Assembly (NCBI GenBank): GCA_028716965.1
Contig: JAQUOV010000009.1
Location: 22,043 to 86,042, forward strand
Reading direction: 5' to 3'
Source of the DNA: Candidatus Omnitrophota bacterium
GTDB taxonomy: Bacteria > Omnitrophota > Gorgyraeia > Gygaellales > Profunditerraquicolaceae
Length of the DNA: 64,000 nucleotides
Shown here: piece after piece, positions 1 through 64,000 of the stretch
Position numbering within the stretch: position 1 is the stretch's first letter
Layout: every line of letters begins with the position of its first letter
Notes under the pieces: model-generated
Told to the model about the DNA's origin: nothing
Seen by the model: only the letters and a program-made list of their open reading frames with translations
The model's database searches: none
Program-made: the position numbers and the translations under genes

Positions 1-1447
1 CGCTCTGGCATATAACCTTGCCGCTATTATCAAATAATATCGCCCTGCCGGTAGACCCGATCTCGAATTTAGAGATTACTTCGGAGAACTTTAAAGTATT
101 GTAAATTGCCTTGCATACGCCGATTAACTCCAAATCCTTGTTATACACCGGAACCGATATGGTAATTGACCAATTCCTGCTTGATTGATCAAACTCCATA
201 TCCCCGATAAAAACATTTCCTTTGCCGGCGTTAAATGTTTTCTGCCACCACCCTTCATCCGCCTGGTAAAAATCACTTGTTTTTTCCGAAGCCACCACCA
301 GGCCGCCGTATCTATCGGTAAAGAATATCTCTACGATATTACCCGTATCAACGATTTTTTTAAGGCGCAGGCTAAGCTGCGTATTGATATATTTATTCAT
401 TTCCGGGCTGCCGGCAGGCAACTGCAGCCACTCCCTATCCTTCTTTGCAAAATATTCCGGCCTATCCTTAACGGGAATCGTAGAATATTTAAGGTTGGCG
501 TCCGCAATAACCGCCCCCCAGATACTTGGGCTTTCCACATAGCTTTCCAGCTTCTTAACCTCGGATTCAATCATCTCGCTGACGGAATCAGACATTAATT
601 GCACCATTGCCTGCTGATTGTTAAAAGTAATTTTCCGCAGCGTAAATACCCCCGATAAATACAGCATCAGCAAGCTGGATGCGAAAATGACCAAACCGAA
701 TAATACCGTAAAGAACAGTACTTTACGCCTGATGCCTCCGACCAGCCGCGCCTTTGCTTTCTCTTTGTAAAAAATACCGGTCATCCCAAAAGCCCCCATG
801 ACCAAAACAACAGCACAGAACATCCTGATAATCTGCACGGGATAGCCGAATATTCTGGTGAAATTAAGATAGTTTATCAGCGACGCCGGGAAAAAATCTG
901 CCTTAGGAACAACCAGTCCTGAAACAACAGCATATATTCCGCTGGCAAGTATAAAAACTGCCGCGCTTAATGAAACCACCTTTGGTAATTCTTTCCTGTA
1001 TAAAAGCATGCGGCTGGACATATCAATTACGATAAGTGTTAAACCCGGGAAGCAAATAAAATAACGCGCCATTATCCCTGCAGTCACTATTCCTTTACCC
1101 GTAGCGTAAGCCAAAGCCCACGGCAACAAACAAATAAAAGGCAAATATCTTAGCCACCTGTATTGCGGATGCCGCTGCGATATATTAAGTATCCCGAATA
1201 TAACTATAAAAGTAAAAGAAACGGGCAACAGGAATGCCCCTATTATGGTAAGCATTTTTGTATCAACCGGCCATTTGGAGAGAATAAACATATCGACCCA
1301 CTCGTTGATGCCATGCAGAACCCCGAATATGGCAAGCGCCCAAAAGTTCTTTAAAATACCGAAGAAATCCTCATTCTTGGGGATAGCGAATAAAATTACC
1401 CCCATAAAGATAAACGCAAAGCCATAAAAGAATAATACCGTTACCAT
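1..1447 (-). CDS. Partial (5' portion in window; C-terminus beyond window start) membrane sensor: N-terminal 7-TM receptor-type domain followed by periplasmic Cache-like domain
   Basis: Manual translation of the minus strand from the ATG at 1445-1447 (MVTVLFFYGFAFIFMGVILFAIPKNEDFFGILKNFWALAIFGVLHGINEW...) stays open to position 1. It has about 7 hydrophobic helices, then a soluble domain (...FFTDRYGGLVVASEKTSDFYQADEGWW...) resembling Cache-type sensor domains. It is not in the ORF track because it is truncated by the window edge. Confidence 0.55.
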   Translation of the reverse strand, partial: MVTVLFFYGFAFIFMGVILFAIPKNEDFFGILKNFWALAIFGVLHGINEWVDMFILSKWPVDTKMLTIIGAFLLPVSFTFIVIFGILNISQRHPQYRWLRYLPFICLLPWALAYATGKGIVTAGIMARYFICFPGLTLIVIDMSSRMLLYRKELPKVVSLSAAVFILASGIYAVVSGLVVPKADFFPASLINYLNFTRIFGYPVQIIRMFCAVVLVMGAFGMTGIFYKEKAKARLVGGIRRKVLFFTVLFGLVIFASSLLMLYLSGVFTLRKITFNNQQAMVQLMSDSVSEMIESEVKKLESYVESPSIWGAVIADANLKYSTIPVKDRPEYFAKKDREWLQLPAGSPEMNKYINTQLSLRLKKIVDTGNIVEIFFTDRYGGLVVASEKTSDFYQADEGWWQKTFNAGKGNVFIGDMEFDQSSRNWSITISVPVYNKDLELIGVCKAIYNTLKFSEVISKFEIGSTGRAILFDNSGKVICQS

Positions 1448-1472
1448 ACCTATCCCCTAACTATGCGATTAG

Positions 1473-3713
1473 TTAACCTTGCCCGACTTTCTTCTCCAGC
1501 TCTTTTATCTGCTTTTTAAGCTCTAATATGCGTTCTTCCCTGCCGATAGAAGCTTTGTAAAAAACCTCCAGCTCATGAAGGTCTTTCTTTAATTTTTGCT
1601 CTGCCTGCTTAAGCTCGGTGATATCGCGGAATGTCCAGATACGCCCAAAGTATTTACCATTTTTATCGATAACTGGCGAAGAATACCTGTCAAAAATCAT
1701 CCCGTTCTTAAATTCTATCTCATCGCGGCTCTTCTCATCTTTATGCTCATAAAGATAGTTTACCTTATCCAGGAACTGCTGCGGGTTCTTTATTTCGTTT
1801 ACCACATACTGCAGAAGTGTTTCATCTTTCTTGTCTTCGGCAATATCTTCCGGCACTCTCCATAGTTCAAGCAGCCGTTTATTAATCAAAATCTTCTGTC
1901 CTTTTTCATCAACGACAAGTAACCCGTCAAGAGAGGCTTCTTTTTGGGCTTCCAGTAACTCCGTTTTCCGTTCCAGGTCATCTTGTATTTTCCTGCTCTC
2001 GGTAATATCGCGGATAATTGCCTGGTAGAATCTTTTCTCACCGATCTTAAAGGCACGCAGGCTGACTTCAACCGGAAATTTTGTTCCGTCCTTACGTTGA
2101 TGCAAGGTATCATATACGGCTTTGCCTGTTGCCTGTACGAGATTAACCTGTTGGGTAAACCTATCTTTTGCCTCCGGCGCGCGTAATTTAGAGGCATGCA
2201 TACCGATTAATTCATTATAGCTATATCCATAAACATCCTGGGCGCGCTCATTGACCTCCAGAAGGATAAAATTCTCATCAAGAAGCATAATGAAGTCATT
2301 GGCATATTTGGTCAAATAACCCAAACGCTCCGCGTATTCCGATATTTTTTTCTTCGCCTGCTGGCGCTCTGTAACATCAAGCCCATAAAGGTTGGCGTAA
2401 CCGGAATCAACAATCGGCGTAACGTAGAAAGAATACATTTGTTCCCCGTGTTCAATATCGCATTGCTGCTCTAAACCGCCCTCTAATGCCTTAGAAACTA
2501 AATCCCGCAATACGGATGGGGCTAACTGCCCGATTTGCAGGTTCCAGTTTGTCAAACGCCTTAATCCGGATTGGTTAATATAAAGAAGCGTGCCGTCCCT
2601 GTTAATACGTAATACCGGATTAGGATCTTCGGCAGGAAACCTCGCCTGGCTTACAATTTCATCCTGATACTGCTTACGCTTGCTAATATTAGAATAAATG
2701 GATACTACGAGACCGGAAGGCAGCTTTAATACATAGTTTTCAGTCCAATGCTCTATACGGCTGTCCTTATAGAGAACACCCGGAAGGTATTCTGATTCGC
2801 CTGTACGCCAGACCCGGCGCAAGACATCCAAGAGGCCGATCTCTGACACCGCCGGGAATGCTTCCGTCACCCTTCTGCCGACAATATCTTCCCGTTTGAC
2901 CTGAGATATCTTTTCCCCCATCTTATTAAGGTTGACAAATACAAAATTTTCCCCTTCGTCAACCGCCTTAAAGATAGCCACTCCGTCTGCTATATTTTCA
3001 AATAAATGCTGGAAGCTTTCTTCGCTATGCTGCAAAGCTATTTTAGATACAGCAAGCCGTATTCTTTCCTGCTCACCTCTGCGTTGAAAGAGTAAAGATG
3101 TTCCCAAAAAGATAAAAATTAACAGGGTAACAAATACCGGCGGGAGAGATTTATAAATAACTGATGCCATCCAGTTACGTGCGTCAATATCCATGCCAAG
3201 CACAGCCAGAAGCCTGCCGTTTTCCGGATTAACAACCGGGACTAATGCGCTTATCCATTTACCCCAGCGGTCGGATACCGGACCTTCAACGGCCTCTACC
3301 TCCTTCGCAAAAACATTCAGCAGTAAGGGAGAAATCTCGGTATATATCTGGCCAGGAGGAGAATAATCCTTGGAATCCTGCGGTTCGGAGTCAACAAAAA
3401 AGAAAACTTCCCCGCTGGGCCGCTGCCCCATCAGATAAGTAAAACGGCATTGCGGGTTGGCAGAACGCGCTAAAGCTAATTGTTCTTTGAGGCGCTGGTA
3501 ATCCGGGGAATCTATATCAGCCTCGGAACCGCTTAAGTTCAAGATATGCCTTATGTTAACAGCCCTCTCCAGCATCCGCGCCTGGACAAGTAATTCTCTG
3601 CGCATACGCCTGTCTTCCAAACGGATGACCACGCCGGTAAACGCTATACTCACAGCCAGGATAATCAAAATCACGATAAATATTATTGTCTTGCTATAAA
3701 TCTTATTTTTCAT
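1473..3713 (-). CDS. Membrane-anchored multi-PAS sensor protein (TM, periplasmic domain, TM, 3-4 PAS domains, C-terminal coiled coil) with no recognisable output domain
   Basis: 746 aa. N-terminal TM helix, a periplasmic domain of about 170 aa, a second TM helix (LPPVFVTLLIFIFLGTSLLF). Repeated PAS-like blocks (…DGVAIFKAVD…, …DFIMLLDENFILLEVNERAQDVYGYSYNELIG…, …DGLLVVDEKGQKILINKRLLELW…, …FGRIWTFRDITELKQAEQ). It ends in a heptad-rich coiled coil and has no HisKA/HATPase, GGDEF, EAL or HD-GYP motif. Confidence 0.75.
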   Translation of the reverse strand: MKNKIYSKTIIFIVILIILAVSIAFTGVVIRLEDRRMRRELLVQARMLERAVNIRHILNLSGSEADIDSPDYQRLKEQLALARSANPQCRFTYLMGQRPSGEVFFFVDSEPQDSKDYSPPGQIYTEISPLLLNVFAKEVEAVEGPVSDRWGKWISALVPVVNPENGRLLAVLGMDIDARNWMASVIYKSLPPVFVTLLIFIFLGTSLLFQRRGEQERIRLAVSKIALQHSEESFQHLFENIADGVAIFKAVDEGENFVFVNLNKMGEKISQVKREDIVGRRVTEAFPAVSEIGLLDVLRRVWRTGESEYLPGVLYKDSRIEHWTENYVLKLPSGLVVSIYSNISKRKQYQDEIVSQARFPAEDPNPVLRINRDGTLLYINQSGLRRLTNWNLQIGQLAPSVLRDLVSKALEGGLEQQCDIEHGEQMYSFYVTPIVDSGYANLYGLDVTERQQAKKKISEYAERLGYLTKYANDFIMLLDENFILLEVNERAQDVYGYSYNELIGMHASKLRAPEAKDRFTQQVNLVQATGKAVYDTLHQRKDGTKFPVEVSLRAFKIGEKRFYQAIIRDITESRKIQDDLERKTELLEAQKEASLDGLLVVDEKGQKILINKRLLELWRVPEDIAEDKKDETLLQYVVNEIKNPQQFLDKVNYLYEHKDEKSRDEIEFKNGMIFDRYSSPVIDKNGKYFGRIWTFRDITELKQAEQKLKKDLHELEVFYKASIGREERILELKKQIKELEKKVGQG

Positions 3714-3721
3714 AATAAACC

Positions 3722-3771
3722 CTAAAAAAACTCAAGCCCGCTTGCGCTTCAGGCGCAAAAAGCTTGAGTTA
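3722..3771 (-). terminator. Intrinsic terminator-like hairpin plus U7 tract ending 10 nt upstream of the PAS sensor gene start (attenuator-like)
   Basis: Minus-strand RNA reads AACUCAAGC-UUUUUGCGCCUGAAGCGCAAGCGG-GCUUGAGUU followed by UUUUUUU. The outer stem is 9 bp with a nested 6-bp stem. It lies between the 4018 gene and the ATG at 3713. Confidence 0.6.
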
Positions 3772-4017
3772 AAGATTACATTATGCAAGGGCGTTACTCT
3801 TATCCAAATGAGCCATCTTCACCCCGTATTGAGTAACTATTATTAATTATTAATATATCATATAGGCTGCGCTTATCAAGACGTTTTATATATCTGCGCA
3901 GGCTCCTTGGAGTTATGAAATAATTATTTTACAAACGGAATGCTGGGGGCCCCAACTCCATGGTTAAAATACCCGCAGCTTCAGAAACCTGCAGAAAATC
4001 TCCTGGTAAGATTGCTT

Positions 4018-4440
4018 TCATTCTATTTCTCCCAACAAGCCGGAGATTTCGCTTTGTATGTAATCAGAGAGTTCTGCTTTATTTTCGGCGTATTCAATAA
4101 TCTTATCAAGATCTTTCCATTTTACCTCTTTGCCGCTTTTGACTAACGACAGGATAAGAGTCTTGGCGCAAACCTTATAATAACCCGCATAATACCCCTC
4201 CCCGTTATTCCCCAAGATTACAACCTGAAACTCCAATTTTCCCGAAGCCAGGGCACCCTTAAATTCAGTTTCTATCGCTTCCTTGCAGTTTCTCTCCAGA
4301 TCACGGCAACTCGGACTGCGGGATGTACCGCGAAAATAATACACTATAACTTTACCGCTTGGTTGATTATCTGCACAAAGAGGGGAAATAAAATCAAGGC
4401 TAACCCAAACAATAAAAAAAATCAAGAATATTCTTTTCAT
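4018..4440 (-). CDS. Secreted hypothetical protein (signal peptide, three Cys)
   Basis: N-terminal MKRIFLIFFIVWVSLDFISPLCA signal-peptide-like segment. It sits 5 nt downstream of the ArsP-like permease and is probably co-transcribed with it. Confidence 0.5.
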   Translation of the reverse strand: MKRIFLIFFIVWVSLDFISPLCADNQPSGKVIVYYFRGTSRSPSCRDLERNCKEAIETEFKGALASGKLEFQVVILGNNGEGYYAGYYKVCAKTLILSLVKSGKEVKWKDLDKIIEYAENKAELSDYIQSEISGLLGEIE

Positions 4441-4445
4441 TCTTT

Positions 4446-5405
4446 CTAAAGCAGGATCTTTTGCAAGAAATTAAACAAATAACCCGTAAAGATAATCGCT
4501 ACCGTAGTCACCATAAAGAATATAGCGATTAATTTTAGCTGCATCGCCCTTCTCAGCATAACTGCCTCAGGAAGGCTTAATGCTGCGACTGCCATCATAA
4601 AAGCTAACGCCGTACCAAGCGGGAATCCTTTCTGGAATAAAGCTACGGCTATAGGTACGATTGCGGCGCAGCTTCCGTACATTGGCACCCCGATAATTGT
4701 AGCAAGCGGCACACTAAAAAAACCTGTCTTGCTTATGAGGTTTCTAACAAGCTCCTGTGGTACAAAATTATGTATTAATGCGCCCAGGCCTACTCCTATT
4801 AAAACCCAAAACCAAAGTTTTTTAATAATCGTGCTTGCCTCTTTCACTCCAAACAATATACGACCCTTAAAACCTTTTGAGTCCTTTTCAAAGCAATCCT
4901 GGTTATTCTGGCTGATTAAATCTTTTACAAGATACCTTTCCAGCTTCATTTTTCCTAAAATAATTCCGGAAACAACTCCTATTATTATGCCGCTTAAAAC
5001 GTAAAAAAATGTGATTTTAAAACCAAAAAAACCGAGCATCAGCACAACAAGATACTCATTAATCAAAGGCGAGCTGATCAGAAACGAAAAGGTCACCCCC
5101 AAAGGTACCCCTGCTTCCAGAAAGCTTATAAATATGGGTATTGAGGAACAGGAACAAAACGGGGTTATTGCGCCGAATATTGAAGCCAGAAAATGCGGAA
5201 ATATTTTCTTTCCGGCAAGCCACTGCTTTATTTTATCTGCCGGTAAATATGACCTAAGAAACCCGATAGCAGAGATTAAAATAAATAAAAGCAATAAAAT
5301 CTTTACAGAATCATAAATAAAGAAGTTTACTGCCTGAGCCAATTTGGCCTGCGGGCTTAATTTAAATAAAGAATAGGTCAGCCAATCTACAATTAACTGC
5401 AGCAT
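4446..5405 (-). CDS. ArsP/DUF318 (COG0701) family permease
   Basis: 319 aa polytopic membrane protein with the characteristic TPFCSCSSIP cysteine motif of the PF03773 ArsP-type permeases. Confidence 0.8.
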   Translation of the reverse strand: MLQLIVDWLTYSLFKLSPQAKLAQAVNFFIYDSVKILLLLFILISAIGFLRSYLPADKIKQWLAGKKIFPHFLASIFGAITPFCSCSSIPIFISFLEAGVPLGVTFSFLISSPLINEYLVVLMLGFFGFKITFFYVLSGIIIGVVSGIILGKMKLERYLVKDLISQNNQDCFEKDSKGFKGRILFGVKEASTIIKKLWFWVLIGVGLGALIHNFVPQELVRNLISKTGFFSVPLATIIGVPMYGSCAAIVPIAVALFQKGFPLGTALAFMMAVAALSLPEAVMLRRAMQLKLIAIFFMVTTVAIIFTGYLFNFLQKILL

Positions 5406-5492
5406 GATTTCTTGCCTGCCTTCTTCTCATTACAACAACAAGATTTTGTTTTTGCTTTTTCTTGCATTTTCTTATCCAGCCTATCGATCATC
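5395..5492 (-). CDS. Possible 32-aa cysteine-rich small ORF (MIDRLDKKMQEKAKTKSCCCNEKKAGKKSCCS) overlapping the permease start
   Basis: ATG at about 5490-5492, between DUF134 #1 and the permease. Its stop overlaps the permease ATG in a different frame. It has six Cys in 32 aa. It is below the 60-aa cutoff of the ORF track, and the exact frame depends on a 1-nt ambiguity in my reading near 5400. Confidence 0.3.
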
Positions 5493-5529
5493 CTGGCAAA
5501 TAACCCCTTTTTTCTTCCCTCTTGATTAG

Positions 5530-5841
5530 TCAAGCCTTCCATCCAGACCTCCTTTTAATCTTGCAACAACCTCCTTCAATTTTAATCGCTTTTATGTTTA
5601 CCAGGCCATCCGCTACTTTCCTTCTTGCCAATGCTACGATACGCGAAAATGTCGGACGGGATATGCGCATAAGCCTGGCGGCATCTGCCTGCTTTAATCT
5701 CTCAAGATCAGCTAAACGCATAGCTTCAAACTCATCAAGGCTAAGATAAACATTCTGAAGCCTGCTAAGCGGTTTACAGCGCGGCTTAAAGCACCTCTCC
5801 GCCGGAACGCATTTCACCCACCTGGTCTTTTTAGGCCGCAA
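5530..5841 (-). CDS. DUF134 / UPF0251-family predicted DNA-binding protein (paralog 1)
   Basis: 103 aa, MRPKKTRWVKCVPAERCFKPRCKPL…LSLDEFEAMRLADLERLKQADAARLMRISRPTFSRIVALARRKVADGLVNIKAIKIEGG. This matches the DUF134 architecture: an N-terminal Cys-containing arm plus a sigma-70 region-4-like HTH. It uses a TTG start with an AAGGAG RBS. Confidence 0.8.
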   Translation of the reverse strand: MRPKKTRWVKCVPAERCFKPRCKPLSRLQNVYLSLDEFEAMRLADLERLKQADAARLMRISRPTFSRIVALARRKVADGLVNIKAIKIEGGCCKIKRRSGWKA

Positions 5842-5856
5842 ACCCTGCTCCTTTAG

Positions 5857-5906
5857 TTATGAACATATGTTCATAACAATTCTAACACAACCTTCTCCGT
5901 TGTCAA
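5857..5906 (-). promoter_or_regulatory. Sigma70-like promoter (TTGACA-16-TAGAAT) with a perfect 20-bp palindrome TTATGAACATATGTTCATAA immediately downstream of the -10 and upstream of the DUF134 #1 RBS
   Basis: Read on the minus strand: TTGACA (5901-5906), 16-nt spacer, TAGAAT (5879-5884), then the palindrome at 5857-5876, then AAGGAG-N9-TTG start. Confidence 0.5.
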
Positions 5907-5996
5907 TAAAAATTTCCCGGCCTGATAAAGGATGGGTTTTGCTGCAGGGAATTTAATACTGCGGCTTATCCGCTGCATAGAACTTAATACAAAGTT

Positions 5997-6758
5997 TCAA
6001 TCTTTACCGAAAAGCAGGTTAAATGGCAATACAGCAATCCCCCAGGCGCCTTTTGCCCCGGTCTTGGCCGTACCCCAGGCCGAATTGAATGTATCCCCTA
6101 TTTGAGAAACCACCGGTATAATCTTCAGGTTGATTAACTTGCCTATATCTGTATTCTCTATTGCCTTAGAAACAACCAGCCTGACTACCTCTTGTTCGTC
6201 TAAAAGGTTAACAAACGCCGCATTTTTTATGCCGATCGGATAGATATGTTCTTTTTTATTCAACCCGCTATAATCAACAAACCTGACCTGGCCAACGCTT
6301 AATACCAACACATCAAAATAATAAGGCGTCTTGTCCTGTATAGCGGCATTTTTATCCCTTAAGGGGTTGATCTCTTCTATATTTACCTTGCCTTCCTTGT
6401 TTTTTATTATATTCAACCGTTTAAGATTTAAACCCAAAATATAAATATTCGGTTTCTTACGGGTAACCATTTCTACAGGGTCAAATACAAAATGGATCGC
6501 TTCAATATAGGCAAGCTCTCTTTCTTCAAAATCACCGGGGTTATAAACAGTTACACCGCTTACTCCCACATGCGCCAGCAAAGGAGAAAATTCTATTTCT
6601 TCTATCGAAACATTAATACCCAGGCCCTGCTCTATTTGCCCCTCTACAATCTCCTTGATCTTTAAATGTTTTGTAATAATAAAACTGGCGATTAAGAAAA
6701 TAACCAAAAGAAGAAAGATTATGCCGAACGCATAAACTAACCTTTTTACAACCTTCAT
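5997..6758 (-). CDS. Hypothetical membrane-anchored protein (single N-terminal TM)
   Basis: 253 aa with an N-terminal hydrophobic helix (LVYAFGIIFLLLVIFLIASFII). No family recognised. It lies downstream of the ABC-2 efflux genes. Confidence 0.45.
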   Translation of the reverse strand: MKVVKRLVYAFGIIFLLLVIFLIASFIITKHLKIKEIVEGQIEQGLGINVSIEEIEFSPLLAHVGVSGVTVYNPGDFEERELAYIEAIHFVFDPVEMVTRKKPNIYILGLNLKRLNIIKNKEGKVNIEEINPLRDKNAAIQDKTPYYFDVLVLSVGQVRFVDYSGLNKKEHIYPIGIKNAAFVNLLDEQEVVRLVVSKAIENTDIGKLINLKIIPVVSQIGDTFNSAWGTAKTGAKGAWGIAVLPFNLLFGKD

Positions 6759-6809
6759 CTCTTACGCATCCAATCCTTCCGCCCTATAGCTTACCTCAAT
6801 ATGCGGGCA

Positions 6810-7145
6810 TCAAAAACTTGAGGCAATGTTATTATCCACGATGGAAACTGCCTTAAGGGTGCCGTCGGGAGCCTTATAATATTGCACATTCACCGTGTCA
6901 TTGGATTCCAGGTCGTCCAGCATTATATCGTCTATGCCGCGCTGTATCTTTGCGCCTTCCTCGACGTTAAACCTGGCTTCTTCAATGCCGTCGGATATTA
7001 CTAAAAGCGACCCGATAGAATCAACCTGGGTGACCACCCCTTCCCGGGAAAACATTTCATGGGTACTTTCTCCCTGCTCACAAAAGCTCAAGCCCGGGGC
7101 GATTAAAGAAACCGATAAAGCAGAAATACACAGCAATATTTTCAT
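6810..7145 (-). CDS. Small secreted hypothetical protein
   Basis: 111 aa with an N-terminal signal-peptide-like segment (MKILLCISALSVSLIAPGLSFC). Confidence 0.4.
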   Translation of the reverse strand: MKILLCISALSVSLIAPGLSFCEQGESTHEMFSREGVVTQVDSIGSLLVISDGIEEARFNVEEGAKIQRGIDDIMLDDLESNDTVNVQYYKAPDGTLKAVSIVDNNIASSF

Positions 7146-7197
7146 ACCCTCTCCCTCCTTTTAGTATCAACAGGTATATATCATAATGTTCATGGTG

Positions 7198-8325
7198 TTA
7201 AGCTATCTTCTTTCTGAACCTTAACGTACTCATGGTAATTACAAAGATACCAAAGACCAAAAGAATCAGGAAATTAGTCCATAAGATATCCATGCCTACG
7301 CCTTTTAAAAATATCCCCCTGATGATCACCAGATAATAACGCATAGGGTTAATCAAAGTAAAGTACTGGATAATTTGGGGCATATTAGCTATAGGATAAG
7401 CAAATCCCGACAGTAAAAATGTCGGCATATAAAACAAAAATACCGACATCATCGCCTCCTGTTGGGTTGAGGCTATCGTGGAGATAAACAGCCCTATGCC
7501 TAAAGCAGTAAATAAATACACACAGGTAGCAAGCACCAATAAAGCCAGGCTGCCCCTGAACGGGATATGGAACCATAAGATACCCAGCGTAGTGATCAAG
7601 GCGCATTGAATGAGCGCGATCACGCCGAACGGCAGGAGCTTGCCGAAGATAAGCTCAAGCGGACGCAGAGGGCTGACGATAAGCTGCTCCATGGTACCGA
7701 TCTCTTTTTCCCTTACTATTGCCATAGCCGTCAATAAAAGAGACATGATCGTTACTATTGAAGCAATTACTCCCGGTAAATAATAATTCCGCGAGATGAG
7801 GTTTTCATTAAACCAGGCGCGGTCCCTTAAATCCACGCTTGGGGCATCGGATTGTATGCCCAAAGAATCAGCATCTCCCCTGATCAACTCATCCTGGTAT
7901 TTATTCATAATCGTGTTTGCGTACCCGGAGATGATCATGGCGGTATTGGAATCCGAGCCGTCAAGGGCAAGCTGCACGCTTGCATCTTTTCCGGCTTTAA
8001 TATCGCGCCCAAACCCGCGGTCAATGCGCAAGACAGCGCTTACTATCCCTTTATCCAACATATGGTCTTCTTCAGTTCCAGTGGAAATATAATACTTCGG
8101 GATAAAATATTTAGAGTAGGTAAATCTATGTAGAAGCTGTCGGCTTTCTTTGGTGTTATCCTGGTCGTAGATCGCCGTAGGTATAAAATCAATATCTTTA
8201 TTGGCAGCATACCCAAAAATGACTATCTGTATAAGAGGCGAAATCAAAATTACTGTTTTCATCCGCGGGTCACGCAGGACCTGCTTAAACTCTTTAATCA
8301 GGATAGCCTTGATCCTCTCAAGCAT
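7198..8325 (-). CDS. ABC-2 type transporter permease (YbhR/YhhJ-like)
   Basis: 375 aa with 6 C-terminal TM helices and a large N-terminal periplasmic loop, typical of ABC-2 permeases. It follows a paralogous permease. Confidence 0.8.
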   Translation of the reverse strand: MLERIKAILIKEFKQVLRDPRMKTVILISPLIQIVIFGYAANKDIDFIPTAIYDQDNTKESRQLLHRFTYSKYFIPKYYISTGTEEDHMLDKGIVSAVLRIDRGFGRDIKAGKDASVQLALDGSDSNTAMIISGYANTIMNKYQDELIRGDADSLGIQSDAPSVDLRDRAWFNENLISRNYYLPGVIASIVTIMSLLLTAMAIVREKEIGTMEQLIVSPLRPLELIFGKLLPFGVIALIQCALITTLGILWFHIPFRGSLALLVLATCVYLFTALGIGLFISTIASTQQEAMMSVFLFYMPTFLLSGFAYPIANMPQIIQYFTLINPMRYYLVIIRGIFLKGVGMDILWTNFLILLVFGIFVITMSTLRFRKKIA

Positions 8326-8326
8326 T

Positions 8327-9460
8327 TCAAAACACCTTCTTTCTAAATTTCATTATCGCCAAACTAAACATAAAAAGCGCAAATAAAAATAAAAACAACG
8401 CGTCATCCCACATCACATCCATGCCGTTACCTTTTAAAAATAACCCGCGCAGGATAATAATATAATAACGCGCAGGGATGAGATAGGTTATCGCCTGGAC
8501 TGCCTGGGGCATATTAAATATAGGATAGATAAAACCGGATAAAAGCATCGTTGGTATAAAAGTAGTTAACATCGCAAGCTGGCTTGCCAATAATTGCGTC
8601 CTGGCTACCGTAGAGATTAATATTCCCTGCGAGAGGGCACCGGTCAAAAATAAGGCGCTTAAAAATACTAGCAGCAGGTAGCTGCCCTTAAAAGGCACGC
8701 CGAATAAGAACCTGGCCATAACTACTGCCACAAAAAGGTCAATGAAACCGATTACAAAATACGGCAGGAATTTGCCGATGATTAACTCCGGGGCTTTAAC
8801 AGGAGTTGAAATTAACTGCTCCATAGTCCCTCTTTCCCATTCCCTGGCTACACATATAGAGGTAAGCAAGGCGGCAATAATCATGATAATCATCGCGATT
8901 ACCCCCGGGACAATAAACCATCTGCTGTTTAACCCCATATTAAACCAGACCCTTGAACGCATCTCTACGCTCCTTGCAGGGCTGAAACCCCTGCCTCTAA
9001 GCGTATTTACCAAAAGCGTCAGATTATACCTGCCAACCACCGAACGCACATAGCCCATGGCAATAGTAGCGGTATTGGAATCGCTGCCGTCAACTAATAA
9101 CTGTAGTGGGGCAGTCTTACCGGATTCAATAAAGTGCGAAAAGTCTTTTGGGATTACCAGGGCCATCAACGCATCTCCGCTGTCAATCATGTGCTGGATA
9201 GTGCGGTAATTATCAGTATATTTAATGATCTTAAAATATTTGGAGTTCTTGAAATTAAGCAGGAAATCACGCGAGACCCTGGATGAAGCATCCTGGTTCC
9301 AGACAACGGTCTGCACCCTGTCAATATCAAGTGATAAACCATAGCCAAAAATCAGGAGTAATATAACCGGTATAACTATGGCCAGGCCCAGCGAACGCGG
9401 GTCGCGCCGGATCTGAATAAACTCCTTGTTGGATATTGCTAAGACCCTTTTGAAATTCAT
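8327..9460 (-). CDS. ABC-2 type transporter permease (YbhS-like)
   Basis: 377 aa paralog of the permease at 7198-8325. Its start overlaps the ATPase stop (ATGA). Confidence 0.8.
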   Translation of the reverse strand: MNFKRVLAISNKEFIQIRRDPRSLGLAIVIPVILLLIFGYGLSLDIDRVQTVVWNQDASSRVSRDFLLNFKNSKYFKIIKYTDNYRTIQHMIDSGDALMALVIPKDFSHFIESGKTAPLQLLVDGSDSNTATIAMGYVRSVVGRYNLTLLVNTLRGRGFSPARSVEMRSRVWFNMGLNSRWFIVPGVIAMIIMIIAALLTSICVAREWERGTMEQLISTPVKAPELIIGKFLPYFVIGFIDLFVAVVMARFLFGVPFKGSYLLLVFLSALFLTGALSQGILISTVARTQLLASQLAMLTTFIPTMLLSGFIYPIFNMPQAVQAITYLIPARYYIIILRGLFLKGNGMDVMWDDALFLFLFALFMFSLAIMKFRKKVF

Positions 9461-10422
9461 TTATCCTTATGTTCTGCGTCGTAATTCTCTATCAGCGAAA
9501 CAAACACATCCTCAAGGGAAGCCTTGATCTTATTGACGGAATAAGCGCTCGCCTTTTCCTGTTCAAAAAGCTTCTTTAATTCAAGCGTTCCTTTCTGCGC
9601 GTCATAAGTAACCGCGTGTATATTTACCCCAAAAAGCGCAGTATCCTTGATGGAATCAAGCCGGGATATTTTTTCAAGCCACCCCTGAGCCTGCGGTATA
9701 CTGATCTCAAGTATCTCATGTTTCATCACCTTGGTCTTCATCTCTTCAGGCGAGCCCATGGCGATCATTGTACCGTGATAGATCATTACCAGCCGGTTGC
9801 AGTTCTCTGCCTCATCCATATAATGAGTAGTCACAAAGATTGTGCGCCCTAAAGAAGCCATCTCCCTGATTACGCTCCAGAAATTGGCCCTGGTGATCGG
9901 GTCAACCCCGGAGGTCGGCTCGTCGAGAAAAATGATCTTCGGCTGATGGATTATCGCACACCCTAAAGCCAAACGCTGTTTCCATCCTCCGGACAAGGTG
10001 CTAGTCAGGCTGGTGCGGAAATCCTCTATGCCTGCTAACTGGATGGTTCCATCCTTACGCTTCTTTCTTTCCTTCTCAGGTATGTTATATATCCGGCTGT
10101 AAAAATCTATATTTTCCTCTACAGTAAGGTCATCATAAAGCGAGAACTTCTGGGACATGTAACCTATATGCTGTTTAATCTTGTATTGTTCCCTGATAAT
10201 ATCAAAACCCCCTACGCTGCCGCTGCCGGAAGTAGGCGTATATATGCCGCAGAGCATCCTGATGGTCGTGGATTTCCCCGCTCCGTTAGGCCCCAGAAAG
10301 CCGAAGATCTCCCCTTCTCGGACCTCAAAGTTGATATGGTTAACCGCTGTAAAATCGCCGAACTTCTTCTCCAGATCCTGAACTTTTACAGCAATGCCTT
10401 TATTCTCCATGTTCAGATTCAT
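9457..10422 (-). CDS. ABC transporter ATP-binding protein with C-terminal extension (YbhF-like second half)
   Basis: Walker A GPNGAGKST, signature LSGGWKQRL, Walker B IIFLDEPTSGVD, plus a C-terminal accessory domain of about 95 aa. Confidence 0.85.
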   Translation of the reverse strand: MNLNMENKGIAVKVQDLEKKFGDFTAVNHINFEVREGEIFGFLGPNGAGKSTTIRMLCGIYTPTSGSGSVGGFDIIREQYKIKQHIGYMSQKFSLYDDLTVEENIDFYSRIYNIPEKERKKRKDGTIQLAGIEDFRTSLTSTLSGGWKQRLALGCAIIHQPKIIFLDEPTSGVDPITRANFWSVIREMASLGRTIFVTTHYMDEAENCNRLVMIYHGTMIAMGSPEEMKTKVMKHEILEISIPQAQGWLEKISRLDSIKDTALFGVNIHAVTYDAQKGTLELKKLFEQEKASAYSVNKIKASLEDVFVSLIENYDAEHKDK

Positions 10423-11140
10423 AATTATTGACTATTTTGATAAAAGCCTGCTCCAGCGTATTGACGTTGATCTCTTTTTTAATATTATCCGGAGTATCAC
10501 AACGCAGCAGCTTGCCTTTATGTATGAGGCCGACTCTTCGGCAGCGCTCTGCTTCATCAAGATAAGAGGTTGAATAAAGGATGGTTACTTTTTCTTTTAA
10601 GAGGTCATAGAGGATTGACCAAAAATCCCTGCGCGAAACAGGATCAACTCCGTTAGTCGGTTCATCCAGGAATAAAACTTTCGGGGTATGGATGAGTGCG
10701 CAGGAAAGCCCGAGCTTCTGCTTCATGCCTCCGGATAGCTTACCCGCGAACCTCTGCTTAAAAGGCAAAAGCCCCGAAAAGCCAAGCAATTTCTCAATTA
10801 CATCCTGGCGCTTGTCTTTAGGGACGCAAAAAACATCAGCGTAAAAATTTATATTTTCAAGTACAGTAAGCTCTTCATATAGCCCGAAACGCTGGGACAT
10901 ATATGCGATATTCTCTTTTAACGCCTCGGATTCCTTTACGATATGCTTGCCGTAAACCCAACCCTCTCCGGAACTAGGCTCAAGTATGCCGGTCATAAGA
11001 CGCATGGTCGTGGTTTTTCCTGCGCCGTCGGGTCCGACTAAACCGAATATCTCGCCCTCTTCTATCTCAAGGTTAAGGTTGTCAACCGCAGTATTATCCC
11101 CAAATTTTCTAGTGAGTCCGGAGGCCTTTATGGTGGTCAT
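10400..11140 (-). CDS. ABC transporter ATP-binding protein (YbhF-like first half)
   Basis: Walker A GPDGAGKTT, signature LSGGMKQKL, Walker B VLFLDEPTNGVD. Confidence 0.85.
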   Translation of the reverse strand: MTTIKASGLTRKFGDNTAVDNLNLEIEEGEIFGLVGPDGAGKTTTMRLMTGILEPSSGEGWVYGKHIVKESEALKENIAYMSQRFGLYEELTVLENINFYADVFCVPKDKRQDVIEKLLGFSGLLPFKQRFAGKLSGGMKQKLGLSCALIHTPKVLFLDEPTNGVDPVSRRDFWSILYDLLKEKVTILYSTSYLDEAERCRRVGLIHKGKLLRCDTPDNIKKEINVNTLEQAFIKIVNNYESEHGE

Positions 11141-11141
11141 G

Positions 11142-11975
11142 TTATTCTATGATATAGGCGTCTGCGGGCATACCGGGTTTAAGCTCAAGACTGGAATTAT
11201 CAGCCCTGACCTTTATCCTGTAGACTAACTTGACCCTTTCTTCCGTAGTCTGTATGGTCTTAGGCGTAAACTCAGCTTCACTGGAAACAAAAGATACCCA
11301 TCCTTTATACCGCTTCCCCGGATAAGTATCGGTAACAACATAGGCCTCCTGATTAAGCTTTACGCGGCCAAGGTCGGCTTCATTGATATAGGCGGTGACC
11401 CATAAGTTATTCAGGTCAACAACCGTAAAAACAGGAGCGCCTATCTGGACCACCTCTCCCGACAATGCGCTTTTGACAAGCACAAAGCCGTTAAGCGGAG
11501 ACAGGAGTTCGGCAAAACCCAGTCTTGTCTTGGCCAGCTCAAATGAGGCTCTCAATGCTTCAATATTAGCCTTATCCGCCTCGGCAAGCGTCTTGGCAGC
11601 GTCTCTTTTTTGCATGGGTATTGCCCCGGCCTTGAAAAGGTTCTCCGCGCGTTCATAATCCAGCTTATCCAACGCATATTGATGCTCTGCAGCTTTCAAA
11701 GATCCTTCGGCATTATCGCGTATCTTAACCAGCTCATCAGTATTAAGCCTGGCCACCGGCTCGCCTTCCTTAACTACCTTGCCTTCATCAGTGAGCAGTT
11801 CGATGATCTGCCCCTGCACGCGGAAAGATAAACGCACATCATCGCCTTCTATATTCCCCGAGACTTTTATCTGGCCGTGATTGTGGTCGTGGGTTTTCCA
11901 GAAATATGCCGCGCCTATTCCGCATGCAATTAAGATGATAATAATGAACAGTACCAGTTTAACTTTTTTCTTCAT
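11142..11975 (-). CDS. HlyD-family membrane-fusion (periplasmic adaptor) protein, YbhG-like
   Basis: 277 aa with an N-terminal TM anchor, a coiled-coil region and a C-terminal beta-barrel/lipoyl-like region (…LKPGMPADAYI). Confidence 0.8.
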   Translation of the reverse strand: MKKKVKLVLFIIIILIACGIGAAYFWKTHDHNHGQIKVSGNIEGDDVRLSFRVQGQIIELLTDEGKVVKEGEPVARLNTDELVKIRDNAEGSLKAAEHQYALDKLDYERAENLFKAGAIPMQKRDAAKTLAEADKANIEALRASFELAKTRLGFAELLSPLNGFVLVKSALSGEVVQIGAPVFTVVDLNNLWVTAYINEADLGRVKLNQEAYVVTDTYPGKRYKGWVSFVSSEAEFTPKTIQTTEERVKLVYRIKVRADNSSLELKPGMPADAYIIE

Positions 11976-13557
11976 TTATTCCTCCCTGACTTGCCCCTGC
12001 GCCGGCTTCAACCGCTAAAAAACTTTTTCCCATAGTCCTGTCTAACTGCGCCTGGGCCATGAGATAATCATAAATAGCCTGCGAAAGATTGGTTTCAATT
12101 TGCCCTAATGACACCTGCGCGTCAAGCACATCAAGGTTTTTAGCCTCTCCGTTATCATAGCTGACCCTGGCTATCTCTAAAGCCTCCCTGGCTTGGCCGA
12201 CATTATCCTTTTGTGAATTAATTACCTGCTCTGCCTGATTTAAATCAAGGCATGCCTGGCGCACATCTACGGCGATCTGTTCAACCAGATTTTCCTTGCT
12301 CAGCACCGCTTGTGCGTAACGGACCTTGGCTGCATCCACCTTGGCTTTAGTGGAAAAACCGTCAAATACCGCAACTGAAAATGTAAGCCCTATATTCCAG
12401 TTATTATGGGATTTATTAATCATATTGCCCAGATTATTGGAACGGAAATCATATCCTGCGTTGGCATTGACCTGCGGGCGCCATCCGGACTTAGCCATTT
12501 CTATAGACCATTTATTGATATCAATGCCTAAAGTCCTTAAACTCATCTCCGGCTTATTAAGGTAAGCCTGTTTCAAAAAGTCATCCTCCTTGATCTCTAT
12601 TAATGTATAACTGAGATGCTTATCTGCTACCTCAATAGCCATCTGCTGCTTGTAAGAAAGAAGCTTCTTCAGTTCCGCCTTAATCAGTTCAACCGCATTC
12701 CTTGCCTTTACCAGTTCCGGCAGGGTCAATGAAACCTGCACGCTTGACTGCAGAAGGTCAAATCTTGATGACAACCCTTGCGCATACCTGTTTTTCACAT
12801 CCTCATAATGATCCTTGGCATTATCCGTAAGTTCCTGGGCTATCCTTTCTGTCTCATAAGCAAGCAGCAGGCCGTAATAAAGGCGTTTTGCCTCAAATTC
12901 AATATCCAGTTTCTTGGCACGTAAAGTCTCTTCAGATGTCTTAAGGCCAAGCCTTGCCTGTTTTAAATTAGCCGTGTTAAAACCGCCGTTATAAACTACC
13001 TGGCTTAAACCGGCGCCCAGGGAGTTGTCATTCTTATAACCGGTAAAAACCCCCGCGTCTTTCTTGCCGCCGGATAAAGTAGAAGCTACGGCTCCATTAC
13101 GCCTATAACCGGCATTCAGGTCAAGCTGCGGCAGAAATTCGCTCTTTGCTCCCAGGATATCTGAAGTTGCGACTGCCAGCTCCTGTTCCTGTATATGGAT
13201 ATCTATATTATTCTTAAAAGCGGCAAGTATTACATCGCGCAGCGACAACGGTTCCTCCTGGGCGCAAAGCATCCCCGCACAGGATAAAACCAATATCGCC
13301 AAAACACAAACCGACTTGGAAACTATGCTTTTTAATTCGTTATATATCGGGCTATTAGTGTTAATTCTGAAGAACCTGGCGTTGGCTTTGTATTCGCTTA
13401 GCAGCAGACCATCCTTATACAGGTCATTTAAAGCCCTCTGGAATACTCCGGGCTTTTTACCCAGCTTACGCCCTATCTCCTGGATATAGAACTGCCTGGC
13501 AGGATGACCATAGAAGAGCTTGAGCAGCTTGAGCTTATTTTTACTTAATAGCTTCAT
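11959..13557 (-). CDS. TolC-family outer-membrane efflux protein carrying an in-frame N-terminal winged-helix DNA-binding domain of about 85 aa (probable merged regulator plus outer-membrane protein)
   Basis: Residues 1-85 (MKLLSKNKLKLLKLFYGHPARQFYIQEIGRKLGKKPGVFQRALNDLYKDGLL…) look like a small wHTH regulator. Then comes a signal-peptide-like segment CVLAILVLSCAGMLCAQEEP and about 447 aa of TolC-like repeats. There is no stop codon between the two parts. A candidate internal TTG start lies at about 13302. Confidence 0.7.
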   Translation of the reverse strand: MKLLSKNKLKLLKLFYGHPARQFYIQEIGRKLGKKPGVFQRALNDLYKDGLLLSEYKANARFFRINTNSPIYNELKSIVSKSVCVLAILVLSCAGMLCAQEEPLSLRDVILAAFKNNIDIHIQEQELAVATSDILGAKSEFLPQLDLNAGYRRNGAVASTLSGGKKDAGVFTGYKNDNSLGAGLSQVVYNGGFNTANLKQARLGLKTSEETLRAKKLDIEFEAKRLYYGLLLAYETERIAQELTDNAKDHYEDVKNRYAQGLSSRFDLLQSSVQVSLTLPELVKARNAVELIKAELKKLLSYKQQMAIEVADKHLSYTLIEIKEDDFLKQAYLNKPEMSLRTLGIDINKWSIEMAKSGWRPQVNANAGYDFRSNNLGNMINKSHNNWNIGLTFSVAVFDGFSTKAKVDAAKVRYAQAVLSKENLVEQIAVDVRQACLDLNQAEQVINSQKDNVGQAREALEIARVSYDNGEAKNLDVLDAQVSLGQIETNLSQAIYDYLMAQAQLDRTMGKSFLAVEAGAGASQGGINEEKS

Positions 13558-13578
13558 GGCTATTTATATCCGTTATGC

Positions 13579-13631
13579 ATACAAACATATCTATTTGTAT
13601 ATGATAATATACTTTTTGCATATGTTGTCAA
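13579..13631 (-). promoter_or_regulatory. Sigma70-like promoter (TTGACA-16-TATTAT) plus inverted-repeat operator ATACAAA-N8-TTTGTAT for the efflux operon
   Basis: -35 at 13626-13631 and -10 at 13604-13609 on the minus strand. The inverted repeat lies at 13579-13600, between the -10 and the start codon. Confidence 0.45.
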
Positions 13632-13709
13632 GAAAAAAAATCCTTACCGCCGGATAATAAGATTTTGTATCGCTTTTATGCTTTTATTCCCTGAAACGCC
13701 CCAAATCAC

Positions 13710-14099
13710 CTATTTCTGCAAAACATTTTTTATCGCTTTGATTAACTTTTCAGAATCACAAGGCTTGGTTAGATAGATATCCGCTCCGATAACCCTGCCG
13801 ACAATACGGTCAACATCGGTATCTTTACCGGTCAGCATGATAACCGGAATCTTACTAAAGACGGGGTCCCTGCGGATCTCTTTACAGACCTCTTCGCCAT
13901 TTAACTTAGGAAGCATGATATCCAGGATTACCACGTCGGGATTGTCGCTTTTTATTTTTTTTAATGCCTCCTCCCCGTCAAAAGCGGCAATCACCTCATA
14001 ACCATTGGCCTCCAGCCTGAGTTTGAGAATTTTTAAGAAATCAACCTCATCATCAACAGTAAGGATTTTCTTTTTCTTGCCACCATTGTTATTAGTCAT
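13710..14099 (-). CDS. Single-domain response regulator (CheY-like receiver)
   Basis: 129 aa with the motifs ILTVDDE, phospho-acceptor D in VILDIMLP, and LTGK…KPCD. Confidence 0.85.
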   Translation of the reverse strand: MTNNNGGKKKKILTVDDEVDFLKILKLRLEANGYEVIAAFDGEEALKKIKSDNPDVVILDIMLPKLNGEEVCKEIRRDPVFSKIPVIMLTGKDTDVDRIVGRVIGADIYLTKPCDSEKLIKAIKNVLQK

Positions 14100-14162
14100 T
14101 TTCTTACCCTATGGTTTTCTCATACTGCCTGCGTATTCTCATCCTAAATTATGGAATTCCAG

Positions 14163-14531
14163 CTATCCTATAAACTTTCTTACCTTTTCCAGCAACTCTT
14201 TTGAATCAAAGGGCTTCATTATACAATCATCCGCGCCTATTTCTTTTATTTTTTCGGGCAGGCTAAGCCTGATTGCGCTGGCGGTAAATAAAATAACGGG
14301 GATATTCTTATATTTGTCATCGGATTTCAACTTCCTGCAAAGTTCATCCCCCTGCATCTTAGGCAGGAGCAGATCCAGTAATATTAAATCCGGGGTATCT
14401 TTTTGCAAGATGACTATTGCCTCCTCGGCATCGACTGCAGGTATGATCTCATAGCCTAAGTGCCTCAATCTGACCGTGGCAACCTCCATAATATCCGGTT
14501 CATCATCAACCACAAGGATCATTTTTGCCAT
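14163..14531 (-). CDS. Single-domain response regulator (CheY-like receiver)
   Basis: 122 aa with the motifs ILVVDDEPD, ILLDLLLP and FTAS…KPFD. Confidence 0.85.
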   Translation of the reverse strand: MAKMILVVDDEPDIMEVATVRLRHLGYEIIPAVDAEEAIVILQKDTPDLILLDLLLPKMQGDELCRKLKSDDKYKNIPVILFTASAIRLSLPEKIKEIGADDCIMKPFDSKELLEKVRKFIG

Positions 14532-14532
14532 A

Positions 14533-15918
14533 TCAGGCCCTCCGCTCTTTAATGGGCAATGAAAAATAAAAAGCCGTGCCTTTGCCGAATTCCGATTCTA
14601 CCCAGATCTTCCCCCTGTGCGCTTCTATTATTTTCTTACAGATGGACAGGCCAAGCCCTGTACCACCTACCTTTCTCTGTAATTGCGTAAATTCATGGAA
14701 CAGCTTTGCCATGTTCTCCTCTTTTATACCTATGCCCGTATCTTTAACCATGACTTGAACAAAATTATCCCCCTTAGCGGTACTAATAACAATACCTCCC
14801 TTTTCGGTAAATTTAAGCGCGTTATTTACCAGGTTGGTTAAAACCTGGATTATTTTATCCCTGTCAAAACTGGCCTGCGGGAGGTTCTCGCATAGCCTGA
14901 CCTCAAAAGCCAGCCCCTTCTTCTTAAACAAAAGCATCATGGAATCCTGTATCCCGCTAACTATCTTATTCATATCGCTGTCTTCTATATTGAATTCCAT
15001 CTTCCCGGATTCAAACTTCTGGAAATCTAAGACCGCGCTAATCAACCTGTCCAGCCTGTCCACATTATTCTTAACTATATTTAAGTACTTCTCTTGTTCC
15101 CCGTTAATGTCGCCCGTTATCTTATCCAAAACCACGGATACCCCTTCCTTGATACTGGCCAACGGTGTCCTTAATTCATGGGAAACAATACCGGTAAAAT
15201 CTGACTTTACCCTTACCGCTTCCGTAAGTGCTTCTTCTGCTTTTTTACGCTCGGTGATATCGCGGACGAGGATCAGGGATGCCTGACGGCCGTCCCATTC
15301 GGTCTGGCTGGAGCGGATTTCTCCGATACCCGCCTGGCCGTCCTGACGGATAATGCCGATCTCATTCATCTGTCCGGAAACAACCGCTATGCCAAAACTC
15401 TTGCCTATAAAATCATCCTTATTTACCCCAAAAATGCTCTCCGCGGAAGGATTGCAAAAACAGACTATGCCGTTATTATCCGTCACGATTATCCCATCAG
15501 CAGATTTTTCCACAATATTAAAAAAACTCTGCTTGCTTTTTTCAAGCGCGGCTTTGGCAACCTGCAGCTCTTCTTCCGCACGCTTCCTCTTTATAGACAA
15601 AAATACGGTAATTCCTGCGACACTTGCAAATATGACAATCCTTATCAAGGCCTGCTTGATTACTGACGGGTCTTTTGTAAAAGCAATGATCAGGGCAAAA
15701 TAAATAAACGCGAGGATAACGGAAAAAACAAAGCCTCTCTTTAGATAATACAGGCAGGCAATGATAATCGGGATGTAGAAAAGGTTTTGGAAGATAATGA
15801 ACCAGCCGGATGAAAGACAGTAAATGCTTACGGCAATGGTGGCCAATGTGGTTGCGGCAATTAAAACAAAAGGCGGCCAGCCTGAACGGATATTCTCAGA
15901 AGGCTTAGCGGTATTCAT
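14533..15918 (-). CDS. Sensor histidine kinase (4 TM, PAS, HisKA, HATPase_c)
   Basis: H-box SHELRTPL, N-box NLVNNALKF, G-boxes DTGIGI and GGTGLGLSI, plus an upstream PAS segment. Confidence 0.85.
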   Translation of the reverse strand: MNTAKPSENIRSGWPPFVLIAATTLATIAVSIYCLSSGWFIIFQNLFYIPIIIACLYYLKRGFVFSVILAFIYFALIIAFTKDPSVIKQALIRIVIFASVAGITVFLSIKRKRAEEELQVAKAALEKSKQSFFNIVEKSADGIIVTDNNGIVCFCNPSAESIFGVNKDDFIGKSFGIAVVSGQMNEIGIIRQDGQAGIGEIRSSQTEWDGRQASLILVRDITERKKAEEALTEAVRVKSDFTGIVSHELRTPLASIKEGVSVVLDKITGDINGEQEKYLNIVKNNVDRLDRLISAVLDFQKFESGKMEFNIEDSDMNKIVSGIQDSMMLLFKKKGLAFEVRLCENLPQASFDRDKIIQVLTNLVNNALKFTEKGGIVISTAKGDNFVQVMVKDTGIGIKEENMAKLFHEFTQLQRKVGGTGLGLSICKKIIEAHRGKIWVESEFGKGTAFYFSLPIKERRA

Positions 15919-15926
15919 TAAATAAG

Positions 15927-17141
15927 TTAATACAGGTGGACGACATCTTCCGCATGATGCAACGAAAGGAACAACAACATATACTCCCTTAAATGGCGCG
16001 TTATCAGAAAATTATTCTTTACATGCTCCCGGCCATTCTCTCCCAGTTTCCTGGCGTATGCCGGGCTGCTTAAGAGTTGTTTTATAGCAAAGCTGGCCCC
16101 TTCGATTGAATGACAAAGCAAACCCGAATATTTATGTTTTATCTGTAAGGGAATCCCTCCGACATTTGAAGCTACAACAGGTTTTGCTTTCCATAACGCC
16201 TCTGAAACAGTCAAGCCAAATCCTTCTTTGATAGACTTTTGCACAATTACATCTGAGGCCCTTTGCAACGCGTTGATCTCTATATCATTTTGAGGCAACA
16301 GCAAAATATGAATATCCGGGTCATTCTTGGCTTTTTCCTGAACCTCCTTTAATACTTTAAACCCTTCCGGGTCATCATCCGCGGCTCCTCCGGCCAAGAT
16401 CAGCTGACAATTAATATATTTTTTTACCTGCAGGTATGCTTCAATTACGCCTACCGGGTCTTTCAGGCGGTCAAAACGCGATATCTGCGTGATAATCGGC
16501 TTGTCTTTCTTGATATCGTATTTCTTTAATACCGCATCAATCTTCTCCTGCGGCAATTCTTTATTCTTGTCGCTTAAAGGGTCAATAGAAGGAGAGATCA
16601 GGAATTGCCTGATCGGCAACTTCCGGGAAAAGTCCGGGGCAGAGAATACCGCGGAGTCGTAATGCACTATGAAATCCATAAGAAAATCCCAAGCTTTTTT
16701 ACTGGGGTTAGATACGTCAATATGGCAGCGCCAAATCCATTTATTATCGGCTTTCTTTTTGATCAAGGCTATCGGCTGCGGGTCATGGACAAAAACTATA
16801 TCTCCGTATGTATTGACATTGGCGATATTTTCCTGGCTTGTCTGCATAAATATCTCAAAGTCTCTTTGGGTTATCTCCTCGGGCCTGCCGTGCAAGGCAT
16901 TATGGAACTTCTTGGTTACCCCAAAAAACTGCTCTCCTCCTTTTATAACATCCCATTTCGTGTCTACCCCTAATTCCCTTAACAAAGGCACCATGCGGCT
17001 TAATATCTCCGCCACCCCGCCGCCTACAGGAGTAGAATTTATATGCTGGATGACCTTGCCTTTTAACCGCTCGCCAAGCAACATTAGGTCGTCAATAACC
17101 GCCTGCCCTACCAAAGGTATATATTCTTCTATTTTTGCCAT
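15927..17141 (-). CDS. treT: Trehalose glycosyltransferring synthase TreT (GT4)
   Basis: 404 aa. Strong motif-level similarity to archaeal and bacterial TreT: HINSTPVGGGVAEIL, FFGVTKKFHNAL, VHDPQP…WRCHID, PPSIDPLS, ITQISRFDRLKDP, DDPEG, LQRASDVIVQKSIKEGFGLTVSEALWKAKPVV, NFLITRHLREY. Confidence 0.8.
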   Translation of the reverse strand: MAKIEEYIPLVGQAVIDDLMLLGERLKGKVIQHINSTPVGGGVAEILSRMVPLLRELGVDTKWDVIKGGEQFFGVTKKFHNALHGRPEEITQRDFEIFMQTSQENIANVNTYGDIVFVHDPQPIALIKKKADNKWIWRCHIDVSNPSKKAWDFLMDFIVHYDSAVFSAPDFSRKLPIRQFLISPSIDPLSDKNKELPQEKIDAVLKKYDIKKDKPIITQISRFDRLKDPVGVIEAYLQVKKYINCQLILAGGAADDDPEGFKVLKEVQEKAKNDPDIHILLLPQNDIEINALQRASDVIVQKSIKEGFGLTVSEALWKAKPVVASNVGGIPLQIKHKYSGLLCHSIEGASFAIKQLLSSPAYARKLGENGREHVKNNFLITRHLREYMLLFLSLHHAEDVVHLY

Positions 17142-17813
17142 TTAACCGGTTATCCTTTTTTCAACTGCCTGTATAATCTTATTCCTTAAATCCTCCAAGG
17201 TGCAGGTATAAGGGTCAAATCCGGATATCTTATCCGCTAATTCTTTATCTCCCAGAGAATTTTCTATCCAGTATGAAAAATCATTTGTCGGCTTTTCCAG
17301 CCTAAGGCGCGCTTCAAAGATATGGAAATAAATGGAATCTATGGTGATCTTCTTTAAAACCTCCGCAAATTCCGAGAGGTCATAAACAATATAATTTGTC
17401 GGCAGGATAAAACTTACGGACTTAATAAAATGGAATTCTTCCCCGCTTCTGGCAAACTTCAATTTGGCAAACGGGCTATCCCTTAAATGGTCTTCAATGG
17501 TTAAAGCGATTTTTTCCCGCAGGTCACGGATGGTGGAATATTGCATGGTATCAATACTAACCAGCTTCTCCCCCAGCTCATCCTCTCCGAGAATTTCCGT
17601 TACCCAATAGGCAAAATCATTAGGAGGTTCGGGAGATAGGTATTGATGCTGTTGCAGAAACCTATGAGTATGATGATAGATACATGAACCGGGGACCTCC
17701 TTGATAAATGTTAAGAGCTGGCCCAAAGTAGAGGCACGTAACCCGGTCAGCTCCGAAAGGTGCAGCCTGGTGCAAAACTTAAACGGGTCTTTTGCTCTTA
17801 TTAATTCCGGCAT
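17142..17813 (-). CDS. Conserved hypothetical protein with an internal tandem duplication, TreT-associated
   Basis: 223 aa with two repeats of about 75 aa (NDFAYWVTEILGEDELGEKLVSID…IRDLREKIALTIEDHL and NDFSYWIENSLGDKELADKISGFD…LEDLRNKIIQAVEKRI). It abuts treT with no gap. Confidence 0.5.
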   Translation of the reverse strand: MPELIRAKDPFKFCTRLHLSELTGLRASTLGQLLTFIKEVPGSCIYHHTHRFLQQHQYLSPEPPNDFAYWVTEILGEDELGEKLVSIDTMQYSTIRDLREKIALTIEDHLRDSPFAKLKFARSGEEFHFIKSVSFILPTNYIVYDLSEFAEVLKKITIDSIYFHIFEARLRLEKPTNDFSYWIENSLGDKELADKISGFDPYTCTLEDLRNKIIQAVEKRITG

Positions 17814-17820
17814 AATTTAC

Positions 17821-18612
17821 CTACTTTGAATCCGATATGAAACGCAAAAACCTGGTTACTTCCTTTGTATTTTCCAGATAGTAATCCGCTTCGGAATTAG
17901 CGGGTTTGCCCACAACAACCGTCAACCCCTTGTTTTTTAATGCTTTAAAAGCATCTTCATCGGTAACGTCATCGCCTATGTATACGGGTAGGATCCCGTT
18001 TTTATTCTGCACAAACTTCTGCCTTGCCAAAAGCCACAAAACAACCTTTCCCTTATCCCAGTTCAAGGCAGGCCTTATCTCAAATATCTTCTTCCCCGGC
18101 TTAACCTGGATCTTATTCTTTCCCAAACAGGAAATAACGCTTTCATGAAAAACGCTTTCAATAAAAGCAAGGTGCTCTTTATCAACAAGCCTGAAATGCA
18201 GGACCAGGGATAATTTTTTATCCTCTATAAGAACGCCTTTTATTCCCGAAAGCTTTTCTTTCAGCCTGGCCTTGATACTCTGCAATGTTTCTATATAGCC
18301 GGCAGGCACCGCTAATTCATATTTTAGCTTTGGCCCTTCAATTTGAAAACCGTGTACACCCGAATAAATAATATCATTTAGGCCGACTATCCTCTTCAGG
18401 TCGCCTAAAGACCTTCCGCTGATAATTGCTATCCTGCAGTTATCCTTCTGCGACAGGAGCCTGAGCAATTCTTTTGTTTCCTGGGGGATCTCCACCTTGT
18501 CCGGAGTATTGACAATCGGCGCCAATGTGCCGTCGCAATCAAGAAACAAAAACAGTGATTTGCCCCCGATAGTCTCTTTTATCTTCTTTAAATCATCAAA
18601 AATATAGCGCAT
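17821..18612 (-). CDS. otsB: Trehalose-6-phosphate phosphatase OtsB (HAD family)
   Basis: DCDGTL motif I, SGR motif, and the GDDVTDEDAF motif. Confidence 0.85.
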   Translation of the reverse strand: MRYIFDDLKKIKETIGGKSLFLFLDCDGTLAPIVNTPDKVEIPQETKELLRLLSQKDNCRIAIISGRSLGDLKRIVGLNDIIYSGVHGFQIEGPKLKYELAVPAGYIETLQSIKARLKEKLSGIKGVLIEDKKLSLVLHFRLVDKEHLAFIESVFHESVISCLGKNKIQVKPGKKIFEIRPALNWDKGKVVLWLLARQKFVQNKNGILPVYIGDDVTDEDAFKALKNKGLTVVVGKPANSEADYYLENTKEVTRFLRFISDSK

Positions 18613-18618
18613 CTTCTA

Positions 18619-19674
18619 TCAGGATGCTTTTTCCTGTTCGTAGTTTATCGCCCTTATCGGATAGGGGATATTTATGCCTTCCTGCAAATAGCGCTTATGC
18701 AGCCTCTTGATAAACTCATGCTTGATCAGGTACTGGTCAACAAATTCCTTAGCCCTTAATATTACCGTAAACTTAATGCTGGAATCTCCGAAAGCGTTAT
18801 AGCGGATAAACGGGTCAAAATAGGCCACCCCGCCGCTTACATCCGTCATCACGGATTTTGCCACTTCGCAGGTAATCTTTTCCACTTTTTCCAGGTCGCT
18901 CTTATAATGCACCCCCAGGTCAACTAAAACCGCCATCTCCTTATCCGGCAAATAATAGTTGGTAACAATGATCTTGCTTAATTTATCGTTCGGTATAAGG
19001 ATGAGGTTATTGGGCAACATCTTGATCTTGGTCGAACGCCAATTGATATCAACCACATAGCCTTCTTCGCCGGTTTCCAGTTTAACATAATCTCCTACCC
19101 TTATCTGCTTGGCCACAGTTATATGAAAACCGGCAAACAGGTTTGAGAGGGTATCCTGTAACGCCAAGGCCACTGCCAAGCCCCCCACGCCTAAAGTTGC
19201 CAATACCGGAGTTATGGATATACCTAAACTGTTAAGGATTACCAGCGTGCCGACACAGTAAACAAAGATCCTGGCAATATTCTGGGTAAGAGTGGTGACA
19301 GGCAGGGCAGAATCAATCCGGGAGGCGTAAACTCTTATTACCCCGGACAAAAGGTTTGCTAATGTTAATACTACGGAAATTAAGCCCAGGACAAAGATAC
19401 TCTTGCCCATAACATCCACGATATTGCCTGAAAGATTTGAAAACTGCAACGCAAAATACAAGGCCAGGACCAAACATAAAAACGTAAAAGGGGCCCTCAC
19501 TGCCTGCACAATGACATCATCCAGTTGCGTAGATGTTTTTTTGGCCCAATATGAAAACCGGCTAAAGATTATCTTCTTGACGATAAAGCCTATAGACAAA
19601 ACTACCAAGAAAATGATTAACGGCATGAGTATTTCGGCTAAACCCGCTAATTTTAAAAGTAAATCTTTATTCAT
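18619..19674 (-). CDS. MscS-family mechanosensitive channel
   Basis: 351 aa with 3-4 N-terminal TM helices, a conserved pore helix (…GVGGLAVALALQDTLSNLFAG…) and a C-terminal beta domain. Confidence 0.8.
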   Translation of the reverse strand: MNKDLLLKLAGLAEILMPLIIFLVVLSIGFIVKKIIFSRFSYWAKKTSTQLDDVIVQAVRAPFTFLCLVLALYFALQFSNLSGNIVDVMGKSIFVLGLISVVLTLANLLSGVIRVYASRIDSALPVTTLTQNIARIFVYCVGTLVILNSLGISITPVLATLGVGGLAVALALQDTLSNLFAGFHITVAKQIRVGDYVKLETGEEGYVVDINWRSTKIKMLPNNLILIPNDKLSKIIVTNYYLPDKEMAVLVDLGVHYKSDLEKVEKITCEVAKSVMTDVSGGVAYFDPFIRYNAFGDSSIKFTVILRAKEFVDQYLIKHEFIKRLHKRYLQEGINIPYPIRAINYEQEKAS

Positions 19675-19683
19675 TCATGCCTC

Positions 19684-21981
19684 CTAAGTTATATTCTTTA
19701 AAGCAACCAGCTCGTTAATGATATTAGCGGCCCAGCGGTAAATATTATTTTCAGCTATAACCTTTCGCATATTTTCCATACGCCTCTGCTTTTCTTCTTT
19801 CGGCATCTCGATCGCAAGTTTTATGCTGTCCGCAAACTCCTCGATAGAATAGGGGTTGACTAAGATGGCATCGGTAAGCTCACGGGAGGCGCCGGTAAAC
19901 TGGCTTAAGATCAGGGCCCCGGATAAATCATCCTTCTCTGCCACATATTCTTTAGCCACCAGGTTCATCCCATCATGCAGGGAACTGACAATACAAATAT
20001 CACCAAGCTTATAATAAGGATGGATGTCATCCTGGGAAAAATGTTTTTTAAGGTAGATTATCGGCTTCCAATTCCCGTCTATATGCTTCCAGTTAATCCT
20101 CTCCACCAGCTCGTCAATCTCCCCGCTTAAATCATGGTAACGTTTGATATGCGTACGGCTTGGAGCGGCCAACTGCATAAACACAAATTTCTTTTTATAT
20201 TCAGGATACTTCTCCAGAAACCTGTCTATAGCCAAGATCCTCTCGACTATTCCCTTAGTGTAATCAATCCTGTCTACGCCCACAGCAATAATCTCATCCT
20301 TGAGCTCAAACTCTTTCTTCAGCTTTTCCACCTGCCTTATCGGGTCAACCTTAAATGAACCATCATCAATATGGGCTTTAATGCTTATGGGGAAAGCCCT
20401 GATAAAAGTCTCTTTCCCTAAACGCACGACACTGAATTTCTCTGTGTCTACGCGTGATTCAAGCAGGCGGTTGGCAGTATCAAGAAAATTATTACAATGA
20501 TTTTGTACATGAAAACCGATCAAATCGCATCCCAGCATACCTTCCAGGATTTCATTTTGGTAGGGGCAGATCATAAAAGCCTCCGGAGTAGGCCAGGGGA
20601 TGTGCCAGAATAAGGCAATTTTTGCATCCGGGCGCTTATCTTTTATCATCTTCGGCAAGAGAGTAAAATGATAATCCTGCACAAATATAAAAGGGCTGCT
20701 TGCCGGCAGCTCCTCCAAAACACTATCGGCAAACTTCTGGTTTACTTCCTTATACATGCGCCAGTCAAACTCCCTGAAAACAGGGCGAGTATGCGTATTA
20801 TGGCATAAAGGCCACAGGCCTTCATTTGAGAAACCGTAATAATACCCCTGCTCCTCCTCTTTATTCAACCAAACCCTTTTCAGGATATAGCGGTTATCTT
20901 CCGGCGGCACGCCAAGCTTATCTTTAGAATTAACGAATTTCCTGTCGAAGTTGCCGCTGCCGCTAGCAACCCATGTGCCGCCGCAGGCGGAAAGTATGGG
21001 ATGGAGTGCAGTAACCACTCCGCTTGCCGGCCTTATGCATATAGGCTTGCTCGTGCTCTCATCAAAAATATGCATATACGGCTCCCTGTTGGAAACAACG
21101 AATAATGAATTATCTCCCAACTTTGCGTGGATGAGGTCTTTGAGCTTGGATTCTGTCCAAAGCTCCTCCTTCTGCAGGCGTACATGTGCTTCATCGGATA
21201 TGGTACGGCGGGCCACCCTTATGCTTAAAGCTACCTGCTCTACTTCACTAATAAGCTTTCCAAATTCCCCTTTTTCTTGAAAAGGCTGTAATTTATCAAT
21301 CTCCCCTCTCTGGAAATGCTTAAACCATTGGGTCAGGCGGCGCACGGGAACGATAAAAATCTGCCTCTGGATTAACAGGGCGATCAAGACGATCAACAAA
21401 ATAAGCGTTATGGAGGTTACGCTTATTTTCCTCCATAATTCAGTTAAGGTAGCAAACATGTAAGAGGTATCATAAATTACCTCCACCATCCCTAATACGT
21501 TTCCTTCATCATCCAGAACGGGCAAAATATAACTATATACGGAATATTCTTTAAATTTCTCCAAAGCTCCGCGGGGCTTCTTCAAAGACAGGATATCCTT
21601 AAGATAGGGCCTGTCTCTCTGTTTAAAGTCAGAAAAACGTTCGGTAATAGCTAATATCTGACCGTCCTTATCATAAATGACGCAGCCCTGCAGCCTTTCC
21701 CTTTTCTGGAAACTATCGACTAAACGGTTGGCTTGCTTTAAATCGTTATTAATAAGTATATATTTGGCGGATAATTCCAGGCTTTCATCCACAGACCTGG
21801 CTTTTCTTTTCAGATCATCCATCAGCTTGTCTTCGGTAAAACGGGCCTGCATAATACCCGAGATAGCGAATCCAAGCGCAACCAGGATTAATATCGGAAG
21901 GATAAAAAGAAGGATTCTTTTCATTAATTGATCTCCAAAAAACAGCCACCTGATTATTAAATCAGATGGCGGCCCAACCAT
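19684..21981 (-). CDS. otsA: Sensor-fused trehalose-6-phosphate synthase: TM, Cache-like periplasmic domain, TM, HAMP, OtsA (GT20)
   Basis: The C-terminal 480 aa or so carries GT20 OtsA motifs (LWPLCH, FWHIPWP, DLIGFH, VDRIDYTKG, SLHDGMNLVAKEY). The N-terminal 280 aa has two TM helices flanking a Cache-like segment (YSYILPVLDDEGNVLGMVEVIYD) and a HAMP-like helix. The likely true start is the Met at about 21924 (GGAG RBS, MKRILLFILPILIL). The first 19 codons of the track ORF are probably not translated. Confidence 0.85.
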   Translation of the reverse strand: MVGPPSDLIIRWLFFGDQLMKRILLFILPILILVALGFAISGIMQARFTEDKLMDDLKRKARSVDESLELSAKYILINNDLKQANRLVDSFQKRERLQGCVIYDKDGQILAITERFSDFKQRDRPYLKDILSLKKPRGALEKFKEYSVYSYILPVLDDEGNVLGMVEVIYDTSYMFATLTELWRKISVTSITLILLIVLIALLIQRQIFIVPVRRLTQWFKHFQRGEIDKLQPFQEKGEFGKLISEVEQVALSIRVARRTISDEAHVRLQKEELWTESKLKDLIHAKLGDNSLFVVSNREPYMHIFDESTSKPICIRPASGVVTALHPILSACGGTWVASGSGNFDRKFVNSKDKLGVPPEDNRYILKRVWLNKEEEQGYYYGFSNEGLWPLCHNTHTRPVFREFDWRMYKEVNQKFADSVLEELPASSPFIFVQDYHFTLLPKMIKDKRPDAKIALFWHIPWPTPEAFMICPYQNEILEGMLGCDLIGFHVQNHCNNFLDTANRLLESRVDTEKFSVVRLGKETFIRAFPISIKAHIDDGSFKVDPIRQVEKLKKEFELKDEIIAVGVDRIDYTKGIVERILAIDRFLEKYPEYKKKFVFMQLAAPSRTHIKRYHDLSGEIDELVERINWKHIDGNWKPIIYLKKHFSQDDIHPYYKLGDICIVSSLHDGMNLVAKEYVAEKDDLSGALILSQFTGASRELTDAILVNPYSIEEFADSIKLAIEMPKEEKQRRMENMRKVIAENNIYRWAANIINELVALKNIT

Positions 21982-22099
21982 CTTAAAAATTACCTCCGGA
22001 GACTATAGGCTATCTCCAGACCGCTTATTAATCTGTATTTATTATACTACTTTCAATTAATACCTCAAGAGGTATCTTGGATTATAGGTAATTACAGTA

Positions 22100-23137
22100 T
22101 CAAATCGATCCGGCCTTATTCATTTCAATACGTATCCGCGGCAGGCTCTCCGGAAAACGCTGCTGTAAAAACTCAAGCAATTTTTCCCTGACTTCGCAAC
22201 GCAGATCCCACATGGTAGGAGAATCCCCCGCGCTCATCAAGGCGCGCAGCTCAACTGTTTTATCAGTGGCGTTGGTAACCTGCAGCACATTTACCTTTTT
22301 ATCCCATTTCGGGCTGTTCTCCAGGATGCGCGTTAATTCATTACGCACTTCTTTGACTGGAACGCTATAGTCGGTATAAATAAAAACCGTCCCCAGTAAA
22401 TCCGCCGAAGTGCGCGTCCAATTCTGGAATGGCTTTTCAAGGAAATACGATATCGGCACCACCAGGCGCCGCAGGTCCCATATCCGCACTACCACAAAAG
22501 TCAAAGTGATCTCCTCAATCCACCCCCATTCATCCTCTATAATTACCACATCATCCAGACGGATTGGCTGGGCTATGGCTATCTGGATACCGGCGATAAA
22601 ATTACCCAGTGTCTTCTGGGCAGCAAAACCTATAACTATACCGACAACCCCCGCGGAAGCCAATATGCTCACGCCTATATGCTTGACCTGCGGGAAGCTT
22701 ATCAAGATAAAAGAAATAGTCAGCAAGACTATGACCACGACTAAGATATTTGATATCACGCGCATCTGCGTATGCATGCTGCGGGCACGTATATTGTCAG
22801 GCGTATTTATATTGTAACGCTTAAGAAGCGCATCGCGAAAGATGTAAACAACCTTAATGACAAGCCAACCAAACAACGCAATAAACAAAAGATGCATAAA
22901 GTTAGCGATAAATAAACGTGTCTTCGCCGGTATCTTCAATAGAGGCAAAACTGCTGAAACGCAGAAAGCGGGCATTAAAAAACGCAACGGGCTTTTAAGC
23001 AACGCCAGGTTAACTTCAAGCAATTTTGAAGACAGGCTACCTCTCCGCTTGATGAGAAATACGGCAATTAGATAAAATACCCAACCGAGAATAAAACCGG
23101 AGGCTATTAAAATACCAGAAAACATATAATCATCCAT
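22100..23137 (-). CDS. MscS-family mechanosensitive channel (second copy)
   Basis: 345 aa with a conserved MscS pore region (…VGIVIGFAAQKTLGNFIAGIQIAIAQPIRLDD…). Confidence 0.75.
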   Translation of the reverse strand: MDDYMFSGILIASGFILGWVFYLIAVFLIKRRGSLSSKLLEVNLALLKSPLRFLMPAFCVSAVLPLLKIPAKTRLFIANFMHLLFIALFGWLVIKVVYIFRDALLKRYNINTPDNIRARSMHTQMRVISNILVVVIVLLTISFILISFPQVKHIGVSILASAGVVGIVIGFAAQKTLGNFIAGIQIAIAQPIRLDDVVIIEDEWGWIEEITLTFVVVRIWDLRRLVVPISYFLEKPFQNWTRTSADLLGTVFIYTDYSVPVKEVRNELTRILENSPKWDKKVNVLQVTNATDKTVELRALMSAGDSPTMWDLRCEVREKLLEFLQQRFPESLPRIRIEMNKAGSI

Positions 23138-23154
23138 GATCTTAAATCCTTTCC

Positions 23155-24495
23155 TTATTTACCTATAGCGGTTATTTTACCAGGGGGCATCCGGCGGACG
23201 GAAAGGTTATTTTCCCGCCCGCTATATTTTACCAGCCGCCTTGATTTAGGTTTGGAAGAAGAGTGGGAAAAGAACCTAAAGTTGGTCCAGTATTCTACTC
23301 CCGGCTTAAAACGTGATAAACCTGCCACTTGCTGGGCCTTAAACAATAGTATGCTGACAAATAAAATAAAAACCGGCAGGATAAACAGCAGGCGCCTGAA
23401 CAGAAATCGCCCTTCCTGCTTCAACCCGATTATGCAGGGGAAAATACCAAAGAGCATTACCACGCCTATGCCTCCGACAAAATCAAGCGCGCTAAGGAAT
23501 ATATTCGGATAGATGAGGGCAATGACCAAAGGAGGCATGAAAGAAAGAGCCATGGTCAACCTCCTGTCCTTTAGCTTAATAAAATTTACTGTAATGTCAT
23601 CGATAAAATCCATCGTGGTATTGCCGAAAGATAAGTAGGAAGTGATAATAGCCATGAGGGCGAAAAAAAGCGAGAGAGGATAGAATAAGCGTATCTTTAT
23701 TGCCTGGGCCAAAGGCACGGTGGCCGGCAGATTATTAGAAAGCGCGTTTGTAATACCGTTATTGCCCGATAGCGGCAATACCCCGATGCCGACCTGTATC
23801 CATAATGAATTCATGATAAAACCGATAAGCGTACCGATAGATATGGCCAAGAATACCCTCTTAAAATTCCAATCCAAATGTTTGCAGACAGTCGGTATGA
23901 TATTGTGAAAATTCGCCGCCATTACGATAATCGGAAGCGCTGCCGGCAGCATTGCCCAATCAACGTGCTGGAAACGCTGGGGGACTACGTATCTTTCACC
24001 CATTAAGACGATAGCTATAAAAGAAAGCAGTAATAACCCCACAAATAAAGCATTACATTTAAGAAGCGCCCTGGGGTTAGCTATAGTGATCGCTGTCACA
24101 GGCAGGAAGAATAATAATATGACTAATTCCCTGGAAATATGTATATTCGTAAACCTGACGATAATAGCAGTGGCGCCGGTAATATATACTACCAGCGAAC
24201 CATAAAGGATGATCAGGTTAGCCAGAGTAGCTATCCATTGCCCGCAGGGACCGAAATACTGCCGATACATGCTCGGATAATGGAATACTTCCTGGTGCGT
24301 CCTTACCGCCTCTTTCCCCAGTATGAAAGCGGTCAAAAACATAGCGCAGCTTATTGCAAAAGTCCCAACCAGGGAAGGCAACAGCCCTGCGGGACCGGTC
24401 TTGATAGGAAGCCCTAAAATCCCTGCGCCTATAAGATTACCCGTTATAAAACAAGTAACCATTATTACGAGGGAAAAGGAAATTTTTTTATTCAT
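23155..24495 (-). CDS. Amino-acid permease of the HAAAP (Trp/Tyr/Ser permease) type
   Basis: 446 aa with 11 TM helices. The N-terminal GNLIGAGILGLP motif is typical of TnaB/Mtr/TyrP-type permeases. It has an unusual basic C-terminal tail. Confidence 0.65.
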   Translation of the reverse strand: MNKKISFSLVIMVTCFITGNLIGAGILGLPIKTGPAGLLPSLVGTFAISCAMFLTAFILGKEAVRTHQEVFHYPSMYRQYFGPCGQWIATLANLIILYGSLVVYITGATAIIVRFTNIHISRELVILLFFLPVTAITIANPRALLKCNALFVGLLLLSFIAIVLMGERYVVPQRFQHVDWAMLPAALPIIVMAANFHNIIPTVCKHLDWNFKRVFLAISIGTLIGFIMNSLWIQVGIGVLPLSGNNGITNALSNNLPATVPLAQAIKIRLFYPLSLFFALMAIITSYLSFGNTTMDFIDDITVNFIKLKDRRLTMALSFMPPLVIALIYPNIFLSALDFVGGIGVVMLFGIFPCIIGLKQEGRFLFRRLLFILPVFILFVSILLFKAQQVAGLSRFKPGVEYWTNFRFFSHSSSKPKSRRLVKYSGRENNLSVRRMPPGKITAIGK

Positions 24496-25195
24496 TTATA
24501 ACAGGGTCATGCCTGGCTGCCGAGAATATCCTGCTGATAGCGTCCTCCTTGGCATAGCAGATTAACTCATCGTCTACCTTAAGGACAACATCTCCATGCG
24601 GAGCGCCGATGAATACTGTTTTTTTGCCTTCTTTACGATAAATAGCTAAAATAAGCACCCCTTCCAGCTACATCTTTAAGTCTTTTATTGACTTCTCACT
24701 GCAGGGGTTATCCTTTTTTACGGTAATCTTTGCTATCGCGTAGCCCTCTCCTAAGCCAAACAACTGCTCGTAATCATAAATGCGCAAGGTCGTCCATTTT
24801 TCAAGTGCCTTGGTAATCACAACCTTCATCACATTGTAAATATATTTTGAGCGGGCAAGGATAAAAATACACAACAGCCCTGATAATAATACTTCTCCTC
24901 TTACAAGAACGCTCTTGCCTGTCAAGCCTACGAATGCCAATACGAGCGTTGCGATGGCAGTAGTCACTCCTGCGCTGCCCCAAAGAATAAGGATTTTTAT
25001 AATACGCCTGCGCACGGGATGCGTAACAATAGCCTCGGATTCAACGGTAGTAAAACCAGCCCCCGAGAACGCCGACTGAGCCTGGAAAGAAGCTATTTCG
25101 GAAGATAAACCGGTAAGCTCTAAAGCAATAGCGCCTATCCTGACTACGATAATTGAGAGTATAATAATTATTAGTAAACTAAATAAAGCGATCAT
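24488..25195 (-). pseudogene. Membrane protein with C-terminal RCK_C (TrkA-C) domain interrupted by an in-frame TAG (24668-24670)
   Basis: The track ORF 24668-25195 ends …YDYEQLFGLGEGYAIAKITVKKDNPCSEKSIKDLKM then TAG. The same frame continues LEGVLILAIYRKEGKKTVFIGAPHGDVVLKVDDELICYAKEDAISRIF…, completing a canonical RCK_C domain. The final stop overlaps the ATG of the downstream permease (ATGAATAA). Confidence 0.55.
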
Positions 25196-25292
25196 TTTCC
25201 CCGCTTTCTTCCGTTACTCAACCGCAAAATAGCCGAATGCCTGCTGAATCCTGCCCTTCTTATCCACAGGCTTTTGTTATGACACTGCTTGA

Positions 25293-26294
25293 TCAATTGA
25301 GTAATGCCTCCACAGAGGATAAGATTTGCAGGATCGATTTCTTCTTATTAGGAATATAGCAGCCCGCTATATCAAAATGCCCTCCGCCTTTGTATTCCTG
25401 CGCAACCTTGCCTATATTAATATCGCCTTTGGACCTTAAGCTTACTCTTAATGTCTTGCTATCCTTTTCCCTGAATAATACCGCGATCTCAATCCTCTTC
25501 ATGGAATTCATTTCGTTTGCTATCGGGTCAGCATCATAAACTTTTCCCCCGACCATGGCAATGTCCCTGCTCCTTAGCATTGACCAGATGATCCTTCCTT
25601 TTTTCAGGAATTTAGCCCTCAATAAAGAAATAGCCAATAGCATCATACTTTCTTTTGTCCTTGAACCATAAACCTTATCTACCAGTTGAGAAAAATTTAT
25701 CCCCTCTTTCAACAGTTGCGCGCATATTTTAAAGGTAACAGGCCTGATCTGCGTCAATTTGAATAAATTAGTTTCCACAATTACCGAAGTAAGAAGATTT
25801 TCGGCTATCTCCCGGTTTATTTTAATATTTAATTTTCTTAAAAGAAAGAACACCAATTCACCCACGGCAACTGCCTTGTAATCGACAATCTGCATATCGC
25901 CGAAAGGTACTCTGAATTCATGATGGTCTATCTCAAGTACGGATTTTGCTTTTTTGAATACCGGGATATTCTTACCCAAAAGACCGATAATACTGCAATC
26001 AACGGCTATTGCCAAATCCACTCTCTTCCTTGTTGTCCTGACTATACGCTCTGCGCCGGGCAGAGACCTGTAGCTTGGAGGTATTTCGTCCTGGCATAGC
26101 ATATATACCTTCTTGCCAAGGCCGCTCAAAGCCAGCCCCAGCGCCAGAAGCGAACCTATTGAATCGCCGTCCGGATAGACGTGGCCGGAGATAGCTATGC
26201 TATTTGCCTTCAGTATCTTCTGCCGGATATTTTTAAAACCCTTCATATGCTTTTTCGGCGTTTCGCCAGGCTGTTTATATCTTTTCAACCTCAA
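25293..26294 (-). CDS. DHH/DHHA1 phosphoesterase (NrnA/DhhP-like; candidate c-di-AMP and nanoRNA phosphodiesterase)
   Basis: DHH motifs (ISGHVYPDGDSIGS, DHH in EIDHHEF) and a DHHA1 GGGH motif. It overlaps the cdaA fusion gene by about 20 nt, and an internal Met may be the true start. Confidence 0.8.
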   Translation of the reverse strand: MRLKRYKQPGETPKKHMKGFKNIRQKILKANSIAISGHVYPDGDSIGSLLALGLALSGLGKKVYMLCQDEIPPSYRSLPGAERIVRTTRKRVDLAIAVDCSIIGLLGKNIPVFKKAKSVLEIDHHEFRVPFGDMQIVDYKAVAVGELVFFLLRKLNIKINREIAENLLTSVIVETNLFKLTQIRPVTFKICAQLLKEGINFSQLVDKVYGSRTKESMMLLAISLLRAKFLKKGRIIWSMLRSRDIAMVGGKVYDADPIANEMNSMKRIEIAVLFREKDSKTLRVSLRSKGDINIGKVAQEYKGGGHFDIAGCYIPNKKKSILQILSSVEALLN

Positions 26295-27729
26295 TAGTTA
26301 TTTTTACATCAGGAGGCTTATCTCCTGGAAAACGGACCTCCGCCGGGATAATGAGCTTGGGGGTTATAGTTGCTGTTTCTGTTATTGACCTTAATTCAAC
26401 AGGCTCTGTTGCAATGAAGATTCTTTTTAAATCTACCGTATCGGGGACCTTAACCAATACCTCCTGAGGTTCAACCTTTATCTCCTTAATATTGACTCCG
26501 GAAGGCGCGCGGCCATTCGTCTTTATCTGTACGGGGACACTGGCGGATATCATCTTATATAATTTGATCGGAATCTCCTTCGGCTCTATATTGACCAGAG
26601 AAAGCCCGGCGGGCTTGCGTACCATATCCTTATCCAGATAATATTTCCCTTCCCCTTCTTCAATCTTTGACATATCCATGGATAGCTTAAGCTCTTTAGG
26701 GTCAAGAAGGCTGAAAGCCCGTTCCGAACCGCTCAGGGTAATGGTTACATCCTTAGGTTTCGTCTCGCTGATTATCCTGTCCTGGGCAAGATTACGGTAT
26801 TCGACCGGGATGACAAAGTCGCGGCGGATCGTTTCCGTGCGGTGCCCAAATGCCAGCCATAGAGCAGAGACCAGAATGACAGCAATAATCTTTTCCGGGA
26901 AATGCCCTTTTAAAAAATTCATCGAGAGCACTTTATGTTTTGCAGGAAATTTCTCTCTATAGAACTTCTCTAAAATATTACGCACTTTTCCGATATCCTC
27001 TAATTGCGTTATCTTGCCATCTTCTGCTACCGAAATCGTACCCCGTTCCTCTGAAATAACAATACAGAGCGCGTCTGTGCGCTCGGCAAGGCCTAATGCG
27101 GCGGCATGACGCGTACCTAAATGCCCAACCTCTTCTATATTTGTAGAAAGAGGCAGGTGGCAGCCAAACATGGCAAGCCGCGTTCCCTCAATAATAACCG
27201 CTCCATCATGACTTGGGCTGTTGGGTTCAAAGATACTCTCGATCAGCATCTGGCTCAGCAGTGCATCTGAACGTATCCCCGTTACAAGATAACGGTCCAA
27301 TGGGTCCTGTCCCTGCACGACAATTAAAGCGCCGATTTTCTTACGCGAAAGGTTGGCCAGTCCGCTGGTTAACATAGCAATTCCATGGTCTTGTGAAGAA
27401 ACTGACGGGCTGCGTCGCGCTATTCCCCAAATAGCTATCCGCTCAAAAAAATGGCGGAAATCATCCTGGAAGATAACTACAATCATAATAAGAAAAATGG
27501 CAAAGAACGCCTGAAACACCATAGTAGTCAGATAGAGGCCGAAAAAACGCGCTAAAATATAAATAAAACCCAATATAATCATCCCCATCATGATAAAGCG
27601 CACTCGCGCTTTCTCAAGCCAGACCAGGATTATATAAACAAAGATGGATATAATGCTTATATCGATAAAATCGACAAATCTGAATGTCTGGAAGAATTCC
27701 GCAATCTTTTCAAGTATTTTAGCAACCAT
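26275..27729 (-). CDS. cdaA: Diadenylate cyclase CdaA fused to a YbbR/CdaR-like domain
   Basis: N-terminal 3 TM helices, then a DAC domain (DGAVII, GTRHAAALG). This is followed by a TM segment and a C-terminal region of about 220 aa with YbbR-like beta repeats. Confidence 0.8.
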   Translation of the reverse strand: MVAKILEKIAEFFQTFRFVDFIDISIISIFVYIILVWLEKARVRFIMMGMIILGFIYILARFFGLYLTTMVFQAFFAIFLIMIVVIFQDDFRHFFERIAIWGIARRSPSVSSQDHGIAMLTSGLANLSRKKIGALIVVQGQDPLDRYLVTGIRSDALLSQMLIESIFEPNSPSHDGAVIIEGTRLAMFGCHLPLSTNIEEVGHLGTRHAAALGLAERTDALCIVISEERGTISVAEDGKITQLEDIGKVRNILEKFYREKFPAKHKVLSMNFLKGHFPEKIIAVILVSALWLAFGHRTETIRRDFVIPVEYRNLAQDRIISETKPKDVTITLSGSERAFSLLDPKELKLSMDMSKIEEGEGKYYLDKDMVRKPAGLSLVNIEPKEIPIKLYKMISASVPVQIKTNGRAPSGVNIKEIKVEPQEVLVKVPDTVDLKRIFIATEPVELRSITETATITPKLIIPAEVRFPGDKPPDVKITIEVEKI

Positions 27730-27780
27730 GGCTTTTAATTAACCCATTCCTTTCCGTTTTAACTAAATTCTCTGGTTCGG

Positions 27781-28594
27781 GGTTTTATCATATCACATTA
27801 AAAACTATATCATTCTCAACTCCCGCTGCAAAAATGGAAACAACGCCTCCGCTTGCGCTTGCTTTAATGGCATTACTCAATAAATTTACCAGAATACGCA
27901 AAAGCAACGAATAATCGGTATAGAAATCTTTCGGCAGCAGCTGCAAGTGCTATTCCAGCGCAATCTTCTGATTATTCGCGTATACAGAGACCATTTCCAG
28001 TGACGAAGCGATTGCCGTATCTATATCCGTATTTTTTATCCCCAACGGCATTCTTTTGGATTCCAGGCAAGACAGATCAAGAATCGAATTAATAAGCACC
28101 TGCCCTCTTTGCGCCGCGATCTTGCAAATAGTTGCCATCTCTTTCTGCGTTTTGTCCAAAGAAGTAAAATCTTCCAGATTGTTAACGACTGATGAAATCG
28201 CGCTCATCGGGACGCGTAAGTCATGAATTATAAAATTTATAAAATCTTCACGCGTCTCCTGGGAACTGCGGATCTTGAATATGAATAACGCGAATATTGT
28301 AAAAACTATAAACCTGATACTGCCGTTCCAAATAAAAATATATGCGGAAGAATAAAAATGCCCCGAAAAGATATTTATAAAAGCCCAGGCGAAGATGCTT
28401 ATTAAAGACGCAAAAATCCCCAAAGATAAACTGCCATACCAGGCCATTATCCCTATCGGCAGGAGATAGAATATAAAAAATTGAAGCTCAATACCGGTTA
28501 TATAATCCAGAAACCCGATTATACATATCAATACTAAAGCCAGTATAAAATAATATTTATGAATTATTGCTTTCAAGGCACGGTCTATTTTCAT
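27781..28594 (-). pseudogene. Histidine-kinase remnant: DUF4118-like membrane domain plus HisKA, an in-frame TAG at 27950-27952, and the HATPase N-box only
   Basis: FLDYITGIELQFFIFYLLPIGIMAWYG (KdpD-type DUF4118) and H-box HDLRVPMSAI. After the TAG the frame continues HLQLLPKDFYTDYSLLLRILVNLLSNAIKASASGGVVSIFAAGVENDIVFNVI then TGA TAA. The G1 and G2 boxes are absent. Confidence 0.6.
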
Positions 28595-28659
28595 TTCATT
28601 TAGCCTGCTTCACGGAACCAGTCTCCTTCAGGCATGAAACGAGTAAAAACTTAAATTAT

Positions 28660-28688
28660 ATTATAGAGCTTAATGCAGCAATTGGCAA
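28660..28688 (-). promoter_or_regulatory. Near-consensus sigma70 promoter TTGCCA-17-TATAAT upstream of the histidine-kinase remnant
   Basis: Read on the minus strand: TTGCCA (28683-28688), 17-nt spacer, TATAAT (28660-28665). Confidence 0.5.
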
Positions 28689-28690
28689 GA

Positions 28691-28717
28691 AAATTCGGGT
28701 TTCCGAATGGCTTTTTT
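28691..28717 (-). terminator. Hairpin (AUUCGG/CCGAAU) with flanking U/A runs directly after the pyruvate kinase stop
   Basis: aaattcgggtttccgaatggcttttttt. T/A runs on both sides could allow termination in both directions. Confidence 0.45.
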
Positions 28718-29764
28718 TCAAAAAAGGATTTTATTTCCTGGAGGAACGTTTATATCTACGGCGTGGGCTTCGGTAAATTTAATGATCTGGTTCATCATAT
28801 TTACCGATTCAACCGGATGTTTCCCTATTGCGGTTTCTGCGGAAAGCATAAGGTAATCAGACCCATCAAGAAGGGCGTTGGCAACATCAGTAACCTCTGC
28901 GCGCGTGGGCCTTAAGTTTTCGGTCATACTCTCAAGCATTTGAGTGGCGGTGATCACGATTTTCTTCATCCGCTTGCATTTCTTAATAATCATCTTCTGG
29001 ATTACGGCTATTTCATAAATAGGCATGGAAACCCCCATATCGCCGCGCGCTACCATAATCCCGTCAGAAACTGCCATAATCTGGTCAATATTGCTTAAAC
29101 CTTCCCTGTTCTCGATCTTGGCAATTATCTTGCAAGCGGTGTGCCTGTCTTTAAGTTCATCCCTTAAAGCCAGGATGTCATTCTTGCTCCTTACAAATGA
29201 CTGCGCGATATAATCTGTTTTATTTTTCACGCTAAAATCTATATCCTTTTTATCCTTGTCGGTCAAACCGCCAAACTTAAGATTAATGCCGGGTATATTT
29301 ATACCCTTATAGCTCTTTAATACGCCAGGGACTACAACCTCCGCATGAAGGCGATGCCTGGACCCTGCCTTAACCGTAAGCGCGATATTCCCGTCGTCAA
29401 CATATATACAAGAACCACTCTTTATATCGCTTAAAGGCCCCTCATAATCAAAAGGTATTATGTTTTCTTCTCCGAAAGATGCCTCATTGCTTAAAAAGAT
29501 CCTTTGTCTTTTTCTTAAAAGAATTTCTTTCTCAAGCTTTCCTATCCTTATACGGTATCCCTCCAAATCACCTAGTATCGCCAAATGTCTTGAATATTTT
29601 TTGTTCAAGGCCCTTATGAGACGGATAACCTGCGCATGTCTGGCGCAAGTCCCATGAGAGAAATTAAGGCGCACTACATCCATACCCGCCAGCATCATTT
29701 TTCTTAAAACAGAATAACTGCCGCTGGCAGGCCCTATAGTACAGATTATCTTTGTCTTAACCAT
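28718..29764 (-). CDS. pyk: Pyruvate kinase, short form lacking the C-terminal regulatory domain
   Basis: Motifs [52 protein letters not shown] and [12 protein letters not shown]. It is only 348 aa, with no PK_C domain. Confidence 0.8.
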
Positions 29765-29834
29765 ATTATTTTATTTCCTGTTAATTCGGATAGCTGGATC
29801 TTAGAATAAAAATTGTCCATAAAAACACCTTTGA

Positions 29835-32111
29835 TTAAAGTTTTAGCTTGCGCAGCCTTAATGAATTAGCGATAACGGAAACCGAGCTGAAACTCATTGC
29901 CGCACCGGCAACCACGGGGCTTAACAGTAAACCAAAAAACGGATAGAGTATCCCGGCCGCAACAGGCAAGCCCAGCAGATTATAAATAAAAGCAAAAAAG
30001 AGGTTCTGCCTGATATTTTTCATGACATGCCGGCTCAAACGTAAAACTCTGACAATTCCGTTTAAATCGCCCTTAACCAGAGTTATTCCCGCGCTCTCGA
30101 TCGCCACGTCCGTTCCAGTGCCCATAGCAACACCTACTTCAGCTTCTGTTAAAGCAGGCGCGTCGTTAATACCATCTCCTGCCATCATCACAACAGCCCC
30201 GTCATTCTTGAAATTCTTAACTATCTGCCGTTTGTTTTCCGGTTTTAACTCCGCCTGAAAATCATCAAGGCCTAATTTCTCGGCAATCACCCCGGCTGTC
30301 AAACGATTATCCCCGGTTAACATAACAATTTTTAACCCCATTGCATGGAGAGCCTTAATCGCTCCGGGCGTTGTCTCCTTAATAGGGTCTGAAATCCCAA
30401 TGATCCCGGATACCCTGCCTTCAAACGCCAACCAGATGACAGTATTAGCTTTACCTTGCAGGTCAACTGCCTGTTCCTTCAAGCCTTCGGGGATATTTAT
30501 TTTTAACTCTTGAATAAACTTCTCTTTGCCTGCGGCAATAATTTTTCCGTCAATATTGCCTTTAACCCCTTCTCCGGTTACCGATGTAAAATCAGCAACG
30601 CGCTCAAGTTGCAGGTTATGTTCTTTTGCAAAATCAACAATGGCGCGGCCCAACGGATGTTCGCTGGATTGTTCAAGCGAAGCAGCCATGCTCAAAAACT
30701 GCCCCTTGTCCTGTCCCAAAGCTTCAATGGCGGCTGTTACCCGGGGTTTGCCTTCAGTCAAAGTCCCCGTCTTATCCGTCAGGATATGAGTAACCTTCTC
30801 GGCATTCTCGATCGCATCGGCATTCTTTATTAATACGCCTGCCCGTGCCCCCCTGCCGACGCCAACCATAACAGCCATAGGAGTAGCCAATCCAAGCGCG
30901 CAAGGACAAGCGATAATTAAGACGGCAATCGCATTTACAAAAGCATATGCCATTCTCGGAGCAGGACCCCAATTAAACCAAATAATAAAAGTAATAGCCG
31001 ATACCGTAATTACTGAAGGGACAAAATAACCGGATACCCGGTCGGCTATCTTCTGAATGGGCGCGCGGCTGCGTTGGGCTTCCGTAACCATATTCACAAT
31101 CTGCGACAATAAAGTTTCTGAGCCGACCTTCTCCGCGCGCATTAAAAATGTACCGGTTTGATTGACGGTTGAGCCGACAACCTTATCACCGGGTTTTTTT
31201 GCAACAGGTACGGCTTCTCCGGTAATCATGGATTCATCAACATAACTTTTCCCCTCTATCATAACGCCATCCAACGGGATCTTCTCCCCCGGGCGAACCC
31301 TTAAAAGATCACCTATGCGCAAAGAATCTATTAAAACATCTTCTTCTTTGCCATAACTTACACGATGGGCATTTTTTGCCGCCAGGCCTGCTAAAGCCCT
31401 GATCGCCTGCCCGGTACGGCTATGCGCCCTTGCCTCTAATAACTGTCCGAAAATAACCAGCATAGTAATGAAAACCGAGGATTCAAAATACAGGGGGATC
31501 TTTCCGGACATTTTTAATGACTCCGGAAAAACCTGCGGCAATAAGACTGCCAAAACGCTATAGCCATAAGCTGCCCCTACCCCCAGGGCAATCAAAGTAA
31601 ACATATTTAAGTTTTTATTTATTATAGACTGCCGGGCCCGGGCGAAGAGAAAACCACCTGACCAAAAAACTACCACTGTGGCTAAAATTAACTGGAGCCA
31701 GGAAGAAATTGAATACGGGATAAAATGGCTTGGATTTATTGCCGGGAACATCTCCCCGAAGCTAAACAAGATAACCGGAGATGCAAAAACCAACCCTATC
31801 CAGAACCTAATGGACAAGAAATGCAGGATTTTATCCCCTTCTTCTCCGGATTCCGGGCCAACCGGCTCAAGAGGCATGCCGCATTTTGGGCAATCTTTAG
31901 GCTTATTCTCCCTGACCTCCGGATGCATCGGGCAGGTATAAATAGTCTTACCTTCAAAGACCGTTGCCTTCTCAACCGAAGGCTGCTTCAGGAATTTTTG
32001 TCTGCAATTTTCACTGCAAAAATAATAGGTAAGGCCGCCCCGCGTAAGATTGATGGAGTTCGCTTTCTTAATTTCCATCCCGCAGATCGGATCTTTTACT
32101 TTCTCCGGCAT
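29835..32111 (-). CDS. copA: Cu(I)/Ag(I)-translocating P1B-type ATPase with N-terminal TRASH/YHS and heavy-metal-binding (CPMHPE…CPKCGM) domains
   Basis: Motifs CPC ([11 protein letters not shown]), [15 protein letters not shown] and TGE. The N-terminus has the two Cys-rich metal-binding modules. Confidence 0.85.
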
Positions 32112-32196
32112 AGCGAAAATCCCCTATAGTTTATCTGACGAATATATTGAATATATTATATAACAAAACAGGTGTTTTAACAGCAGTGGTTTAAAG

Positions 32197-33588
32197 TTAT
32201 TCTATAGGGATTACTGGTTGGCCTTGCGCGCCGGCAATAGGGAGTATGTGAGAAGAAAGCCATTTACGCTTAAAATAACGGTTGCTCATCAGGAGCGCCT
32301 GGAAGACAAGCGAAATATTCATTGCCCACCAAACACCTGAAGCACCCAATCCAAATGTAACTGCAAGCAGGAAACTTATAGGCAGGCGCACCAGCCAAAC
32401 GCTCAAAACCACAATCAACATCACCCCCCGGGTATCCCCTGCTCCGTTTAAGGCCCCTGCAAGGATAACCCCCCAGGCCATCACCGGCTCAGAGAGCAGG
32501 GCGATATGGATATAACGCACGCATTCTCTAATCACGATTTCATTCGGCGAAAGTAGAGAAGATATAAAATGAGCATTCGCCATTACCAGAACAGTCAAAA
32601 AGAAAACAATGATCACGCCGAATACAGCGGTAACTATGCCAATCAGGAAGGCATCCCTTTTCCTTTTCTTCCCCAGTAAATTCCCCACTACCACCGCCCC
32701 TGCCAGATTAAAGGCAAAAGCGGGAAGAAAAATTGCGGATTCTATTTTTAAGCCGTTGGTAAAAGCAGCCATAATCTCTATATTGTGCTGTGGCAGGGCG
32801 GCCAGGATCAAAAAAAGCACTATCGCTCCCAGCTGCCAAAGTATCTGCATCAGGCCTGCCGGCCAGCCTATGCGGACCATCGCCCTGACTAACAGTGGAG
32901 AAAACATGAATAACCCGGTAATCTTCCGGCGCATAAAGAATAAATTCATTATGCAGCCTATAAAAGAGCTGAATACGGTTGCTACGGCAATCCCCCGGAA
33001 TCCAAGCGGCGTATGAAAAGCAAGGTAAAAATTAAGCACAGCGTTTAACACGCAGACACTTGCCATAGTGACAAGCGAATTACGGATCATGCCGCTGGCG
33101 CGCAGGATACCGTTTGAACTGATCAGAAAATATGAAAAAACAAGGCCGGCGGAATATATACGCAGAAGCGATACGGCATATCCTTTAAGCACATCCGGCA
33201 CTGCCAATGCCTGGATAATACTACGTGAAAATAAGAGCCCTATTATCGTCAAAACGATCCCCGCTACCAGGGAAACAGCGATAGAAGAATCAACCGCGGC
33301 AGTATAATCTTCTTTTCTCTCTGAAGTATAGAGCCTTGAAACCAGTGAGACGGAACCGACAGTCAAGGCGAAAACGATTATGCTCAGGATAAAATAAATC
33401 TGGGAGGCCAGGCCGTATGAAGCCTGGATCTCCTTGCCGATCCTTCCGGCGACATAAACATCTGCTAAGCCGATTAAAAACAGGAAAAACATGATCAAGG
33501 TCATCGGCCAGCTCGTTGACCAGCTCTGGCGGAATAATGAACGCGTTCTTTCCTCCTTAATCTTTCTTACAATATCATCAATAAGCAT
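32197..33588 (-). CDS. MATE-family efflux transporter
   Basis: 463 aa with 12 TM helices and an internal-repeat organisation typical of MATE/NorM proteins. Confidence 0.75.
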   Translation of the reverse strand: MLIDDIVRKIKEERTRSLFRQSWSTSWPMTLIMFFLFLIGLADVYVAGRIGKEIQASYGLASQIYFILSIIVFALTVGSVSLVSRLYTSERKEDYTAAVDSSIAVSLVAGIVLTIIGLLFSRSIIQALAVPDVLKGYAVSLLRIYSAGLVFSYFLISSNGILRASGMIRNSLVTMASVCVLNAVLNFYLAFHTPLGFRGIAVATVFSSFIGCIMNLFFMRRKITGLFMFSPLLVRAMVRIGWPAGLMQILWQLGAIVLFLILAALPQHNIEIMAAFTNGLKIESAIFLPAFAFNLAGAVVVGNLLGKKRKRDAFLIGIVTAVFGVIIVFFLTVLVMANAHFISSLLSPNEIVIRECVRYIHIALLSEPVMAWGVILAGALNGAGDTRGVMLIVVLSVWLVRLPISFLLAVTFGLGASGVWWAMNISLVFQALLMSNRYFKRKWLSSHILPIAGAQGQPVIPIE

Positions 33589-33650
33589 TTTGGCTTTTAA
33601 ATGGAGCAGTATATTTTTACCAACTCAAAATAAAATATTTATAGGTGGGT

Positions 33651-33679
33651 ATTATAAGGCTGGATATAACGATTATCAA
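33651..33679 (-). promoter_or_regulatory. Sigma70-like promoter TTGATA-17-TATAAT upstream of the MATE gene
   Basis: On the minus strand, -35 at 33674-33679 and -10 at 33651-33656. Confidence 0.4.
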
Positions 33680-33711
33680 GTAAATTCGGGGTTTATCCTG
33701 GGCTAATGCCG

Positions 33712-34146
33712 CTAAGATATCTCTTTCAGCCAGGACTCGATTTTTTGATTGATCTGTTCCTTTACTACCCGCGTCTTCTCTAACTTCTCTTCCCATGTTC
33801 CCTGGAATCTTGCCGGGTCATCAAAACTCCAGTGTATCCTTCGGGTAGCAGATGTCCCCGGGAAAACAGGGCATTTCTGCGCCTGGGATTCATCGCAAAC
33901 CGTAATCACAAAATCATACCTTTTCCCCTCTCTGTAAAAATCAAACACGCTCTTGGTCTTGTTGGCTGATATGTCAATACCGATTTCGCGCATAACCTCA
34001 ACTGCTAACGGGTTCAATTCGCCCGGTTCAAGCCCTGCGCTTTCCACCTCAAAATTCTCTCCGCCGTCGCGTTTCAATAGAGCCTCGGCCATCTGCGACC
34101 TGGCCGAATTATGCACACAAACAAACAAAACCTTTTTTTTATCCAT
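33712..34146 (-). CDS. LMW-PTP-fold arsenate reductase (thioredoxin-coupled ArsC type) or low-molecular-weight phosphatase
   Basis: CX5R P-loop (CVHNSAR) plus the downstream Cys pair [10 protein letters not shown], reminiscent of Bacillus-type ArsC. It is the last gene of the pst-phoU operon. Confidence 0.65.
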
Positions 34147-34168
34147 AACGACGATCCCCCGATAAAGA

Positions 34169-34837
34169 CTATTGTAACTTTTCCGGATGATGCTTGACTA
34201 CCTCGGCGTTAACCATATAAATGACATCTTCGGCGATATTAGTGGCGTGGTCGCAGATACGCTCAAGGTGACGGGCGATCAGAAGAAGCGGCACTGCGCG
34301 CGCAGCCGAAGAAGGGTCTTTGCCCATATATTCTTCAATCAGCTCCTTCTGGACTAAATTGCGCAGTTTATCTGCCTGGTTGTCATGTAAAATTACGCTG
34401 CCGGCTAACTCCGCATCTTTATTCACAAAAGCGTCTAATGCGTCTTTTGTCATTTGCTGGGCAAGGTTGGTCAACTTCGGGATATCAATGAGCGGCTTAA
34501 GCAACGGTTTACCCGCCAGGTCATTTACGCGCTGGGCGATATCTACCGCCAGGTCCGCTATTCTTTCCAGGTCGGTTGAGATCTTCATGGACATGGTGAT
34601 AAAACGCAAGTCTATTGCCATCGGCTGCCTGAGGGCCAATAAATCAAGGCACCTTTCATCAATGGCATTTTCCATTTCGTCAATGGCCCGGTCCTCTTTG
34701 ATCACTTTGCCTGCCATCTCTATATTTAACTCCTTCAGCGATTCAACTGATTCAAAGATCGCCCCCTCCACCAAAGTGCCCATCTTAAGCAACTGCTTCT
34801 TTAAATCTTCCAACTCCTGGTCTAAATGTCTTTCCAT
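34169..34837 (-). CDS. phoU: Phosphate transport system regulator PhoU
   Basis: 222 aa, two PhoU repeats, adjacent to pstB. Confidence 0.85.
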
Positions 34838-34864
34838 ATCAAACCTTCTTTCTTTTTGTATTTT

Positions 34865-35626
34865 TTATCCGAACCTTCCGGTGATATAGGCCTCGGTCTT
34901 GGGATCATTAGGCTTGGTAAAAATATCCTGGGTTTTACCAAACTCAATAAGTTCCCCCATTAAGAAAAATGCCGTATAATCTGAAACCCTTGCCGCCTGC
35001 TGCATATTATGCGTAACGATTACAATGGTATATTCTTTTTTCAACTCCGTAATCAGTTCCTCTATTTTTGCGGTGGATATAGGGTCTAGACTGGCGCACG
35101 GCTCATCAAACAGGATGACTTCAGATTCCACTGCCAGGCTCCTGGCAATACACAATCTTTGCTGCTGCCCTCCGGACAGCCTTAAGGCGCTGTCATGCAG
35201 CCTGTCCTTTACCTCCGGCCACAACGCCGCTTTCTTTAATGACCATTCTACCTTTTCTTCAATAAATAATCTATCCTTAATTCCGTTTACTTTAAGGCCA
35301 TAGCTGATATTGTCAAAGATGCTCTTTGGAAAAGGGTTGGGTTTCTGAAAAACCATCCCTACCTGCCTTCTGATCTCAACGGCATCAACAGAAGGGCCAA
35401 AGATATCCATGCCGTCCATGTATATACCGCCGAGAAGGGAGGTATTAGGCACCAACTCATTCATGCGGTTTAATAACCTTATGAATGTAGATTTACCGCA
35501 CCCCGATGGCCCGATGATTGCCGTAACATGGTTCTTATAAATATTAAGATTTATGTCTTTTAACGCATGGGTCTTGCCGTAAAAAAAATTTACCTCGTCG
35601 GCATACATCTTTATGCTGTTATCCAT
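34865..35626 (-). CDS. pstB: Phosphate ABC transporter ATP-binding protein PstB
   Basis: [34 protein letters not shown]. Confidence 0.9.
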
Positions 35627-36467
35627 GATAACTCCTCTGTCTTTGACGGATGAATATAGCTATAGCTGAAATCAACAAAACCAAGAAAAGAAGGATCAGG
35701 CTGCATCCATAGGCAATTGCCTTTTGTTTAACCGGATGCGCTCCTTCAGTCATCAAGGCGTATATATGATAAGGCAGCGCCATAACCTCGCTGAAAATAC
35801 TATTGGGGTAGCCGCGCTTATAAAAAGCGGCGGCGGTAAAAAGTATCGGTGCGGTTTCGCCTGCCACCCTGCCGACGCTTAATATGACGCCCGTAAGTAT
35901 GCCCGGTAGCGCCGTAGGCAAAACTATCCTTTTGATCGTCTGCCATTTACTTGCCCCAAGGGAAAGCGATGCCTCGCGTATTGAGTGCGGCACAGCCACC
36001 AGGGCCTCCTGTGAAGCTGAAATAATCAAAGGAAGCGCAAGTATCCCGAGGGTAAGGCTTCCTGAAAGTATGGATACCCCAAAACCGAATAATTTTACGA
36101 ATACCGATAAACCAAACAGGCCGAAAACAACCGATGGCACTCCGGCAAGGTTATTAATGCTGATACGGATTATATTGACTACGAAACTTTTAGGCGAGTA
36201 TTCGCACAGGTATATGGCACAGGCAAGCCCCAACGGAACGGCAAAAAGCATTGAGCCTAAAGTCAAATAAAACGTTCCGACGATAACAGGAGCAACCCCT
36301 CCTTCGGTCATGGCGTTGCGTGGAGCCTGGGTGAGAAACTCCCAGGAGATCACCTGGATCCCCCTGGAGAAAATGAAATAAATGATTGTCCCCAGGAAGA
36401 AGAGGGTGGTCAGTATGCATAAGAACAACGATGAAAACCCTATATTTTGAAGGACCTTCCCTTTCAT
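35619..36467 (-). CDS. pstA: Phosphate ABC transporter permease PstA
   Basis: Six-TM permease with an EAA-type loop. Placement in the operon. Confidence 0.85.
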
Positions 36468-37339
36468 CCGCTTAACCCCAGTTTTATCCTGAACTTGCGT
36501 GATATAACCTCGGCGATGATGTTAAATACAAAGGTGATCAAAAACAGTATCAAGGCTATCGCAAAAAGCGCATGGTAATGGCTGCTGCCCATGGGGGCCT
36601 CTCCCATCTCTGCGGCAATGGCGGCGGTCATTGGGCGCACCGGCTCTAAAAAAGTATGCGGGATGACTGCCGAGCCGCCGGCAACCATAAGCACCGTCAT
36701 CGTCTCACCTATCGCCCGGCTCATTCCTAAAATCACCGCAGTAGATATTCCCGAACCTGCTGCCGGTATTATTACCTGCGTCAACGTCTGCCATCTGTTT
36801 GCTCCTACGGCAAAAGAAGCCTCCCTGAAGGAATGCGGCACATAACTTAGGGCATCCTCCGCTATACTGCAAACAGTAGGCGTAGCCATTAAACCCAGGA
36901 TAAAGCTTGCATTTAAAGCAGTCAGGCCGGTGGGAAGATGGAATATCTTCTGAATAAATGGCGTAAGCACCACCATACCGAAGAACCCATAAACAACCGA
37001 AGGGATGCTGGCTAAGAGCTCAATAAGTGGCTTCAGGAGCCTTCTCTGCCTGAAACTTGCCAGTTCATTCAGATAAAGCGCGCTGCCTACGCCCAAAGGA
37101 ACACAAACAATTACCGCCCCTAAAGTAACCCAGGCCGAAGCCAGGATCAAAGGCAGTATCCCAAATTCCGGAGGGCTATAAGTAGGATACCAGAACTTGC
37201 CTAATACAAAATCGCCGATACTTATTTTTGAGAATATAGGAAGGCTTTCCTTAAAAAGGACAAAGACTATACCGACCAGAAATACCAACGAAGAAAAAGC
37301 CAATATAGTAAATATCCACTTATATATTTTTTCTTTCAT
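36464..37339 (-). CDS. pstC: Phosphate ABC transporter permease PstC
   Basis: Six-TM permease. Placement in the operon. Confidence 0.85.
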   Translation of the reverse strand: MKEKIYKWIFTILAFSSLVFLVGIVFVLFKESLPIFSKISIGDFVLGKFWYPTYSPPEFGILPLILASAWVTLGAVIVCVPLGVGSALYLNELASFRQRRLLKPLIELLASIPSVVYGFFGMVVLTPFIQKIFHLPTGLTALNASFILGLMATPTVCSIAEDALSYVPHSFREASFAVGANRWQTLTQVIIPAAGSGISTAVILGMSRAIGETMTVLMVAGGSAVIPHTFLEPVRPMTAAIAAEMGEAPMGSSHYHALFAIALILFLITFVFNIIAEVISRKFRIKLGLSG

Positions 37340-37455
37340 ATTGCTCTGATAAATTATTTATATAGTAGCTAACCCCCTTCTCGTTATCGGCCAAAATTAT
37401 CTTTGATAATTTCATCCTACTCGAAGGGGTTTCGCTAAGTCAAAACTTAAGGTGC

Positions 37456-38271
37456 TCATTTTAACCCGACATACCCCTGTTCTTCAACTATTTTTTGCCC
37501 CTCTTTGCTCTTTACGAAATCAAGGTATTCCTTGGCCAGGCCCTTCGGCTTTCCGTTGGAATACATAAAAAGCGGGCGAGTCACAGGGTATTCTCCGGAA
37601 AGCACAGTTTCCCTGGAAGGCATGACCCCGTCTATAGAAAGAGGTTTGATCTCCTTCGTCACATAACCCAATCCGACATAACCGATAGCCGACGGTGTCT
37701 GGGAAATAACGGTAGAGACGGCCTGGTTGGATGCCTGCATGAGCGCATCTGATCTGACCTTTTCTTTATCCATAATCAGTTCGCCGAATGCTTCAAAGGT
37801 ACCGCTTGAGGTATCGCGGGAAACAACTACTATCTTTCCCGGATTGCCGCCTAGCTGCGACCAATCGGATACCTTGCCGGTAAACATATCCTTAACCTGC
37901 TCTTTGGATAACTTGGATATCGGGTTTGAATTATTTACTACTACCACTATGCCGTCCATAGCCACAATATGCGCAACCGGGTCCCTGCCGTTTGCGGCTG
38001 CTTTCTGTATCTCGGTATCTTTTATTGCGCGCGATGCATCAGCTATATCACAAGTACCGTCAATCATTGCGGCAATCCCCACGCTTGAGCCTCCGCCGCG
38101 CACCGTAATATCCGCACCCGGATTATTATCCATAAAAACCTCTGCTGTCTTCTGCGCGATAGGCAAGACAGTAGTGGAACCGGCCAAGACGACCTTTTCT
38201 GCAAAACAGGCTGGGGCTGAAACGCTTAGCCCGATTAGGCCTGCTGCCATCAATATTGCAAACTTTTTCAT
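37456..38271 (-). CDS. pstS: Phosphate-binding protein PstS
   Basis: Signal peptide, and the GSTT…GGSS…SRD… periplasmic phosphate-binding-protein motifs. Confidence 0.85.
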   Translation of the reverse strand: MKKFAILMAAGLIGLSVSAPACFAEKVVLAGSTTVLPIAQKTAEVFMDNNPGADITVRGGGSSVGIAAMIDGTCDIADASRAIKDTEIQKAAANGRDPVAHIVAMDGIVVVVNNSNPISKLSKEQVKDMFTGKVSDWSQLGGNPGKIVVVSRDTSSGTFEAFGELIMDKEKVRSDALMQASNQAVSTVISQTPSAIGYVGLGYVTKEIKPLSIDGVMPSRETVLSGEYPVTRPLFMYSNGKPKGLAKEYLDFVKSKEGQKIVEEQGYVGLK

Positions 38272-38302
38272 CTAACTACCTCCGTATTTTATTATCCTAT
38301 CC

Positions 38303-39610
38303 TTAAAACTTCATATTCCAGTCAAACTGGACTAAAGTCTCAGGGGCCTTCCTGGATGCGCTCATTATATTCCAAGAACGGTAAACATCAAGCCCTAAAA
38401 ACGTATTTTTACCTAAGCCAAAGTTAACACTGCACTCATGGCTTCTCATCCCGGTCTTACCGCCGTAACGGTCAGAATCGGGTAGGGCATCAAGCACTGC
38501 GTCTTTTTCAAGCATGGCATAGATATATTTAACCTGCCAATCTCCCCATTTTGAAATTTTATCATTACCGAATTGAAAACCCAGGGAAAAACCGGTGTTT
38601 TGATTGGGCGCGGCAACGTTATCAACATATTCGCCGAATATTTTCAACTTCTCTATGCCTAAACCCAGCGCCTTAAAAGGTTCCTTTATGCTTAATTCCA
38701 GGGCCGGGTTCATCATGTTGTAATTATAGGTATATGTGCTGCTGCCTGCGGTTGTATTTCCGGTGTTGGTAGCTGATGATTTTGAACCCGAGGTTGAACC
38801 CTTAAGGTTGCTGAAATTATACATGGCAAAAGCGCCTTTTAATGAAGTAGAATCGGTGAGCTTCTGGCTTGCTCCTACCTGGACGATATAAGCCATGCAA
38901 GGATCCGAGGTACTTGAGGTATCGTCAACAATAATCAACCCGCCTGTTTTGGCAAATAACGAGGTTGAAGAGTTTAAGCTCTTGCTGAACCCAAGCACTC
39001 CTCCTTCAGGAGTTATATCCGAATCCCAGATCAAATCGGTCGGTTCCCAGAATACATCATTAGGAAGCATTTTACCGCCTACCAGCTCTAACCAAGGCAA
39101 AGCGGAATACTTGGCATAAGCGTAATCCAGCCTGACTTCGATTTTGGATGAATATCCGGATCCGCCGGAGGTACTATTTTTGGTTTTTCCAAACGTAATA
39201 TTTCCGGAACGGGGATCGCCTTCACCGGTAGTTATACCGATTCCTGCCATAAGTTTTTCATTTATCTTAGCTTCCAGGCCAAGGCGCATACGTACACGCC
39301 CGATATTCTCATCTTTCTGGATATTTCCGTCTTGTTTGGTATGTTTATATTGATACCTCAATCTCAGGTCGCCCTTTAACTTGATATTTTGTATCCAGGC
39401 CGGCAGAGAGGCTGATTTACCTATAGCGATCTCTTTCTTCACCTGTTCCTGCGTTTCAATCTTCACCTGCTGCGCTTCAGCGCCGGTCAAGACTCCCTTC
39501 TCTACTAATTTTTGAAGTAAAATATCCACTTCTCCGGCGTGTGACGGCCAAACCCCCAGGCACATCATAAAAAAGCCCGTTAATACAAACAACGACAAAA
39601 ATCTCCTCAT
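38303..39610 (-). CDS. Outer-membrane porin (phosphate-selective OprO/P-like by context)
   Basis: Signal peptide and alternating beta-strand pattern. The C-terminal residue is Phe (…WNMKF). It lies immediately upstream of pstS. Confidence 0.6.
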   Translation of the reverse strand: MRRFLSLFVLTGFFMMCLGVWPSHAGEVDILLQKLVEKGVLTGAEAQQVKIETQEQVKKEIAIGKSASLPAWIQNIKLKGDLRLRYQYKHTKQDGNIQKDENIGRVRMRLGLEAKINEKLMAGIGITTGEGDPRSGNITFGKTKNSTSGGSGYSSKIEVRLDYAYAKYSALPWLELVGGKMLPNDVFWEPTDLIWDSDITPEGGVLGFSKSLNSSTSLFAKTGGLIIVDDTSSTSDPCMAYIVQVGASQKLTDSTSLKGAFAMYNFSNLKGSTSGSKSSATNTGNTTAGSSTYTYNYNMMNPALELSIKEPFKALGLGIEKLKIFGEYVDNVAAPNQNTGFSLGFQFGNDKISKWGDWQVKYIYAMLEKDAVLDALPDSDRYGGKTGMRSHECSVNFGLGKNTFLGLDVYRSWNIMSASRKAPETLVQFDWNMKF

Positions 39611-39627
39611 CTTCTTTTCCTCCTGTT

Positions 39628-39816
39628 CTAATTGTTACGATATAACCTATCTGCCTTACGTGCGTTTGCTCTTATTCTCTCACTTCCACCTCCTTCGCCT
39701 GGCTTGGTTCCAAATATCTGACTGTAGTATTTTATTATCCTTTCAGCCTCCTGCGAGGCCATCCTGTCTAAAAAATTTCTTACCGTGTAAATTATCTTGT
39801 TAAAAAACGCTTTCAT
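39628..39816 (-). CDS. Small ORF (62 aa), translationally coupled to the upstream small ORF
   Basis: Its ATG overlaps the stop of ORF 39813-40019 (ATGA). No family recognised. A weak Pho-box-like repeat lies near its 5' end. Confidence 0.25.
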   Translation of the reverse strand: MKAFFNKIIYTVRNFLDRMASQEAERIIKYYSQIFGTKPGEGGGSERIRANARKADRLYRNN

Positions 39817-40019
39817 CTCTCTACCCCCACAAGCCCGCAGTCCTTTTCTCCGCTATAGCTATATCCGTATGTAAAATTAATATAAGGACTAAACAGCGGG
39901 CAAAGTTCATAAAGAGCCAGGCAGTAGTTTTCTCTTTCAAAAACCGACGGCACCATTAAACCGTCTTCGTAACGGCGGCATGTAGCGTATTTACTCTTTG
40001 AGCTTAAGCAGGGACACAC
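39813..40019 (-). CDS. Small Cys-containing ORF (68 aa) immediately after the orphan receiver gene
   Basis: It starts 4 nt after the stop of the receiver gene. It has 6 Cys and no recognisable family. Confidence 0.25.
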   Translation of the reverse strand: MCPCLSSKSKYATCRRYEDGLMVPSVFERENYCLALYELCPLFSPYINFTYGYSYSGEKDCGLVGVER

Positions 40020-40022
40020 CTT

Positions 40023-40517
40023 TTAATTCCCCCCTTCCGACCAAGATCTGCCTATTGAGCTATGCAGCAAAACAGAGTATTTCTTATCCCGCATAACTGT
40101 CAGCTCTTTAATGATATTTATCAGCTTATTCACGGAAAAAGGCTTGGTAATGTAATAATCTGCCCCTACCATATTCCCATAGACCATATCTTGAGACTCT
40201 GCCCTGGCGGTTAAGATAACTACGAATGTATTAAAAGCTGCCGGGTTTTCCTTGACCGTTTTGCAGATACGGAAACCGTCGATACTTGGCAGCATAATAT
40301 CCAGGACCACCACATCAAAGACCTCCCTGGAAAGCCTTTCCTGCGCTTCAAAACCATCATAGACAGATTCAGTTATAAAGCCGTTCTTGGAAAGATTATA
40401 GGAAACGAGCCTGTTGATGTTTATGTCGTCTTCAACAACCATTATTCTTTTCTCTTTTTTTACTGCCTGCGCTTCCATCATAGGATAAACCTCAAGCAAA
40501 TTGCCGGTAGAAAGCAT
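40023..40517 (-). CDS. Orphan single-domain response regulator (receiver)
   Basis: IMVVEDD…VVLDIMLP…ILTAR…KPF receiver motifs. The probable true start is M13 at about 40481, which has a GAGG RBS. Confidence 0.75.
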   Translation of the reverse strand: MLSTGNLLEVYPMMEAQAVKKEKRIMVVEDDININRLVSYNLSKNGFITESVYDGFEAQERLSREVFDVVVLDIMLPSIDGFRICKTVKENPAAFNTFVVILTARAESQDMVYGNMVGADYYITKPFSVNKLINIIKELTVMRDKKYSVLLHSSIGRSWSEGGN

Positions 40518-40689
40518 CCATCGCCTCTCGTTCTTCGGCGATAATCCTTTTCAAGCAGGCGGCAATTTTTTTTAGTATGTTTTTTATGGCTTCTCTCATA
40601 TTTGCATTAAGTTTACAAAAATCGTGTAACAAAATCCTTAAAAGATTGTGAATTTCTTGTGAACTTAATTTAACCTTGCGATTACGCAT
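40492..40689 (-). CDS. Small helical ORF (65 aa) between the first phoB-like gene and the orphan receiver
   Basis: Its ATG overlaps the stop of the first phoB-like gene (GATGCGTAA). It is basic and helical. It also contains a Pho-box-like direct repeat, so it may be non-coding. Confidence 0.25.
   Translation of the reverse strand: MRNRKVKLSSQEIHNLLRILLHDFCKLNANMREAIKNILKKIAACLKRIIAEEREAMDAFYRQFA
40646..40664 (-). promoter_or_regulatory. Pho-box-like direct repeat TTCACAA-N4-TTCACAA (minus-strand reading)
   Basis: The plus strand reads TTGTGAAtttcTTGTGAA. 11-bp periodicity typical of OmpR/PhoB-family tandem binding. Matches the Bacillus PhoP TT(A/C/T)ACA-N5 consensus. Confidence 0.45.
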
Positions 40690-41398
40690 CGAATTTATAC
40701 CCCTCCCCTTTGACCGTCTTGATCAACCTTGGGTTTTCGGGGTCTCTCTCTATCTTTTCCCTGAGATGCCTTATATGAACATCAATGTTCCCGTATTCAA
40801 CGATATTATCCTCTCCCCAAACCATATCCAGGATCTTGCTGTGGTTTAAGACCCTCCCTGGGTTATTAATGAATAATTTAAGTATTCCCTTTTCCTTTTC
40901 CGTAAAGAATACCTCCTGGTTATTGCGCTTTGCCGCCATGCTCTCCCCATCTATCTCTAAAGAGCCGATCTTAATATTCTTCGTACTAAGGTTCCTATTC
41001 TCGGACCTGGATAAGACCCTTTTTACCCTTACTATCAACTCTCTTGGACTAAACGGCTTGGTAATGTAGTCATCGGCCCCAAGGTCAAAACCCTTGAGCT
41101 TTTCATCAAGCCCGGAAAGGGCGCTGAGCATAATAATCGGTATATTGCTTGTGTGAGGATTTTGCTTTAAGCGCCTGCATACTCCCCAGCCGTCAATCCT
41201 GGGAAGCATGATATCAAGGATAATTAAATCGGGGTTTTGCAGTTCACAGGCTTCCAGAGCTTCGATACCGCTGTTTGCGGAAAGCACATCGTATCCGGAT
41301 ATTGAGAGATTAAAGATAAGCAACTTTACAAGTTCTTTTTCATCATCTACAACTAAAATCTTTCTTTTTGTAACCATATACTCTCCTTTAATTATCAA
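40682..41398 (-). CDS. OmpR/PhoB-family response regulator (first copy, downstream of the kinase)
   Basis: Receiver domain (ILVVDDE…LIILDIMLP) plus winged-helix trans_reg_C (…VHIRHLREKIE…IKTVKGEGYKFD). Confidence 0.85.
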   Translation of the reverse strand: MIIKGEYMVTKRKILVVDDEKELVKLLIFNLSISGYDVLSANSGIEALEACELQNPDLIILDIMLPRIDGWGVCRRLKQNPHTSNIPIIMLSALSGLDEKLKGFDLGADDYITKPFSPRELIVRVKRVLSRSENRNLSTKNIKIGSLEIDGESMAAKRNNQEVFFTEKEKGILKLFINNPGRVLNHSKILDMVWGEDNIVEYGNIDVHIRHLREKIERDPENPRLIKTVKGEGYKFDA

Positions 41399-41438
41399 GG
41401 AAAGTATATAAACCTGAGGTTACAATATCATTAAGATA

Positions 41439-41456
41439 ATGTGAACTTTCTGTGAA
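41439..41456 (-). promoter_or_regulatory. Pho-box-like direct repeat TTCACAG-N4-TTCACAT upstream of the first phoB-like gene
   Basis: The plus strand reads TGTGAActttcTGTGAA. It is followed on the minus strand by TATTGT 11 nt downstream and an AGGAG RBS. Confidence 0.5.
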
Positions 41457-41501
41457 TTATTTAGATAGATTTTAAGGAAACGGGTGGCGCTGCATGTAAG
41501 G

Positions 41502-43277
41502 TTATACCAGCGGGATGGTAAAGCTGAAAGTAGAGCCAAGCCCCGGTTCTGATTTTACCCAGAGCCTGCCTCCGTGGGCGGAGACGATATGCTTGACGAT
41601 GGATAAACCAAGGCCTGTTCCGCCGAGTTCGCGGGAGCGGGCCTTGTCTACGCGGTAGAAGCGTTCAAATATCCTCGGAAGGTCTTTTTCGGAAATACCT
41701 ATGCCGGTATCGACGACATCAACCTGCACATAATTATCAACTAGGCTGGCAATAATGGAAACCGAGCCATTTTCAGGTGTATATTTTATGGCATTGTCCA
41801 AAAGATTTATCATTACCTGGGAAAAACGTGCTTCATCAGCCCTTATTCTGGGGATATTTGATGGGATATCAAGCCTAAACGTAATTGACTTTGCTTTAGC
41901 CTGATTCTCTAGAACGGTTACTGCCCGTTTTATTACCGAAACAGTATCAAGCGGCATAAACAACATCTTCATTTTCCCGGATTCTATCCTTGACAGGTCC
42001 AGAAGGTCATTGATTAAACTGGCCAGGCGATCGGAATCCTGATAAATAATGCTTATGAATTCTTTTAAATTTTCCTTGTCTTCAAGCGCGCCCTCGAGAA
42101 TTGTCTCCGCGTAACCCTTTATGCTTGATATCGGCGTACGCAGTTCATGAGAGACATTTGCTACGAAATCCTGCCTTATCTGCTCAAGGCGCCTTAATTC
42201 GGTAATATCATGAAAGACTAATATTGCCCCTTCAAGCCTGTTATTGCGCATAATCGGCACGCCGTTTACCCTTAAAATCCTCTCTTCGGGGATATTGACG
42301 GATATCTCTTCGGTGGCAAGATGCTGTTTACCTTTAAGGATCTTATCAACCATCTCCGCTACGGCGGCATTCCTGATGATTTCAAGCGGTTTTTTACCTT
42401 CCGGGTTTGAGTCCAAAAGAAATATCTTGCGCAAAGACGGGTTCATCAGGGTAATCCTCTCCTTATCGTCGGTAACAATCACCCCTTCAAACATGCTTGA
42501 GAGGACGAGGTCAAGTTTGGCGCGCTCGGCATCTATCCTGTCTATCTTGTCCTTTATCTGTTCTGACATTGAATTTAAAGACTGCGCAAGCTGGCCGATT
42601 TCATCTCTTGAGCGCATACGCGCCCTCTTTGAAAAATCTCCTTTTGCCATTGCTTCGGCAACAGCCGACATCTCGGTAAGAGGCTGGGATATAAAGACCG
42701 ATGCCAGGAAAGTCAAGCCCAGGCTCAATAAAAGGATACAGATAATGCTTATCGCCACAACATTGCGCATTTTCGCTTCAAGCAGCTCAATGTCGTGCAG
42801 CGGCACGGAAAACCTTAAAACTCCTGATCCCTGGCCGTAGGCAAACGGAATAGCCATATAAAGCATGTATTTTTTAATCGTATAGCTATAACGCTTGCTC
42901 AATCCTAAACCTGCCGCAAAAGCATCTTTGACCTCCGGGCGGCCTGCGTGATTTTCAACCTTAAACAGATGCTCTTTTGTTAATTCACCGTCACCCAGTA
43001 CCTTTCCGTCGGAAGCAATAATCGTTACGCGCAGGCCAAGAGCCTTATCCATACTTAGAGCCAACTCCTGAAAATCAGCAGGGGTTACTTTATCTTTCAG
43101 ATTTGTCTCTAGAAGGTCTTTACCGAGCGCAAGCTGGTGCTTAATATTGTTTTCCAGGTTATTTTCAATATAGGATTTAAGGTGGGAATCCAGATAAAAA
43201 TATCCGGTTGAGACAGCAAGTATAACAACAAGACAAAAAACAAAGGTAAGCTTCCAATGGAGTTTAATCTTCATCAT
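41502..43277 (-). CDS. PhoR-like sensor histidine kinase (TM, periplasmic domain, TM, HAMP, PAS, HisKA, HATPase)
   Basis: H-box SHELRTPI, N-box NLLDNAIKYT, G-boxes DTGIGI and GGTGLGLSIV. It overlaps the upstream regulator gene. Confidence 0.85.
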   Translation of the reverse strand: MMKIKLHWKLTFVFCLVVILAVSTGYFYLDSHLKSYIENNLENNIKHQLALGKDLLETNLKDKVTPADFQELALSMDKALGLRVTIIASDGKVLGDGELTKEHLFKVENHAGRPEVKDAFAAGLGLSKRYSYTIKKYMLYMAIPFAYGQGSGVLRFSVPLHDIELLEAKMRNVVAISIICILLLSLGLTFLASVFISQPLTEMSAVAEAMAKGDFSKRARMRSRDEIGQLAQSLNSMSEQIKDKIDRIDAERAKLDLVLSSMFEGVIVTDDKERITLMNPSLRKIFLLDSNPEGKKPLEIIRNAAVAEMVDKILKGKQHLATEEISVNIPEERILRVNGVPIMRNNRLEGAILVFHDITELRRLEQIRQDFVANVSHELRTPISSIKGYAETILEGALEDKENLKEFISIIYQDSDRLASLINDLLDLSRIESGKMKMLFMPLDTVSVIKRAVTVLENQAKAKSITFRLDIPSNIPRIRADEARFSQVMINLLDNAIKYTPENGSVSIIASLVDNYVQVDVVDTGIGISEKDLPRIFERFYRVDKARSRELGGTGLGLSIVKHIVSAHGGRLWVKSEPGLGSTFSFTIPLV

Positions 43278-43968
43278 CTTCTTTAAATCTATAGCCTAAA
43301 CCCCTGACCGTCTCTATTTGGCTCCCTGCCTTGCCGAGCTTCTCTCTGAGACGTTTTATATGGGTATCAACGGTACGCGTAAATACATCGGCATGCCTGT
43401 CCCAGACATCGGAAAGCAGCTGGTCCCGCGACTGGATGCGGCTTTTTCTTTCAATAAGAGTTACCAACAGTTTGAATTCTATGGGGGTAAGGTAAACCTC
43501 TTTGTTGTTCACCGTAACCCGGTGCCGGGGAATATTGATAACTAGGCTGCCTCTTGCGATAGTCTCTTTCGGATCCTCCTGGGCCTTGCCTCTTTTTAAG
43601 ACCGCTTTTATACGCAGGATCAATTCCCTGGGGCTGAAAGGTTTTACCACATAGTCATCTGCGCCGATCTCCAGGCCTACGATCCTGTCCACCTCTTCGC
43701 CCTTGGCAGTAAGCATTATAACGGGAATGCTATTTAGTTTTGGATTTTGCTTGATCAGGCGGCATACTTCAAAGCCATCCATCTTTGGAAGCATAATATC
43801 CAGGATGATTAAGTCTACGCCCTGCTTGCCTAAAACATTCAACGCCTCTTCGCCGTCATCCGCAACCGTACAATCATAACCGGCTTTCTCTACGTTGTAT
43901 TTTACAAGCTTGGATATGTGCTTGTCATCTTCAATTATAAGTATATGCTCCCTTTGCATAAACAGCAC
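43264..43968 (-). CDS. OmpR/PhoB-family response regulator (second copy, upstream of the kinase)
   Basis: Receiver domain (ILIIEDD…LIILDIMLP) plus a winged-helix C-terminal domain. Confidence 0.85.
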   Translation of the reverse strand: MLFMQREHILIIEDDKHISKLVKYNVEKAGYDCTVADDGEEALNVLGKQGVDLIILDIMLPKMDGFEVCRLIKQNPKLNSIPVIMLTAKGEEVDRIVGLEIGADDYVVKPFSPRELILRIKAVLKRGKAQEDPKETIARGSLVINIPRHRVTVNNKEVYLTPIEFKLLVTLIERKSRIQSRDQLLSDVWDRHADVFTRTVDTHIKRLREKLGKAGSQIETVRGLGYRFKEDDED

Positions 43969-43982
43969 CTCTTTATGTTCTC

Positions 43983-44010
43983 ATTTTAGCACCTCCCGTA
44001 ATAATCTCAA
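43983..44010 (-). promoter_or_regulatory. Sigma70-like promoter TTGAGA-16-TAAAAT upstream of the phoB-like/phoR-like pair
   Basis: Read on the minus strand. It is followed by an AGAGGTG RBS. Confidence 0.35.
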
Positions 44011-44023
44011 GTAATATAAAACT

Positions 44024-44114
44024 AGGCTGATAATCAGAACGTAGCGCATATCAGCCTGAAAAATATCATTAATCTAAATAATAGGGCAGGCTACTTTAAA
44101 CAAATAGCCTGCCC
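44024..44114 (-). terminator. Two tandem hairpins downstream of glnK (GGGCAGGCUA…UAGCCUGCCC with 9-bp stem and U-rich tail; AGGCUGAUA…UAUCAGCCU with 9-bp stem)
   Basis: Perfect inverted repeats at 44084-44114 and 44024-44057. The first is followed on the minus strand by a U-rich stretch. Confidence 0.5.
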
Positions 44115-44137
44115 TAAGATTGGACGGTAAGAATTTT

Positions 44138-44491
<354 letters not shown>

Positions 44492-44548
44492 TTAACTCTC
44501 CCCCGGCACCCTTATAAAGGCACCCGGGAGAGTTAAAAGAAAATATTG

Positions 44549-45907
44549 TTAATTGCTGTGTGAATAGAAATTCGGATACGCCGGTGTACCATGCTCCGGG
44601 ATATCCAATCCTTTCAACTCCTCTTCCGGAGTAACCCGTATACCGAAATATTTATCCATGGCCTTAAACACCACTAACCCCAGCAGTAAGGCCCAACTGA
44701 CGCAGACTACGGCGCCGATAACCTGCGCGATCAACTGCCCGGCTCCGCCGCCATATAATAAACCTCTGACCAACGGTCCTTCGGTAGTGCCCAGGCCATA
44801 TGTGCCATCTGCAAAGAGCCCTACGCTGATTAACCCCCAGACACCGTTTATCCCGTGGACGCTCACCGCCCCGACCGGATCATCTACTCCTCTTGCTTCC
44901 CAGAAATAAACACTCAACACAACCAGGGCTCCTGCAACCGCGCCGATTACAACCGCTGCCCATGCTTCAATCCAGGCACAAGGAGCAGTAACGGCAACAA
45001 GGCCTGCAAGGCAGCCGTTTAACATCATGCCTACATCCCATTTCTTGGTCTTCTTGAATACCAAAAGGATCGCTACCGCAGCGCCGGCAGCAGCAGCCAG
45101 ATTGGTATTTACGGCGATAACGGCGATCCTTAACTGGTGCGCCGAAAAAGTAGAACCCGGATTAAAACCAAACCAGCCAAACCACAAGATGAATGTACCT
45201 AACGCGGCTAAAGTAATGCTGTGTCCGGGTATGGCTTTTGGCTTACCGTCTTTACCGAACTTGCCGAACCTTGGCCCTAACACAATAGCGCCGGCCAAAC
45301 CTACAAAACCGCCGATAGTATGCACTACTCCCGAGCCTGCAAAATCAATATGCCCTAATCCGAAAGGTATCTTTGATAACCAGCCTCCACCCCATACCCA
45401 ATGCCCGTATATAGGGTAGATTATAGCAGTGACAGCCAGGCTGTAGAGAAAATAAGCTTTAAATTTAAGGCGTTCAGCAATGGCTCCGGAAACAATGGTA
45501 GCGGCTGTGCCGGCAAATACCAGCTGCCAGAAGAAAACCAGGTACCTGCCTACATCATAATTTGAACCGTGCAAAAACCATCCCGTAGTCCCGATAAGCC
45601 CATGGTAATCGTCCCCCATCATGAAAGCAAAACCAAAAGCCATAAAGATCAAAGAAGCAACCGTAAAATCAATAGTATTCTTTGCCATAAGGTTAGTGGC
45701 ATTCTTGGCCCTGCAAAAACCCGCCTCCACCATAGCAAAACCTGCCTGCATGAAAAACACTAAGAACCCGCATACCAGGACCCATACATAATCAACCGGG
45801 GCTTGCAGGTTTTCTGCAAGCGTGGCGGCTCCGCCGGGGTCCTGAGCAAAACAAACGGAAGCCAGCCCCAGTAATGCCGCAACGAATAAACCGATAACTC
45901 TAAACAT
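44549..45907 (-). CDS. amtB: Ammonium transporter Amt
   Basis: 452 aa with 11 TM helices and Amt signature regions. It lies immediately upstream of glnK. Confidence 0.9.
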   Translation of the reverse strand: MFRVIGLFVAALLGLASVCFAQDPGGAATLAENLQAPVDYVWVLVCGFLVFFMQAGFAMVEAGFCRAKNATNLMAKNTIDFTVASLIFMAFGFAFMMGDDYHGLIGTTGWFLHGSNYDVGRYLVFFWQLVFAGTAATIVSGAIAERLKFKAYFLYSLAVTAIIYPIYGHWVWGGGWLSKIPFGLGHIDFAGSGVVHTIGGFVGLAGAIVLGPRFGKFGKDGKPKAIPGHSITLAALGTFILWFGWFGFNPGSTFSAHQLRIAVIAVNTNLAAAAGAAVAILLVFKKTKKWDVGMMLNGCLAGLVAVTAPCAWIEAWAAVVIGAVAGALVVLSVYFWEARGVDDPVGAVSVHGINGVWGLISVGLFADGTYGLGTTEGPLVRGLLYGGGAGQLIAQVIGAVVCVSWALLLGLVVFKAMDKYFGIRVTPEEELKGLDIPEHGTPAYPNFYSHSN

Positions 45908-45925
45908 AGGAATAACCCCCTTTCA

Positions 45926-46768
45926 TTAGAATGCGTAGCTTAAGTACATGCCGCTATAGAACCTGTTCTTCTGATTACCATTATTCTTATCGCTTAAATT
46001 ACCCCAGGGCACGGAATAACTTATGTTAGGTTTACAGGAAAGCCCCTTGAGCAAAGGGATAGTAACCCCTGCAGTAATCCCCGCATCCCCGCCTTTGCCT
46101 CTATAGTAAAGCTTGTTATTGTAACCGGCGTGCCCGGATAAATCCAGGCTCATTGAAATATCCTTGACCGTAAACGGTTTGCTGTATGAAAGGTTCAGAA
46201 CAGTATAGCTACCCTCTCCTCCGCCGTCATCTTTTTTGCCATAATCGTAATAATAGTATACCGAAGGGCAAAGGAAGACTTTAGATAAAGTAAATCCGGC
46301 GTAAAACTCGCGGCTAAAACCTTTAGGTGCCCCATCCGAAGGAACTGCATCGGGGAATTCATAATAGGTATGCCCCAATGAAAGATCAACCGATGGGAAG
46401 CTATAAGTATAATCAATAATATAATCTGTTTCACTTGATCTTAACGCGTCCTTATTCTCTAAATCGTGGCTGACCCATATGCCGGCCTTGATCCTGCCGA
46501 ATTTTGATTCGGGGGTGCTCACATAAAACCCCGGCTGGATAACCGGATCGCCGTCAAGCATGATCCCGCGCCACATGTAAATTGAGCTGAAATTCAAATC
46601 TCCGGAAACCTCAAAATTAAGCTTTGACAAGATCCCCTCATCCTCAGAATAGGCAGCCTGACAAAAGATTACCGAAAACATCATGCATAACATCAAAAAC
46701 CCAGAAAACATTCTCTTTGCCATCCTTGACTCCTTTCTTATAAAGCCATCGCGGCTTATCGCCTGCAT
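45926..46768 (-). CDS. Outer-membrane beta-barrel protein (putative porin), co-transcribed with amtB-glnK
   Basis: Signal peptide, Gly/Tyr-rich amphipathic strands, C-terminal …YLSYAF. It lies 18 nt upstream of amtB. Confidence 0.5.
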   Translation of the reverse strand: MQAISRDGFIRKESRMAKRMFSGFLMLCMMFSVIFCQAAYSEDEGILSKLNFEVSGDLNFSSIYMWRGIMLDGDPVIQPGFYVSTPESKFGRIKAGIWVSHDLENKDALRSSETDYIIDYTYSFPSVDLSLGHTYYEFPDAVPSDGAPKGFSREFYAGFTLSKVFLCPSVYYYYDYGKKDDGGGEGSYTVLNLSYSKPFTVKDISMSLDLSGHAGYNNKLYYRGKGGDAGITAGVTIPLLKGLSCKPNISYSVPWGNLSDKNNGNQKNRFYSGMYLSYAF

Positions 46769-46846
46769 TTATCTGCCAATAAAAAAAACGTCAATCAAAC
46801 CGCCATCGGTTCAAGAGACGTCCGTGTCTAATTACTATTATAATTG

Positions 46847-46875
46847 ATCAAAAAAATGGCGCTCCTTTAAGGAAC
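46847..46875 (-). terminator. Intrinsic terminator downstream of the methyltransferase gene (GGCGUUCC-UUAAA-GGAGCGCC plus U7)
   Basis: 8-bp stem including one G-U pair, then AUUUUUUUG on the minus strand. Confidence 0.6.
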
Positions 46876-47059
46876 GCCTGTGTCTTTTACGCTTCTATGC
46901 GTTGTTACATATATACAAGTAAAGTTCTTGCCTTTTTGGTAACCTAAAAATCAATAAAGTTGCGGCGTTTCTACCGTATCCTCCTCATAAGCCTGGCTAC
47001 CGTCACATGGGAGACGCCTATCTTCTTACCTAAAACCTGCAACTCTACGGCAACAGGGC

Positions 47060-47689
47060 TTACTTCTCTTTTTTTGCCACGAGGACAGTTTGGCAGCTGC
47101 CATAATAACTCTTTACGCTGAAGCCGAGTTTCTTAAGCAACCTTCCTGCCGAGCTTAACGGCATTTTAGAAGCATGATGTTTATGCCCCTCTAAACCATG
47201 CACTCTCTGCATTACACGCTGGCCTTTTCTGTTCAAATCTGCAATTACCAGTTTTTCCTTAGTTACCCTGGCCATCTCCTTGATGCATTTAACCGGATTC
47301 TTGGCATGATGGATAAAATTTACCGAAATCACGTTATTAAAATACCGGTCAGCATAGCCTAATTTTTCGGCGTCCATTATCTTAAATGAGGCGAATTTAT
47401 CCAGCTTCACTGCCTTGAGGTTGGCTCTGGCGGTATTTTGAGCCTGCTTGTCCAGGTCAATCGAAACAAACCTGAATCCCCTCTTTGCCAAAGCTAATGC
47501 CATATGCCCCCTGCCGGTGCCGATCTCAAGCGTCCTCGCCTTGCCAAGCCCGGCTTTAGCAAGAATAAAATCCCTGGCTTTAGGGACATCATAGCCGTAT
47601 TGCTTAAAAAGCTTTATTTTCTCCTGATCCTGCCTTAAAAGGCTGTTCATTTGATCTTCCATCTCCTCAAAATCGACATCATCGGGCAC
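47060..47689 (-). CDS. Class I SAM-dependent methyltransferase
   Basis: Motif I LEIGTGRGHMALALA, plus post-I (D-loop) and motif II-like segments. Confidence 0.7.
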   Translation of the reverse strand: MPDDVDFEEMEDQMNSLLRQDQEKIKLFKQYGYDVPKARDFILAKAGLGKARTLEIGTGRGHMALALAKRGFRFVSIDLDKQAQNTARANLKAVKLDKFASFKIMDAEKLGYADRYFNNVISVNFIHHAKNPVKCIKEMARVTKEKLVIADLNRKGQRVMQRVHGLEGHKHHASKMPLSSAGRLLKKLGFSVKSYYGSCQTVLVAKKEK

Positions 47690-47838
47690 CAGTTCGTAAA
47701 CGCCGACTGGAAAAGATTGATCCCCACGAATGCCGTAAAAAACAACCAGCGCAGGTCAACATAATGCGCAAGCAGCAGGCTAACAATAATAAAGAACCCC
47801 GATATACCCCGTAATATTCTTTCCATATCAATCTCCTC

Positions 47839-49119
47839 CTAAAAACTGTACCTAAGCCGCACAAACGCATTCTTATTTTTTTTCATCATCCCGAAATCGG
47901 TAATCATATCTTCACCCCATGGGATATTGACTCCAAAGGTCAGTTTCCACTGGTCGGTAATATCATATGCGCATGAAGCGCGCAGATAACCATCCTTATC
48001 GGAAGGCGACCAGAAATTAAACAGCCCCAGCATCACAGTCTGGTTCTTAAACAGTTTTGTGACCCGTTGAGTCAAAAGGTGGCGATATTCATCCCAGCAA
48101 TAATCCCCGGTAACCAATGCTGACCGATAATCTGAATAATTAAGCTTCTGCTCATAAAGATACTGCAAGCCGATCTTCAGATCATTACCCATATCCTTTT
48201 CATAGCCAACCAGCAACTTTAACAGGGAGTTTTCAATAAGCCGGTTATCTCCGTTGGGGTCCTGGCGCGAACGGTAATACCCCATCTCTACATTGCCTAT
48301 ACCTGAAGCAAATGGCCCGCGCAGACTGGCACCGTAAGCGTCCAAGCGCTCGTAAAAAAGCTGTAAGTTGGCTTCGTCCAAATAGCTGCGCGGCGACGGG
48401 TCAAACCCGCGGTAATAATATAAGGCGCCTTCCGTGCTGTCAAAATTCCGGTATAGCCGTAATGCGTACTGCATGTTTTTTGCCTTAAATGCCGGCTTGA
48501 CCGCGTTACGCCGGCTATCTCTGCCCACAATACCGCCCTGAAAACTGTCAAAGAAAGAAAGCCGGTCTCCGTCCGGCATGGTATTCGGGGTAAAATCGGG
48601 GATAAGCACGAAATCAATATTCACCATTTTAGGATAAAGCGATACACGCAAGGCATCGGAAGGCTCTTTCAAATACTCATCATCCCTGCCGATATAGAAA
48701 GAGACGTAATCCTTAGGGAAAAAATCATTGATAAAAATATAATCGCCCGTACCCCAGGTCAAAATCTGCCGGCCGGCCTTAATATCCATGATATTGGTTG
48801 GGCTAAAAGCAAGGTTAAGCTCGCGCAGATCAAAAGAGCCGGTGGTATCAAAATACTCATCCAGGAGAAAATCCCCTTTATAGGTAAGCACCCCGTTCCA
48901 TTGGGATATAATGTTTGCGCCGGGGATGGGGTAGCGGGTCTTAAGCTGCAGGCGCTGCTCAAGCATATTATAATCCCTGTGCTTGGTCAGCGTATCATGG
49001 CTGATCCTGTATCCGTATGCCTGCTCAGCGAAACCGTGCCATTCAGGCAGCTCTATAGCCTGCGCAGAAGAAACGAAGATAAATAGTATCGATAAACCTA
49101 TAAAAAATATACGTTTCAA
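47839..49119 (-). CDS. Outer-membrane beta-barrel protein (DUF1302-like) associated with the MMPL exporter
   Basis: Signal peptide, beta-strand periodicity, C-terminal …RLRYSF. Confidence 0.5.
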   Translation of the reverse strand: MKRIFFIGLSILFIFVSSAQAIELPEWHGFAEQAYGYRISHDTLTKHRDYNMLEQRLQLKTRYPIPGANIISQWNGVLTYKGDFLLDEYFDTTGSFDLRELNLAFSPTNIMDIKAGRQILTWGTGDYIFINDFFPKDYVSFYIGRDDEYLKEPSDALRVSLYPKMVNIDFVLIPDFTPNTMPDGDRLSFFDSFQGGIVGRDSRRNAVKPAFKAKNMQYALRLYRNFDSTEGALYYYRGFDPSPRSYLDEANLQLFYERLDAYGASLRGPFASGIGNVEMGYYRSRQDPNGDNRLIENSLLKLLVGYEKDMGNDLKIGLQYLYEQKLNYSDYRSALVTGDYCWDEYRHLLTQRVTKLFKNQTVMLGLFNFWSPSDKDGYLRASCAYDITDQWKLTFGVNIPWGEDMITDFGMMKKNKNAFVRLRYSF

Positions 49120-49123
49120 ATCT

Positions 49124-49963
49124 TTACTCTTTCAGCCATTGCTGCGGCGGGTTACGCAGGAAACGTTCGGTGAATATACTATCATTTAAGCCTATATTGT
49201 AAGATATATCGCTAAACTCCGTAACGGTATCGGAGTTTGAGTTTAAATCCATGGCCTTCATCCTGGTAACAGTAGGATAATTCTGGATATCCTTTACTTC
49301 AAGGGCTTCAATAGTACGGTAAGGCTTGCCTGTTTTATCAAAATACTCTGCCCTCATCGGGACAAAGTTATTCCTGTCAATCTTGACCGTATAATACGAA
49401 AACTCAACTAATGCCGCGTCCTTAGGCGTATTCTTTACGGTGTAGTAAGCTGGGTCGCTGGCAATCAACTCATGCTCATCCAGGTCTATGGACCTGCCGG
49501 ATATATCCTCGTACAAAAATGTAGTGCCGACAAAACTTGAGCGTTTATCAGAAGCGGCGATACGGCGCACCAGGTCCATAGCCGGTAGATATAGCCAACG
49601 GTCATCATCCTTACCCACATGCTTCCAGACTATATAACTCATTCCTTTAACGTCATTTGGCTTATGGAAATACACGTAATATTTCTGGTCTCCCCCTGCT
49701 TTAAGGTTAAGTTTTAAGATCGTCAACTGGCGCTCTCGCTTGCGGCCCTGCGCGTCAGTTACTACCATCTTTGCCTTGGCCCTTCCCTCCTTACCCTGGT
49801 AATAAGAAGCATTGTTTGCCTTGCTGACGATCTCATCAACGCTTAGCTCCTGGGCCCAGGAGTAAGCGGCAAAAAATAGCACTGCTAAAAAAACTAATAA
49901 TTTTCTCATCTTCCCTCCTTTAATTTCAGGTACCATCTTTACATGTTTTCTGCCGCGAAACAA
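49124..49963 (-). CDS. LolA-like outer-membrane lipoprotein-sorting family protein (MMPL-associated)
   Basis: Secreted protein of about 280 aa. This fold family typically sits next to MMPL/HpnN-type RND exporters. It overlaps the MMPL gene by 38 nt. Confidence 0.5.
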   Translation of the reverse strand: MFRGRKHVKMVPEIKGGKMRKLLVFLAVLFFAAYSWAQELSVDEIVSKANNASYYQGKEGRAKAKMVVTDAQGRKRERQLTILKLNLKAGGDQKYYVYFHKPNDVKGMSYIVWKHVGKDDDRWLYLPAMDLVRRIAASDKRSSFVGTTFLYEDISGRSIDLDEHELIASDPAYYTVKNTPKDAALVEFSYYTVKIDRNNFVPMRAEYFDKTGKPYRTIEALEVKDIQNYPTVTRMKAMDLNSNSDTVTEFSDISYNIGLNDSIFTERFLRNPPQQWLKE

Positions 49964-52436
49964 GCCAGCAGGTCCCGGACAAAACCGCTATAACTGCCAC
50001 GCAGATTATCGTCGTTAGATTAAGGCGGGCCAATTTATATCCTAAAAGTATATATGCCACCGTAGAAGCAATAATAATTGACATCAATATACATTTCCCG
50101 CATGAACAAACAGCTTTGACCTTTGTTTCTTCAAATACCAGCCAGGGGAAACCCGTAATAAGGGCAGGCAGTATCATAAGGGTAGCGATGCTGGCCACCA
50201 GCATAATCGCAAACATAAAGAAACCCACCGTATTATACGGAACAAGCGGCGAGGCAAAAAGCGGCAGGAAGCCAATAGAGATCACCAGCGCGTTTTTAAT
50301 CAGCGCCCTTGCCGGCGAACCAAACATCTCCTGGGCAGTTTTAGGCCAGCTTTTATTTTCCGCATAGAACATGCGCGAGCGCTCGATAAAATGGACGGCA
50401 AAATCAACCGCAAGGCCCAATGTCAAGGCTGATAATACTGCAACCGGCATATCATATTCCTTGCCCGTAAAACCAAGCAGGCTGTAAATAAACAAAATTG
50501 TAACCGTAAGCGGCAGCATAGACAGAAGCCCGGTAACCGGGGACTTAAAAAGTACGGTCATCATGAATAGGACGATGATGAAACTGCCGAGAAAATTTAT
50601 CAACATGCCGCCTACCATCTTATTCTGCCATACCATATTGATATACGTCAAGCCGGCCCAGTTATACGATAAGGCAAACGGCGCGGGGTTCATCTTGAAA
50701 AACTTATCAACCTGCCTTACTACCTCCGACATCTGCTGATTATCTCCCGAAGGCAGCTGCAGCCAGATATTTGCCCTGGAATAATCCGGATTAACGAAAT
50801 GCCATAGGTCATCGGGTTTATGCGAGTTCTCAAAGGATATCAGCGTCTGCGCCACTGCCTGAGGCGTAGGAGGTATTACCTTATTCTTTTTAGTTCCCCC
50901 CAGAAGCTCATAATAAACCTTTCTGGTGACATCCGCTAAAGAAGTGGACTTGCCCACGCTGCCCTTTTCAAACAAATACCCCTGCAGGCCCTGGATGTAG
51001 CGCAGCATCTGCGGCTCCAGGAAGACCTGCGCGTCTTTATCTTTGGCCTCAAGCACCAGATAAACGCTATAGGTGCCGCCGAAATGTTTATTGAGCACTT
51101 TATCGGCAACCCTGATCGGATGTTTCCGGTTAAACCACCTGGTAGGGTTATCATTGATATGTATGCGGGTAATGCCGTAAATAGAAAGGGCGATCAGCGC
51201 AACAGAAGCGAATAAGACCTGTTTCCAGCGTAAAACCGTAAATCTTCCCCAGGCAGCCAGCGAGCGGCTTAGACGCCCCTTACCTATATCATCTTCATGC
51301 ACCCCGAAACTACCCATCTTCTTCTCATCAAGAAGCGCGATATAAGCAGGTATCATCAATACTGTAAGCACCCAGGCCAGGGCAACGCCGAATGCCACTG
51401 CGATGCCGAATACCTGCACAGGAGGTATCGGCGCAAAAGAAAGCGAGAAAAAACCGGCAACCGTGGTCAAAGAGGTAAATAGGTTCGGACGGTAGAGCTC
51501 ATTAAGTACATAAGAGATGGTTTTATTCTTGTCCTTGAATGTGCGGTATTTCTCAAAGAATTCATTCAAAATATGGATGGAATCAAGCACGGATATGGGC
51601 AGGAGGAATATAGGTATCATGGAGCTCATAATATGTATGGGAAAACCCAACCACACCAAAAGGCCCATGGTGATAATAACCACAATTATTGCCATGACCA
51701 ACGGCATGATTACCAGCGCCACGTGCTTGAAGAACCACCACATGAGCAGAAATATTACCAAAACTGCCAAAGGAGCCGAAATACCCATTTGCCAGAACAT
51801 CTCAACCCCAAAGGCATCCTCGGCTAAAGGCAGGCCGGTAAGATAATACTGCTCGTCTCCGGAATACTCTTTGAGAACTTTCTGGATTGATCTTGCCACA
51901 CGGTAACTAAGTTTTTTCGCTTTAATCGGGACATAAATACACAGTGCCTTGCCGTCGCCAGAGATAAGCGTGTCGTAAAACAACGGGTTTTCTAAAGCGC
52001 GTGTTTTAATGCGTAAAGCATCAGCTGAAGTATACGGGGGCTCCCCCATCAACCAACGGAAACTAATTGCCCCCGGCCCAGCCTGTTCTATATCATCTTT
52101 ATTTGCCAGGCTCATCAATTCATACCCAATAACACCGTCTATTTTCTTTACCTGGCCGGCAATCTTATATATCTTCTCCAGGGTCTCCGGGTTAAATACG
52201 CCGTTAGGGTCTTTTTCATTAACCACCCCTAATACAACATAATCATAAATAGTAAACTCTTTCTTGACCTCATGATTGAAGACACGGACAAACTCTTTTT
52301 CAGGGAGCATATTTTCGGGATCAGTATCCACTTTTACCCGGGTAAATGCCGCCAGCGATGCCAATACTAATAGCAGAATAATAGAAAATATAAGCTTTGG
52401 TCTCTTTAGGGCAAATGCCACAAGTTTATCGATCAT
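49926..52436 (-). CDS. RND-superfamily exporter of the MMPL/HpnN type (two 6-TM sterol-sensing-like halves with periplasmic domains)
   Basis: 836 aa with a 12-TM duplicated topology and two large periplasmic loops. Confidence 0.8.
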   Translation of the reverse strand: MIDKLVAFALKRPKLIFSIILLLVLASLAAFTRVKVDTDPENMLPEKEFVRVFNHEVKKEFTIYDYVVLGVVNEKDPNGVFNPETLEKIYKIAGQVKKIDGVIGYELMSLANKDDIEQAGPGAISFRWLMGEPPYTSADALRIKTRALENPLFYDTLISGDGKALCIYVPIKAKKLSYRVARSIQKVLKEYSGDEQYYLTGLPLAEDAFGVEMFWQMGISAPLAVLVIFLLMWWFFKHVALVIMPLVMAIIVVIITMGLLVWLGFPIHIMSSMIPIFLLPISVLDSIHILNEFFEKYRTFKDKNKTISYVLNELYRPNLFTSLTTVAGFFSLSFAPIPPVQVFGIAVAFGVALAWVLTVLMIPAYIALLDEKKMGSFGVHEDDIGKGRLSRSLAAWGRFTVLRWKQVLFASVALIALSIYGITRIHINDNPTRWFNRKHPIRVADKVLNKHFGGTYSVYLVLEAKDKDAQVFLEPQMLRYIQGLQGYLFEKGSVGKSTSLADVTRKVYYELLGGTKKNKVIPPTPQAVAQTLISFENSHKPDDLWHFVNPDYSRANIWLQLPSGDNQQMSEVVRQVDKFFKMNPAPFALSYNWAGLTYINMVWQNKMVGGMLINFLGSFIIVLFMMTVLFKSPVTGLLSMLPLTVTILFIYSLLGFTGKEYDMPVAVLSALTLGLAVDFAVHFIERSRMFYAENKSWPKTAQEMFGSPARALIKNALVISIGFLPLFASPLVPYNTVGFFMFAIMLVASIATLMILPALITGFPWLVFEETKVKAVCSCGKCILMSIIIASTVAYILLGYKLARLNLTTIICVAVIAVLSGTCWLVSRQKTCKDGT

Positions 52437-52480
52437 TCTTTGTCTCCTTCAAAAAAATCTGCTTTTTTATAAATCATTCG

Positions 52481-52816
52481 TTATTTTTTATGTTTTATTT
52501 TTGCAACCGTATATGTCCCGCCGCCTATCCGGATGGCCTTGCCGCAAAAAAGCGCCTCGGCTACTTTTTTGCGGGCGGATTCAATGATATTGCCGAAGGT
52601 CTGGCGGGAAATACCCATCTTCTTTGCCGCATCCGCCTGGTACATCCCCTGGCGGTCGGCAAAACACATTGCCTCGCACTCATCAATAGTCAAAACCAGC
52701 TCTTCCAGCAAAGCCAGAGGTATCCCCTTAGGCTTAAAATATCTTACCTTAGGTTCCCCCCTGACACAACGGCATTTTCTCGGCCGGCCGCGATCCCTTT
52801 TCATATTTTTTAGCAT
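52481..52816 (-). CDS. DUF134 / UPF0251-family predicted DNA-binding protein (paralog 2)
   Basis: 111 aa, …MKRDRGRPRKCRCVRGEPKVRYFKPKGIPL…TIDECEAMCFADRQGMYQADAAKKMGISRQTFGNIIESARKKVAEALFCGKAIRIGGG. Collinear with paralog 1. Confidence 0.8.
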   Translation of the reverse strand: MLKNMKRDRGRPRKCRCVRGEPKVRYFKPKGIPLALLEELVLTIDECEAMCFADRQGMYQADAAKKMGISRQTFGNIIESARKKVAEALFCGKAIRIGGGTYTVAKIKHKK

Positions 52817-52851
52817 ATGCTAATAATATAACAGAGAGATCTATTTGTCAA
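52810..52851 (-). promoter_or_regulatory. Sigma70-like promoter TTGACA-17-TATTAT with palindrome TTAGCATATGCTAA overlapping the -10, transcription start and start codon of DUF134 #2
   Basis: On the minus strand, -35 at 52846-52851, -10 at 52823-52828 and the palindrome at 52810-52823. The predicted transcript would be leaderless or nearly so. Confidence 0.5.
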
Positions 52852-52909
52852 TAGATTATTGCGTATTTATTTTATGAGTCAACAGAAGAACGATCTTTCC
52901 AGGCAGATA

Positions 52910-52972
52910 AAACGGCTATGACCGCTGTTTAGGTCATAGCCGTTAGGTTAACCCCGTAAGCCACGGGGTAAT
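52910..52972 (-). terminator. Two perfect hairpins downstream of hflC (12-bp stem AACGGCUAUGAC/GUCAUAGCCGUU; 7-bp stem ACCCCGU/ACGGGGU)
   Basis: Perfect inverted repeats with a weak U-tract. Probable hflKC terminators or an RNA-stability element. Confidence 0.4.
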
Positions 52973-52982
52973 TAGGCAAGAT

Positions 52983-53942
52983 TTATTTCACAGCATCCAG
53001 TGATTTAATATATTTGTAATAATCGCTGTCCGTTGTCAGGATCACCGTGGATTTGGCGTCAATGGTATGCTTATAAGTCTCAAGGGTCTTCATAAAGGAA
53101 TAAAAATCGGGGTTCTGGCTGTATGCGGCAGCGTATATGTTGATCGCCTCGGCATCCGCCTTACCGGTAATAATCTGCGCCTGCCGGTAAGCCTCCGAAG
53201 TAATCGCCTTTAATTCTTTGGCTACCTGCCCTTCTATTTCGGCAGATTTGCCCTGCCCCTCGGAACGGTATTTCTCCGCGGCGCGCTTTCTTTCGGCGAT
53301 CATACGGTCATAGACTTTATTACGCACGTCCTCCACGTAATTTATGCGTTTGATGCGCACATCAATGATCTCAATGCCGTATTGGGGGGCAAGCACCTTT
53401 GCCTTCTCTAAAATGACCCCCTCCAGCATTTTCCTGCCTACTTCAATGTGTTCCAGCGCCTCATCCGTAACGATCATATCCTCGCCATCTACCCTGGACT
53501 CCAGGATACGGTTAGAATCCCTCACCGCTTCTACCAGGAGATGACTGGTGATAACGTCACGGGTGGCGGAATTGATGATATCATCGAGCCTGCCCTGGGC
53601 GCTCATTTCGTTGCCTACCGACTGCAGGAATTTCAAGGCGTCAACGATCTTCCAGCGGGCGGTAGCATCCACCCAGATATATTTTTTGTCTTTAGTAGGT
53701 ATCTGGTTGGGGTCGCCGTCCCAATCCAGGAGCCTTTTGTCAAAATAATGCGCCTGTTGAATTAACGGCTGTTTGAAATGCAGGCCCGCCGAGGTAATCG
53801 GATCGCCCACCGGCCTTCCGAATTGCGTAATCACCGCCTGCTGCCCTTCACTGATTATATATACAGCGCCGAAGGCAAAAGAAGCGCCTACAACAATGAA
53901 TAGTACGGCAAAAATAGTGATCGTCAAACGTAACGCTTTCAT
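52983..53942 (-). CDS. hflC: HflC (SPFH/band-7 protease modulator)
   Basis: N-terminal TM, SPFH domain, and a C-terminal …NPDFYSFMKTLETY…DSDYYKYIK signature shared with HflC. Confidence 0.85.
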   Translation of the reverse strand: MKALRLTITIFAVLFIVVGASFAFGAVYIISEGQQAVITQFGRPVGDPITSAGLHFKQPLIQQAHYFDKRLLDWDGDPNQIPTKDKKYIWVDATARWKIVDALKFLQSVGNEMSAQGRLDDIINSATRDVITSHLLVEAVRDSNRILESRVDGEDMIVTDEALEHIEVGRKMLEGVILEKAKVLAPQYGIEIIDVRIKRINYVEDVRNKVYDRMIAERKRAAEKYRSEGQGKSAEIEGQVAKELKAITSEAYRQAQIITGKADAEAINIYAAAYSQNPDFYSFMKTLETYKHTIDAKSTVILTTDSDYYKYIKSLDAVK

Positions 53943-53944
53943 TA

Positions 53945-54940
53945 TTACTGCCCTCCTTTTCTGCCAATATCCAAAAGAGGTAAAATCGATTTCTGCTGCG
54001 GATCGATTATGTATTTCTCTTTTGCATTGGGGAGCACCTGCATGAGGGTCTCCAGGTAAAGCCTCTTCTTGGTTATATCCGGCGCCTTACTATATTCTTT
54101 TAACGTGGCAAGGAACCTTTCGGATTCTCCTTTTGCGCGGTTTATTTTATCCGTAGCATACCCCTCCGCCTCGCGGATAGTCTTTTCCGCCTCTCCCCTG
54201 GCCCTGGGCACAACCTTATTGTAAGCCTCCCAGGCCTGGTTGATCATCTTTTCTTTTTCCTGCTTGGCCTCATTTACCTCATTAAACGCCGGTTTTACTT
54301 TTTCGGGAGGGTTGACATCTAAAAGCTTGACCGTAACTATCTGTACCCCCACTTCATACATATCAAGTATGCGCTGTATCTCCTGCTGCGCCAGGTCATC
54401 TATCTCTTCTCTTTTGGTAGTAAGGACCTCATCTACGGAATAATCCCCGACAAAACGCCGCATAACTACTTCGGAGATATCGTGGATATTGTCTTCCGGC
54501 CGGCGCGTAGCAAAAAGCAATTTTACCGGGTCTTTTATCTTAAACTGCACTATCCAGCGCACGTCAAGGATATTCAGGTCTCCGGTAAGCATCAGGGATT
54601 CATCCTGATAATTAACCGAAGAGTATTTTGTCCTTACCCCCGGCTCTATGGTTTTAAACCCGTATTCCTCCTTAAAAACCTTTTCCACCTTAATCGGCGT
54701 CACTTTGTCTATTCCAAATGGTATTTTTGCATGCAGGCCGGGAGAGCTTAAACCGATGAACTTTCCGAACCTCTGGATCACGCCCACCTCATCCGGGCCG
54801 ATGGAATAGATTAAATCCCGCAAACCGAACAGGATAAACAAAACAATCACCGCAACGGGGATCCACTTAGAGTAACCCGCAAATTTCTTCCTGCCCACAT
54901 CAATTATATCTTCGGGGCTTGGGACATTTTGCCATTCCAT
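53945..54940 (-). CDS. hflK: HflK (SPFH/band-7 protease modulator)
   Basis: N-terminal TM, SPFH domain, coiled-coil C-terminus. It lies immediately upstream of hflC. Confidence 0.85.
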   Translation of the reverse strand: MEWQNVPSPEDIIDVGRKKFAGYSKWIPVAVIVLFILFGLRDLIYSIGPDEVGVIQRFGKFIGLSSPGLHAKIPFGIDKVTPIKVEKVFKEEYGFKTIEPGVRTKYSSVNYQDESLMLTGDLNILDVRWIVQFKIKDPVKLLFATRRPEDNIHDISEVVMRRFVGDYSVDEVLTTKREEIDDLAQQEIQRILDMYEVGVQIVTVKLLDVNPPEKVKPAFNEVNEAKQEKEKMINQAWEAYNKVVPRARGEAEKTIREAEGYATDKINRAKGESERFLATLKEYSKAPDITKKRLYLETLMQVLPNAKEKYIIDPQQKSILPLLDIGRKGGQ

Positions 54941-54969
54941 AAGGGCTCCTTTCCTCTTAAGAAACTAAT

Positions 54970-55002
54970 AAAAAACCGCCTTCTACCTTCGTAGATGGCG
55001 GC
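54970..55002 (-). terminator. Intrinsic terminator (GCCGCCAUCUAC…GUAGAAGGCGG plus U6) located 30 nt upstream of the hflK start and downstream of the 14-codon upstream ORF
   Basis: The stem has one mismatch and is followed by UUUUUU. It also serves as the terminator for the GT4 gene. Confidence 0.5.
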
Positions 55003-55020
55003 CCGACCATCAGATTGCCT

Positions 55021-55065
55021 TCAGAAATACAAATTATCTCTGAACCCAAAATATTTTATTTTCAT
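55021..55065 (-). CDS. Candidate 14-aa leader peptide MKIKYFGFRDNLYF with an AAGAGGAG RBS
   Basis: ATG at 55063-55065 preceded by AAGAGGAG. 5 of 14 residues are Phe or Tyr. It sits between a sigma70-like promoter and the terminator. Confidence 0.3.
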   Translation of the reverse strand: MKIKYFGFRDNLYF

Positions 55066-55079
55066 CTCCTCTTAAGCTT

Positions 55080-55107
55080 ATAGTAATAAATTTTATATTA
55101 TTGTCAA
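55080..55107 (-). promoter_or_regulatory. Sigma70-like promoter TTGACA-16-TACTAT driving the upstream ORF and hflKC leader
   Basis: On the minus strand, -35 at 55102-55107 and -10 at 55080-55085. Confidence 0.4.
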
Positions 55108-55147
55108 GGATAATCGAGAATTTATTCCGCCGCCGGTTAAGCCGCTT

Positions 55148-56254
55148 CTAATCGCAGAGGAGCCTGCGCAGGTCTTTCTTAAGCATATTGCGGCTGAGGA
55201 ATTTATTGGCGACTGCCTTTGCCTTCCTGCTCAACTCCGCCCTCAACGAAGGGCATTTAATCAACCTTTCATACTTGGCGGGAAAATCCCCTTCTTTGGC
55301 GTTAAAGAACATCGCGGAATTCTTAAATTTTTCAAATACGGGCAGGAAGTTAAGCAGGAGAGCGTTATTGCAGAGCGCGCTCTCATGGGTGCTCAAAGAG
55401 AAGGATTCGCTTAACGAGCTGTTGATATAAATATTGCTTAAATAATAATACTGGAACAACTCATTTTTATCCACATATTTCATATAGAAAAACTGCCGGG
55501 GAAATTTCCTGCATATACGCAATAACTTCAGGTAAAGGTCTTTTTCCAGAGACTTACCTATAAATACAACCTTTAGATGCCGGTATTTTGCAAGGATCCG
55601 CGGCACCTCCTTGAGCAGGATATGCGCGCCTTTTATCCTTTCCAGGCGGCCGACATAAAGGGACACCACGTCGCCCCGGATGATCCCAAGCCTTTTCTTT
55701 ATCTCGCCGATCCTGCGCTTATCCGCAGGGTAACTTTCAATCGTATTCTCGATTACCGATACTTTATCGATAAACAAAGGGAAATACCTGCTGAAATTGT
55801 CATATTCGTATAGAGAAGGGCAGACTATCTTATCGGCTAAACCGATCATTTTTTCCTGCCTTAATAAAAAGTGGTTCAGGGTACGGAATCCTGAATCCTT
55901 TTCCCTCCTCAATATGCTGTGGAAGTGATATATTATCTTTGGCCGACGGCCTTTGCGGGATTTGATCTTTTTCAGCTCGCAGGTCCAGTTTACAAAATGG
56001 TGGATTATAAACTCAAATTTACTCCAATCGTGTTCGTTTAAGAATGCCCCCAGGCTCCGGTAAACCTTCAACGAATCATCCGGTAAAAACAGCTCGACAG
56101 GGTGTTTCCTGCTGAACTCCGGGCTGATTAAGACGTACACTTCATACCCTAAACCAAGCAAGGACTTCCGGCTGCGCTCGACGATCTGCCCCACGCCGCC
56201 GCAATACGCCTTTCCGATTGGGTATTCAAATGAAATAAGCAATATTTTCTTCAT
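55148..56254 (-). CDS. GT4-family (retaining) glycosyltransferase
   Basis: 368 aa with a C-terminal EX7E motif (ESFSLSTHE) and a GT-B fold pattern. Confidence 0.7.
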   Translation of the reverse strand: MKKILLISFEYPIGKAYCGGVGQIVERSRKSLLGLGYEVYVLISPEFSRKHPVELFLPDDSLKVYRSLGAFLNEHDWSKFEFIIHHFVNWTCELKKIKSRKGRRPKIIYHFHSILRREKDSGFRTLNHFLLRQEKMIGLADKIVCPSLYEYDNFSRYFPLFIDKVSVIENTIESYPADKRRIGEIKKRLGIIRGDVVSLYVGRLERIKGAHILLKEVPRILAKYRHLKVVFIGKSLEKDLYLKLLRICRKFPRQFFYMKYVDKNELFQYYYLSNIYINSSLSESFSLSTHESALCNNALLLNFLPVFEKFKNSAMFFNAKEGDFPAKYERLIKCPSLRAELSRKAKAVANKFLSRNMLKKDLRRLLCD

Positions 56255-56379
56255 AAGAAATATATCCTTTAAGAATTAAGAACCTGCTTGCTGCAAATTT
56301 GAGTGCTTTTCTTTGGGAAACAAGAGGAAAAAGCTAAGTGCAGAATAAAGCTGGCTAACTTAAAACTAAACTTGTTTTT

Positions 56380-56407
56380 ATTCTAACACATATTCTTTTA
56401 ATTGCAA
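56380..56407 (-). promoter_or_regulatory. Sigma70-like promoter TTGCAA-16-TAGAAT upstream of the GT4 gene, with a 5' UTR of about 120 nt
   Basis: On the minus strand, -35 at 56402-56407 and -10 at 56380-56385. Confidence 0.35.
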
Positions 56408-56560
56408 ATCTTTTAAAGCGCTGCCCCTTAATAGTCCATATATTTTGATTGTCTTTTTTGATCCGGTAAAAACCAAGATACCTTTTGCCAAAATGCAGCT
56501 GGAACCAGGCGCTTCAACTGCTGAAAAGAAAGATGGGCTATGGATATAGAAAAAATGGCC

Positions 56561-57154
56561 TTATTTTTCTGCGGCAGGCAGGGGCGCAGTATTCTCTACC
56601 GCCTCTTTTTGCGCCTGTTCCCGGGCTGTTTGATCAGACTGCTTTGGCTCAGGCTTGCCTTGCTCCGGCTGTCCGCTATCCGGCGTTAATTCCTTTTGCT
56701 GGGCCTGTGGTTTCTGCTCTACCTGCGCCTGTATCGGCACCTTGTCAGCGGAAAGAAGGCCTGAAAGGAAATTCTTGCCCCAGCCGATCAGCTTGTTATC
56801 TTCAAAAACAAGCGGGGTCAATTCGTCATCCGTGATTAAACAATTATTGTTTAAGCCGGTAGCGTAATAGATTACTTCCAGCACCCTTCCATAAGGCTCA
56901 ATTATCTCCGTGCTATAGGGGTTATTTATCGTAACCCGCACAGGCTTCCTTGAAGATACCTGGTCGCAAGTATAAACACTGACCCCCGAACGCATAAGGG
57001 CCAATGCCTTCGCTTTGCTCATCCCTCTTGAAAGATGCGCCAGGCTCATCCTGTTATTGGCAGTAAACCTGGAAGCCGTCATCGTCGCGCACCCGCTCAA
57101 CAATGCTACCATAAGCAGCAAAAACCCTGACCTTCTCATTGCCTCTCCTTTCAT
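56561..57154 (-). CDS. Lipoprotein (LSGC lipobox) with a low-complexity Q/P/E-rich C-terminus
   Basis: MRRSGFLLLMVALLSGC lipobox, then a disordered tail. Confidence 0.5.
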   Translation of the reverse strand: MKGEAMRRSGFLLLMVALLSGCATMTASRFTANNRMSLAHLSRGMSKAKALALMRSGVSVYTCDQVSSRKPVRVTINNPYSTEIIEPYGRVLEVIYYATGLNNNCLITDDELTPLVFEDNKLIGWGKNFLSGLLSADKVPIQAQVEQKPQAQQKELTPDSGQPEQGKPEPKQSDQTAREQAQKEAVENTAPLPAAEK

Positions 57155-57211
57155 AGGTACTTCCCCTGTATCTGTAAACCCATTTGAAAATTATGATAAA
57201 GCCGGATTATT

Positions 57212-57859
57212 TTACGGCTGATCGGTCTCCTTCTTGGGCTGATTTGCTAACAGCGATAGGTTTTCGGCTATCTGGCTGCTCAAGGAAGCAACCGCTTTGC
57301 TTAACGCATCCGCTAAACCGGAATAATTATGCGGCTCAACCGGCTGGATCAAGTCCGACCTTTTTGTAAAAAGCATACTCCTGGACTCTGTATCGATGAT
57401 CGACCATTGCGCCACAAGCAAAAGGTCCTTCTTCAGGTTGCTTTCTAATTGCAAGATACTGACGATCACCTGATAATCAAGCGGGATAGCAAAATTACAA
57501 GGGAACATCTCAAATGTCCCTTCCGGCAGCATCAGATTAAGGTCTTCAATAATCAAGCGCGCTATCCCCGCATCAAGAGGCTCACCCCAACGGTCGAACT
57601 GTGCGATATCCAGCATCCCCTTGTCATCTTGAGTAACGATCTGCGGCCGGTCCTGGTATTGGGGGATACTCACCGGGCCGATTATGGTTATCTTGCCGGC
57701 AGGAATGCTGAATTTCTGCGCAGCCTGTATATCTTCCAGATGCTTAAACATGTAAAAACGCGGGTTAGGGCTGTTGCCGGCTGAGATACATCCGCTTAAA
57801 ACGAAAATAAGTAATCCACAGGCGGCTACACCGCGATAAAAAAATATGCATCTTCTCAT
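57212..57859 (-). CDS. ABC-type transport auxiliary lipoprotein (MCE-associated, DUF330-like)
   Basis: LSGC lipobox, about 215 aa, immediately downstream of the MCE-domain gene. Confidence 0.6.
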   Translation of the reverse strand: MRRCIFFYRGVAACGLLIFVLSGCISAGNSPNPRFYMFKHLEDIQAAQKFSIPAGKITIIGPVSIPQYQDRPQIVTQDDKGMLDIAQFDRWGEPLDAGIARLIIEDLNLMLPEGTFEMFPCNFAIPLDYQVIVSILQLESNLKKDLLLVAQWSIIDTESRSMLFTKRSDLIQPVEPHNYSGLADALSKAVASLSSQIAENLSLLANQPKKETDQP

Positions 57860-57861
57860 TT

Positions 57862-58563
57862 TTATTCTCCTTTGGATATTGTTTTCCCTTTTAACAATGC
57901 TTCCGGATGTATCTCAAGGTACTCCATTAACAGCCGGGTTGAACGGGCAGCCTGGGATACCTCCCTCAGGGTTTTCTCCAACTCAATAACCCCTTCTGAA
58001 TTAACCAGCCTGTTAATACCGCTGACCGCCTGCTGCAGCTCATCCGCTATTTTCCTGATAGGGATCTCATTCATTGCCTCAAAAATATCCGGCGATATCG
58101 GCAGCGTGGGTAATTCGGGATAATCTTTAATAATATCGTATGATTTGGCCGGTTTATCCGTATAAAAATCAAACCCGATCATCAACTGCCCGGTAATAAA
58201 GTTCTGTATCTCAAGTTTTGCCCGTAACCCTTCTTCCACTAACTGCTTGTAATCGGGATAACCGAACTTATCGGGCATCCCCTTGACCCGCGATAACTCC
58301 ACATCGATAATTACAGGTATCAGTACGTTCTTGACTTCTTTATTATAGAGCAGCCCGATCTTAGTGACATTTCCGATCTTGACTCCGCGGAAGATCACCG
58401 GCGCCCCTTCAGAAAGGCCTTTTATCGAGCCGTCAAAAAATAAAACGTACTTATCCGATTGTTTAAGGAACATCCCGGACCCAAAAACTATTACCGCTAT
58501 AATCAATAACACAACTGCTCCCACCACAAACGCACCGATCAGTGTTTTATTGGCTTTTCTCAT
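57862..58563 (-). CDS. mlaD: MCE-domain protein (MlaD-like)
   Basis: N-terminal TM anchor plus an MCE domain (…FDGSIKGLSEGAPVIFRGVKIGNV…). Confidence 0.8.
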   Translation of the reverse strand: MRKANKTLIGAFVVGAVVLLIIAVIVFGSGMFLKQSDKYVLFFDGSIKGLSEGAPVIFRGVKIGNVTKIGLLYNKEVKNVLIPVIIDVELSRVKGMPDKFGYPDYKQLVEEGLRAKLEIQNFITGQLMIGFDFYTDKPAKSYDIIKDYPELPTLPISPDIFEAMNEIPIRKIADELQQAVSGINRLVNSEGVIELEKTLREVSQAARSTRLLMEYLEIHPEALLKGKTISKGE

Positions 58564-59321
58564 CGTCCGGCTCCTTGTTTTTCTCCCCGCGTCAGGAAAC
58601 TTATCACGCGCGGGTCTTTAGAATTGGCTAACAAATCTTTGGGTGCTCCCTGTGCGATAACTGTCTTGGTATCGGCATCAAGAAGTATTGCGTTATCACC
58701 CACGGCAAAGATACTGGCAAGTTCATGCGTGACTACCACAATTGTCGCGCCTAAATTATCCCTCAAATCCAGGATCAAATCATCCAGCATCTTGGCGCTT
58801 AAAGGGTCCAGCCCTGCCGAAGGTTCGTCAAAAAAAATGAACTCCGGATCCAAAGCGATTGCCCGCGCCAGGCCTGCCCTTTTCTTCATCCCCCCGCTTA
58901 ATTCCGCGGGGTAAAAATCAGCGTAACCGCCCAACCCTACCAGCCCAAGCTTGAACGCAGCCATATCCTGTATCTGTGAAGCCGATAGATTTGAATACAA
59001 TTGCAACGGGAGCGCGACATTCTCGCGCAAGGTAAGCGAGCTCCAGAGCGCGCCCCCCTGATAAAGCACTCCGAAACGGCACATAATATCCTGCCGGGAC
59101 CGCTCATCTTCATCCCAAAAACTTAAACCGTTATATAAAACCTTCCCTTTATGCGGCGGATTAAGGCCGATCATAGCCTTAAGCAAGGTACTTTTACCGC
59201 ATCCGCTGCCGCCCATAACAATAAAAATCTCGCCTTTTTTTACGCTAAAATTGATTCCATTCATTACGACAAAATCATCATAAGCCAAATCAAGGTCTTT
59301 TACTTCAATCACAGCATCCAC
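58560..59321 (-). CDS. mlaF: ABC transporter ATP-binding protein (MlaF-like)
   Basis: GGSGCGKSTL, LSGGMKKRAGLARA, IFFDEPSAGLDP. Confidence 0.85.
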   Translation of the reverse strand: MDAVIEVKDLDLAYDDFVVMNGINFSVKKGEIFIVMGGSGCGKSTLLKAMIGLNPPHKGKVLYNGLSFWDEDERSRQDIMCRFGVLYQGGALWSSLTLRENVALPLQLYSNLSASQIQDMAAFKLGLVGLGGYADFYPAELSGGMKKRAGLARAIALDPEFIFFDEPSAGLDPLSAKMLDDLILDLRDNLGATIVVVTHELASIFAVGDNAILLDADTKTVIAQGAPKDLLANSKDPRVISFLTRGEKQGAGR

Positions 59322-59324
59322 TGA

Positions 59325-60545
59325 TTAAACTCCTATTATCTGGCAAACAAAAGTAATGATTGCCGTAGCGATCACTATTGAAGTTATTGCCGTAACCACT
59401 GCCGAAGTAGTAGCCTCTCCGACTCCTGCGGAGCTCCTTTCGCACCTCATCCCGCGGTAGCATCCGGAAACCGCAATAATTATTCCGAAAACAAAACCAT
59501 GGATCAAGCCTAACCAAAGATTGCTCACCTTTACCGCCGTCACAGTATGGTTAAAATATTCTATCGGATTAAGCCCCAGGACACCGATACTTATGGCAAA
59601 GCCGCCGATTATGCCCATCAGGTCCGCATAAATAGTCAGAAGCGGCATCATTATTACCAACGCCAATACGCGCGGCAAGACCAGAAACTCTGCCGGAGAA
59701 ACCCCCAGCGTCTTCAACGCGTCAATCTCTTCATTAGACTGCATGATCCCCAGTTCAGCGGCAAAACTGGCGCCGGTACGGCCGGACATTAAAACCCCGG
59801 TCATTACCGCCCCCATTACCCTGACCATGGCAATGCCTACGATGTCCGCGATATAGATCTGTGCCCCGAACATTTTTAACTGGATCGCCCCGATAAAAGC
59901 CAGAATCATCCCCACCAACACGGTAATCAGCGAAACCAGGCCTAAGGCATCCACCCCGCACCTTTGCAGGATAACGAAAAAGTCATCCTTCCGGAAAAAA
60001 GCTCTCCCGCAAACAAAACGTTTAAAAGCAAGTACAATATCTCCCAGGAAATTCAACACGGAAAACGCAGCATCTTTAACCCCGATGACCCTGCTGCCTA
60101 TACTTTCAAGTAAAGGCTCCTCTGATACCTTCCTGGATATTATCTTTTCAGACTGCGCGGGGATTAATGGAAGCAGTTTTTCTACCTTCTCCGGCAGGCC
60201 TTGAGCGTCAAGCAGGATATTCTTTTCTTTGCAAACCCTGCTTAATTTAAACAGGAAGGAGATAAACGCGCTGTCCCATTTAAAATCCCGGGATACAACA
60301 AAACTAAGCTCTGCAATATCTTTATGGGAATCAAGTTGAGTAAGGACTTCGCTTACCAAAGGAAGCCCTGCCGAAAGTTGCCAATCCCCGCTTATCTTAA
60401 GCTGAAGGGCCTTTGGCTTTGAATAATCAAAGATAAGTTTTTCTGAAGGCGTTTTATCCATCAAAGTTATTTTACTCCTAAATGCCTTATAAATAAAGGT
60501 AAAATTATTTTGTAAATAAAAAAGGCTACGGATATACCTATCCAT
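59325..60545 (-). CDS. mlaE: MlaE-family ABC permease with N-terminal STAS (MlaB-like) domain
   Basis: C-terminal MlaE/YrbE permease with 5-6 TM helices. The N-terminal 130 aa or so resemble a STAS / anti-sigma-antagonist fold. A terminator-like hairpin overlaps the annotated ATG, so an internal Met at about 60459-60461 may be the true start. Confidence 0.7.
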   Translation of the reverse strand: MDRYIRSLFYLQNNFTFIYKAFRSKITLMDKTPSEKLIFDYSKPKALQLKISGDWQLSAGLPLVSEVLTQLDSHKDIAELSFVVSRDFKWDSAFISFLFKLSRVCKEKNILLDAQGLPEKVEKLLPLIPAQSEKIISRKVSEEPLLESIGSRVIGVKDAAFSVLNFLGDIVLAFKRFVCGRAFFRKDDFFVILQRCGVDALGLVSLITVLVGMILAFIGAIQLKMFGAQIYIADIVGIAMVRVMGAVMTGVLMSGRTGASFAAELGIMQSNEEIDALKTLGVSPAEFLVLPRVLALVIMMPLLTIYADLMGIIGGFAISIGVLGLNPIEYFNHTVTAVKVSNLWLGLIHGFVFGIIIAVSGCYRGMRCERSSAGVGEATTSAVVTAITSIVIATAIITFVCQIIGV

Positions 60546-60552
60546 AGCCTTT
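60519..60552 (-). terminator. Hairpin (AGGCUAUGGAUA…UAUCCGUAGCCU) plus U6 downstream of the CpxP-like gene, overlapping the annotated mlaE start
   Basis: Imperfect 12-bp inverted repeat followed by UUUUUUAUUUAC on the minus strand. Confidence 0.45.
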
Positions 60553-60604
60553 AAGCTCCTAAATTATTTAAACGGTTACCTTTTAAAATTACCCTTGATG
60601 CTTA

Positions 60605-61126
60605 TTATCCCTGGCACTGCCGCTTCGCATGCAATCTTTTGCCTGATTGCAGCCTGTATTTGCCCATTGGCCCGCACTTTTTCTCCGGATTCACAAATCC
60701 GCATCCTTCCTTGGCATCCTTTAGCAACGCTTTAAACTTCTCCTGCTGTTCAGGGTTAAGGATACTCATAATCTGCTTATCACCTTTCTCCTTAATCTCG
60801 GTAATGGTGCTACGCAGGTTCTTTCCTACCTCGGTAATCTCCTGGCGCGACTTCTCTAAGATCTGTATAACCTTTGCTTTCTGCTCTGCGTTGAGGCCCA
60901 ATTTAATTGCCAGGGTCTCTACCGGGCCGCAAGCTCCCTTTCTTTCTCCATACCCTTTCTGCCCATACCCCATACCCATATAACGTTCAGCCCTTTCCCT
61001 GAAATTCTGCCTCCCCTGACCATGCCACGGCAGATTTTGCCTTTTAGTTATACCGGCCCCCACCAATACACCTGCCAAAACACACAACGCCGCAAATACT
61101 GCCAGATACACCGCGTTCTTATTCAT
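60605..61126 (-). CDS. Periplasmic CpxP/Spy-family (LTXXQ-type) stress protein
   Basis: Signal peptide, helical protein with LNAEQKAKV and LNPEQQEKF repeats, and a Cys-containing C-terminus. Confidence 0.55.
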   Translation of the reverse strand: MNKNAVYLAVFAALCVLAGVLVGAGITKRQNLPWHGQGRQNFRERAERYMGMGYGQKGYGERKGACGPVETLAIKLGLNAEQKAKVIQILEKSRQEITEVGKNLRSTITEIKEKGDKQIMSILNPEQQEKFKALLKDAKEGCGFVNPEKKCGPMGKYRLQSGKRLHAKRQCQG

Positions 61127-61141
61127 AATCCACCTTCCTTT

Positions 61142-61585
61142 CTAACTTTGTTCCCCCAATATCAATGCTAAAGCTGTTTCCGTGGTCGTTTGCGTACCGC
61201 TTAATAAATGCTCCTCAAGCGAATACTTGCTTACCGGCTGGTTGGAGGTTATAAGCAGGAAGGCAATGGATAACGCAATTGCAGCTACAGGAACAGGGAT
61301 AAGCCTGTGTGCCAGGTTACCCATGCCGGTCAGCCAGGAAAAACTTCCTTGAGTATGCTTTTCTCCGGCAATCTCTTCCCGCAAGCGGCAAACCAGGTAA
61401 TCCTGCGGCAAAGACTTCCGCTGCTTTCTTATAATAATCCCCTTGACCTGAGAAAGTGCCGATAACTCTTGCTTGCAGAGAAGGCAATTATCCAGATGTG
61501 ACTCAACCAGCTCCGTATCGGCCTTATCAGCCTCTTTATCAAGATAGCGTGACAATAATCTTTTTACCTTCGCGCATTTTATCAT
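61142..61585 (-). CDS. Zinc-finger (HX3CX2C) anti-sigma factor with a C-terminal TM segment
   Basis: HLDNCLLC motif, followed by a TM helix. Its start overlaps the stop of the ECF sigma gene. Confidence 0.55.
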   Translation of the reverse strand: MIKCAKVKRLLSRYLDKEADKADTELVESHLDNCLLCKQELSALSQVKGIIIRKQRKSLPQDYLVCRLREEIAGEKHTQGSFSWLTGMGNLAHRLIPVPVAAIALSIAFLLITSNQPVSKYSLEEHLLSGTQTTTETALALILGEQS

Positions 61586-62175
61586 ATAGCTCCACCTTCA
61601 GACTTCAGCAGCTGTGTTTTAAGAAGCTGCCGCGCACGGTAAATCTTTGATTCCACCGTACCGATACTGCAACGCAAGACTTTGGATATGTCAATATAGC
61701 TTAACCCTTCAATATCCTTAAGTACCACGGCGGCCCTGAACTTAAGCGGAATACTTCCTAAGGCTTTCCGGATTATCTCCGCTTTTTCTTTTGTCAGCAC
61801 CGCCTCCCGGGGACCTTCTAATAAAGCAACGCTATTCTTAATGGCACCTTCATCGCTGGTATAATTCCTTCTTTTGCGCAGGAAATCATAAGTCGTATTC
61901 ATCACAATACGATAAAGCCAGGTGGAGAATTGGCTGCGCTGCCTGAACGAGCTTAAATGATGGTAAACCTTCAAAAATACCTCCTGCGCAATATCTTCGC
62001 TTTCCCTGTCTCTTCCGATCAGTGAATAAACAATATTCAGGACCCTATCCTGGTACTTTCTCACCAAAGCCTCAAACCCCTCTTCCTCACCGGCAAGAAA
62101 CCGCTCTATGCAGAGAATATCTTCATTCATTTGTTTTCCATAGATTAGACGTAATAACCCGGAATTTATTCCCAA
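61582..62175 (-). CDS. ECF (RpoE-like) sigma-70 family factor
   Basis: Region 2 (…IAQEVFLKVYHHL…STWLYRIVMNT) and region 4 (…SYIDISKVLRCSIGTVESKIYRARQLL). Confidence 0.8.
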   Translation of the reverse strand: MGINSGLLRLIYGKQMNEDILCIERFLAGEEEGFEALVRKYQDRVLNIVYSLIGRDRESEDIAQEVFLKVYHHLSSFRQRSQFSTWLYRIVMNTTYDFLRKRRNYTSDEGAIKNSVALLEGPREAVLTKEKAEIIRKALGSIPLKFRAAVVLKDIEGLSYIDISKVLRCSIGTVESKIYRARQLLKTQLLKSEGGAI

Positions 62176-62242
62176 GAACTTGAAGGCTTGTTAGATTTGC
62201 ACAAGATATTAAAGGCTATCAAGATGCGGCCGTTAACGATAG

Positions 62243-63295
62243 CTAAAGATTAGGAATATGGCAAGTGGGGCGCAGGCCGTGTTTCTTAAAATAATCCTGA
62301 TGATATTCTTCAGCAGGATAGAATTCCCCTGCCCGGGCTATCTCAGTGACAATTTTACTCTTGAATCTCTTTGACCTCTCTAATTTTTCCTTTGATGCCA
62401 AAGCCAGTTTCTCCTGTTCGGGACTATGGAAGAATATGGCTGAGCGGTATTGCGAGCCTGCATCAGGCCCCTGCCTATCAGGTGTGGTAGGGTCATGTAT
62501 GCTCCAGAAAATATCAAGCAGTTGAGAATATGATATCTTCGCCGGATCATACGTAATTTCAACTGATTCGGCATGCCCAGTTTTGCCGGAACAGACATCT
62601 TCATAGGTAGGATTCTTGAAATTACCACCAGTGTATCCAGCGCAAGTAGAAATAACTCCTTTGCCGATAAACTCACGGAAAGCTGCCTCTACGCCCCAAA
62701 AACACCCTGCGGCAAAAGTGGCCTTCTCCATGGCAATTTCTTCCAAAGGAGCAAGCTTAAGAGCTACGGTGTTTATACAATAACGTTTTCCGGTTGGTGC
62801 AGGGCCATCATCAAAAACATGGCCCAAATGCGCATCACATCGGGCGCAAAGAACCTCGCTGCGCTGCATGCCAAAACTCCTGTCCGTTTGAATACGGATA
62901 TTCAACTCTGAAACCGGCTCCCAGAAACTTGGCCAACCCGTACCCGATTCAAACTTAGTATTATACCTGAAGAGGTCTGTACCGCATCCGACACACTGGT
63001 ATATGCCGCTTTTGCCTTTAGGCGGAATAGGACAGGTTTCTTTAAAAGGCACTTCAGTACCCTTGGAACGCATGACGCGGTACTGCCCGGGGGTAAGGAT
63101 TTCCTTCCATTGCGCATCGCTCTTAACAACCTTCTCTACCTCTTCAACTTTCCCTGTTGAGGCATTAAAGATTTTTATCTTCTCCGGCTTAGGCGCATCC
63201 TGCATACCCACCCCCATCAATAACGGAAGCACTAATAATACAGCTAACACCCTCAGATAACGCATATACTTTATTTTAGAATAATTATCCCGCAA
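62243..63295 (-). CDS. msrAB: Secreted bifunctional methionine sulfoxide reductase MsrB-MsrA
   Basis: N-terminal signal peptide. MsrB motifs (CVGCGTDLF…GWPSF…[16 protein letters not shown]) followed by MsrA ([10 protein letters not shown]). Confidence 0.85.
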
Positions 63296-63363
63296 TTACC
63301 ATTAAAAACTTTCCTGGCAGCAGAAACTTTATTATCACTCCTTTCCCGGCCCAAAATAGTAAC

Positions 63364-63396
63364 AATAAATAAAAGGCCGGACGGTTAAGTCCAGCC
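63364..63396 (-). terminator. Intrinsic terminator downstream of the 63426-63842 gene (GGCUGGAC-UUAACC-GUCCGGCC plus U-rich tail)
   Basis: 8-bp stem with one G-U pair, then UUUUAUUUAUU. Confidence 0.45.
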
Positions 63397-63425
63397 CCAT
63401 ACTACTCGTGATTACCGGGTTATTT

Positions 63426-63842
63426 TCATTCAGTTTGAACGGGATATTCTTTTATAATACTATCGATGATATTGCTATCTGGCTGATATGAAAATACAGC
63501 GATCAGCTTATCTTTACACGCTTTTCTATACTTATCTGCAACACTACCAAGGTCTATTTCATTGATTTTTTTATACAAAGCCTCAGTGTCCTTATTGGCA
63601 TAAACAATCCCTTCAACTGTTAAGCCTTCGAATTTTGCCTTTCCCGACATATCGGTAGAAAGTTGCCATACTTTACCGGTTTTTGTATCTAACAAAGCTA
63701 TAAAAGATTGCTGCCCTGGAGAGGAATAAATCTGGTACCTGCCTATTTCCTGCTCAGGAGCGTTATCCTTTCCGAAACAGGCGGCCTTAAAGCTCAAACA
63801 AATGATAAAAGCGCTCAAGGCTATAAAATAAATTTTCCGCAT
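63426..63842 (-). CDS. Secreted hypothetical protein
   Basis: 138 aa with a signal peptide (MRKIYFIALSAFIICLSFKAAC), preceded by a GGGAGG RBS. Confidence 0.4.
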   Translation of the reverse strand: MRKIYFIALSAFIICLSFKAACFGKDNAPEQEIGRYQIYSSPGQQSFIALLDTKTGKVWQLSTDMSGKAKFEGLTVEGIVYANKDTEALYKKINEIDLGSVADKYRKACKDKLIAVFSYQPDSNIIDSIIKEYPVQTE

Positions 63843-63860
63843 CTTGGGCCTCCCTTTACC

Positions 63861-64000
63861 TTATTGGCGCAGGCTGTTCACCTCTCTATCAAATAATTCC
63901 GTTATTTTTTGTTTTAAAATACTCCATTCCTGCTCGCTTAAAGTTTCACGGGCCAATTTCTTGTTTTCGAAAACTTCCGTATCGCCGTTGGCATAGCGTA
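63861..64000 (-). CDS. Partial CDS (3' end; N-terminus beyond the window end), hypothetical
   Basis: An open frame …RYANGDTEVFENKKLARETLSEQEWSILKQKITELFDREVNSLRQ ends at TAA 63861-63863, 16 nt upstream of the RBS of the next gene. Confidence 0.3.
   Translation of the reverse strand, partial: RYANGDTEVFENKKLARETLSEQEWSILKQKITELFDREVNSLRQ

Follow-up and report, generated by a model that had tools for sequence, protein, structure and literature searches.

A trehalose-6-phosphate synthase fused to a transmembrane Cache-HAMP sensor module and preceded by an nhaA-I riboswitch in Omnitrophota

Why should an enzyme of primary metabolism be built like a membrane receptor? Within the 64,000-nucleotide stretch of Candidatus Omnitrophota DNA analyzed here (the window), one gene (19684..21924, minus strand, as are all features described below) encodes a trehalose-6-phosphate synthase of 746 amino acids plus stop, an enzyme in the synthesis of the stress-protectant sugar trehalose, with a sensor module fused in front of it. 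The domain architecture, its homology and conservation, the surrounding operon, and a riboswitch with its terminator can all be read from the locus and its relatives. We think it rather probable that the product is a receptor-enzyme, in which trehalose-6-phosphate synthesis is set at the level of transcription by a Li+/Na+ riboswitch and at the level of activity by a periplasmic or membrane signal.

The extent of the protein had to be settled first. The annotated start lies 19 codons too far upstream, as the original prediction suspected, and the true start is the ATG at 21924-21922, which stands 8 nt behind a GGAG ribosome-binding site (21933..21936) read from the sequence; protein P0001, 746 aa long, is 100% identical to the window protein. 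The longer call is wrong because its extra 5' codons are leader sequence, made up of an nhaA-I riboswitch aptamer and an intrinsic terminator, neither of which the original prediction had noticed. Residues are numbered throughout on the 746-aa protein, which begins at Met20 of the longer ORF call.

Is the fusion itself real? The window belongs to a metagenome-assembled genome and the initial ORF call began too far upstream, both of which would suit a frameshift, mis-assembly or mis-call that joined a sensor gene to otsA. However, the sensor and the GT20 domain are contiguous and in frame in 80 of 80 loci from independent assemblies, and the 745-aa proteins fall into more than 120 clusters. With the same in-frame fusion in no fewer than 284 species-level genomes, nearly all from Omnitrophota, we dismiss an assembly artefact, the possibility of which had been raised at the outset and which we now regard as hardly credible. 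A second large clade of fusions, about 25-30% identical, is found in Acidobacteriota, making this architecture very common and spread over two phyla.

The catalytic part, residues 274-746 (19687..21105), is a complete GT20 (OtsA) domain. It matches PF00982 at 421.4 bits (gathering score 32.5) over profile positions 3-471 of 473, OtsA from M. thermoresistibile (5jij) is matched at E=3e-85 and that from E. coli (1gz5) at E=7e-68, and Foldseek comparison with OtsA/Tps1 structures recovers the GT-B two-Rossmann fold with target-normalized TM-scores of 0.87-0.90 and E-values down to 7e-38. When the domain is aligned to five family members and to OtsA of E. coli K-12, the SNR arginine, the GG loop, GGxW, YY, LWP, DYH, the HIP histidine, the Arg and Lys of RxDYxKG, the SR arginine, and the Asp and Glu of DGMNLVAKEY are invariant, with the sole exception of the first Gly of the GG loop, which is Ser. 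In E. coli OtsA, the SNR arginine contacts the phosphate of glucose-6-phosphate. Scores at the level of NCBIfam are below cut-off for both the OtsA equivalog TIGR02400 (429 bits; cut-off 564.85) and the TPSP model NF011071 (480 bits; cut-off 634), and OtsA/TPSP is still the best match there, with glucosylglycerol-P synthase at 314 bits. Formation of trehalose-6-phosphate from UDP- or ADP-glucose, with glucose-6-phosphate as the presumed acceptor, is supported indirectly by an adjacent OtsB that scores above its cut-off and by conservation of the operon; there is no second GT20 gene in the window. The domain resembles the soluble OtsA/Tps1 enzymes (E. coli 1gz5/1uqu, M. thermoresistibile 5jij, Candida 5hut) in its GT20 GT-B fold, at 31-34% identity, in the SNR, GG, DYH, HIP, RxDYxKG and DGMNLVAKEY motifs, and in its pairing with OtsB. 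Those enzymes are cytoplasmic, without a membrane or sensor module, whereas here some 273 residues of TM-Cache-TM-HAMP-linker stand before the first beta-strand.

What are these residues? Two hydrophobic segments flank a sensor. TM1 (residues 4-24; 21853..21915) follows directly on MKR, with Kyte-Doolittle hydropathy of up to 2.9 in a 19-residue window, and TM2 (residues 166-189; 21358..21429) reaches 3.0 and is followed by the positively charged stretch IVPVRRLTQWFKHF; the charges before TM1 and the VRR..K.. pattern after TM2 agree with the positive-inside rule, and together with hydropathy they place the domain between the two helices outside the cytoplasm. We considered and rejected TM1 as a cleavable signal peptide: it has no AxA-like site, AF2 predicts it as part of a continuous helix 2-59, and the kinase relatives are arranged alike. 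The intervening residues 25-165 (21430..21852) form a periplasmic single-Cache (PDC) sensor domain, in which a long N-terminal helix leads into an antiparallel sheet of PAS-like form. The Pfam family sCache_3_2 scores 29.6 bits when the N-terminal 280 aa are used as query (gathering score 28.4) and 27.1 bits with the full ORF, and it is matched in 19 of 24 family members. Some members also match SMP_2 and CHASE8, periplasmic sensor families akin to sCache_3_2, but more weakly than they match sCache_3_2 itself, and we did not take up these assignments.

The HAMP domain (residues 190-245; 21190..21357) comes next, comprising AS1 (P193, G207), a connector, and AS2 (G222, EVEQVAL). The Pfam score for the window protein is modest, 13.5 bits (PF00672, E=0.09, residues 191-235) and below the gathering score of 25 bits; the same profile matches 13 of 24 family members at E<=0.1 (6e-6 at best) and gives 26.5 bits in the divergent fusion P0279 and 50-58 bits in the aligned columns of homologous kinases, and the Af1503 HAMP is matched at E~0.08. 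Its shape is that of a HAMP domain, a helix-connector-helix of about 50 aa right after the last TM, with a Pro at the start and a Gly at the end of AS1, and P193, G207 and G222 are invariant. AF2 predicts a helix 154-205, in which TM2 runs into AS1, a loop 206-219, and a helix 220-251, in a HAMP-and-linker region that is the weakest of the monomer model (pLDDT 50-70). From AS2 a conserved helical linker with an LWTE motif (residues 246-273; 21106..21189) leads to beta-strand 1 of GT20; W256, T257, E258, K260, L261, A267 and G270 are each at least 90% conserved, and the LWT motif is common to the Omnitrophota- and Acidobacteria-type fusions. The distance from E229 in AS2 to R280 in beta-strand 1 is 51 aa in 210 of 221 sequences and 49-52 aa in the rest, so near to fixed, whereas the length of the HAMP connector varies (34-39). 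Every element of the predicted TM, Cache-like, TM, HAMP and complete OtsA layout is therefore present where it had been placed.

Where does such a module come from? An N-terminal profile of the family matches HAMP-HisKA-HATPase proteins over positions ~9-258, with E-values of about 1e-19 to 1e-24 for those that were checked with Pfam; at the sequence level, ordinary histidine kinases carry a homologue of the sensor-HAMP module. Sensor kinases of the WalK and CitA/DcuS type, and the uncharacterized P0290, P0301 and P0313, share a homologous TM1-sensor-TM2-HAMP of the same topology and length, but they continue into DHp and catalytic ATPase domains, in whose place a glycosyltransferase stands here, with no phosphotransfer. 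No HisKA/DHp or HATPase_c match to the window protein was obtained with Pfam or NCBIfam; GT20 follows HAMP instead.

One could argue that all of this is a mere anchor or dimerization scaffold inherited from a kinase ancestor, holding a constitutive OtsA at the inner membrane, for example beside MscS channels or OtsB, with regulation left entirely to transcription by the riboswitch. Such a reading would draw on the stress-responsive control that the riboswitch already gives, on the sub-threshold HAMP score of the window protein, on the failure to identify a ligand site, and on TM2, which is the least conserved segment of the protein. Yet an anchor has no need of a 140-aa Cache fold in which 35 of 141 columns (residues 25-165) are at least 90% conserved, albeit strictly invariant in only 5, nor of an intact HAMP with its three invariant residues and a linker of fixed length, and the Cache, HAMP and linker features are kept across two phyla. 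Among 42 full-length members, mean pairwise identity is 69% in the periplasmic domain, 74.5% in HAMP, 74% in the linker and 79% in GT20, and selection on the sensor is comparable to that on the enzyme. Because of the Cache fold, the homology to kinase sensor modules and this enzyme-like conservation, we set aside the concern that the N-terminus is just a signal anchor, and consider a purely scaffolding role unlikely.

If the module does sense, what would it sense? The closest structural relatives of the periplasmic domain are CitA, DctB, KinD, the ligand-binding domains of chemoreceptors, and WalK. A known ligand motif was not found in the Cache domain, only conserved polar and aromatic residues (R75, E76, R77, Q79, C81, Y84, T94, R96, Y130, E148 and D152-S154); periplasmic residues that are invariant in the Omnitrophota clade lack conservation in the Acidobacteria-type fusions and in the kinase relatives, and therefore no common ligand site can be named. 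The stimulus might instead be physical, such as membrane tension, lateral pressure, ionic strength or K+ at the membrane face, and be sensed by the TM helices and HAMP. The osmotic gene context, with two MscS channels, a Li+/Na+ riboswitch and a nearby c-di-AMP cyclase, would fit, as would the good conservation of TM1 (75% identity). However, the conserved polar and aromatic periplasmic residues resemble a binding surface and, WalK excepted, for which no ligand is known, the closest structural relatives bind ligands, which makes us doubt that a physical cue acting without a Cache ligand is the whole explanation; we rate it a minor possibility, a little below the scaffold.

The direction of signaling could also be reversed, as in LapD, with GT20 sensing sugar-nucleotide, glucose-6-phosphate or trehalose-6-phosphate and HAMP passing its state outward to a periplasmic domain that binds or releases a partner. 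This is very improbable: all catalytic and substrate-binding motifs are kept, OtsB comes in the same operon, a conserved periplasmic partner gene was not seen, and kinase input domains give the best structural matches. We therefore return to the receptor-enzyme, with information flowing from the periplasm to the catalytic domain.

Direct coupling of HAMP to an enzyme has examples in the M. tuberculosis adenylyl cyclase Rv3645, in Cache/CHASE8-HAMP-GGDEF cyclases (YfiN/DgcN), and in the HAMP-PP2C phosphatase SiaA, the last of which is a weak NCBIfam match of the window protein. Like these, the fusion runs from a TM sensor through HAMP and a helical linker to a directly fused catalytic output; their outputs, dimeric across the linker, make or remove signaling molecules or phosphoryl groups, whereas that of the fusion is a GT-B enzyme of primary metabolism, making a compatible-solute precursor. 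A GT-B glycosyltransferase controlled by HAMP is, to our knowledge, without precedent, and the original prediction likewise knew of no characterized OtsA with such an input module. A literature search found no sensor- or HAMP-fused OtsA: queries for OtsA with HAMP or Cache, for Glyco_transf_20 with a sensor, and for HAMP with a glycosyltransferase output returned nothing relevant.

A second, ion-responsive layer of control would lie in the leader. The 175-bp gap between an upstream MscS gene and the fusion gene holds a putative sigma-70-like promoter, TTGAGG-N16-TATAAT (22041..22068), which has 10 of 12 consensus matches and is the top promoter-like site in 15700-24700. Behind it lies an nhaA-I riboswitch aptamer of the Li+-I/Na+-II type (RF03057; 21964..22023), with a P1 hairpin, an AGGU junction and P2, GAUGGUUGGGCCGCCAUC; it is matched by Rfam over the full model (1-55) at 37.7 bits, a marginal score against the gathering value of 37. 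In 37 loci (L042 and 36 of the 76 whose upstream sequence is long enough) the motif immediately precedes the fusion gene on its own strand, about 65 nt from the start, and in 10 of 17 loci it stands upstream of a preceding MscS gene. Across 62 copies, P1 and P2 pairing is supported by covariation: all 7 P1 pairs show double-sided changes, in 2-20 sequences per pair, and P2 is conserved. A terminator scan places an intrinsic terminator in the position of the expression platform (21935..21970), with an 11-bp stem, GCCAUCUGAUU/AAUCAGGUGGC, and a U-tract. The 3' arm of aptamer P2 doubles as the 5' arm of this stem, folding makes P2 and terminator mutually exclusive, and the same terminator-over-P2 arrangement occurs in 56 of 60 related copies. 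The leader also matches the PyrR-binding site (20.9 bits against 54), which we discounted as a chance resemblance to the terminator.

Which cation would the aptamer bind? The RNA passes the Rfam nhaA-I threshold and has a P2-overlapping terminator as in the Na+-II variants described in PMC9646797, and its platform and P1 sequence resemble Na+-II. By contrast, position 54 is C in Na+-II (PMC9646797), and its presumed equivalent here, inferred from a primer sequence with an offset of about 4 nt, is U, as in Li+-I. In PMC9646797, terminator-bearing variants are reported from Deltaproteobacteria only, whereas they are common in Omnitrophota here. The paper suggests an osmotic or Na+ role for nhaA-I RNAs and tabulates otsA (16), mscS (3) and glycosyl transferase (5) genes among those associated with them; a sensor on the otsA product is not remarked there.

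The genes downstream form a tight operon with the fusion gene first. An MscS-family mechanosensitive channel follows 9 bp downstream (18619..19674; Pfam MS_channel_1st, 2nd and 3rd), then the OtsB trehalose-6-phosphate phosphatase (17821..18612; TIGR00685, 166 bits against a cut-off of 68), a DUF5752 protein (17142..17813; PF19027, E=2e-68), and a TreT-like trehalose synthase of family GT4 (15927..17141; TreT_GT1, E=2e-55, and Glycos_transf_1), which scores 373 bits with the NCBIfam TreT model, below its equivalog cut-off of 775. Where the flank is long enough, OtsB follows the fusion gene in essentially every locus, DUF5752 lies between OtsB and TreT in every locus having both, and a literature search on DUF5752 found nothing relevant. 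The MscS gene upstream of the promoter and riboswitch (22100..23137; PF00924) is a second channel of the family and is conserved in only a few loci, and MscS genes lie directly up- or downstream of the fusion gene in about half. A c-di-AMP cyclase is encoded near the locus. The msc-gt-tpsp operon of the archaeon Thermoproteus tenax likewise co-transcribes a trehalose-6-phosphate synthase/phosphatase with a GT4 enzyme and an MscS-type channel, and there TPS activity is set post-translationally through a complex with the GT (PMC3634074); it differs in having a TPS-TPP fusion rather than a sensor fusion, activation by a partner protein, and no riboswitch.

How might these parts work together? The N-terminus would be cytoplasmic, followed by TM1, the periplasmic Cache (PDC) domain, TM2 and a cytoplasmic HAMP, and the protein would be expected to be dimeric, by analogy with the histidine kinases that have a homologous sensor-HAMP module. 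The HAMP bundle would change its state in response to a ligand in the periplasm or to a cue from the membrane or from ions; the helical linker of fixed length would couple AS2 to the first beta-strand of GT20, which bears the SNR arginine, and as a rigid element would pass the change on to the GT20 N-lobe, altering its placement or how far it closes, and with that the rate of trehalose-6-phosphate synthesis. Control of enzyme activity by an external signal is what we infer from this layout, as we do dimerization, the direction and sign of regulation, the ligand, and specificity for Li+ or Na+. OtsA enzymes are usually soluble dimers or tetramers, and the way their subunits are arranged may be incompatible with a parallel HAMP dimer. 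On the RNA side, riboswitch and terminator would gate transcription of the operon, which would be on with Li+ or Na+ bound, so that the cytoplasmic alkali-cation load acts on the RNA and the extracytoplasmic signal on the protein. Riboswitch gating combined with a membrane receptor would therefore set trehalose production at two levels, and conditions on either side of the cell membrane may bear on it directly. On osmotic downshift, the MscS channels would serve as release valves.

It seems to us an evenly balanced question whether this protein is the founding member of a class of HAMP-regulated glycosyltransferases, in which a Cache domain directly throttles compatible-solute synthesis without a kinase, second messenger or transcription factor, on top of an alkali-cation riboswitch. 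The known outputs of receptor-HAMP modules are kinases, cyclases, phosphatases and chemoreceptor arrays, and a GT-B metabolic output would extend the paradigm; sugar-phosphate synthesis would then offer a simple read-out for studies of transmembrane signaling. If the proposal is true, a single gene integrates stress signals of external and internal origin, and compatible-solute synthesis can be controlled post-translationally from outside the cell, complementing the transcriptional and allosteric control of OtsA. Since the fusion serves Omnitrophota as their standard OtsA and is common among Acidobacteriota, trehalose would then be controlled mainly in this way in two large phyla that have been little studied. 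Together with the Li+/Na+ riboswitch, the receptor would make a two-input stress circuit, which bears on the question, raised in PMC9646797, of why nhaA-I precedes otsA.

In databases the proteins are entered as plain "trehalose-6-phosphate synthase", and the JGI pipeline names some members 'trehalose-6-phosphate synthase/HAMP domain-containing protein'. The gene calls need correction as well: long ORF calls beginning MVGPPS occur in at least three sequences, and these first residues are riboswitch sequence translated.

The sensor-OtsA fusion gene (19684..21924, minus strand) joins, in one membrane protein, an outward-facing Cache domain, a HAMP domain, a conserved linker of fixed length and an intact OtsA domain. 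The window's open reading frame call covers 765 codons of the minus strand (19684..21981), and the original prediction held that its start was 19 codons too long, with the true methionine near 21924 behind a GGAG ribosome-binding site. Our analysis agrees: ATG 21924, with GGAG 8 nt upstream, is the start that matches the 745/746-aa homologues, the window product has a 100% identical database counterpart of 746 aa, and more than 100 homologues recovered by database search have 745 aa and an MKR N-terminus. Both in the window and in two or more homologues the long call opens with the peptide 'MVGPPS', which is the invariant P2 sequence of a riboswitch read as codons; the 19 codons upstream of ATG 21924 are non-coding RNA leader. 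Residues are numbered here from this methionine; ORF residues are 19 higher. Could the fusion be an artefact of merged genes or misassembly? We give this very little weight, since in each locus of sufficient extent the sensor part runs straight on into the GT20 part in one reading frame.

The catalytic domain is a complete Pfam Glyco_transf_20 (ORF residues 293-758, E=6e-126), whose nearest solved structures are M. thermoresistibile OtsA (E=3e-85), fungal Tps1 and E. coli OtsA (E=7e-68); the model superposes on solved OtsA/Tps1 structures with a target-normalised TM of 0.87-0.90. Comparison with E. coli K-12 OtsA (from NC_000913.3) shows conservation of the SNR arginine, the G of the GG loop, GGxW, YY, LWP, DYH, HIP, RxDYxKG, SR and DGMNLVAKEY, motifs that we take, from published OtsA structures, to serve substrate binding and catalysis. 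We thus predict an intact OtsA with trehalose-6-phosphate synthase activity, its exact specificity not being proven by score because the domain falls below the strict NCBI OtsA equivalog cut-off (429 versus 565 bits). Two genes downstream, OtsB does score above the equivalog cut-off of its own model.

The N-terminal region has the TM, Cache-like, TM, HAMP layout that had been proposed from sequence, as judged by Pfam, NCBIfam, hydropathy, AlphaFold2 and homology to kinase input modules. Hydropathy gives exactly two transmembrane segments (~4-24 and ~166-189), and MKR before the first and VRR..K.. after the second place the N-terminus in the cytoplasm, residues 25-165 outside and the remainder in the cytoplasm. 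AlphaFold2 models of the full-length protein (pLDDT 79.5) and of its first 280 residues (pLDDT 78.8) agree: helix 2-59 and a second, short helix lead into a sheet of five strands with two small helices (80-152), another helix spans TM2 (154-205), and beyond a loop (206-219) come a helix (220-251) and, after a short break, one more (258-268) that leads into strand 1 of the GT-B fold. With the full ORF as query, several Pfam Cache-family matches at ORF residues 50-180 are below threshold; with the N-terminal 280 aa, sCache_3_2 passes (29.6 bits, cut-off 28.4), as a match it recurs in 19 of 24 family members, and the family profile matches the WalK extracellular domain in the PDB (E=0.0016). The Cache-like assignment is thus confirmed at the levels of both sequence and fold.

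HAMP is sub-threshold in the window protein (13.5 bits, E=0.09, residues 191-235) and is matched in 13 of 24 family members (best E 6e-6); the family profile also matches Af1503 HAMP structures over 190-238 (E~0.08), and the HAMP hallmarks P193, G207 and G222 are invariant, as is an EVEQVAL stretch. NCBIfam finds the first ~260 residues weakly similar to the N-termini of sensor kinases, WalK, MtrB, CreC and BarA among them. The strongest evidence for HAMP comes from an exhaustive search of 1.8 billion representative proteins with a profile of the N-terminal alignment, which returned 383 clusters at E<=1e-10, bona fide histidine kinases among them, aligned over positions ~9-258. Five kinases checked with Pfam (P0290, P0301, P0313, P0318 and P0359; profile E about 1e-19 to 1e-24) carry HAMP at 31-58 bits (50-58 in the first three) and, behind it, HisKA and HATPase_c; three more (P0355, P0357, P0364) were called kinases from phmmer similarity to P0290. 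The input module is therefore homologous to those of working kinases, GT20 having taken the place of the kinase core in the fusion lineage. By sequence the protein belongs to the GT20 and Cache families and, through homology, to HAMP; a histidine kinase identity was rejected, as GT20 stands where the kinase core would be.

Why attach an input module to a biosynthetic enzyme? Among 42 full-length Omnitrophota members, mean pairwise identity is 75% in TM1, 69% in the periplasmic domain, 60% in TM2, 74.5% in HAMP, 74% in the linker and 79% in GT20. Periplasmic F72, Q79, G80, C81, Y84, T94, P135, G145 and W164 are invariant or nearly so, with R75, E76, R77, R96, Y130, E148 and D152-S154 at least 90% conserved. 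The linker keeps W256, T257, E258, K260, L261, A267 and G270, and E229 (AS2) and the SNR arginine stand 51 residues apart in 210 of 221 sequences and 49-52 apart in the others, unlike the HAMP connector, which varies from 34 to 39. We infer that a conserved linker of constant length, ending a few residues before the substrate-binding arginine, is what mechanical coupling would require. The module might instead be a conserved anchor or scaffold, which we consider unlikely, and inside-out signalling deserves very little credence; we lean towards an enzyme regulated by a signal through its sensor module. The protein would dimerise via HAMP, and a periplasmic ligand, or a membrane or ionic cue, would switch the HAMP bundle and so alter acceptor binding or lobe closure in GT20, much as in the sensor-HAMP-enzyme receptors with cyclase, GGDEF or PP2C outputs. 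Within this regulated reading, a physical rather than chemical stimulus seems the less likely case.

Cys81 (window 21682-21684, minus; the Q79-G80-C81 motif is at 21682-21690) is a single invariant cysteine in strand 1 of the periplasmic domain in the Omnitrophota clade and is missing from Acidobacteria-type fusions and kinase relatives; it might serve redox chemistry, metal binding or a disulfide between subunits. In one 864-aa homologue (P0076) the periplasmic Cache segment is tandemly duplicated, from single to double Cache, either by a natural sCache-to-dCache transition, perhaps, or as a repeat introduced in assembly.

Scanning one genome per GTDB species turned up relatives of the N-terminal module in 284 species-level genomes, and the best 80 are nearly all Omnitrophota MAGs, a few bearing the database labels Planctomycetales, Elusimicrobia, Spirochaetes or Nitrospirae. 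A divergent clade, with ~25-30% N-terminal identity and the same architecture, linker length and LWT linker motif, is abundant in Acidobacteriota (Terriglobia, Blastocatellia, Acidobacteriia, 'Acidiferrales') and comprises more than 120 clusters of 750-765 aa (P0235, P0383-P0501). The sole Acidobacteria-type locus examined (L083, contig ena:ERZ25039602:contig_67564) has response regulators, poly-HAMP kinases and a CsbD stress protein as neighbours and lacks OtsB, MscS and riboswitch in its vicinity. Databases name all fusions 'trehalose-6-phosphate synthase', to which the JGI pipeline sometimes adds 'HAMP domain-containing protein' or 'uncharacterized membrane protein affecting hemolysin expression'. 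Searches of 8 million full texts turned up no account of an OtsA fused to HAMP or Cache, in line with the original prediction, or of any HAMP-regulated GT-B glycosyltransferase, and Omnitrophota papers mention only 'trehalose synthesis'. The family is widespread and unstudied, with a clear experimental path.

The fusion heads a trehalose/MscS operon that lies behind a predicted alkali-cation riboswitch with a terminator platform. On the minus strand, a promoter-like TTGAGG-N16-TATAAT (22068-22041, a consensus match) precedes an nhaA-I RNA (RF03057, 21964-22023; Rfam 37.7 bits, gathering 37, full model length) and, by terminator scan, an 11-bp hairpin with U-tract (21970-21935). The sequence GCCAUCU serves both as the terminator's 5' arm and as the 3' arm of aptamer helix P2, which makes the two structures mutually exclusive; ON riboswitches are laid out in this way, and ligand binding would prevent termination. 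The P2 motif lies upstream of the fusion, on the operon strand, in 37 loci, mostly at 60-90 nt (typically ~65), and in 10 of 17 loci it lies upstream of an MscS gene preceding the fusion. Across 62 copies P2 is nearly invariant and each of the seven P1 pairs has compensatory changes on both sides (2-20 sequences per pair); a terminator whose 5' arm overlaps P2 follows 56 of 60 copies.

The nhaA-I RNAs are Li+-I riboswitches; rare Deltaproteobacteria variants with terminators sense Na+ (Na+-II), a selectivity to which C for U at position 54 contributes, and the associated genes include otsA (16 cases), glycosyl transferase (5) and mscS (3), for which Li+ versus Na+ sensing was left open (PMC9646797). 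Omnitrophota RNAs have the Li+-I-like U at the position equated with 54, as far as the D. propionicus primer alignment conveys the equivalence (~4-nt offset); their terminators and P1 sequence resemble the Na+-II example, and the ligand may be either Li+ or Na+. The cell would then combine a cytoplasmic Li+/Na+ signal on transcription with an extracytoplasmic signal on enzyme activity. Further copies adjoin Omnitrophota trehalose operons, after TreT or several kb upstream (for example L002:14051, L009:14050, L010:13022, L038:14713, L001:1041, L008:1397), and since terminator variants were reported only in Deltaproteobacteria (PMC9646797), the Omnitrophota copies may form an unrecognised large group. 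A second, stronger window copy (54993-55047, minus; 50.5 bits) precedes two SPFH/Band-7 genes (53945-54940, 52983-53942) and an MMPL/RND-type transporter (49926-52436), an association not found in the gene table of PMC9646797.

Downstream of the fusion, separated by 0-9 bp, the minus strand encodes an MscS channel (18619-19674), OtsB (17821-18612), a DUF5752 protein (17142-17813) and a TreT-like GT4 trehalose synthase (15927-17141); a second MscS (22100-23137, minus) and a permease lie upstream. The order fusion-OtsB-DUF5752-TreT is kept in essentially all loci with enough flank, and MscS directly adjoins the fusion on one side or the other in about half. The window's two flanking channels are different MscS-family members; in relatives the channel stands either before the fusion, and then behind the riboswitch, or after it, which suggests repeated shuffling inside one regulatory unit. 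In Thermoproteus tenax, trehalose-P synthase/phosphatase, a GT4 enzyme and an MscS-type channel are likewise co-transcribed, and the GT activates the synthase by complex formation (PMC3634074). DUF5752, for which we found no mention in the literature, sits between OtsB and TreT in every related locus holding both and, by analogy with that activator, could act in trehalose synthesis as an accessory or regulatory subunit.

Beyond TreT, at 8 bp, begins a PAS-HisKA-HATPase kinase followed by two stand-alone receiver-domain proteins (13710-15918, minus), which may be co-transcribed with the operon. Upstream of it by 3-6 kb (25293-27729, minus), a single 484-aa ORF encodes a CdaA-type diadenylate cyclase (CdaA_N-DAC-YbbR), adjoined by a DHH/DHHA1 phosphoesterase; c-di-AMP is an osmoregulatory messenger, so the region looks like an osmotic/ion-stress neighbourhood.

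Follow-up and report, generated by a model that had tools for sequence, protein, structure and literature searches.

The cdaA-ybbR locus

The window is a 64,000-nucleotide stretch of contig JAQUOV010000009.1 (assembly GCA_028716965.1) from a Candidatus Omnitrophota bacterium. Its reverse strand carries a gene in which a diadenylate cyclase (DAC) domain and YbbR domains are joined, followed by a gene encoding a DHH-DHHA1 protein (dhh) and by genes of osmolyte synthesis and release. The features are, from higher to lower coordinates:

26275-27729 (-): cdaA-ybbR fusion gene, 484 amino acids, ATG start, encoding CdaA_N, DAC, TM4 and two YbbR domains
27460-27690 (-): CdaA_N region, residues 14-90, three TM helices (Pfam PF19293, 24.4 bits)
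27013-27363 (-): DAC catalytic domain, residues 123-239, with HDGA, GTRHAAA and SEER motifs (Pfam PF02457, E 2.5e-38)
26842-26901 (-): TM4, residues 277-296, linker from DAC to YbbR (KD hydropathy 1.75; model helix 277-294)
26563-26811 (-): YbbR domain 1, residues 307-389 (Pfam PF07949, E 8e-9 to 6e-10; fold matches 3lyw, 2kpu, 2l3u)
26278-26538 (-): YbbR domain 2, residues 398-484 (Pfam PF07949, E 2.8e-4; profile match 2kxy)
25293-26246 (-): stand-alone DHH-DHHA1 phosphoesterase, 317 amino acids from a conserved ATG, probable pApA/c-di-AMP phosphodiesterase (Pfam DHH and DHHA1)
24488-25195 (-): gene of a membrane protein that ends in an RCK_C (TrkA_C) domain, with a TAG codon in frame at 24668-24670; putative receptor of c-di-AMP (Pfam on the read-through sequence)
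23155-24495 (-): amino-acid transporter of the Trp/Tyr-permease family (Pfam)
22100-23137 (-): MscS-type mechanosensitive channel (Pfam)
21945-22023 (-): nhaA-I (Li+/Na+) riboswitch aptamer (21964-22023) and overlapping intrinsic terminator (21945-21970), upstream of otsA
19684-21924 (-): trehalose-6-phosphate synthase (otsA) with an N-terminal TM helix and a Cache sensor domain, start revised to the ATG at 21924
18619-19674 (-): second MscS-type channel, within the trehalose operon (Pfam)
15927-18612 (-): otsB (17821-18612), DUF5752 gene (17142-17813) and treT (15927-17141)
13710-15918 (-): PAS histidine kinase and two single-domain response regulators, end of the operon-like block

Architecture and fold of the fusion protein

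Profile searches and structural models identify the 484-residue product as a CdaA-type diadenylate cyclase bearing at its C-terminus a CdaR-like module, made of a TM helix and YbbR repeats. It is 100% identical to P0001, which NCBI names 'diadenylate cyclase CdaA' (Ca. Omnitrophica). A preliminary description, based on the sequence alone, had placed a DAC domain and a YbbR-like region in one polypeptide; this is upheld by Pfam, by the NCBIfam CdaA equivalog TIGR00159 and by AlphaFold/Foldseek. The DAC, CdaA_N and YbbR families are all matched in Pfam. The CdaA_N score compares with a cutoff of 23.8 bits, YbbR repeat 2 reaches 21.6 bits for a cutoff of 22.3 when the C-terminal part is scanned alone, and TIGR00159 is passed narrowly (191.7 bits, cutoff 188.8). 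The motifs initially noted as DGA…RHA are seen as HDGA (174-177) and GTRHAAA (205-211). The YbbR-like region had been estimated at about 220 residues: its YbbR nature stands, but it spans about 187 residues, organized in two repeats.

Hydropathy analysis delineates four hydrophobic segments, at approximately residues 21-38, 45-62, 66-87 and 277-296, the last of which sits between DAC and YbbR, where a TM segment had been proposed. The loop between TM1 and TM2 is rich in K/R, consistent with an N-out, DAC-in topology. TM4 is kept in an alignment of 28 fused homologues, in which R303, D304, P308, E310, Y311 and R312, around TM4 and the start of YbbR, are invariant.

The AlphaFold2 model of the YbbR part (residues 298-484) has a pLDDT of 91.5. 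Searched against the PDB with Foldseek, it finds YbbR structures first: 4qdy (E 2e-9), a match that spans both repeats, 3lyw (TM-score 0.82) and 5hqh. The DAC part of the model superimposes on CdaA crystal structures with a TM-score of 0.92, and its sequence matches PDB CdaA/DacA entries with an E-value of 1e-29 and 36-41% identity to solved CdaA. In the full-length AlphaFold model, the TM region has a pLDDT of only 48-70, and the packing of TM4 against TM1-3 can therefore not be read from it.

The three N-terminal TM helices followed by DAC are also found in the CdaA of the Firmicutes CdaA-CdaR(-GlmM) systems (B. subtilis, L. monocytogenes lmo2120/lmo2119, S. aureus DacA/YbbR). Likewise, Firmicutes CdaR consists of a single TM helix with extracytoplasmic YbbR domains behind it; SP_1560 (4qdy) and lmo2119 (5hqh) are among the fold matches. 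However, the regulator is encoded by the next gene in Firmicutes, whereas here it is in cis at the C-terminus of the cyclase. Moreover, it harbors two YbbR repeats instead of three or four, B. subtilis CdaR having four (PMC10636490). The genes examined here include no glmM.

A variant DAC signature

The canonical GxRHRxA motif reads GTRHAAA in the fusion protein: its second Arg is replaced by Ala, whereas the Arg and His before it are unchanged. All solved CdaA/DacA enzymes aligned from the PDB, those of Firmicutes included, display RHR. Ala replaces the second Arg in at least 90% of the 28 aligned fused homologues, and this might suggest that the RHA variant impairs catalysis, the fusion protein being a scaffold or sensor rather than a cyclase. 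We consider this very improbable. The remaining signature residues (HDGA, the Arg and His of the motif, LPLS and SEE) are invariant among the same homologues, and the equivalog cutoff of TIGR00159 is passed. Furthermore, the Arg that is essential in Leptospira CdaA is the first of the motif, R203 (PMC12974146), and it is retained here as R207. Species-level genomes were scanned with GTRHAA[AG]LG and a second pattern; at least 600 stretches fitted one or the other, and 496 of them proved to be relatives. The variant is thus probably common and strongly conserved.

Distribution of the fusion

Although the preliminary description had contrasted the single polypeptide with the separate genes of Firmicutes, the fusion is neither unusual nor new. 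CdaA_N, DAC and the YbbR pair occur together in 79 of the best 150 representatives of clusters at 50% identity, hence in at least 79 clusters belonging to two phyla, and the protein was already annotated as CdaA. Among the matches listed, at least 120 clusters at 90% identity are 50-84% identical to the fusion protein over the full length. The fusion was also located in 80 species-level genome loci, with identities of 47-82% in Omnitrophota and 40-48% in Syntrophales. In a search of the full-text literature, the DAC census of Galperin 2023 (J Bacteriol 205:e0002323) and He et al. 2020 (NAR) lying outside its scope, no description of the fusion or of its linkage to trehalose genes was found.

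The contig stems from a MAG and two neighbouring genes contain in-frame stop codons, so that a long ORF created by misassembly or a frameshift, merging separate cdaA and cdaR genes, has to be considered. Its probability is negligible: the same uninterrupted architecture, 478-497 residues long, recurs in hundreds of independent assemblies from several sources, across clusters and species-level genomes, and an assembly artefact is rejected on these grounds. This conservation indicates that the fusion is under selection. A natural fusion present in hundreds of species provides a Rosetta-stone argument that CdaA and CdaR/YbbR would work as one unit with a 1:1 stoichiometry, and makes a single polypeptide available for structural and biochemical studies.

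The downstream DHH-DHHA1 protein

The ORF directly downstream (25293-26294, reverse strand) exhibits a DHH domain (E 3e-12) and a DHHA1 domain (PF02272, E 2e-14) with the GGGH motif (GGGHFDIAG), in agreement with the stand-alone enzyme noted initially. The two genes had been described as overlapping, which does not hold: the 20-nt overlap is an artefact of the longest-ORF rule, which selected a TTG start. All 10 aligned orthologues begin at the Met encoded by the ATG at 26246, and the genes are therefore separated by 28 nt.

The closest solved relatives are TmPDE (TM1595, E 1e-31), then Rv2837c/CnpB and NrnA (E 7e-25). Like these and Pde2/DhhP, the protein comprises only DHH and DHHA1 in ~317 residues, with the motifs kept. 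The orthologues are 51-80% identical and conserve the DxD, D, DHH, RSK and GGGH motifs. Motifs I-III are intact, whereas the motif IV Asp (D154 in TmPDE) is a Glu, in IVETNLF, in all 11 aligned Omnitrophota sequences; to note, Asp154 is mutated, together with one other residue, in the TmPDE chain of PDB 5o4z. The DhhP/NrnA type proposed initially thus agrees with the solved relatives TmPDE, Rv2837c and NrnA, but not with the motif IV Glu or with the NCBIfam NrnA equivalog NF053633, for which the protein scores 97.9 bits against a cutoff of 350. Orthology to NrnA is rejected on this score, the protein being only related to it. A GdpP-type identity was also discarded, as the TM-PAS-degenerate GGDEF N-terminus is lacking; the match to the GdpP-type 'Cyclic-di-AMP phosphodiesterase' chain 9n0l is weak (E 1e-10).

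Among 23 Omnitrophota loci, dhh lies directly downstream of cdaA-ybbR on the same strand in 12, with a spacing of -4 to 28 nt, and decayed remnants are found in 2 more. It is absent from about 9 loci. By homology, pApA is the most likely substrate of the protein, and c-di-AMP itself a possible one. Alternatively, it might be a housekeeping nanoRNase/pAp phosphatase resembling NrnA and devoid of a dedicated c-di-AMP role, which would hitch-hike in the operon or perform only the final step from pApA to AMP. NrnA and TmPDE, both with a preference for linear dinucleotides, are among the nearest relatives of solved structure. The gene is lost or decayed in several closely related loci (L003, L009, L005, L010 and L014), which keep cdaA-ybbR and the trehalose genes, and one locus without dhh encodes a PgpH-like 7TMR-HD protein 8 kb away. 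Such a role is nevertheless unlikely in view of the close same-strand juxtaposition in 12 of the 23 loci across the clade, the different DHH protein encoded behind the fusion gene in the distant locus L026, and the score far below the NrnA cutoff. We know of no characterised stand-alone DHH-DHHA1 enzyme that is encoded directly after a cyclase gene, as is the case here.

The neighbouring osmoadaptation genes

The pair had been placed 1 kb from a trehalose/MscS/RCK_C locus. The neighbourhood is as described, but the distance is not correct for the RCK_C gene, which begins only 97 nt past dhh. RCK_C is a classical c-di-AMP-binding domain. In the adjacent membrane protein it is detected with an E-value of 1e-7 in the read-through sequence, as TrkA_C/RCK_C, a domain shared with the c-di-AMP-binding proteins KtrA/KtrC, CpaA and KhtT. 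Unlike in these, the N-terminal membrane part belongs to no Pfam family, nor does it match NCBIfam or the PDB; it contains the stretch SGAGFTT, which may resemble the pore loop of TrkH/KtrB. This putative binder, the prime receptor candidate of the neighbourhood, is truncated by TAG. Two neighbouring genes contain in-frame TAG codons, at 24668 and 27950, beyond which the frames stay open for another 59 and 53 sense codons and the domain content still matches. Recoding of TAG was rejected, as TAG is the normal terminator of 13 of the 57 genes and RCK_C orthologues have CAG (Gln) or His at the RCK_C position. For the same reasons, both codons are considered nonsense mutations or sequencing errors. 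The interrupted RCK_C protein is probably inactive in this genome. A Pfam scan of 53 of the 57 large ORFs revealed no other c-di-AMP phosphodiesterase or receptor (GdpP, PgpH, AtaC, PII-like).

The otsA block possesses its own promoter-like site and a riboswitch. The latter matches nhaA-I (Li+-I/Na+-II, RF03057) with 37.7 bits, barely above the gathering score of 37, and is associated with a terminator stem that shares the 3' arm of the second aptamer helix (P2); Li+ or Na+ is the putative ligand. The same element precedes otsA in locus L003, and an association of nhaA-I with trehalose-6-phosphate synthase genes has been noted earlier (PMC9646797). At the Rfam gathering threshold, neither the window nor any of 10 related loci yielded a c-di-AMP (ydaO-type) riboswitch.

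Linkage across Omnitrophota

The otsA-otsB-DUF5752-treT cassette is found within 8-10 kb of cdaA-ybbR, on the same strand, in 11 of the 23 Omnitrophota loci; in about half of the 23 it is not nearby. The linked loci display at least six gene orders, with cdaA-ybbR upstream of, downstream of, or inside the cassette, and are scattered over the whole CdaA-YbbR tree. An adjacent MscS gene occurs in L007, L010 and L014, and an adjacent RCK_C gene in this genome, L003, L005 and L016. In L007, the trio of a histidine kinase and two response regulators also adjoins cdaA-ybbR. Conversely, the Syntrophales homologues have neither dhh nor the trehalose cassette nearby, and are often located ahead of corA instead.

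The proposed link between the cyclase-phosphodiesterase pair and an osmolyte island is backed by the comparison across loci: cdaA-ybbR, dhh, the trehalose cassette, MscS and RCK_C genes are linked in many Omnitrophota despite rearrangement, and the Li+/Na+ riboswitch ahead of otsA lends further support. The new element is this genomic context, the pair being repeatedly found by genes of trehalose synthesis and pressure release. Since the linkage survives at least six distinct gene orders, it follows the pattern typical of selection for proximity, and it points to a hard-wired osmotic-stress module.

Inherited synteny or shared transcription (through the riboswitch or the histidine kinase and response regulators) might also account for the co-localisation, in which case no island product would be a c-di-AMP target and the cyclase, as elsewhere in bacteria, would have a general part in envelope or K+ homeostasis. 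In favor of this, all linked loci come from a single phylum, with linkage apparently the ancestral state, the Syntrophales homologues are unlinked and often precede corA, no c-di-AMP riboswitch was detected in the loci scanned, and the otsA block is equipped with a promoter-like site and a riboswitch of its own. On the other hand, mere inheritance fits poorly with the variety of gene orders and with the RCK_C protein in the same neighbourhood. By our own estimate, assuming one cassette and genomes of 2-3 Mb, a cassette would lie within 10 kb by chance in fewer than about 1% of cases, as compared to the 11 of 23 observed. We regard inherited synteny as a possible but doubtful explanation.

A putative c-di-AMP module for osmoadaptation

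The best reading, which we hold to be probable, is that a module making and breaking c-di-AMP is built into an osmoadaptation island. TM1-3 would leave DAC in the cytoplasm and TM4 would cross the membrane again; from this helix count, we infer that the two YbbR domains are periplasmic. CdaR works via the TM domain of CdaA (PMC8316131, PMC10636490) and, by analogy with the separate CdaR/YbbR proteins, the YbbR/TM4 module probably tunes the cyclase by packing against TM1-3. In Chlamydia trachomatis, another diderm, YbbR is required for DacA activation and the balance of the two proteins matters (PMC12422730). There, dacA-ybbR is bicistronic, with separate genes and no annotated phosphodiesterase, whereas here the genes are fused and followed by a DHH-DHHA1 gene. 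The Omnitrophota fusion would fix the ratio of the two at 1:1.

The cyclase and the DHH phosphodiesterase would together set the level of c-di-AMP, most likely an internal signal coordinating the build-up and release of compatible solutes upon changes in osmolarity, for which the island offers the OtsAB and TreT routes, the MscS release valves, the RCK_C membrane protein and the Li+/Na+ riboswitch. K+ and osmolyte homeostasis are under c-di-AMP control (PMC10636490, PMC6108528). The gathering of a cyclase, a phosphodiesterase, two trehalose routes, MscS, RCK_C and a riboswitch in one island suggests that c-di-AMP may also control compatible-solute synthesis, and provides a short list of candidate receptors in an uncultured phylum. 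The targets of c-di-AMP osmoregulation known so far are chiefly transporters of K+ and osmolytes.

A more far-reaching proposal is that c-di-AMP directly governs de novo synthesis and release of compatible solutes in Omnitrophota, and not only their uptake. The fusion protein would then be a receptor cyclase whose cis-tethered YbbR part senses the state of the periplasm or envelope, the sensor lying C-terminal to the catalytic domain and being coupled to it only via packing of membrane helices. The Glu-variant DHH protein would be its dedicated counterpart, and binding of the cyclase product by at least one of the RCK_C protein, Cache-OtsA, TreT/DUF5752 and MscS would switch trehalose between accumulation and release. 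We put this forward tentatively, the odds being against it.

The pairing of trehalose synthesis with an MscS-type channel in one transcription unit is also found in the msc-gt-tpsp operon of Thermoproteus tenax (PMC3634074), and both arrangements couple solute build-up with emergency release. The present locus differs in being bacterial and in comprising two routes (Cache-OtsA/OtsB and TreT/DUF5752), a riboswitch, a two-component system and c-di-AMP genes.

The fused cyclase-regulator and its distribution

Genes cdaA and cdaR/ybbR are separate neighbours in Firmicutes, spirochaetes and Chlamydia (PMC8316131, PMC12974146, PMC12422730, PMC10636490). Here, a single minus-strand ORF (26275-27729) is translated without interruption into a 484-residue protein, 100% identical to the public protein 'diadenylate cyclase CdaA [Candidatus Omnitrophica bacterium]'. 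Pfam analysis identifies CdaA_N (aa 14-90), DAC (aa 123-239, E 2.5e-38) and YbbR (aa 307-389), and scanning the C-terminal part alone reveals a second YbbR repeat (aa 398-484, E 2.8e-4, slightly below the gathering score). The protein narrowly passes the cutoff of the CdaA equivalog TIGR00159 of NCBIfam (191.7 vs 188.8 bits). Its hydropathy profile displays three N-terminal helices and a fourth, TM4 (aa 277-296), that separates DAC from YbbR. AlphaFold2 models the full-length protein with confidence in the DAC and YbbR parts and low confidence in the membrane region. The modelled DAC domain matches CdaA/DacA crystal structures with a TM-score of 0.92 and 36-41% identity. Residues 298-484, modelled separately (pLDDT 91.5), match the YbbR structures 4qdy (SP_1560, E 2e-9, spanning both domains), 3lyw (TM-score 0.82), 2kpu, 5hqh (lmo2119) and 2l3u, with ribosomal protein L25/CTC next in rank. 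SP_1560 is the CdaR protein of S. pneumoniae, and lmo2119 that of L. monocytogenes. The kinship between the YbbR and L25/CTC folds is known (PMC10636490). Pfam, TIGR00159, fold matches and hydropathy all agree with the preliminary description of CdaA and YbbR in one polypeptide with a TM segment between them, and the domain search that it had suggested returns both DAC and YbbR. The YbbR-like repeats are present as announced, their region being of ~187 residues with two repeats rather than of ~220.

This fusion is not unusual: it is a widespread architecture, already annotated, and no discovery in itself. A search of 5.8 billion proteins returned at least 120 matching clusters, nearly all full length (50-84% identity); almost all of the 120 listed carry precomputed DAC and YbbR matches, and their named sources are mostly Omnitrophota. 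When one genome per GTDB species was scanned, 80 loci with full-length matches were returned, of which ~20 belong to Omnitrophota (47-82% identity) and ~60 to Syntrophales, Syntrophaceae, Smithella and other 'Deltaproteobacteria' MAGs (40-48% identity). Searching 1.84 billion 50%-identity representatives with a profile built on the two YbbR domains retrieved 2,263 proteins (E<=1e-10); among the best 150 of these, 79 possess a CdaA_N + DAC N-terminal part and a length of 460-525 residues, and the fused architecture is seen in partial form in another 15.

In an alignment of 28 fused homologues, the HDGA, LPLS and SEE motifs are invariant. So are two residues of GxRHRxA (the first Arg and the His), as well as residues of TM4 and of the start of the first YbbR domain (RRDFxxPxEYRNL). 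Because invariant residues occur in the catalytic site, TM4 and the YbbR start, the fused module is under purifying selection. The second Arg of RHR is replaced by Ala in the window protein and in at least 90% of the aligned homologues, whereas RHR is present in every solved CdaA/DacA. The first Arg, shown to be essential in Leptospira CdaA (PMC12974146), is retained, and the predicted cyclase is probably active.

The DHH-DHHA1 neighbour

The gene downstream of cdaA-ybbR (25293-26246, minus strand, 317 residues) harbors both DHH and DHHA1 domains according to Pfam, and its GGGH motif is kept in the alignment, as anticipated for a stand-alone DHH-DHHA1 enzyme. Conversely, the two genes do not overlap as had been claimed. 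All of the 10 aligned orthologues start at the Met corresponding to ATG 26246, which leaves a gap of 28 nt to cdaA-ybbR; the TTG at 26294, source of the 20-nt overlap, is a longest-ORF artefact. The spacing in relatives, from -4 to ~20 nt, fits with co-transcription.

The closest solved relatives of the DHH protein are Thermotoga TM1595/TmPDE (E 1e-31), Rv2837c (E 7e-25) and NrnA proteins, while a GdpP-type chain is a weak match. Its score is far under the NCBIfam NrnA equivalog cutoff (97.9 vs 350 bits). When the window protein is aligned with 10 Omnitrophota orthologues and with TmPDE, the GHxxPDGDS, VDC, IDHH, RSKG and GGGH motifs prove to be conserved. The motif IV Asp (D154 in TmPDE, Asn in the TmPDE sequence of PDB entry 5o4z) is replaced by Glu (IVETNLF) in every Omnitrophota sequence aligned. 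This Glu could still ligate metal, and the substitution is the mark of a distinct conserved clade and not of a decaying gene.

To note, at locus L026, from a MAG labelled Actinomycetes, a distant fused homologue (43% identity) precedes another, dissimilar DHH-family protein of 345 residues (8713-9750), also with Glu-Thr in motif IV (SETKNL). The Omnitrophota locus L084 has no DHH gene; 8 kb before cdaA-ybbR, however, its phoH-ybeY cluster contains a PgpH-like 7TMR-HD protein (836-2005) that could be an alternative c-di-AMP phosphodiesterase.

Genes around cdaA-ybbR in the window

All substantial ORFs of the window, which stems from an Omnitrophota metagenome-assembled genome, are on the minus strand.

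Genes flanking cdaA-ybbR and dhh
27788-28594, minus: histidine kinase, directly upstream of cdaA-ybbR; TAG at 27950-27952
24488-25195, minus: membrane protein with RCK_C (TrkA_C); TAG at 24668-24670, then 59 in-frame codons
Beyond the RCK_C gene, downstream: Trp/Tyr-permease-family transporter, then MscS channel
19684-21924, minus: otsA, trehalose-6-phosphate synthase (GT20); ATG 21924, not 21981, is probably the true start
Downstream of otsA: second MscS, otsB, DUF5752, treT, PAS histidine kinase, two response regulators
17142-17813, minus: DUF5752 protein (E 2e-68), directly upstream of treT

Within the two blocks, neighbouring genes are 0-17 nt apart, except after dhh (97 nt) and before the last response regulator (63 nt). 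In the window and in every treT-carrying related locus, the DUF5752 gene lies right before treT (after otsB where present), and its uncharacterised product has the look of an obligatory TreT partner.

Two of these genes are interrupted by an in-frame TAG. In the histidine kinase, HisKA is followed by the TAG and 53 codons corresponding to the start of HATPase_c (LLRILVNLLSNAIKAS...), then by a premature end; the gene looks like a remnant. The read-through sequence of the membrane protein harbors a C-terminal TrkA_C/RCK_C domain (E 1e-7), while its N-terminal membrane part matched no known family. The TAG position is Gln or His in the orthologues of loci L003 and L016. Recoding of TAG is unlikely since it is otherwise a normal stop codon, ending 13 of the 57 genes. 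This family, ~229 residues long, is widespread in Omnitrophota, the window copy being a truncated outlier; at three loci it is 79-84% identical to the window copy, and it is conserved better than CdaA-YbbR.

Conservation of the neighbourhood in Omnitrophota

The window proteins were compared by tblastn with the fetched loci, complemented by three further contig look-ups, yielding 23 distinct Omnitrophota loci. The DHH gene is directly downstream of cdaA-ybbR in 12 of them. Short DHH-like remnants at the same place in L003 (5255-5350) and L009 (9463-9674), which have otherwise lost it, show recent decay of the putative phosphodiesterase gene. In 11/23 loci, the strand of cdaA-ybbR also carries the otsA/otsB/DUF5752/treT cassette, whole or in part, no more than 8-10 kb away, several of the others being contigs too short to judge; the proximity of the cyclase/phosphodiesterase pair to osmolyte genes, first described for the window, is recurrent.

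Arrangements around cdaA-ybbR in Omnitrophota loci
Cassette upstream: L008, L009, L013
Cassette downstream: L003, L005, L010, L014, window
cdaA-ybbR and dhh flanked by otsAB and DUF5752-treT: L020
cdaA-ybbR and dhh, then only DUF5752-treT: L006
MscS gene immediately before cdaA-ybbR: L007
MscS gene between cdaA-ybbR and otsA: L014
RCK_C gene immediately before or after cdaA-ybbR: L003, L005

When the fusion proteins are placed in a rough NJ tree, linked and unlinked loci are interleaved across the clade, which suggests that the linkage is ancestral and was kept through rearrangements, with some losses. An operon joining trehalose synthesis and an MscS channel, like the window island, is known in Thermoproteus tenax (PMC3634074). 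Two features go beyond the known architecture, neither having been found described in the searchable literature: the conservation of a gene for a putative Glu-variant DHH phosphodiesterase beside the cyclase gene, and the repeated linkage of both genes, through rearrangements, to the predicted trehalose/MscS/RCK_C osmoadaptation island.

In the more distant Omnitrophota locus L021, the gene overlapping the end of cdaA-ybbR (9442-11310) resembles by eye a TreZ-type glycoside hydrolase (malto-oligosyltrehalose trehalohydrolase), which, if so identified, would be another trehalose-pathway neighbour.

A possible mechanism

Assuming a CdaA-like topology, the first three helices would leave the DAC domain in the cytoplasm, in agreement with the K/R-rich TM1-TM2 loop, and the chain would cross back through TM4, making both YbbR domains periplasmic. 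CdaR exposes its own YbbR domains on this side of the membrane, and its target is the TM domain of CdaA (PMC8316131, PMC10636490). In Chlamydia, DacA activity needs YbbR, and the balance of both proteins matters (PMC12422730). The fusion would fix the cyclase:regulator ratio at 1:1 and yield a receptor cyclase made of one chain, whose signal would have to be relayed by TM4 as it packs against TM1-3. Removal of pApA, and possibly of c-di-AMP, would fall to the DHH enzyme. Judging from the surrounding genes, c-di-AMP may coordinate trehalose accumulation, solute release by MscS and ion flux via the RCK_C protein. Counting against this, the RCK_C gene is broken in the window genome, and the window and 10 related loci contain no c-di-AMP riboswitch at the Rfam gathering threshold.

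The otsA leader and its nhaA-I riboswitch

At its N-terminus, the trehalose-6-phosphate synthase has a TM helix and a sensor domain of the Cache type, the latter from Pfam matches to dCache_1 and sCache_3_2 that are sub-threshold; this suggests a ligand-sensing synthase. The L005, L007 and L016 orthologues align with it only from residue 270 and seem to lack the Cache/TM part.

Elements upstream of otsA
21945-22068, minus: promoter-like site (TTGAGG-16-TATAAT), nhaA-I and terminator
21964-22023, minus: nhaA-I Li+/Na+ riboswitch aptamer (37.7 bits vs gathering score 37)
21945-21970, minus: terminator, sharing the 3' arm of the aptamer second helix (P2)

Together, these elements look like a transcriptional ON switch. 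In L003, the nhaA-I element likewise precedes otsA (6054-6114) and occurs again at 2366-2426; in L008, it lies ahead of an MscS-like gene (302-358). Its discoverers occasionally saw it with trehalose-6-phosphate synthase genes and proposed an osmotic regulation dependent on Na+ (PMC9646797).

A second, stronger nhaA-I match (54993-55047, minus strand, 50.5 bits) precedes tandem SPFH/Band 7 genes (53945-54940 and 52983-53942), a context outside the cation-transporter associations found described for this class.

Loci outside Omnitrophota

The Syntrophales-type loci exhibit neither DHH nor trehalose genes. In 24 of these ~60 loci, cdaA-ybbR is followed on its own strand, and often directly, by a corA Mg2+/Co2+ channel gene with a YGMNF motif (at 5690-6757 in L057, 9467-10528 in L075 and 9592-10659 in L039, and in 21 others), which hints at a c-di-AMP-magnesium link in Syntrophales.

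Follow-up and report, generated by a model that had tools for sequence, protein, structure and literature searches.

The 20-bp site at 52807-52826 of the window (the whole 64-kb stretch of DNA that was analysed, 64,000 nt) is probably the operator of the DUF134 protein encoded directly downstream, which would act as a dimeric repressor of its own leaderless operon. This reading draws on the site itself, its conservation across the family, its covariation with a residue of the protein, its conserved placement with respect to the promoter, exporter-gene synteny and a DNA-level constraint on codons 1-4, all of which were established by computation. The regulatory logic would be an ordinary one, a helix-turn-helix autorepressor on a palindrome.

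Promoter, start codon and protein of paralog 2

The window contains two DUF134 genes, referred to here as paralogs 1 and 2. The features of the paralog-2 region are the following.

52911..52969, minus strand: a pair of strong hairpins at the end of the upstream Band_7 operon (z -5.5, fold energy -34.4 kcal/mol)
52846..52851, minus strand: TTGACA, the -35 hexamer of the DUF134 paralog-2 promoter, without variation among ortholog loci
52823..52828, minus strand: -10 hexamer TATTAT, also the outer part of the left operator arm, conserved in orthologs
52807..52826, minus strand: predicted 20-bp DUF134 operator, TTATTAGCAT followed by ATGCTAAAAA (from position weight matrix (PWM) and register)
52814..52816, minus strand: ATG at the operator centre, predicted leaderless 5' end
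52481..52816, minus strand: DUF134 paralog 2 coding sequence, 111 aa including MLKN (PF02001, E=3.9e-26)
52437..52480, minus strand: 44-nt intergenic gap between DUF134 and MMPL genes (fold energy -3.8 kcal/mol, z -0.46)
49926..52436, minus strand: MMPL/RND-superfamily transporter, HAE3-like (PF03176, E=5e-25), with a GAAGGAG Shine-Dalgarno
49124..49963, minus strand: LolA_like periplasmic protein, maximal ORF (PF17131, E=6e-55)
47839..49119, minus strand: putative outer-membrane beta-barrel, 426 aa, with a signal peptide and C-terminal ...RLRYSF
47060..47689, minus strand: SAM-dependent methyltransferase, syntenic in L001, L002 and L011

A sequence-only reading of this DNA had described TTGACA, a 17-nt spacer, TATTAT and a palindrome holding the ATG on the minus strand, and all of these features were confirmed. 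The promoter matches 11 of 12 consensus positions, and the double hairpin appears to separate it as a transcription unit of its own. The 14-nt perfect palindrome TTAGCATATGCTAA (52823-52810, minus strand) occurs once in the window. By itself it is at chance level there, since the window holds four perfect palindromes of 14 nt or more, where dinucleotide shuffles give 5.6 +/- 2.0, and its pattern with up to two mismatches is found once against 0.45 expected; its significance comes from the comparative data only. The shuffle result disqualifies the window alone as evidence and does not count against the paralog-2 site.

Based on the comparative data, the functional unit appears to be the 20-bp site, with the 14-mer (52810-52823) as its core. 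The predicted +1 falls at its centre, between 52817 and 52816 (centre offset 0), which is the register of 30 of 39 loci of the Asn76 type described below. The PWM, built from 65 sites, gives the paralog-2 site 31.8 bits, the median of the training sites being 32.3. Its right half-site is off consensus (TTTTTAGCAT vs TTATTAGCAT). The paralog-2 orthologs have G in the left arm where a perfect palindrome requires A (13/14 positions), so the palindrome is imperfect in most relatives. Across the 64-kb window only two positions reach 8 bits or more, one before each DUF134 gene; no extra operator sites were found in the window or before the MMPL gene in orthologs, and there is therefore no sign of a larger local regulon.

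Concerning the start codon, the leaderless 5' end is predicted because the A of the ATG is the 7th nucleotide after the -10. The ATG follows TATTAT by 6 nt in the window and in all ortholog loci with enough upstream sequence, and 14 ortholog loci retain TTGACA, the 17-nt spacer, TATTAT, then TGGCAT and ATG; spacer and upstream sequence vary despite the conserved hexamers. No Shine-Dalgarno is present before the paralog-2 ATG (52816), whereas the downstream genes of the cluster do carry those of the GGAGG type. The public annotation (P0001) gives 107 aa from a second ATG at 52804, and translation from there would leave a 12-nt leader without a Shine-Dalgarno, the palindrome merely overlapping the 5' UTR. 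The Pfam match from residue 5 and the canonical N-terminus of the family, M-x-R-P with no extension, would fit this start as well; however, Met5 is missing in all paralog-2 orthologs examined, in seven of ten orthologs the palindrome ATG is followed by no further in-frame ATG, GTG or TTG up to R11, and MLKN is conserved, the ortholog N-termini being ML[K/E]N or MP... We consider the second ATG unlikely. The orthologs favour the palindrome ATG over 52804 as the true initiation codon, and the leaderless mRNA claimed in the sequence-only reading is likewise supported by them.

The first four codons of the paralog-2 orthologs are frozen at the DNA level. Their third positions are 100% conserved, compared with 0.72 in codons 11-100. 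The codon of Leu2 is CTA throughout, whereas three to four synonymous codons serve at other invariant Leu positions. In L015 the N-terminus is now MPIN, yet the half-site is kept (ATGCCAATAA). Among DUF134 operons, only the paralog-2 clade appears to be leaderless with an N-terminal extension.

Paralog 2 scores 91.9 bits against PF02001 (gathering threshold 27). It has both the R-P-x-K-C-R-x-V ... F-K-P-x-G N-terminal segment and the S-R-Q-T-F-G helix by which DUF134 members are recognised, as well as all of R11, P12, R16, P29, S70, R71, T73 and F74, which are invariant or nearly so in 96 sequences. The AlphaFold2 model (pLDDT 79.5) shows a helix-turn-helix formed by H60-67 and H71-91, and the recognition helix, S70-R71-Q72-T73-F74-G75-N76, begins at R71. 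Five cysteines (C15, C17, C47, C51 and C91) are conserved in the paralog-2 clade and are specific to it, not family-wide. Both window paralogs are below the NCBIfam NF003257 equivalog cut-off of 115 bits (65.8 and 57.5 bits), and on these scores they are family relatives rather than NF003257 equivalogs.

The site across DUF134 loci and its covariation with residue 76

The motif TTAT[T/G][A/G]GCATATGC[C/T][A/C]ATAA is found at the gene's own promoter in ~80% of 87 diverse DUF134 loci, which supports the earlier proposal that the palindrome is an operator. Of 87 non-redundant 130-nt regions upstream of DUF134 genes, 62 contain its core, GCATATGC; by our estimate, ~0.2 would be expected to contain a given 8-mer. 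A further nine loci carry the full palindrome at the operon promoter, 0.5-2.8 kb upstream of DUF134. The surveyed loci belong to Omnitrophota, Desulfobacterota, Planctomycetota, Elusimicrobiota, Spirochaetota, Acidobacteriota, Chlorobi and others; one Planctomycetota DUF134 clade has no recognisable site within 3 kb. Among the Asn-type loci, 30 of 39 have the operator centred at +1 or +2, and among the Arg-type loci 29 of 40 have it centred at -17, both being positions at which a bound protein would occlude RNA polymerase.

The family is abundant: paralog 1 alone has more than 2,300 relatives, and species-representative genomes contain at least 592 loci. It may occur largely in lineages that we presume to be anaerobic. 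The cargo of the canonical DUF134 operons consists of a NifX-like Nitro_FeMo-Co protein, Mrp/NUBPL-type P-loop ATPases, DUF5320 and ferredoxins. A full-text literature search on the family names found no paper characterising DUF134 (COG1342, UPF0251); the matches were to unrelated DUF134x families, primers and a coincidental EBNA1 site (TAGCATATGCTA). No DUF134 relative was found by a PDB sequence search, and Rfam gave no match at the promoters of the window region and 18 related loci, the sole match being a group II intron elsewhere in L074.

Within the recognition helix, residue 76 covaries perfectly with operator base +/-5: Asn goes with T in 39 loci and Arg with G in 39 loci. With Asn76, T is at -5 in all 78 half-sites; with Arg76 there is G in 54 half-sites, A in 23 and T in 3, those with A being mostly in the arm that doubles as a TATAAT -10. 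In an unbiased scan of all alignment columns, residue 76 has the maximum mutual information (1.0 bit), the next best column having 0.53. The Asn state is found in at least two to three separate clades (Fitch parsimony: 5 changes), and the covariation could rest on just two or three independent evolutionary events. For three loci fetched after the rule was set, the pairing of residue and base was predicted correctly in 3/3. Because of this covariation, DUF134 itself is likely to bind the predicted operator. The base at operator position +/-4 is A or G, and it is often not the same in both arms of a given site. A link between Pro72 and a deviant GCAT core, seen in 4/4 loci, was demoted to a tendency, as L101 combines P72 with the canonical core.

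Paralog 1 provides a second case within the window; its features are the following.

5530..5841, minus strand: DUF134 paralog 1, TTG start at 5841 (PF02001, E=2.9e-22, 79.5 bits)
5856..5877, minus strand: predicted paralog-1 operator, perfect 22-bp palindrome GTTATGAACATATGTTCATAAC, conserved in orthologs L093-L100
4018..5542, minus strand: paralog-1 operon cargo genes, the same genes in orthologs
5393-5542, minus strand: Cys-rich 49-aa ORF of this operon
4446-5405, minus strand: ArsP_1 permease of this operon
4018-4440, minus strand: ArsF-like or thioredoxin-like 140-aa protein of this operon

Sequence identity between the two proteins is 50%. Paralog 2 carries N76, with T in each operator arm, pairing Asn76 with TTATTAGCAT, whereas paralog 1 (recognition helix SRPTFSR) has R76 and G in both arms, pairing Arg76 with TTATGAACAT. 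Paralog 1 is thus of the Arg76/G type, with a private GAACAT core kept in its orthologs, and the earlier suggestion of cognate but distinct half-sites holds. The paralog-2 half-site is not private but is the one canonical for every DUF134 protein of the Asn76 type. For this reason there may be cross-talk if the genome encodes a canonical paralog elsewhere, and such an Asn-type protein might also bind the paralog-2 site. The paralog-1 site scores 17.9 bits on the PWM, a low value due to the A at +/-3.

The 14-mer noted earlier for paralog 1, TGAACATATGTTCA at 5860-5873, is part of the perfect 22-mer at 5856-5877. The promoter consists of a -35 TTGACA (5906-5901) and a -10 TAGAAT (5884-5879), and the operator starts 2 nt after the -10, its centre lying ~6 nt downstream of the predicted +1; this is a minority register (offset +6), common to its orthologs. 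With this operator position, a Shine-Dalgarno (AAGGAG, 5853-5848) and a TTG start at 5841, paralog 1 is not leaderless. The statement that the architecture of paralog 2 matches that of paralog 1 is correct only in part. In paralog-1 orthologs, NikR, Cbi and cation-efflux genes adjoin the ArsP_1 permease operon. The match of paralog 1 to Sigma70_r4_2 is weak (19.4 bits vs a threshold of 25.7).

The exporter cluster downstream of paralog 2

The MMPL, LolA-like and outer-membrane proteins were found 44 nt downstream of the regulator as described earlier (gap 52480-52437; Pfam, signal peptide), and the proposal that DUF134 heads this module agrees with a linkage conserved across orthologs: the synteny of MMPL, LolA_like and barrel genes is seen in 13 ortholog loci and is absent from all the other DUF134 loci that had been collected earlier (L016-L092). 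The MMPL protein scores 88.6 bits against PF03176 (gathering threshold 20.5) and 229 bits against TIGR00921 (HAE3), below the cut-off of 351.9; these scores identify it as an RND/MMPL member, with the HAE3 subfamily not certified. The true start of the LolA_like protein probably lies further inside the maximal ORF. The 426-aa protein matches Pfam DUF1302 weakly and below threshold (13.2 bits vs 23.2, E=0.046), and its putative outer-membrane assignment comes from the signal peptide and the C-terminal Phe only. The methyltransferase is possibly the last gene of the paralog-2 operon. Methyltransferase homologues adjoin other DUF134 genes too.

Folding gave no stable hairpin in the gap between the DUF134 and MMPL genes. 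In most full-length ortholog loci a 115-aa PF09719 gene is present in place of the gap, which is probably the scar of a deleted C_GCAxxG_C_C gene.

Proposed mechanism, alternatives and implications

In the mechanism we propose, a DUF134 dimer would bind the 20-bp palindrome through its sigma-region-4-like helix-turn-helix. The left arm would be the -10 hexamer and the centre the transcription start, and since the site covers both, the bound protein would block RNA polymerase and repress its own operon, made up of DUF134, the MMPL/HAE3-like transporter, the LolA-like protein, the outer-membrane barrel and possibly the methyltransferase. The leaderless mRNA would start at the A of the palindrome ATG, and the right half-site would therefore be codons 1-4 (MLKN) of the regulator. 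Half-site specificity would be set largely by residue 76, Asn76 reading T:A at +/-5 (paralog 2) and Arg76 reading G:C (paralog 1, plus its private A at +/-3), so that each window paralog should recognise its own operator only. A signal, possibly sensed via the five clade-conserved cysteines, would release the repressor. Direct binding, dimer formation and repression rather than activation are steps we infer, and the same applies to the transcription start, to a transcript shared with the exporter genes and to the kind of signal.

The palindrome could instead be a by-product of chance, as CAT and ATG together give CATATG, to which AT-rich promoter flanks add the rest, with nothing binding. The shuffles (5.6 +/- 2 against 4 in the window) and the 0.45 occurrences expected with up to two mismatches agree with this, but the extended motif recurs at DUF134 promoters across phyla, also at loci where the ATG is not the start codon or where the motif lies in untranscribed spacer, and its variable base covaries with a protein residue; recurrence and covariation already contradict this explanation, which we regard as extremely improbable. 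A function as RNA, with a 5' hairpin affecting stability or translation, is equally hard to credit. Palindromic DNA can fold as RNA when fully transcribed, and the paralog-1 site is probably mostly transcribed; however, only the right half of the paralog-2 site is downstream of the predicted +1, 29 Arg-type loci have the site between -35 and -10, where it is not transcribed, and no Rfam family matches.

Two further alternatives accept a real operator. If it were bound by another conserved regulator of DUF134 operons, co-occurrence of site and gene would be seen as well, as it does not identify the binder, and the many DUF134 operons encoding Fe-S or NifX-like proteins could be controlled by a global iron/redox regulator. 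Against this, base +/-5 covaries with a canonical base-contacting helix residue and no other alignment column comes near, the paralog-1 clade combines a private helix with a private core, and the site always travels with the DUF134 gene, the window having two sites and two DUF134 genes; another binder is thus quite improbable. Somewhat less so, though still unlikely, is that DUF134 binds as an activator, a sigma-like recruitment factor or a dual-function protein rather than a simple autorepressor. Its helix-turn-helix is closest to sigma-70 region 4, and with operator arms that resemble -10 hexamers (TATTAT or TATAAT) it could aid or replace sigma contacts. The promoters, however, already have near-perfect sigma-70 -35 and -10 elements at 17-nt spacing and should be strong unaided, sites centred at +1 or at -17 in the spacer are in classical occlusion positions, and DUF134 has no region-2-like domain.

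The autorepressor reading can be compared with known systems. The best structural neighbours of DUF134 are region 4 of ECF sigma factors (3hug, 5uxx, 5fgm, 2h27; ~49 aa, 0.7-1.0 A); the Foldseek probability against sigma-70 region 4 is ~1.0, but with E of at least 0.058 and TMq ~0.43 over ~49 aa. Region 4 binds an asymmetric -35 within the holoenzyme, whereas the DUF134 site, centred on +1 or -17, is palindromic over 20 bp and its promoters retain an ordinary TTGACA; all sigma matches are below the curated cut-offs. A similar helix-turn-helix is found in the SorC/DeoR(B. subtilis)/LsrR repressors (Foldseek 2w48, 7bhy, 8r7y, 4go1; ~40 aa, 0.6-0.9 A rmsd), which have palindromic operators and act on their own operons, as proposed for DUF134. 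They carry a large sugar-phosphate-binding effector domain, while DUF134 has ~100 aa; DUF134 differs from them also in its unique RPxKCRxV...FKPxG N-terminal segment and short beta-strands, the sequence matches are far below family thresholds and the operators are unrelated in sequence.

Small metal- or thiol-sensing autorepressors head efflux operons in the logic of the ArsR/SmtB, CsoR and MerR types. Like these, the small Cys-containing DUF134 is first in a transporter operon, with a palindrome overlapping the core promoter, but its fold and family differ, its cysteines are clade-specific and any ligand or metal site is hypothetical. Examples of leaderless mRNAs of autoregulatory repressors are those of lambda cI (from PRM) and Tn1721 tetR; the predicted paralog-2 transcript likewise starts at the repressor's own AUG, without a Shine-Dalgarno. 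Unlike in these two, the paralog-2 operator is centred on +1 and a half-site inside codons 1-4 dictates the N-terminal residues. The canonical DUF134 operons resemble those of the window in having a regulator of this family and a consensus operator fused to the promoter; they differ in cargo, which is cofactor-handling proteins in the former and envelope transporters (the MMPL module, the ArsP permease) in the latter.

A wider joint reading is possible, though we hold it tentatively and would not call it likely. DUF134/UPF0251 may be a widespread family of cysteine-based (Fe-S, metal or redox) sensor-repressors, with a core-promoter operator in two fixed registers and a residue-76 switch. Its ancestral regulon would be NifX-like/Mrp-type cofactor handling; the Omnitrophota duplicates would have been rewired to envelope transporters, and one half-site absorbed into leaderless codons 1-4.

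DUF134 has been catalogued for decades (COG1342, UPF0251), with no solved structure and no Rfam entry covering the motif. For this uncharacterised family the palindrome yields a conserved predicted DNA target, a physically sensible one-residue/one-base rule and a fixed operator-promoter geometry. The site allows regulons to be predicted wherever a genome has a DUF134 gene, and as the promoters are of sigma-70 consensus, the family is directly testable, including in E. coli reporters. It also gives an entry into the obscure DUF134-headed operons with their NifX-like, Mrp/NUBPL, DUF5320 and C_GCAxxG_C_C proteins, and paralog 2 is a clean example of operator-constrained coding sequence. For the uncultivated Omnitrophota bacterium itself, it predicts how the trans-envelope MMPL/LolA-like/barrel transporter would be controlled.

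The predicted paralog-2 promoter, start codon and probable operon

The DUF134 gene at 52481–52816 on the minus strand (paralog 2) heads the MMPL cluster. The elements found at and upstream of its start are the following:

52851–52846, minus strand: −35 hexamer TTGACA, read from the sequence
52828–52823, minus strand: −10 hexamer TATTAT, after a 17-nt spacer from the −35
52823–52810, minus strand: palindrome TTAGCATATGCTAA, directly after and overlapping the end of the −10
52911–52969, minus strand: double hairpin with 8-bp and 13-bp stems (−34.4 kcal/mol, z −5.5), after the second Band_7/SPFH gene and upstream of the paralog-2 promoter

The hexamer pair matches 11 of 12 consensus positions in the promoter scan. 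The window has a single copy of the palindrome, centred on the ATG at 52816–52814, which opens a 111-aa ORF (52481–52816, minus strand) matching PF02001 DUF134 (E=3.9e-26); the sequence-only reading had placed these elements in the same order on the minus strand, with the ATG inside the palindrome, and they are read as it claimed. Perfect palindromes of 14 nt or more number four in the window and 5.6 ± 2.0 in shuffles, which is consistent with chance, so the 14-mer is not significant from the window alone. Further perfect palindromes, CTCCTGGGCCCAGGAG (49847–49862) and TTTACCCGGGTAAA (52333–52346), both lie within coding sequence. An A/T-rich block (…AAAATAAT…; 52855–52882, minus strand) just 5' of the −35 is kept among the paralog-2 orthologs, about 10–25 nt above the −35. 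In the window it also scores promoter-like (TTGACT, 16 nt, AATAAT); possible roles are an UP element or a tandem promoter.

The window belongs to a Candidatus Omnitrophota MAG, and the ortholog set comprises 14 loci with 76–82% identity (L001–L011 from metagenomes, L013–L015 from genomes). These retain cTTGACA, the 17-nt spacing, TATTAT (or TAATAT) and TGGCATATGCTAAAAAAT, and are divergent within the spacer and 5' of the −35; the distance from the −10 to the ATG is always exactly 6 nt. Their N-termini read MLKN, or MLEN, MPIN, MPEN and MPVK, the Met5 of the window is absent, and seven of the ten orthologs examined have no other in-frame ATG, GTG or TTG ahead of the conserved R11-P12. Together these features indicate that the ATG of the palindrome (52816) is the true start of paralog 2. 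The public 107-aa annotation (P0001) begins at the second ATG, 52804, and is probably four codons too short. A Shine–Dalgarno sequence was looked for upstream of the start and none is present; with the −10 only six nt away and this spacing constant in orthologs, the mRNA should be leaderless, which agrees with the earlier prediction of a leaderless or near-leaderless transcript.

Third positions of codons 1–4 are 100% conserved among the orthologs vs 0.72 for codons 11–100. The Leu2 codon never departs from CTA, whereas three to four synonymous codons serve the other invariant leucines, and in L015 the peptide is now MPIN but the DNA is still a good half-site, ATGCCAATAA. Codons 1–4 are thus constrained as DNA rather than as peptide. 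In L011 (5940–6204) the promoter, operator and MLKN start are kept, the conserved N-terminal segment is either about 27 codons short or frameshifted, and an intact MMPL operon lies behind; this copy is possibly a pseudogene or an assembly error.

As described previously, a 44-nt gap after paralog 2 is followed by the MMPL/RND transporter, a LolA_like protein and a third protein; the last is 426 aa long, begins with a signal peptide and has the C-terminus ...RLRYSF. This gene order is kept in all orthologs with enough downstream sequence, and the MMPL gene carries the Shine–Dalgarno sequence GAAGGAG. The hairpins are likely the terminator of the Band_7 operon, although the T-tract is short. Folding found no structure in the DUF134–MMPL gap (z −0.46), which makes co-transcription of the two genes likely. 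Most orthologs covering the gap carry a 115-aa C_GCAxxG_C_C (PF09719) ‘redox-active’ gene between DUF134 and MMPL (L001:535–882 and equivalents). It is absent from the window, where the gap (52437–52480, …AAAAAAGCAGATTTTTTTGAAGGAGA) resembles the scar of a deletion; a similar loss is seen in L010. Among the DUF134 loci compared, MMPL cargo is limited to the paralog-2 clade. Homologues of the methyltransferase at the cluster end (47060–47689, minus strand) adjoin unrelated DUF134 genes in L025, L027, L045, L060, L070, L077 and L085, which suggests that DUF134 operons may regularly include it.

Distribution of the predicted operator across DUF134 loci

A further 80 DUF134 loci were taken from species-representative genomes of many phyla. 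Of 87 non-redundant cases, 62 have GCATATGC in the 130 nt preceding the DUF134 gene, and nine more loci have the full palindrome at the operon promoter, with DUF134 as a later gene there. The symmetrised consensus of 65 sites has the halves TTAT[T/G][A/G]GCAT and ATGC[C/T][A/C]ATAA, with near-invariant TTAT/ATAA flanks. The predicted functional site is thus about 20 bp, longer than the 14-mer originally noted. Scanning the window with the 65-site matrix gives just two matches of at least 8 bits, at 52805 (31.8 bits) and 5855 (17.9 bits).

No recognisable operator was found within 3 kb in a Planctomycetota Arg76-type clade (L026, L039, L041, L045, L053, L054, L060, L086). In most of these loci DUF134 comes after a gene ending …ICDH*, and L041 and L045 have a weak operator candidate, CATTGTGAGCAGTTTGCCATTAT, about 300 nt upstream. 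In L074 the DUF134 gene is preceded by a group II intron (RF02005 and RF00029; 1531–3472), which has no bearing on the operator. The Rfam search gave no family matching the promoter motif, and no text on DUF134, UPF0251, COG1342 or the motif came up in full-text literature searches.

Residue 76 and the two paralogs

Operator position ±5 is T or G, following residue 76 in the helix S70-R-Q-T-F-G-[N/R]76. With Asn76, 78/78 half-sites have T; with Arg76, 54 have G, 23 have A and 3 have T. Most of the half-sites with A are promoter-proximal arms, and in most Arg-type loci that arm also serves as a TATAAT −10. When all protein alignment columns were compared with operator class, residue 76 had the maximum mutual information, 1.0 bit (39 N/T, 39 R/G), vs 0.53 for the runner-up. 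The Asn state appears in at least two to three clades of a neighbour-joining tree (Fitch parsimony, five changes), so the covariation is not a single split, though independent events are few. Three loci fetched later all fit the rule. In the AlphaFold2 model (pLDDT 79.5) residue 76 holds the sixth position in the recognition helix (H71–91) of a helix-turn-helix; positions 1, 2 and 6 of such helices usually face bases, and Arg–guanine and Asn–adenine are classical contacts. A PDB sequence search found no relative. Among solved structures the closest folds are those of ECF sigma region 4 and the SorC/DeoR/LsrR DNA-binding domains, matching only over about 40–50 residues (E of at least 0.058). 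We infer that DUF134 proteins themselves bind the palindrome, presumably as dimers.

The second matrix match belongs to paralog 1, which heads the ArsP_1 cluster:

5530–5841, minus strand: paralog 1 DUF134 gene, TTG start, 50% identical to paralog 2
5877–5856, minus strand: predicted paralog-1 operator, perfect 22-bp palindrome GTTATGAACATATGTTCATAAC, after TTGACA, 16 nt and TAGAAT

Paralog 2 has N76 and the arms TTATTAGCAT (left) and TTTTTAGCAT (right); paralog 1 has R76, the helix SRPTFSR and TTATGAACAT in both arms. The sites differ at ±5 (T vs G) and ±3 (G vs A). The paralog-1 orthologs (L093–L100) keep GTTATGAACAT[A/G][T/C]GTTCATAAC immediately past their −10. In each case an ArsP_1 permease follows, accompanied by genes of thioredoxin-like, DsbD_2 or cation-efflux type. 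For these predicted operators, the proposal of cognate but distinct half-sites stands as N76/T vs R76/G. The proposed match in architecture stands only in part: paralog 1 also has a TTGACA promoter with a palindrome, but it is not leaderless. Both operator cores are canonical in 0/4 Pro72 cases vs 70/73 with Gln72; Pro72 tends to go along with deviant cores, yet L101 has P72 and a canonical core. The paralog-2 half-site, judged by its sequence, is the canonical Asn-type site of the family rather than a private one, so another Asn-type DUF134 in the genome could also act on it.

A 49-aa Cys-rich ORF (…KSCCCNEKKAGKKSCCS; 5393–5542, minus strand) without a Pfam match has paralog 1 on one side and the ArsP_1 permease on the other, and L093–L095 have a 48–49-aa gene in the same place. 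Upstream of paralog 1 (5997–10422, minus strand) are ABC-2 transporter, DUF5666 and DUF748/AsmA-like genes, syntenic in some orthologs (L093–L095); other orthologs adjoin NikR, CbiMNQO or cation-efflux genes, a metal-related neighbourhood.

Promoter geometry, cargo and proposed mechanism

In 30/39 Asn-type loci the operator is centred on the predicted +1 or +2, with its left arm as the −10; in 29/40 Arg-type loci it is centred on −17, with its right arm as the −10. The operator offset is 0 for paralog 2 and +6 for paralog 1. Both registers overlap near-consensus sigma-70 promoters, which we read as a repressor arrangement; an operator overlapping the core promoter is the signature of repression by promoter occlusion. 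DUF134, presumably dimeric, would bind at its own promoter and occlude RNA polymerase, giving autorepression. The predicted logic of paralog 2 is mechanistically the same as that of ordinary helix-turn-helix autorepressors.

In 33/64 of the diverse loci, the gene next after DUF134 encodes a NifX-like Nitro_FeMo-Co protein; NUBPL/Mrp-type P-loop ATPases, DUF5320, ferredoxin domains and methyltransferases are next commonest. The paralog-2 clade has five conserved cysteines (C15, C17, C47, C51, C91), paralog 1 has a different set, and many relatives have a C-terminal CxxC...CPxC ribbon. These features hint at thiol, metal or Fe-S sensing, which we offer as speculation.

The paralog-2 observation is confirmed, and its interpretation is supported in an amended form: a site of about 20 bp, a canonical half-site, a paralog 1 that is not leaderless, and a start different from the public one. 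What is new is that a long-standing DUF gains a predicted target site, together with a rule for its specificity and a model open to testing.
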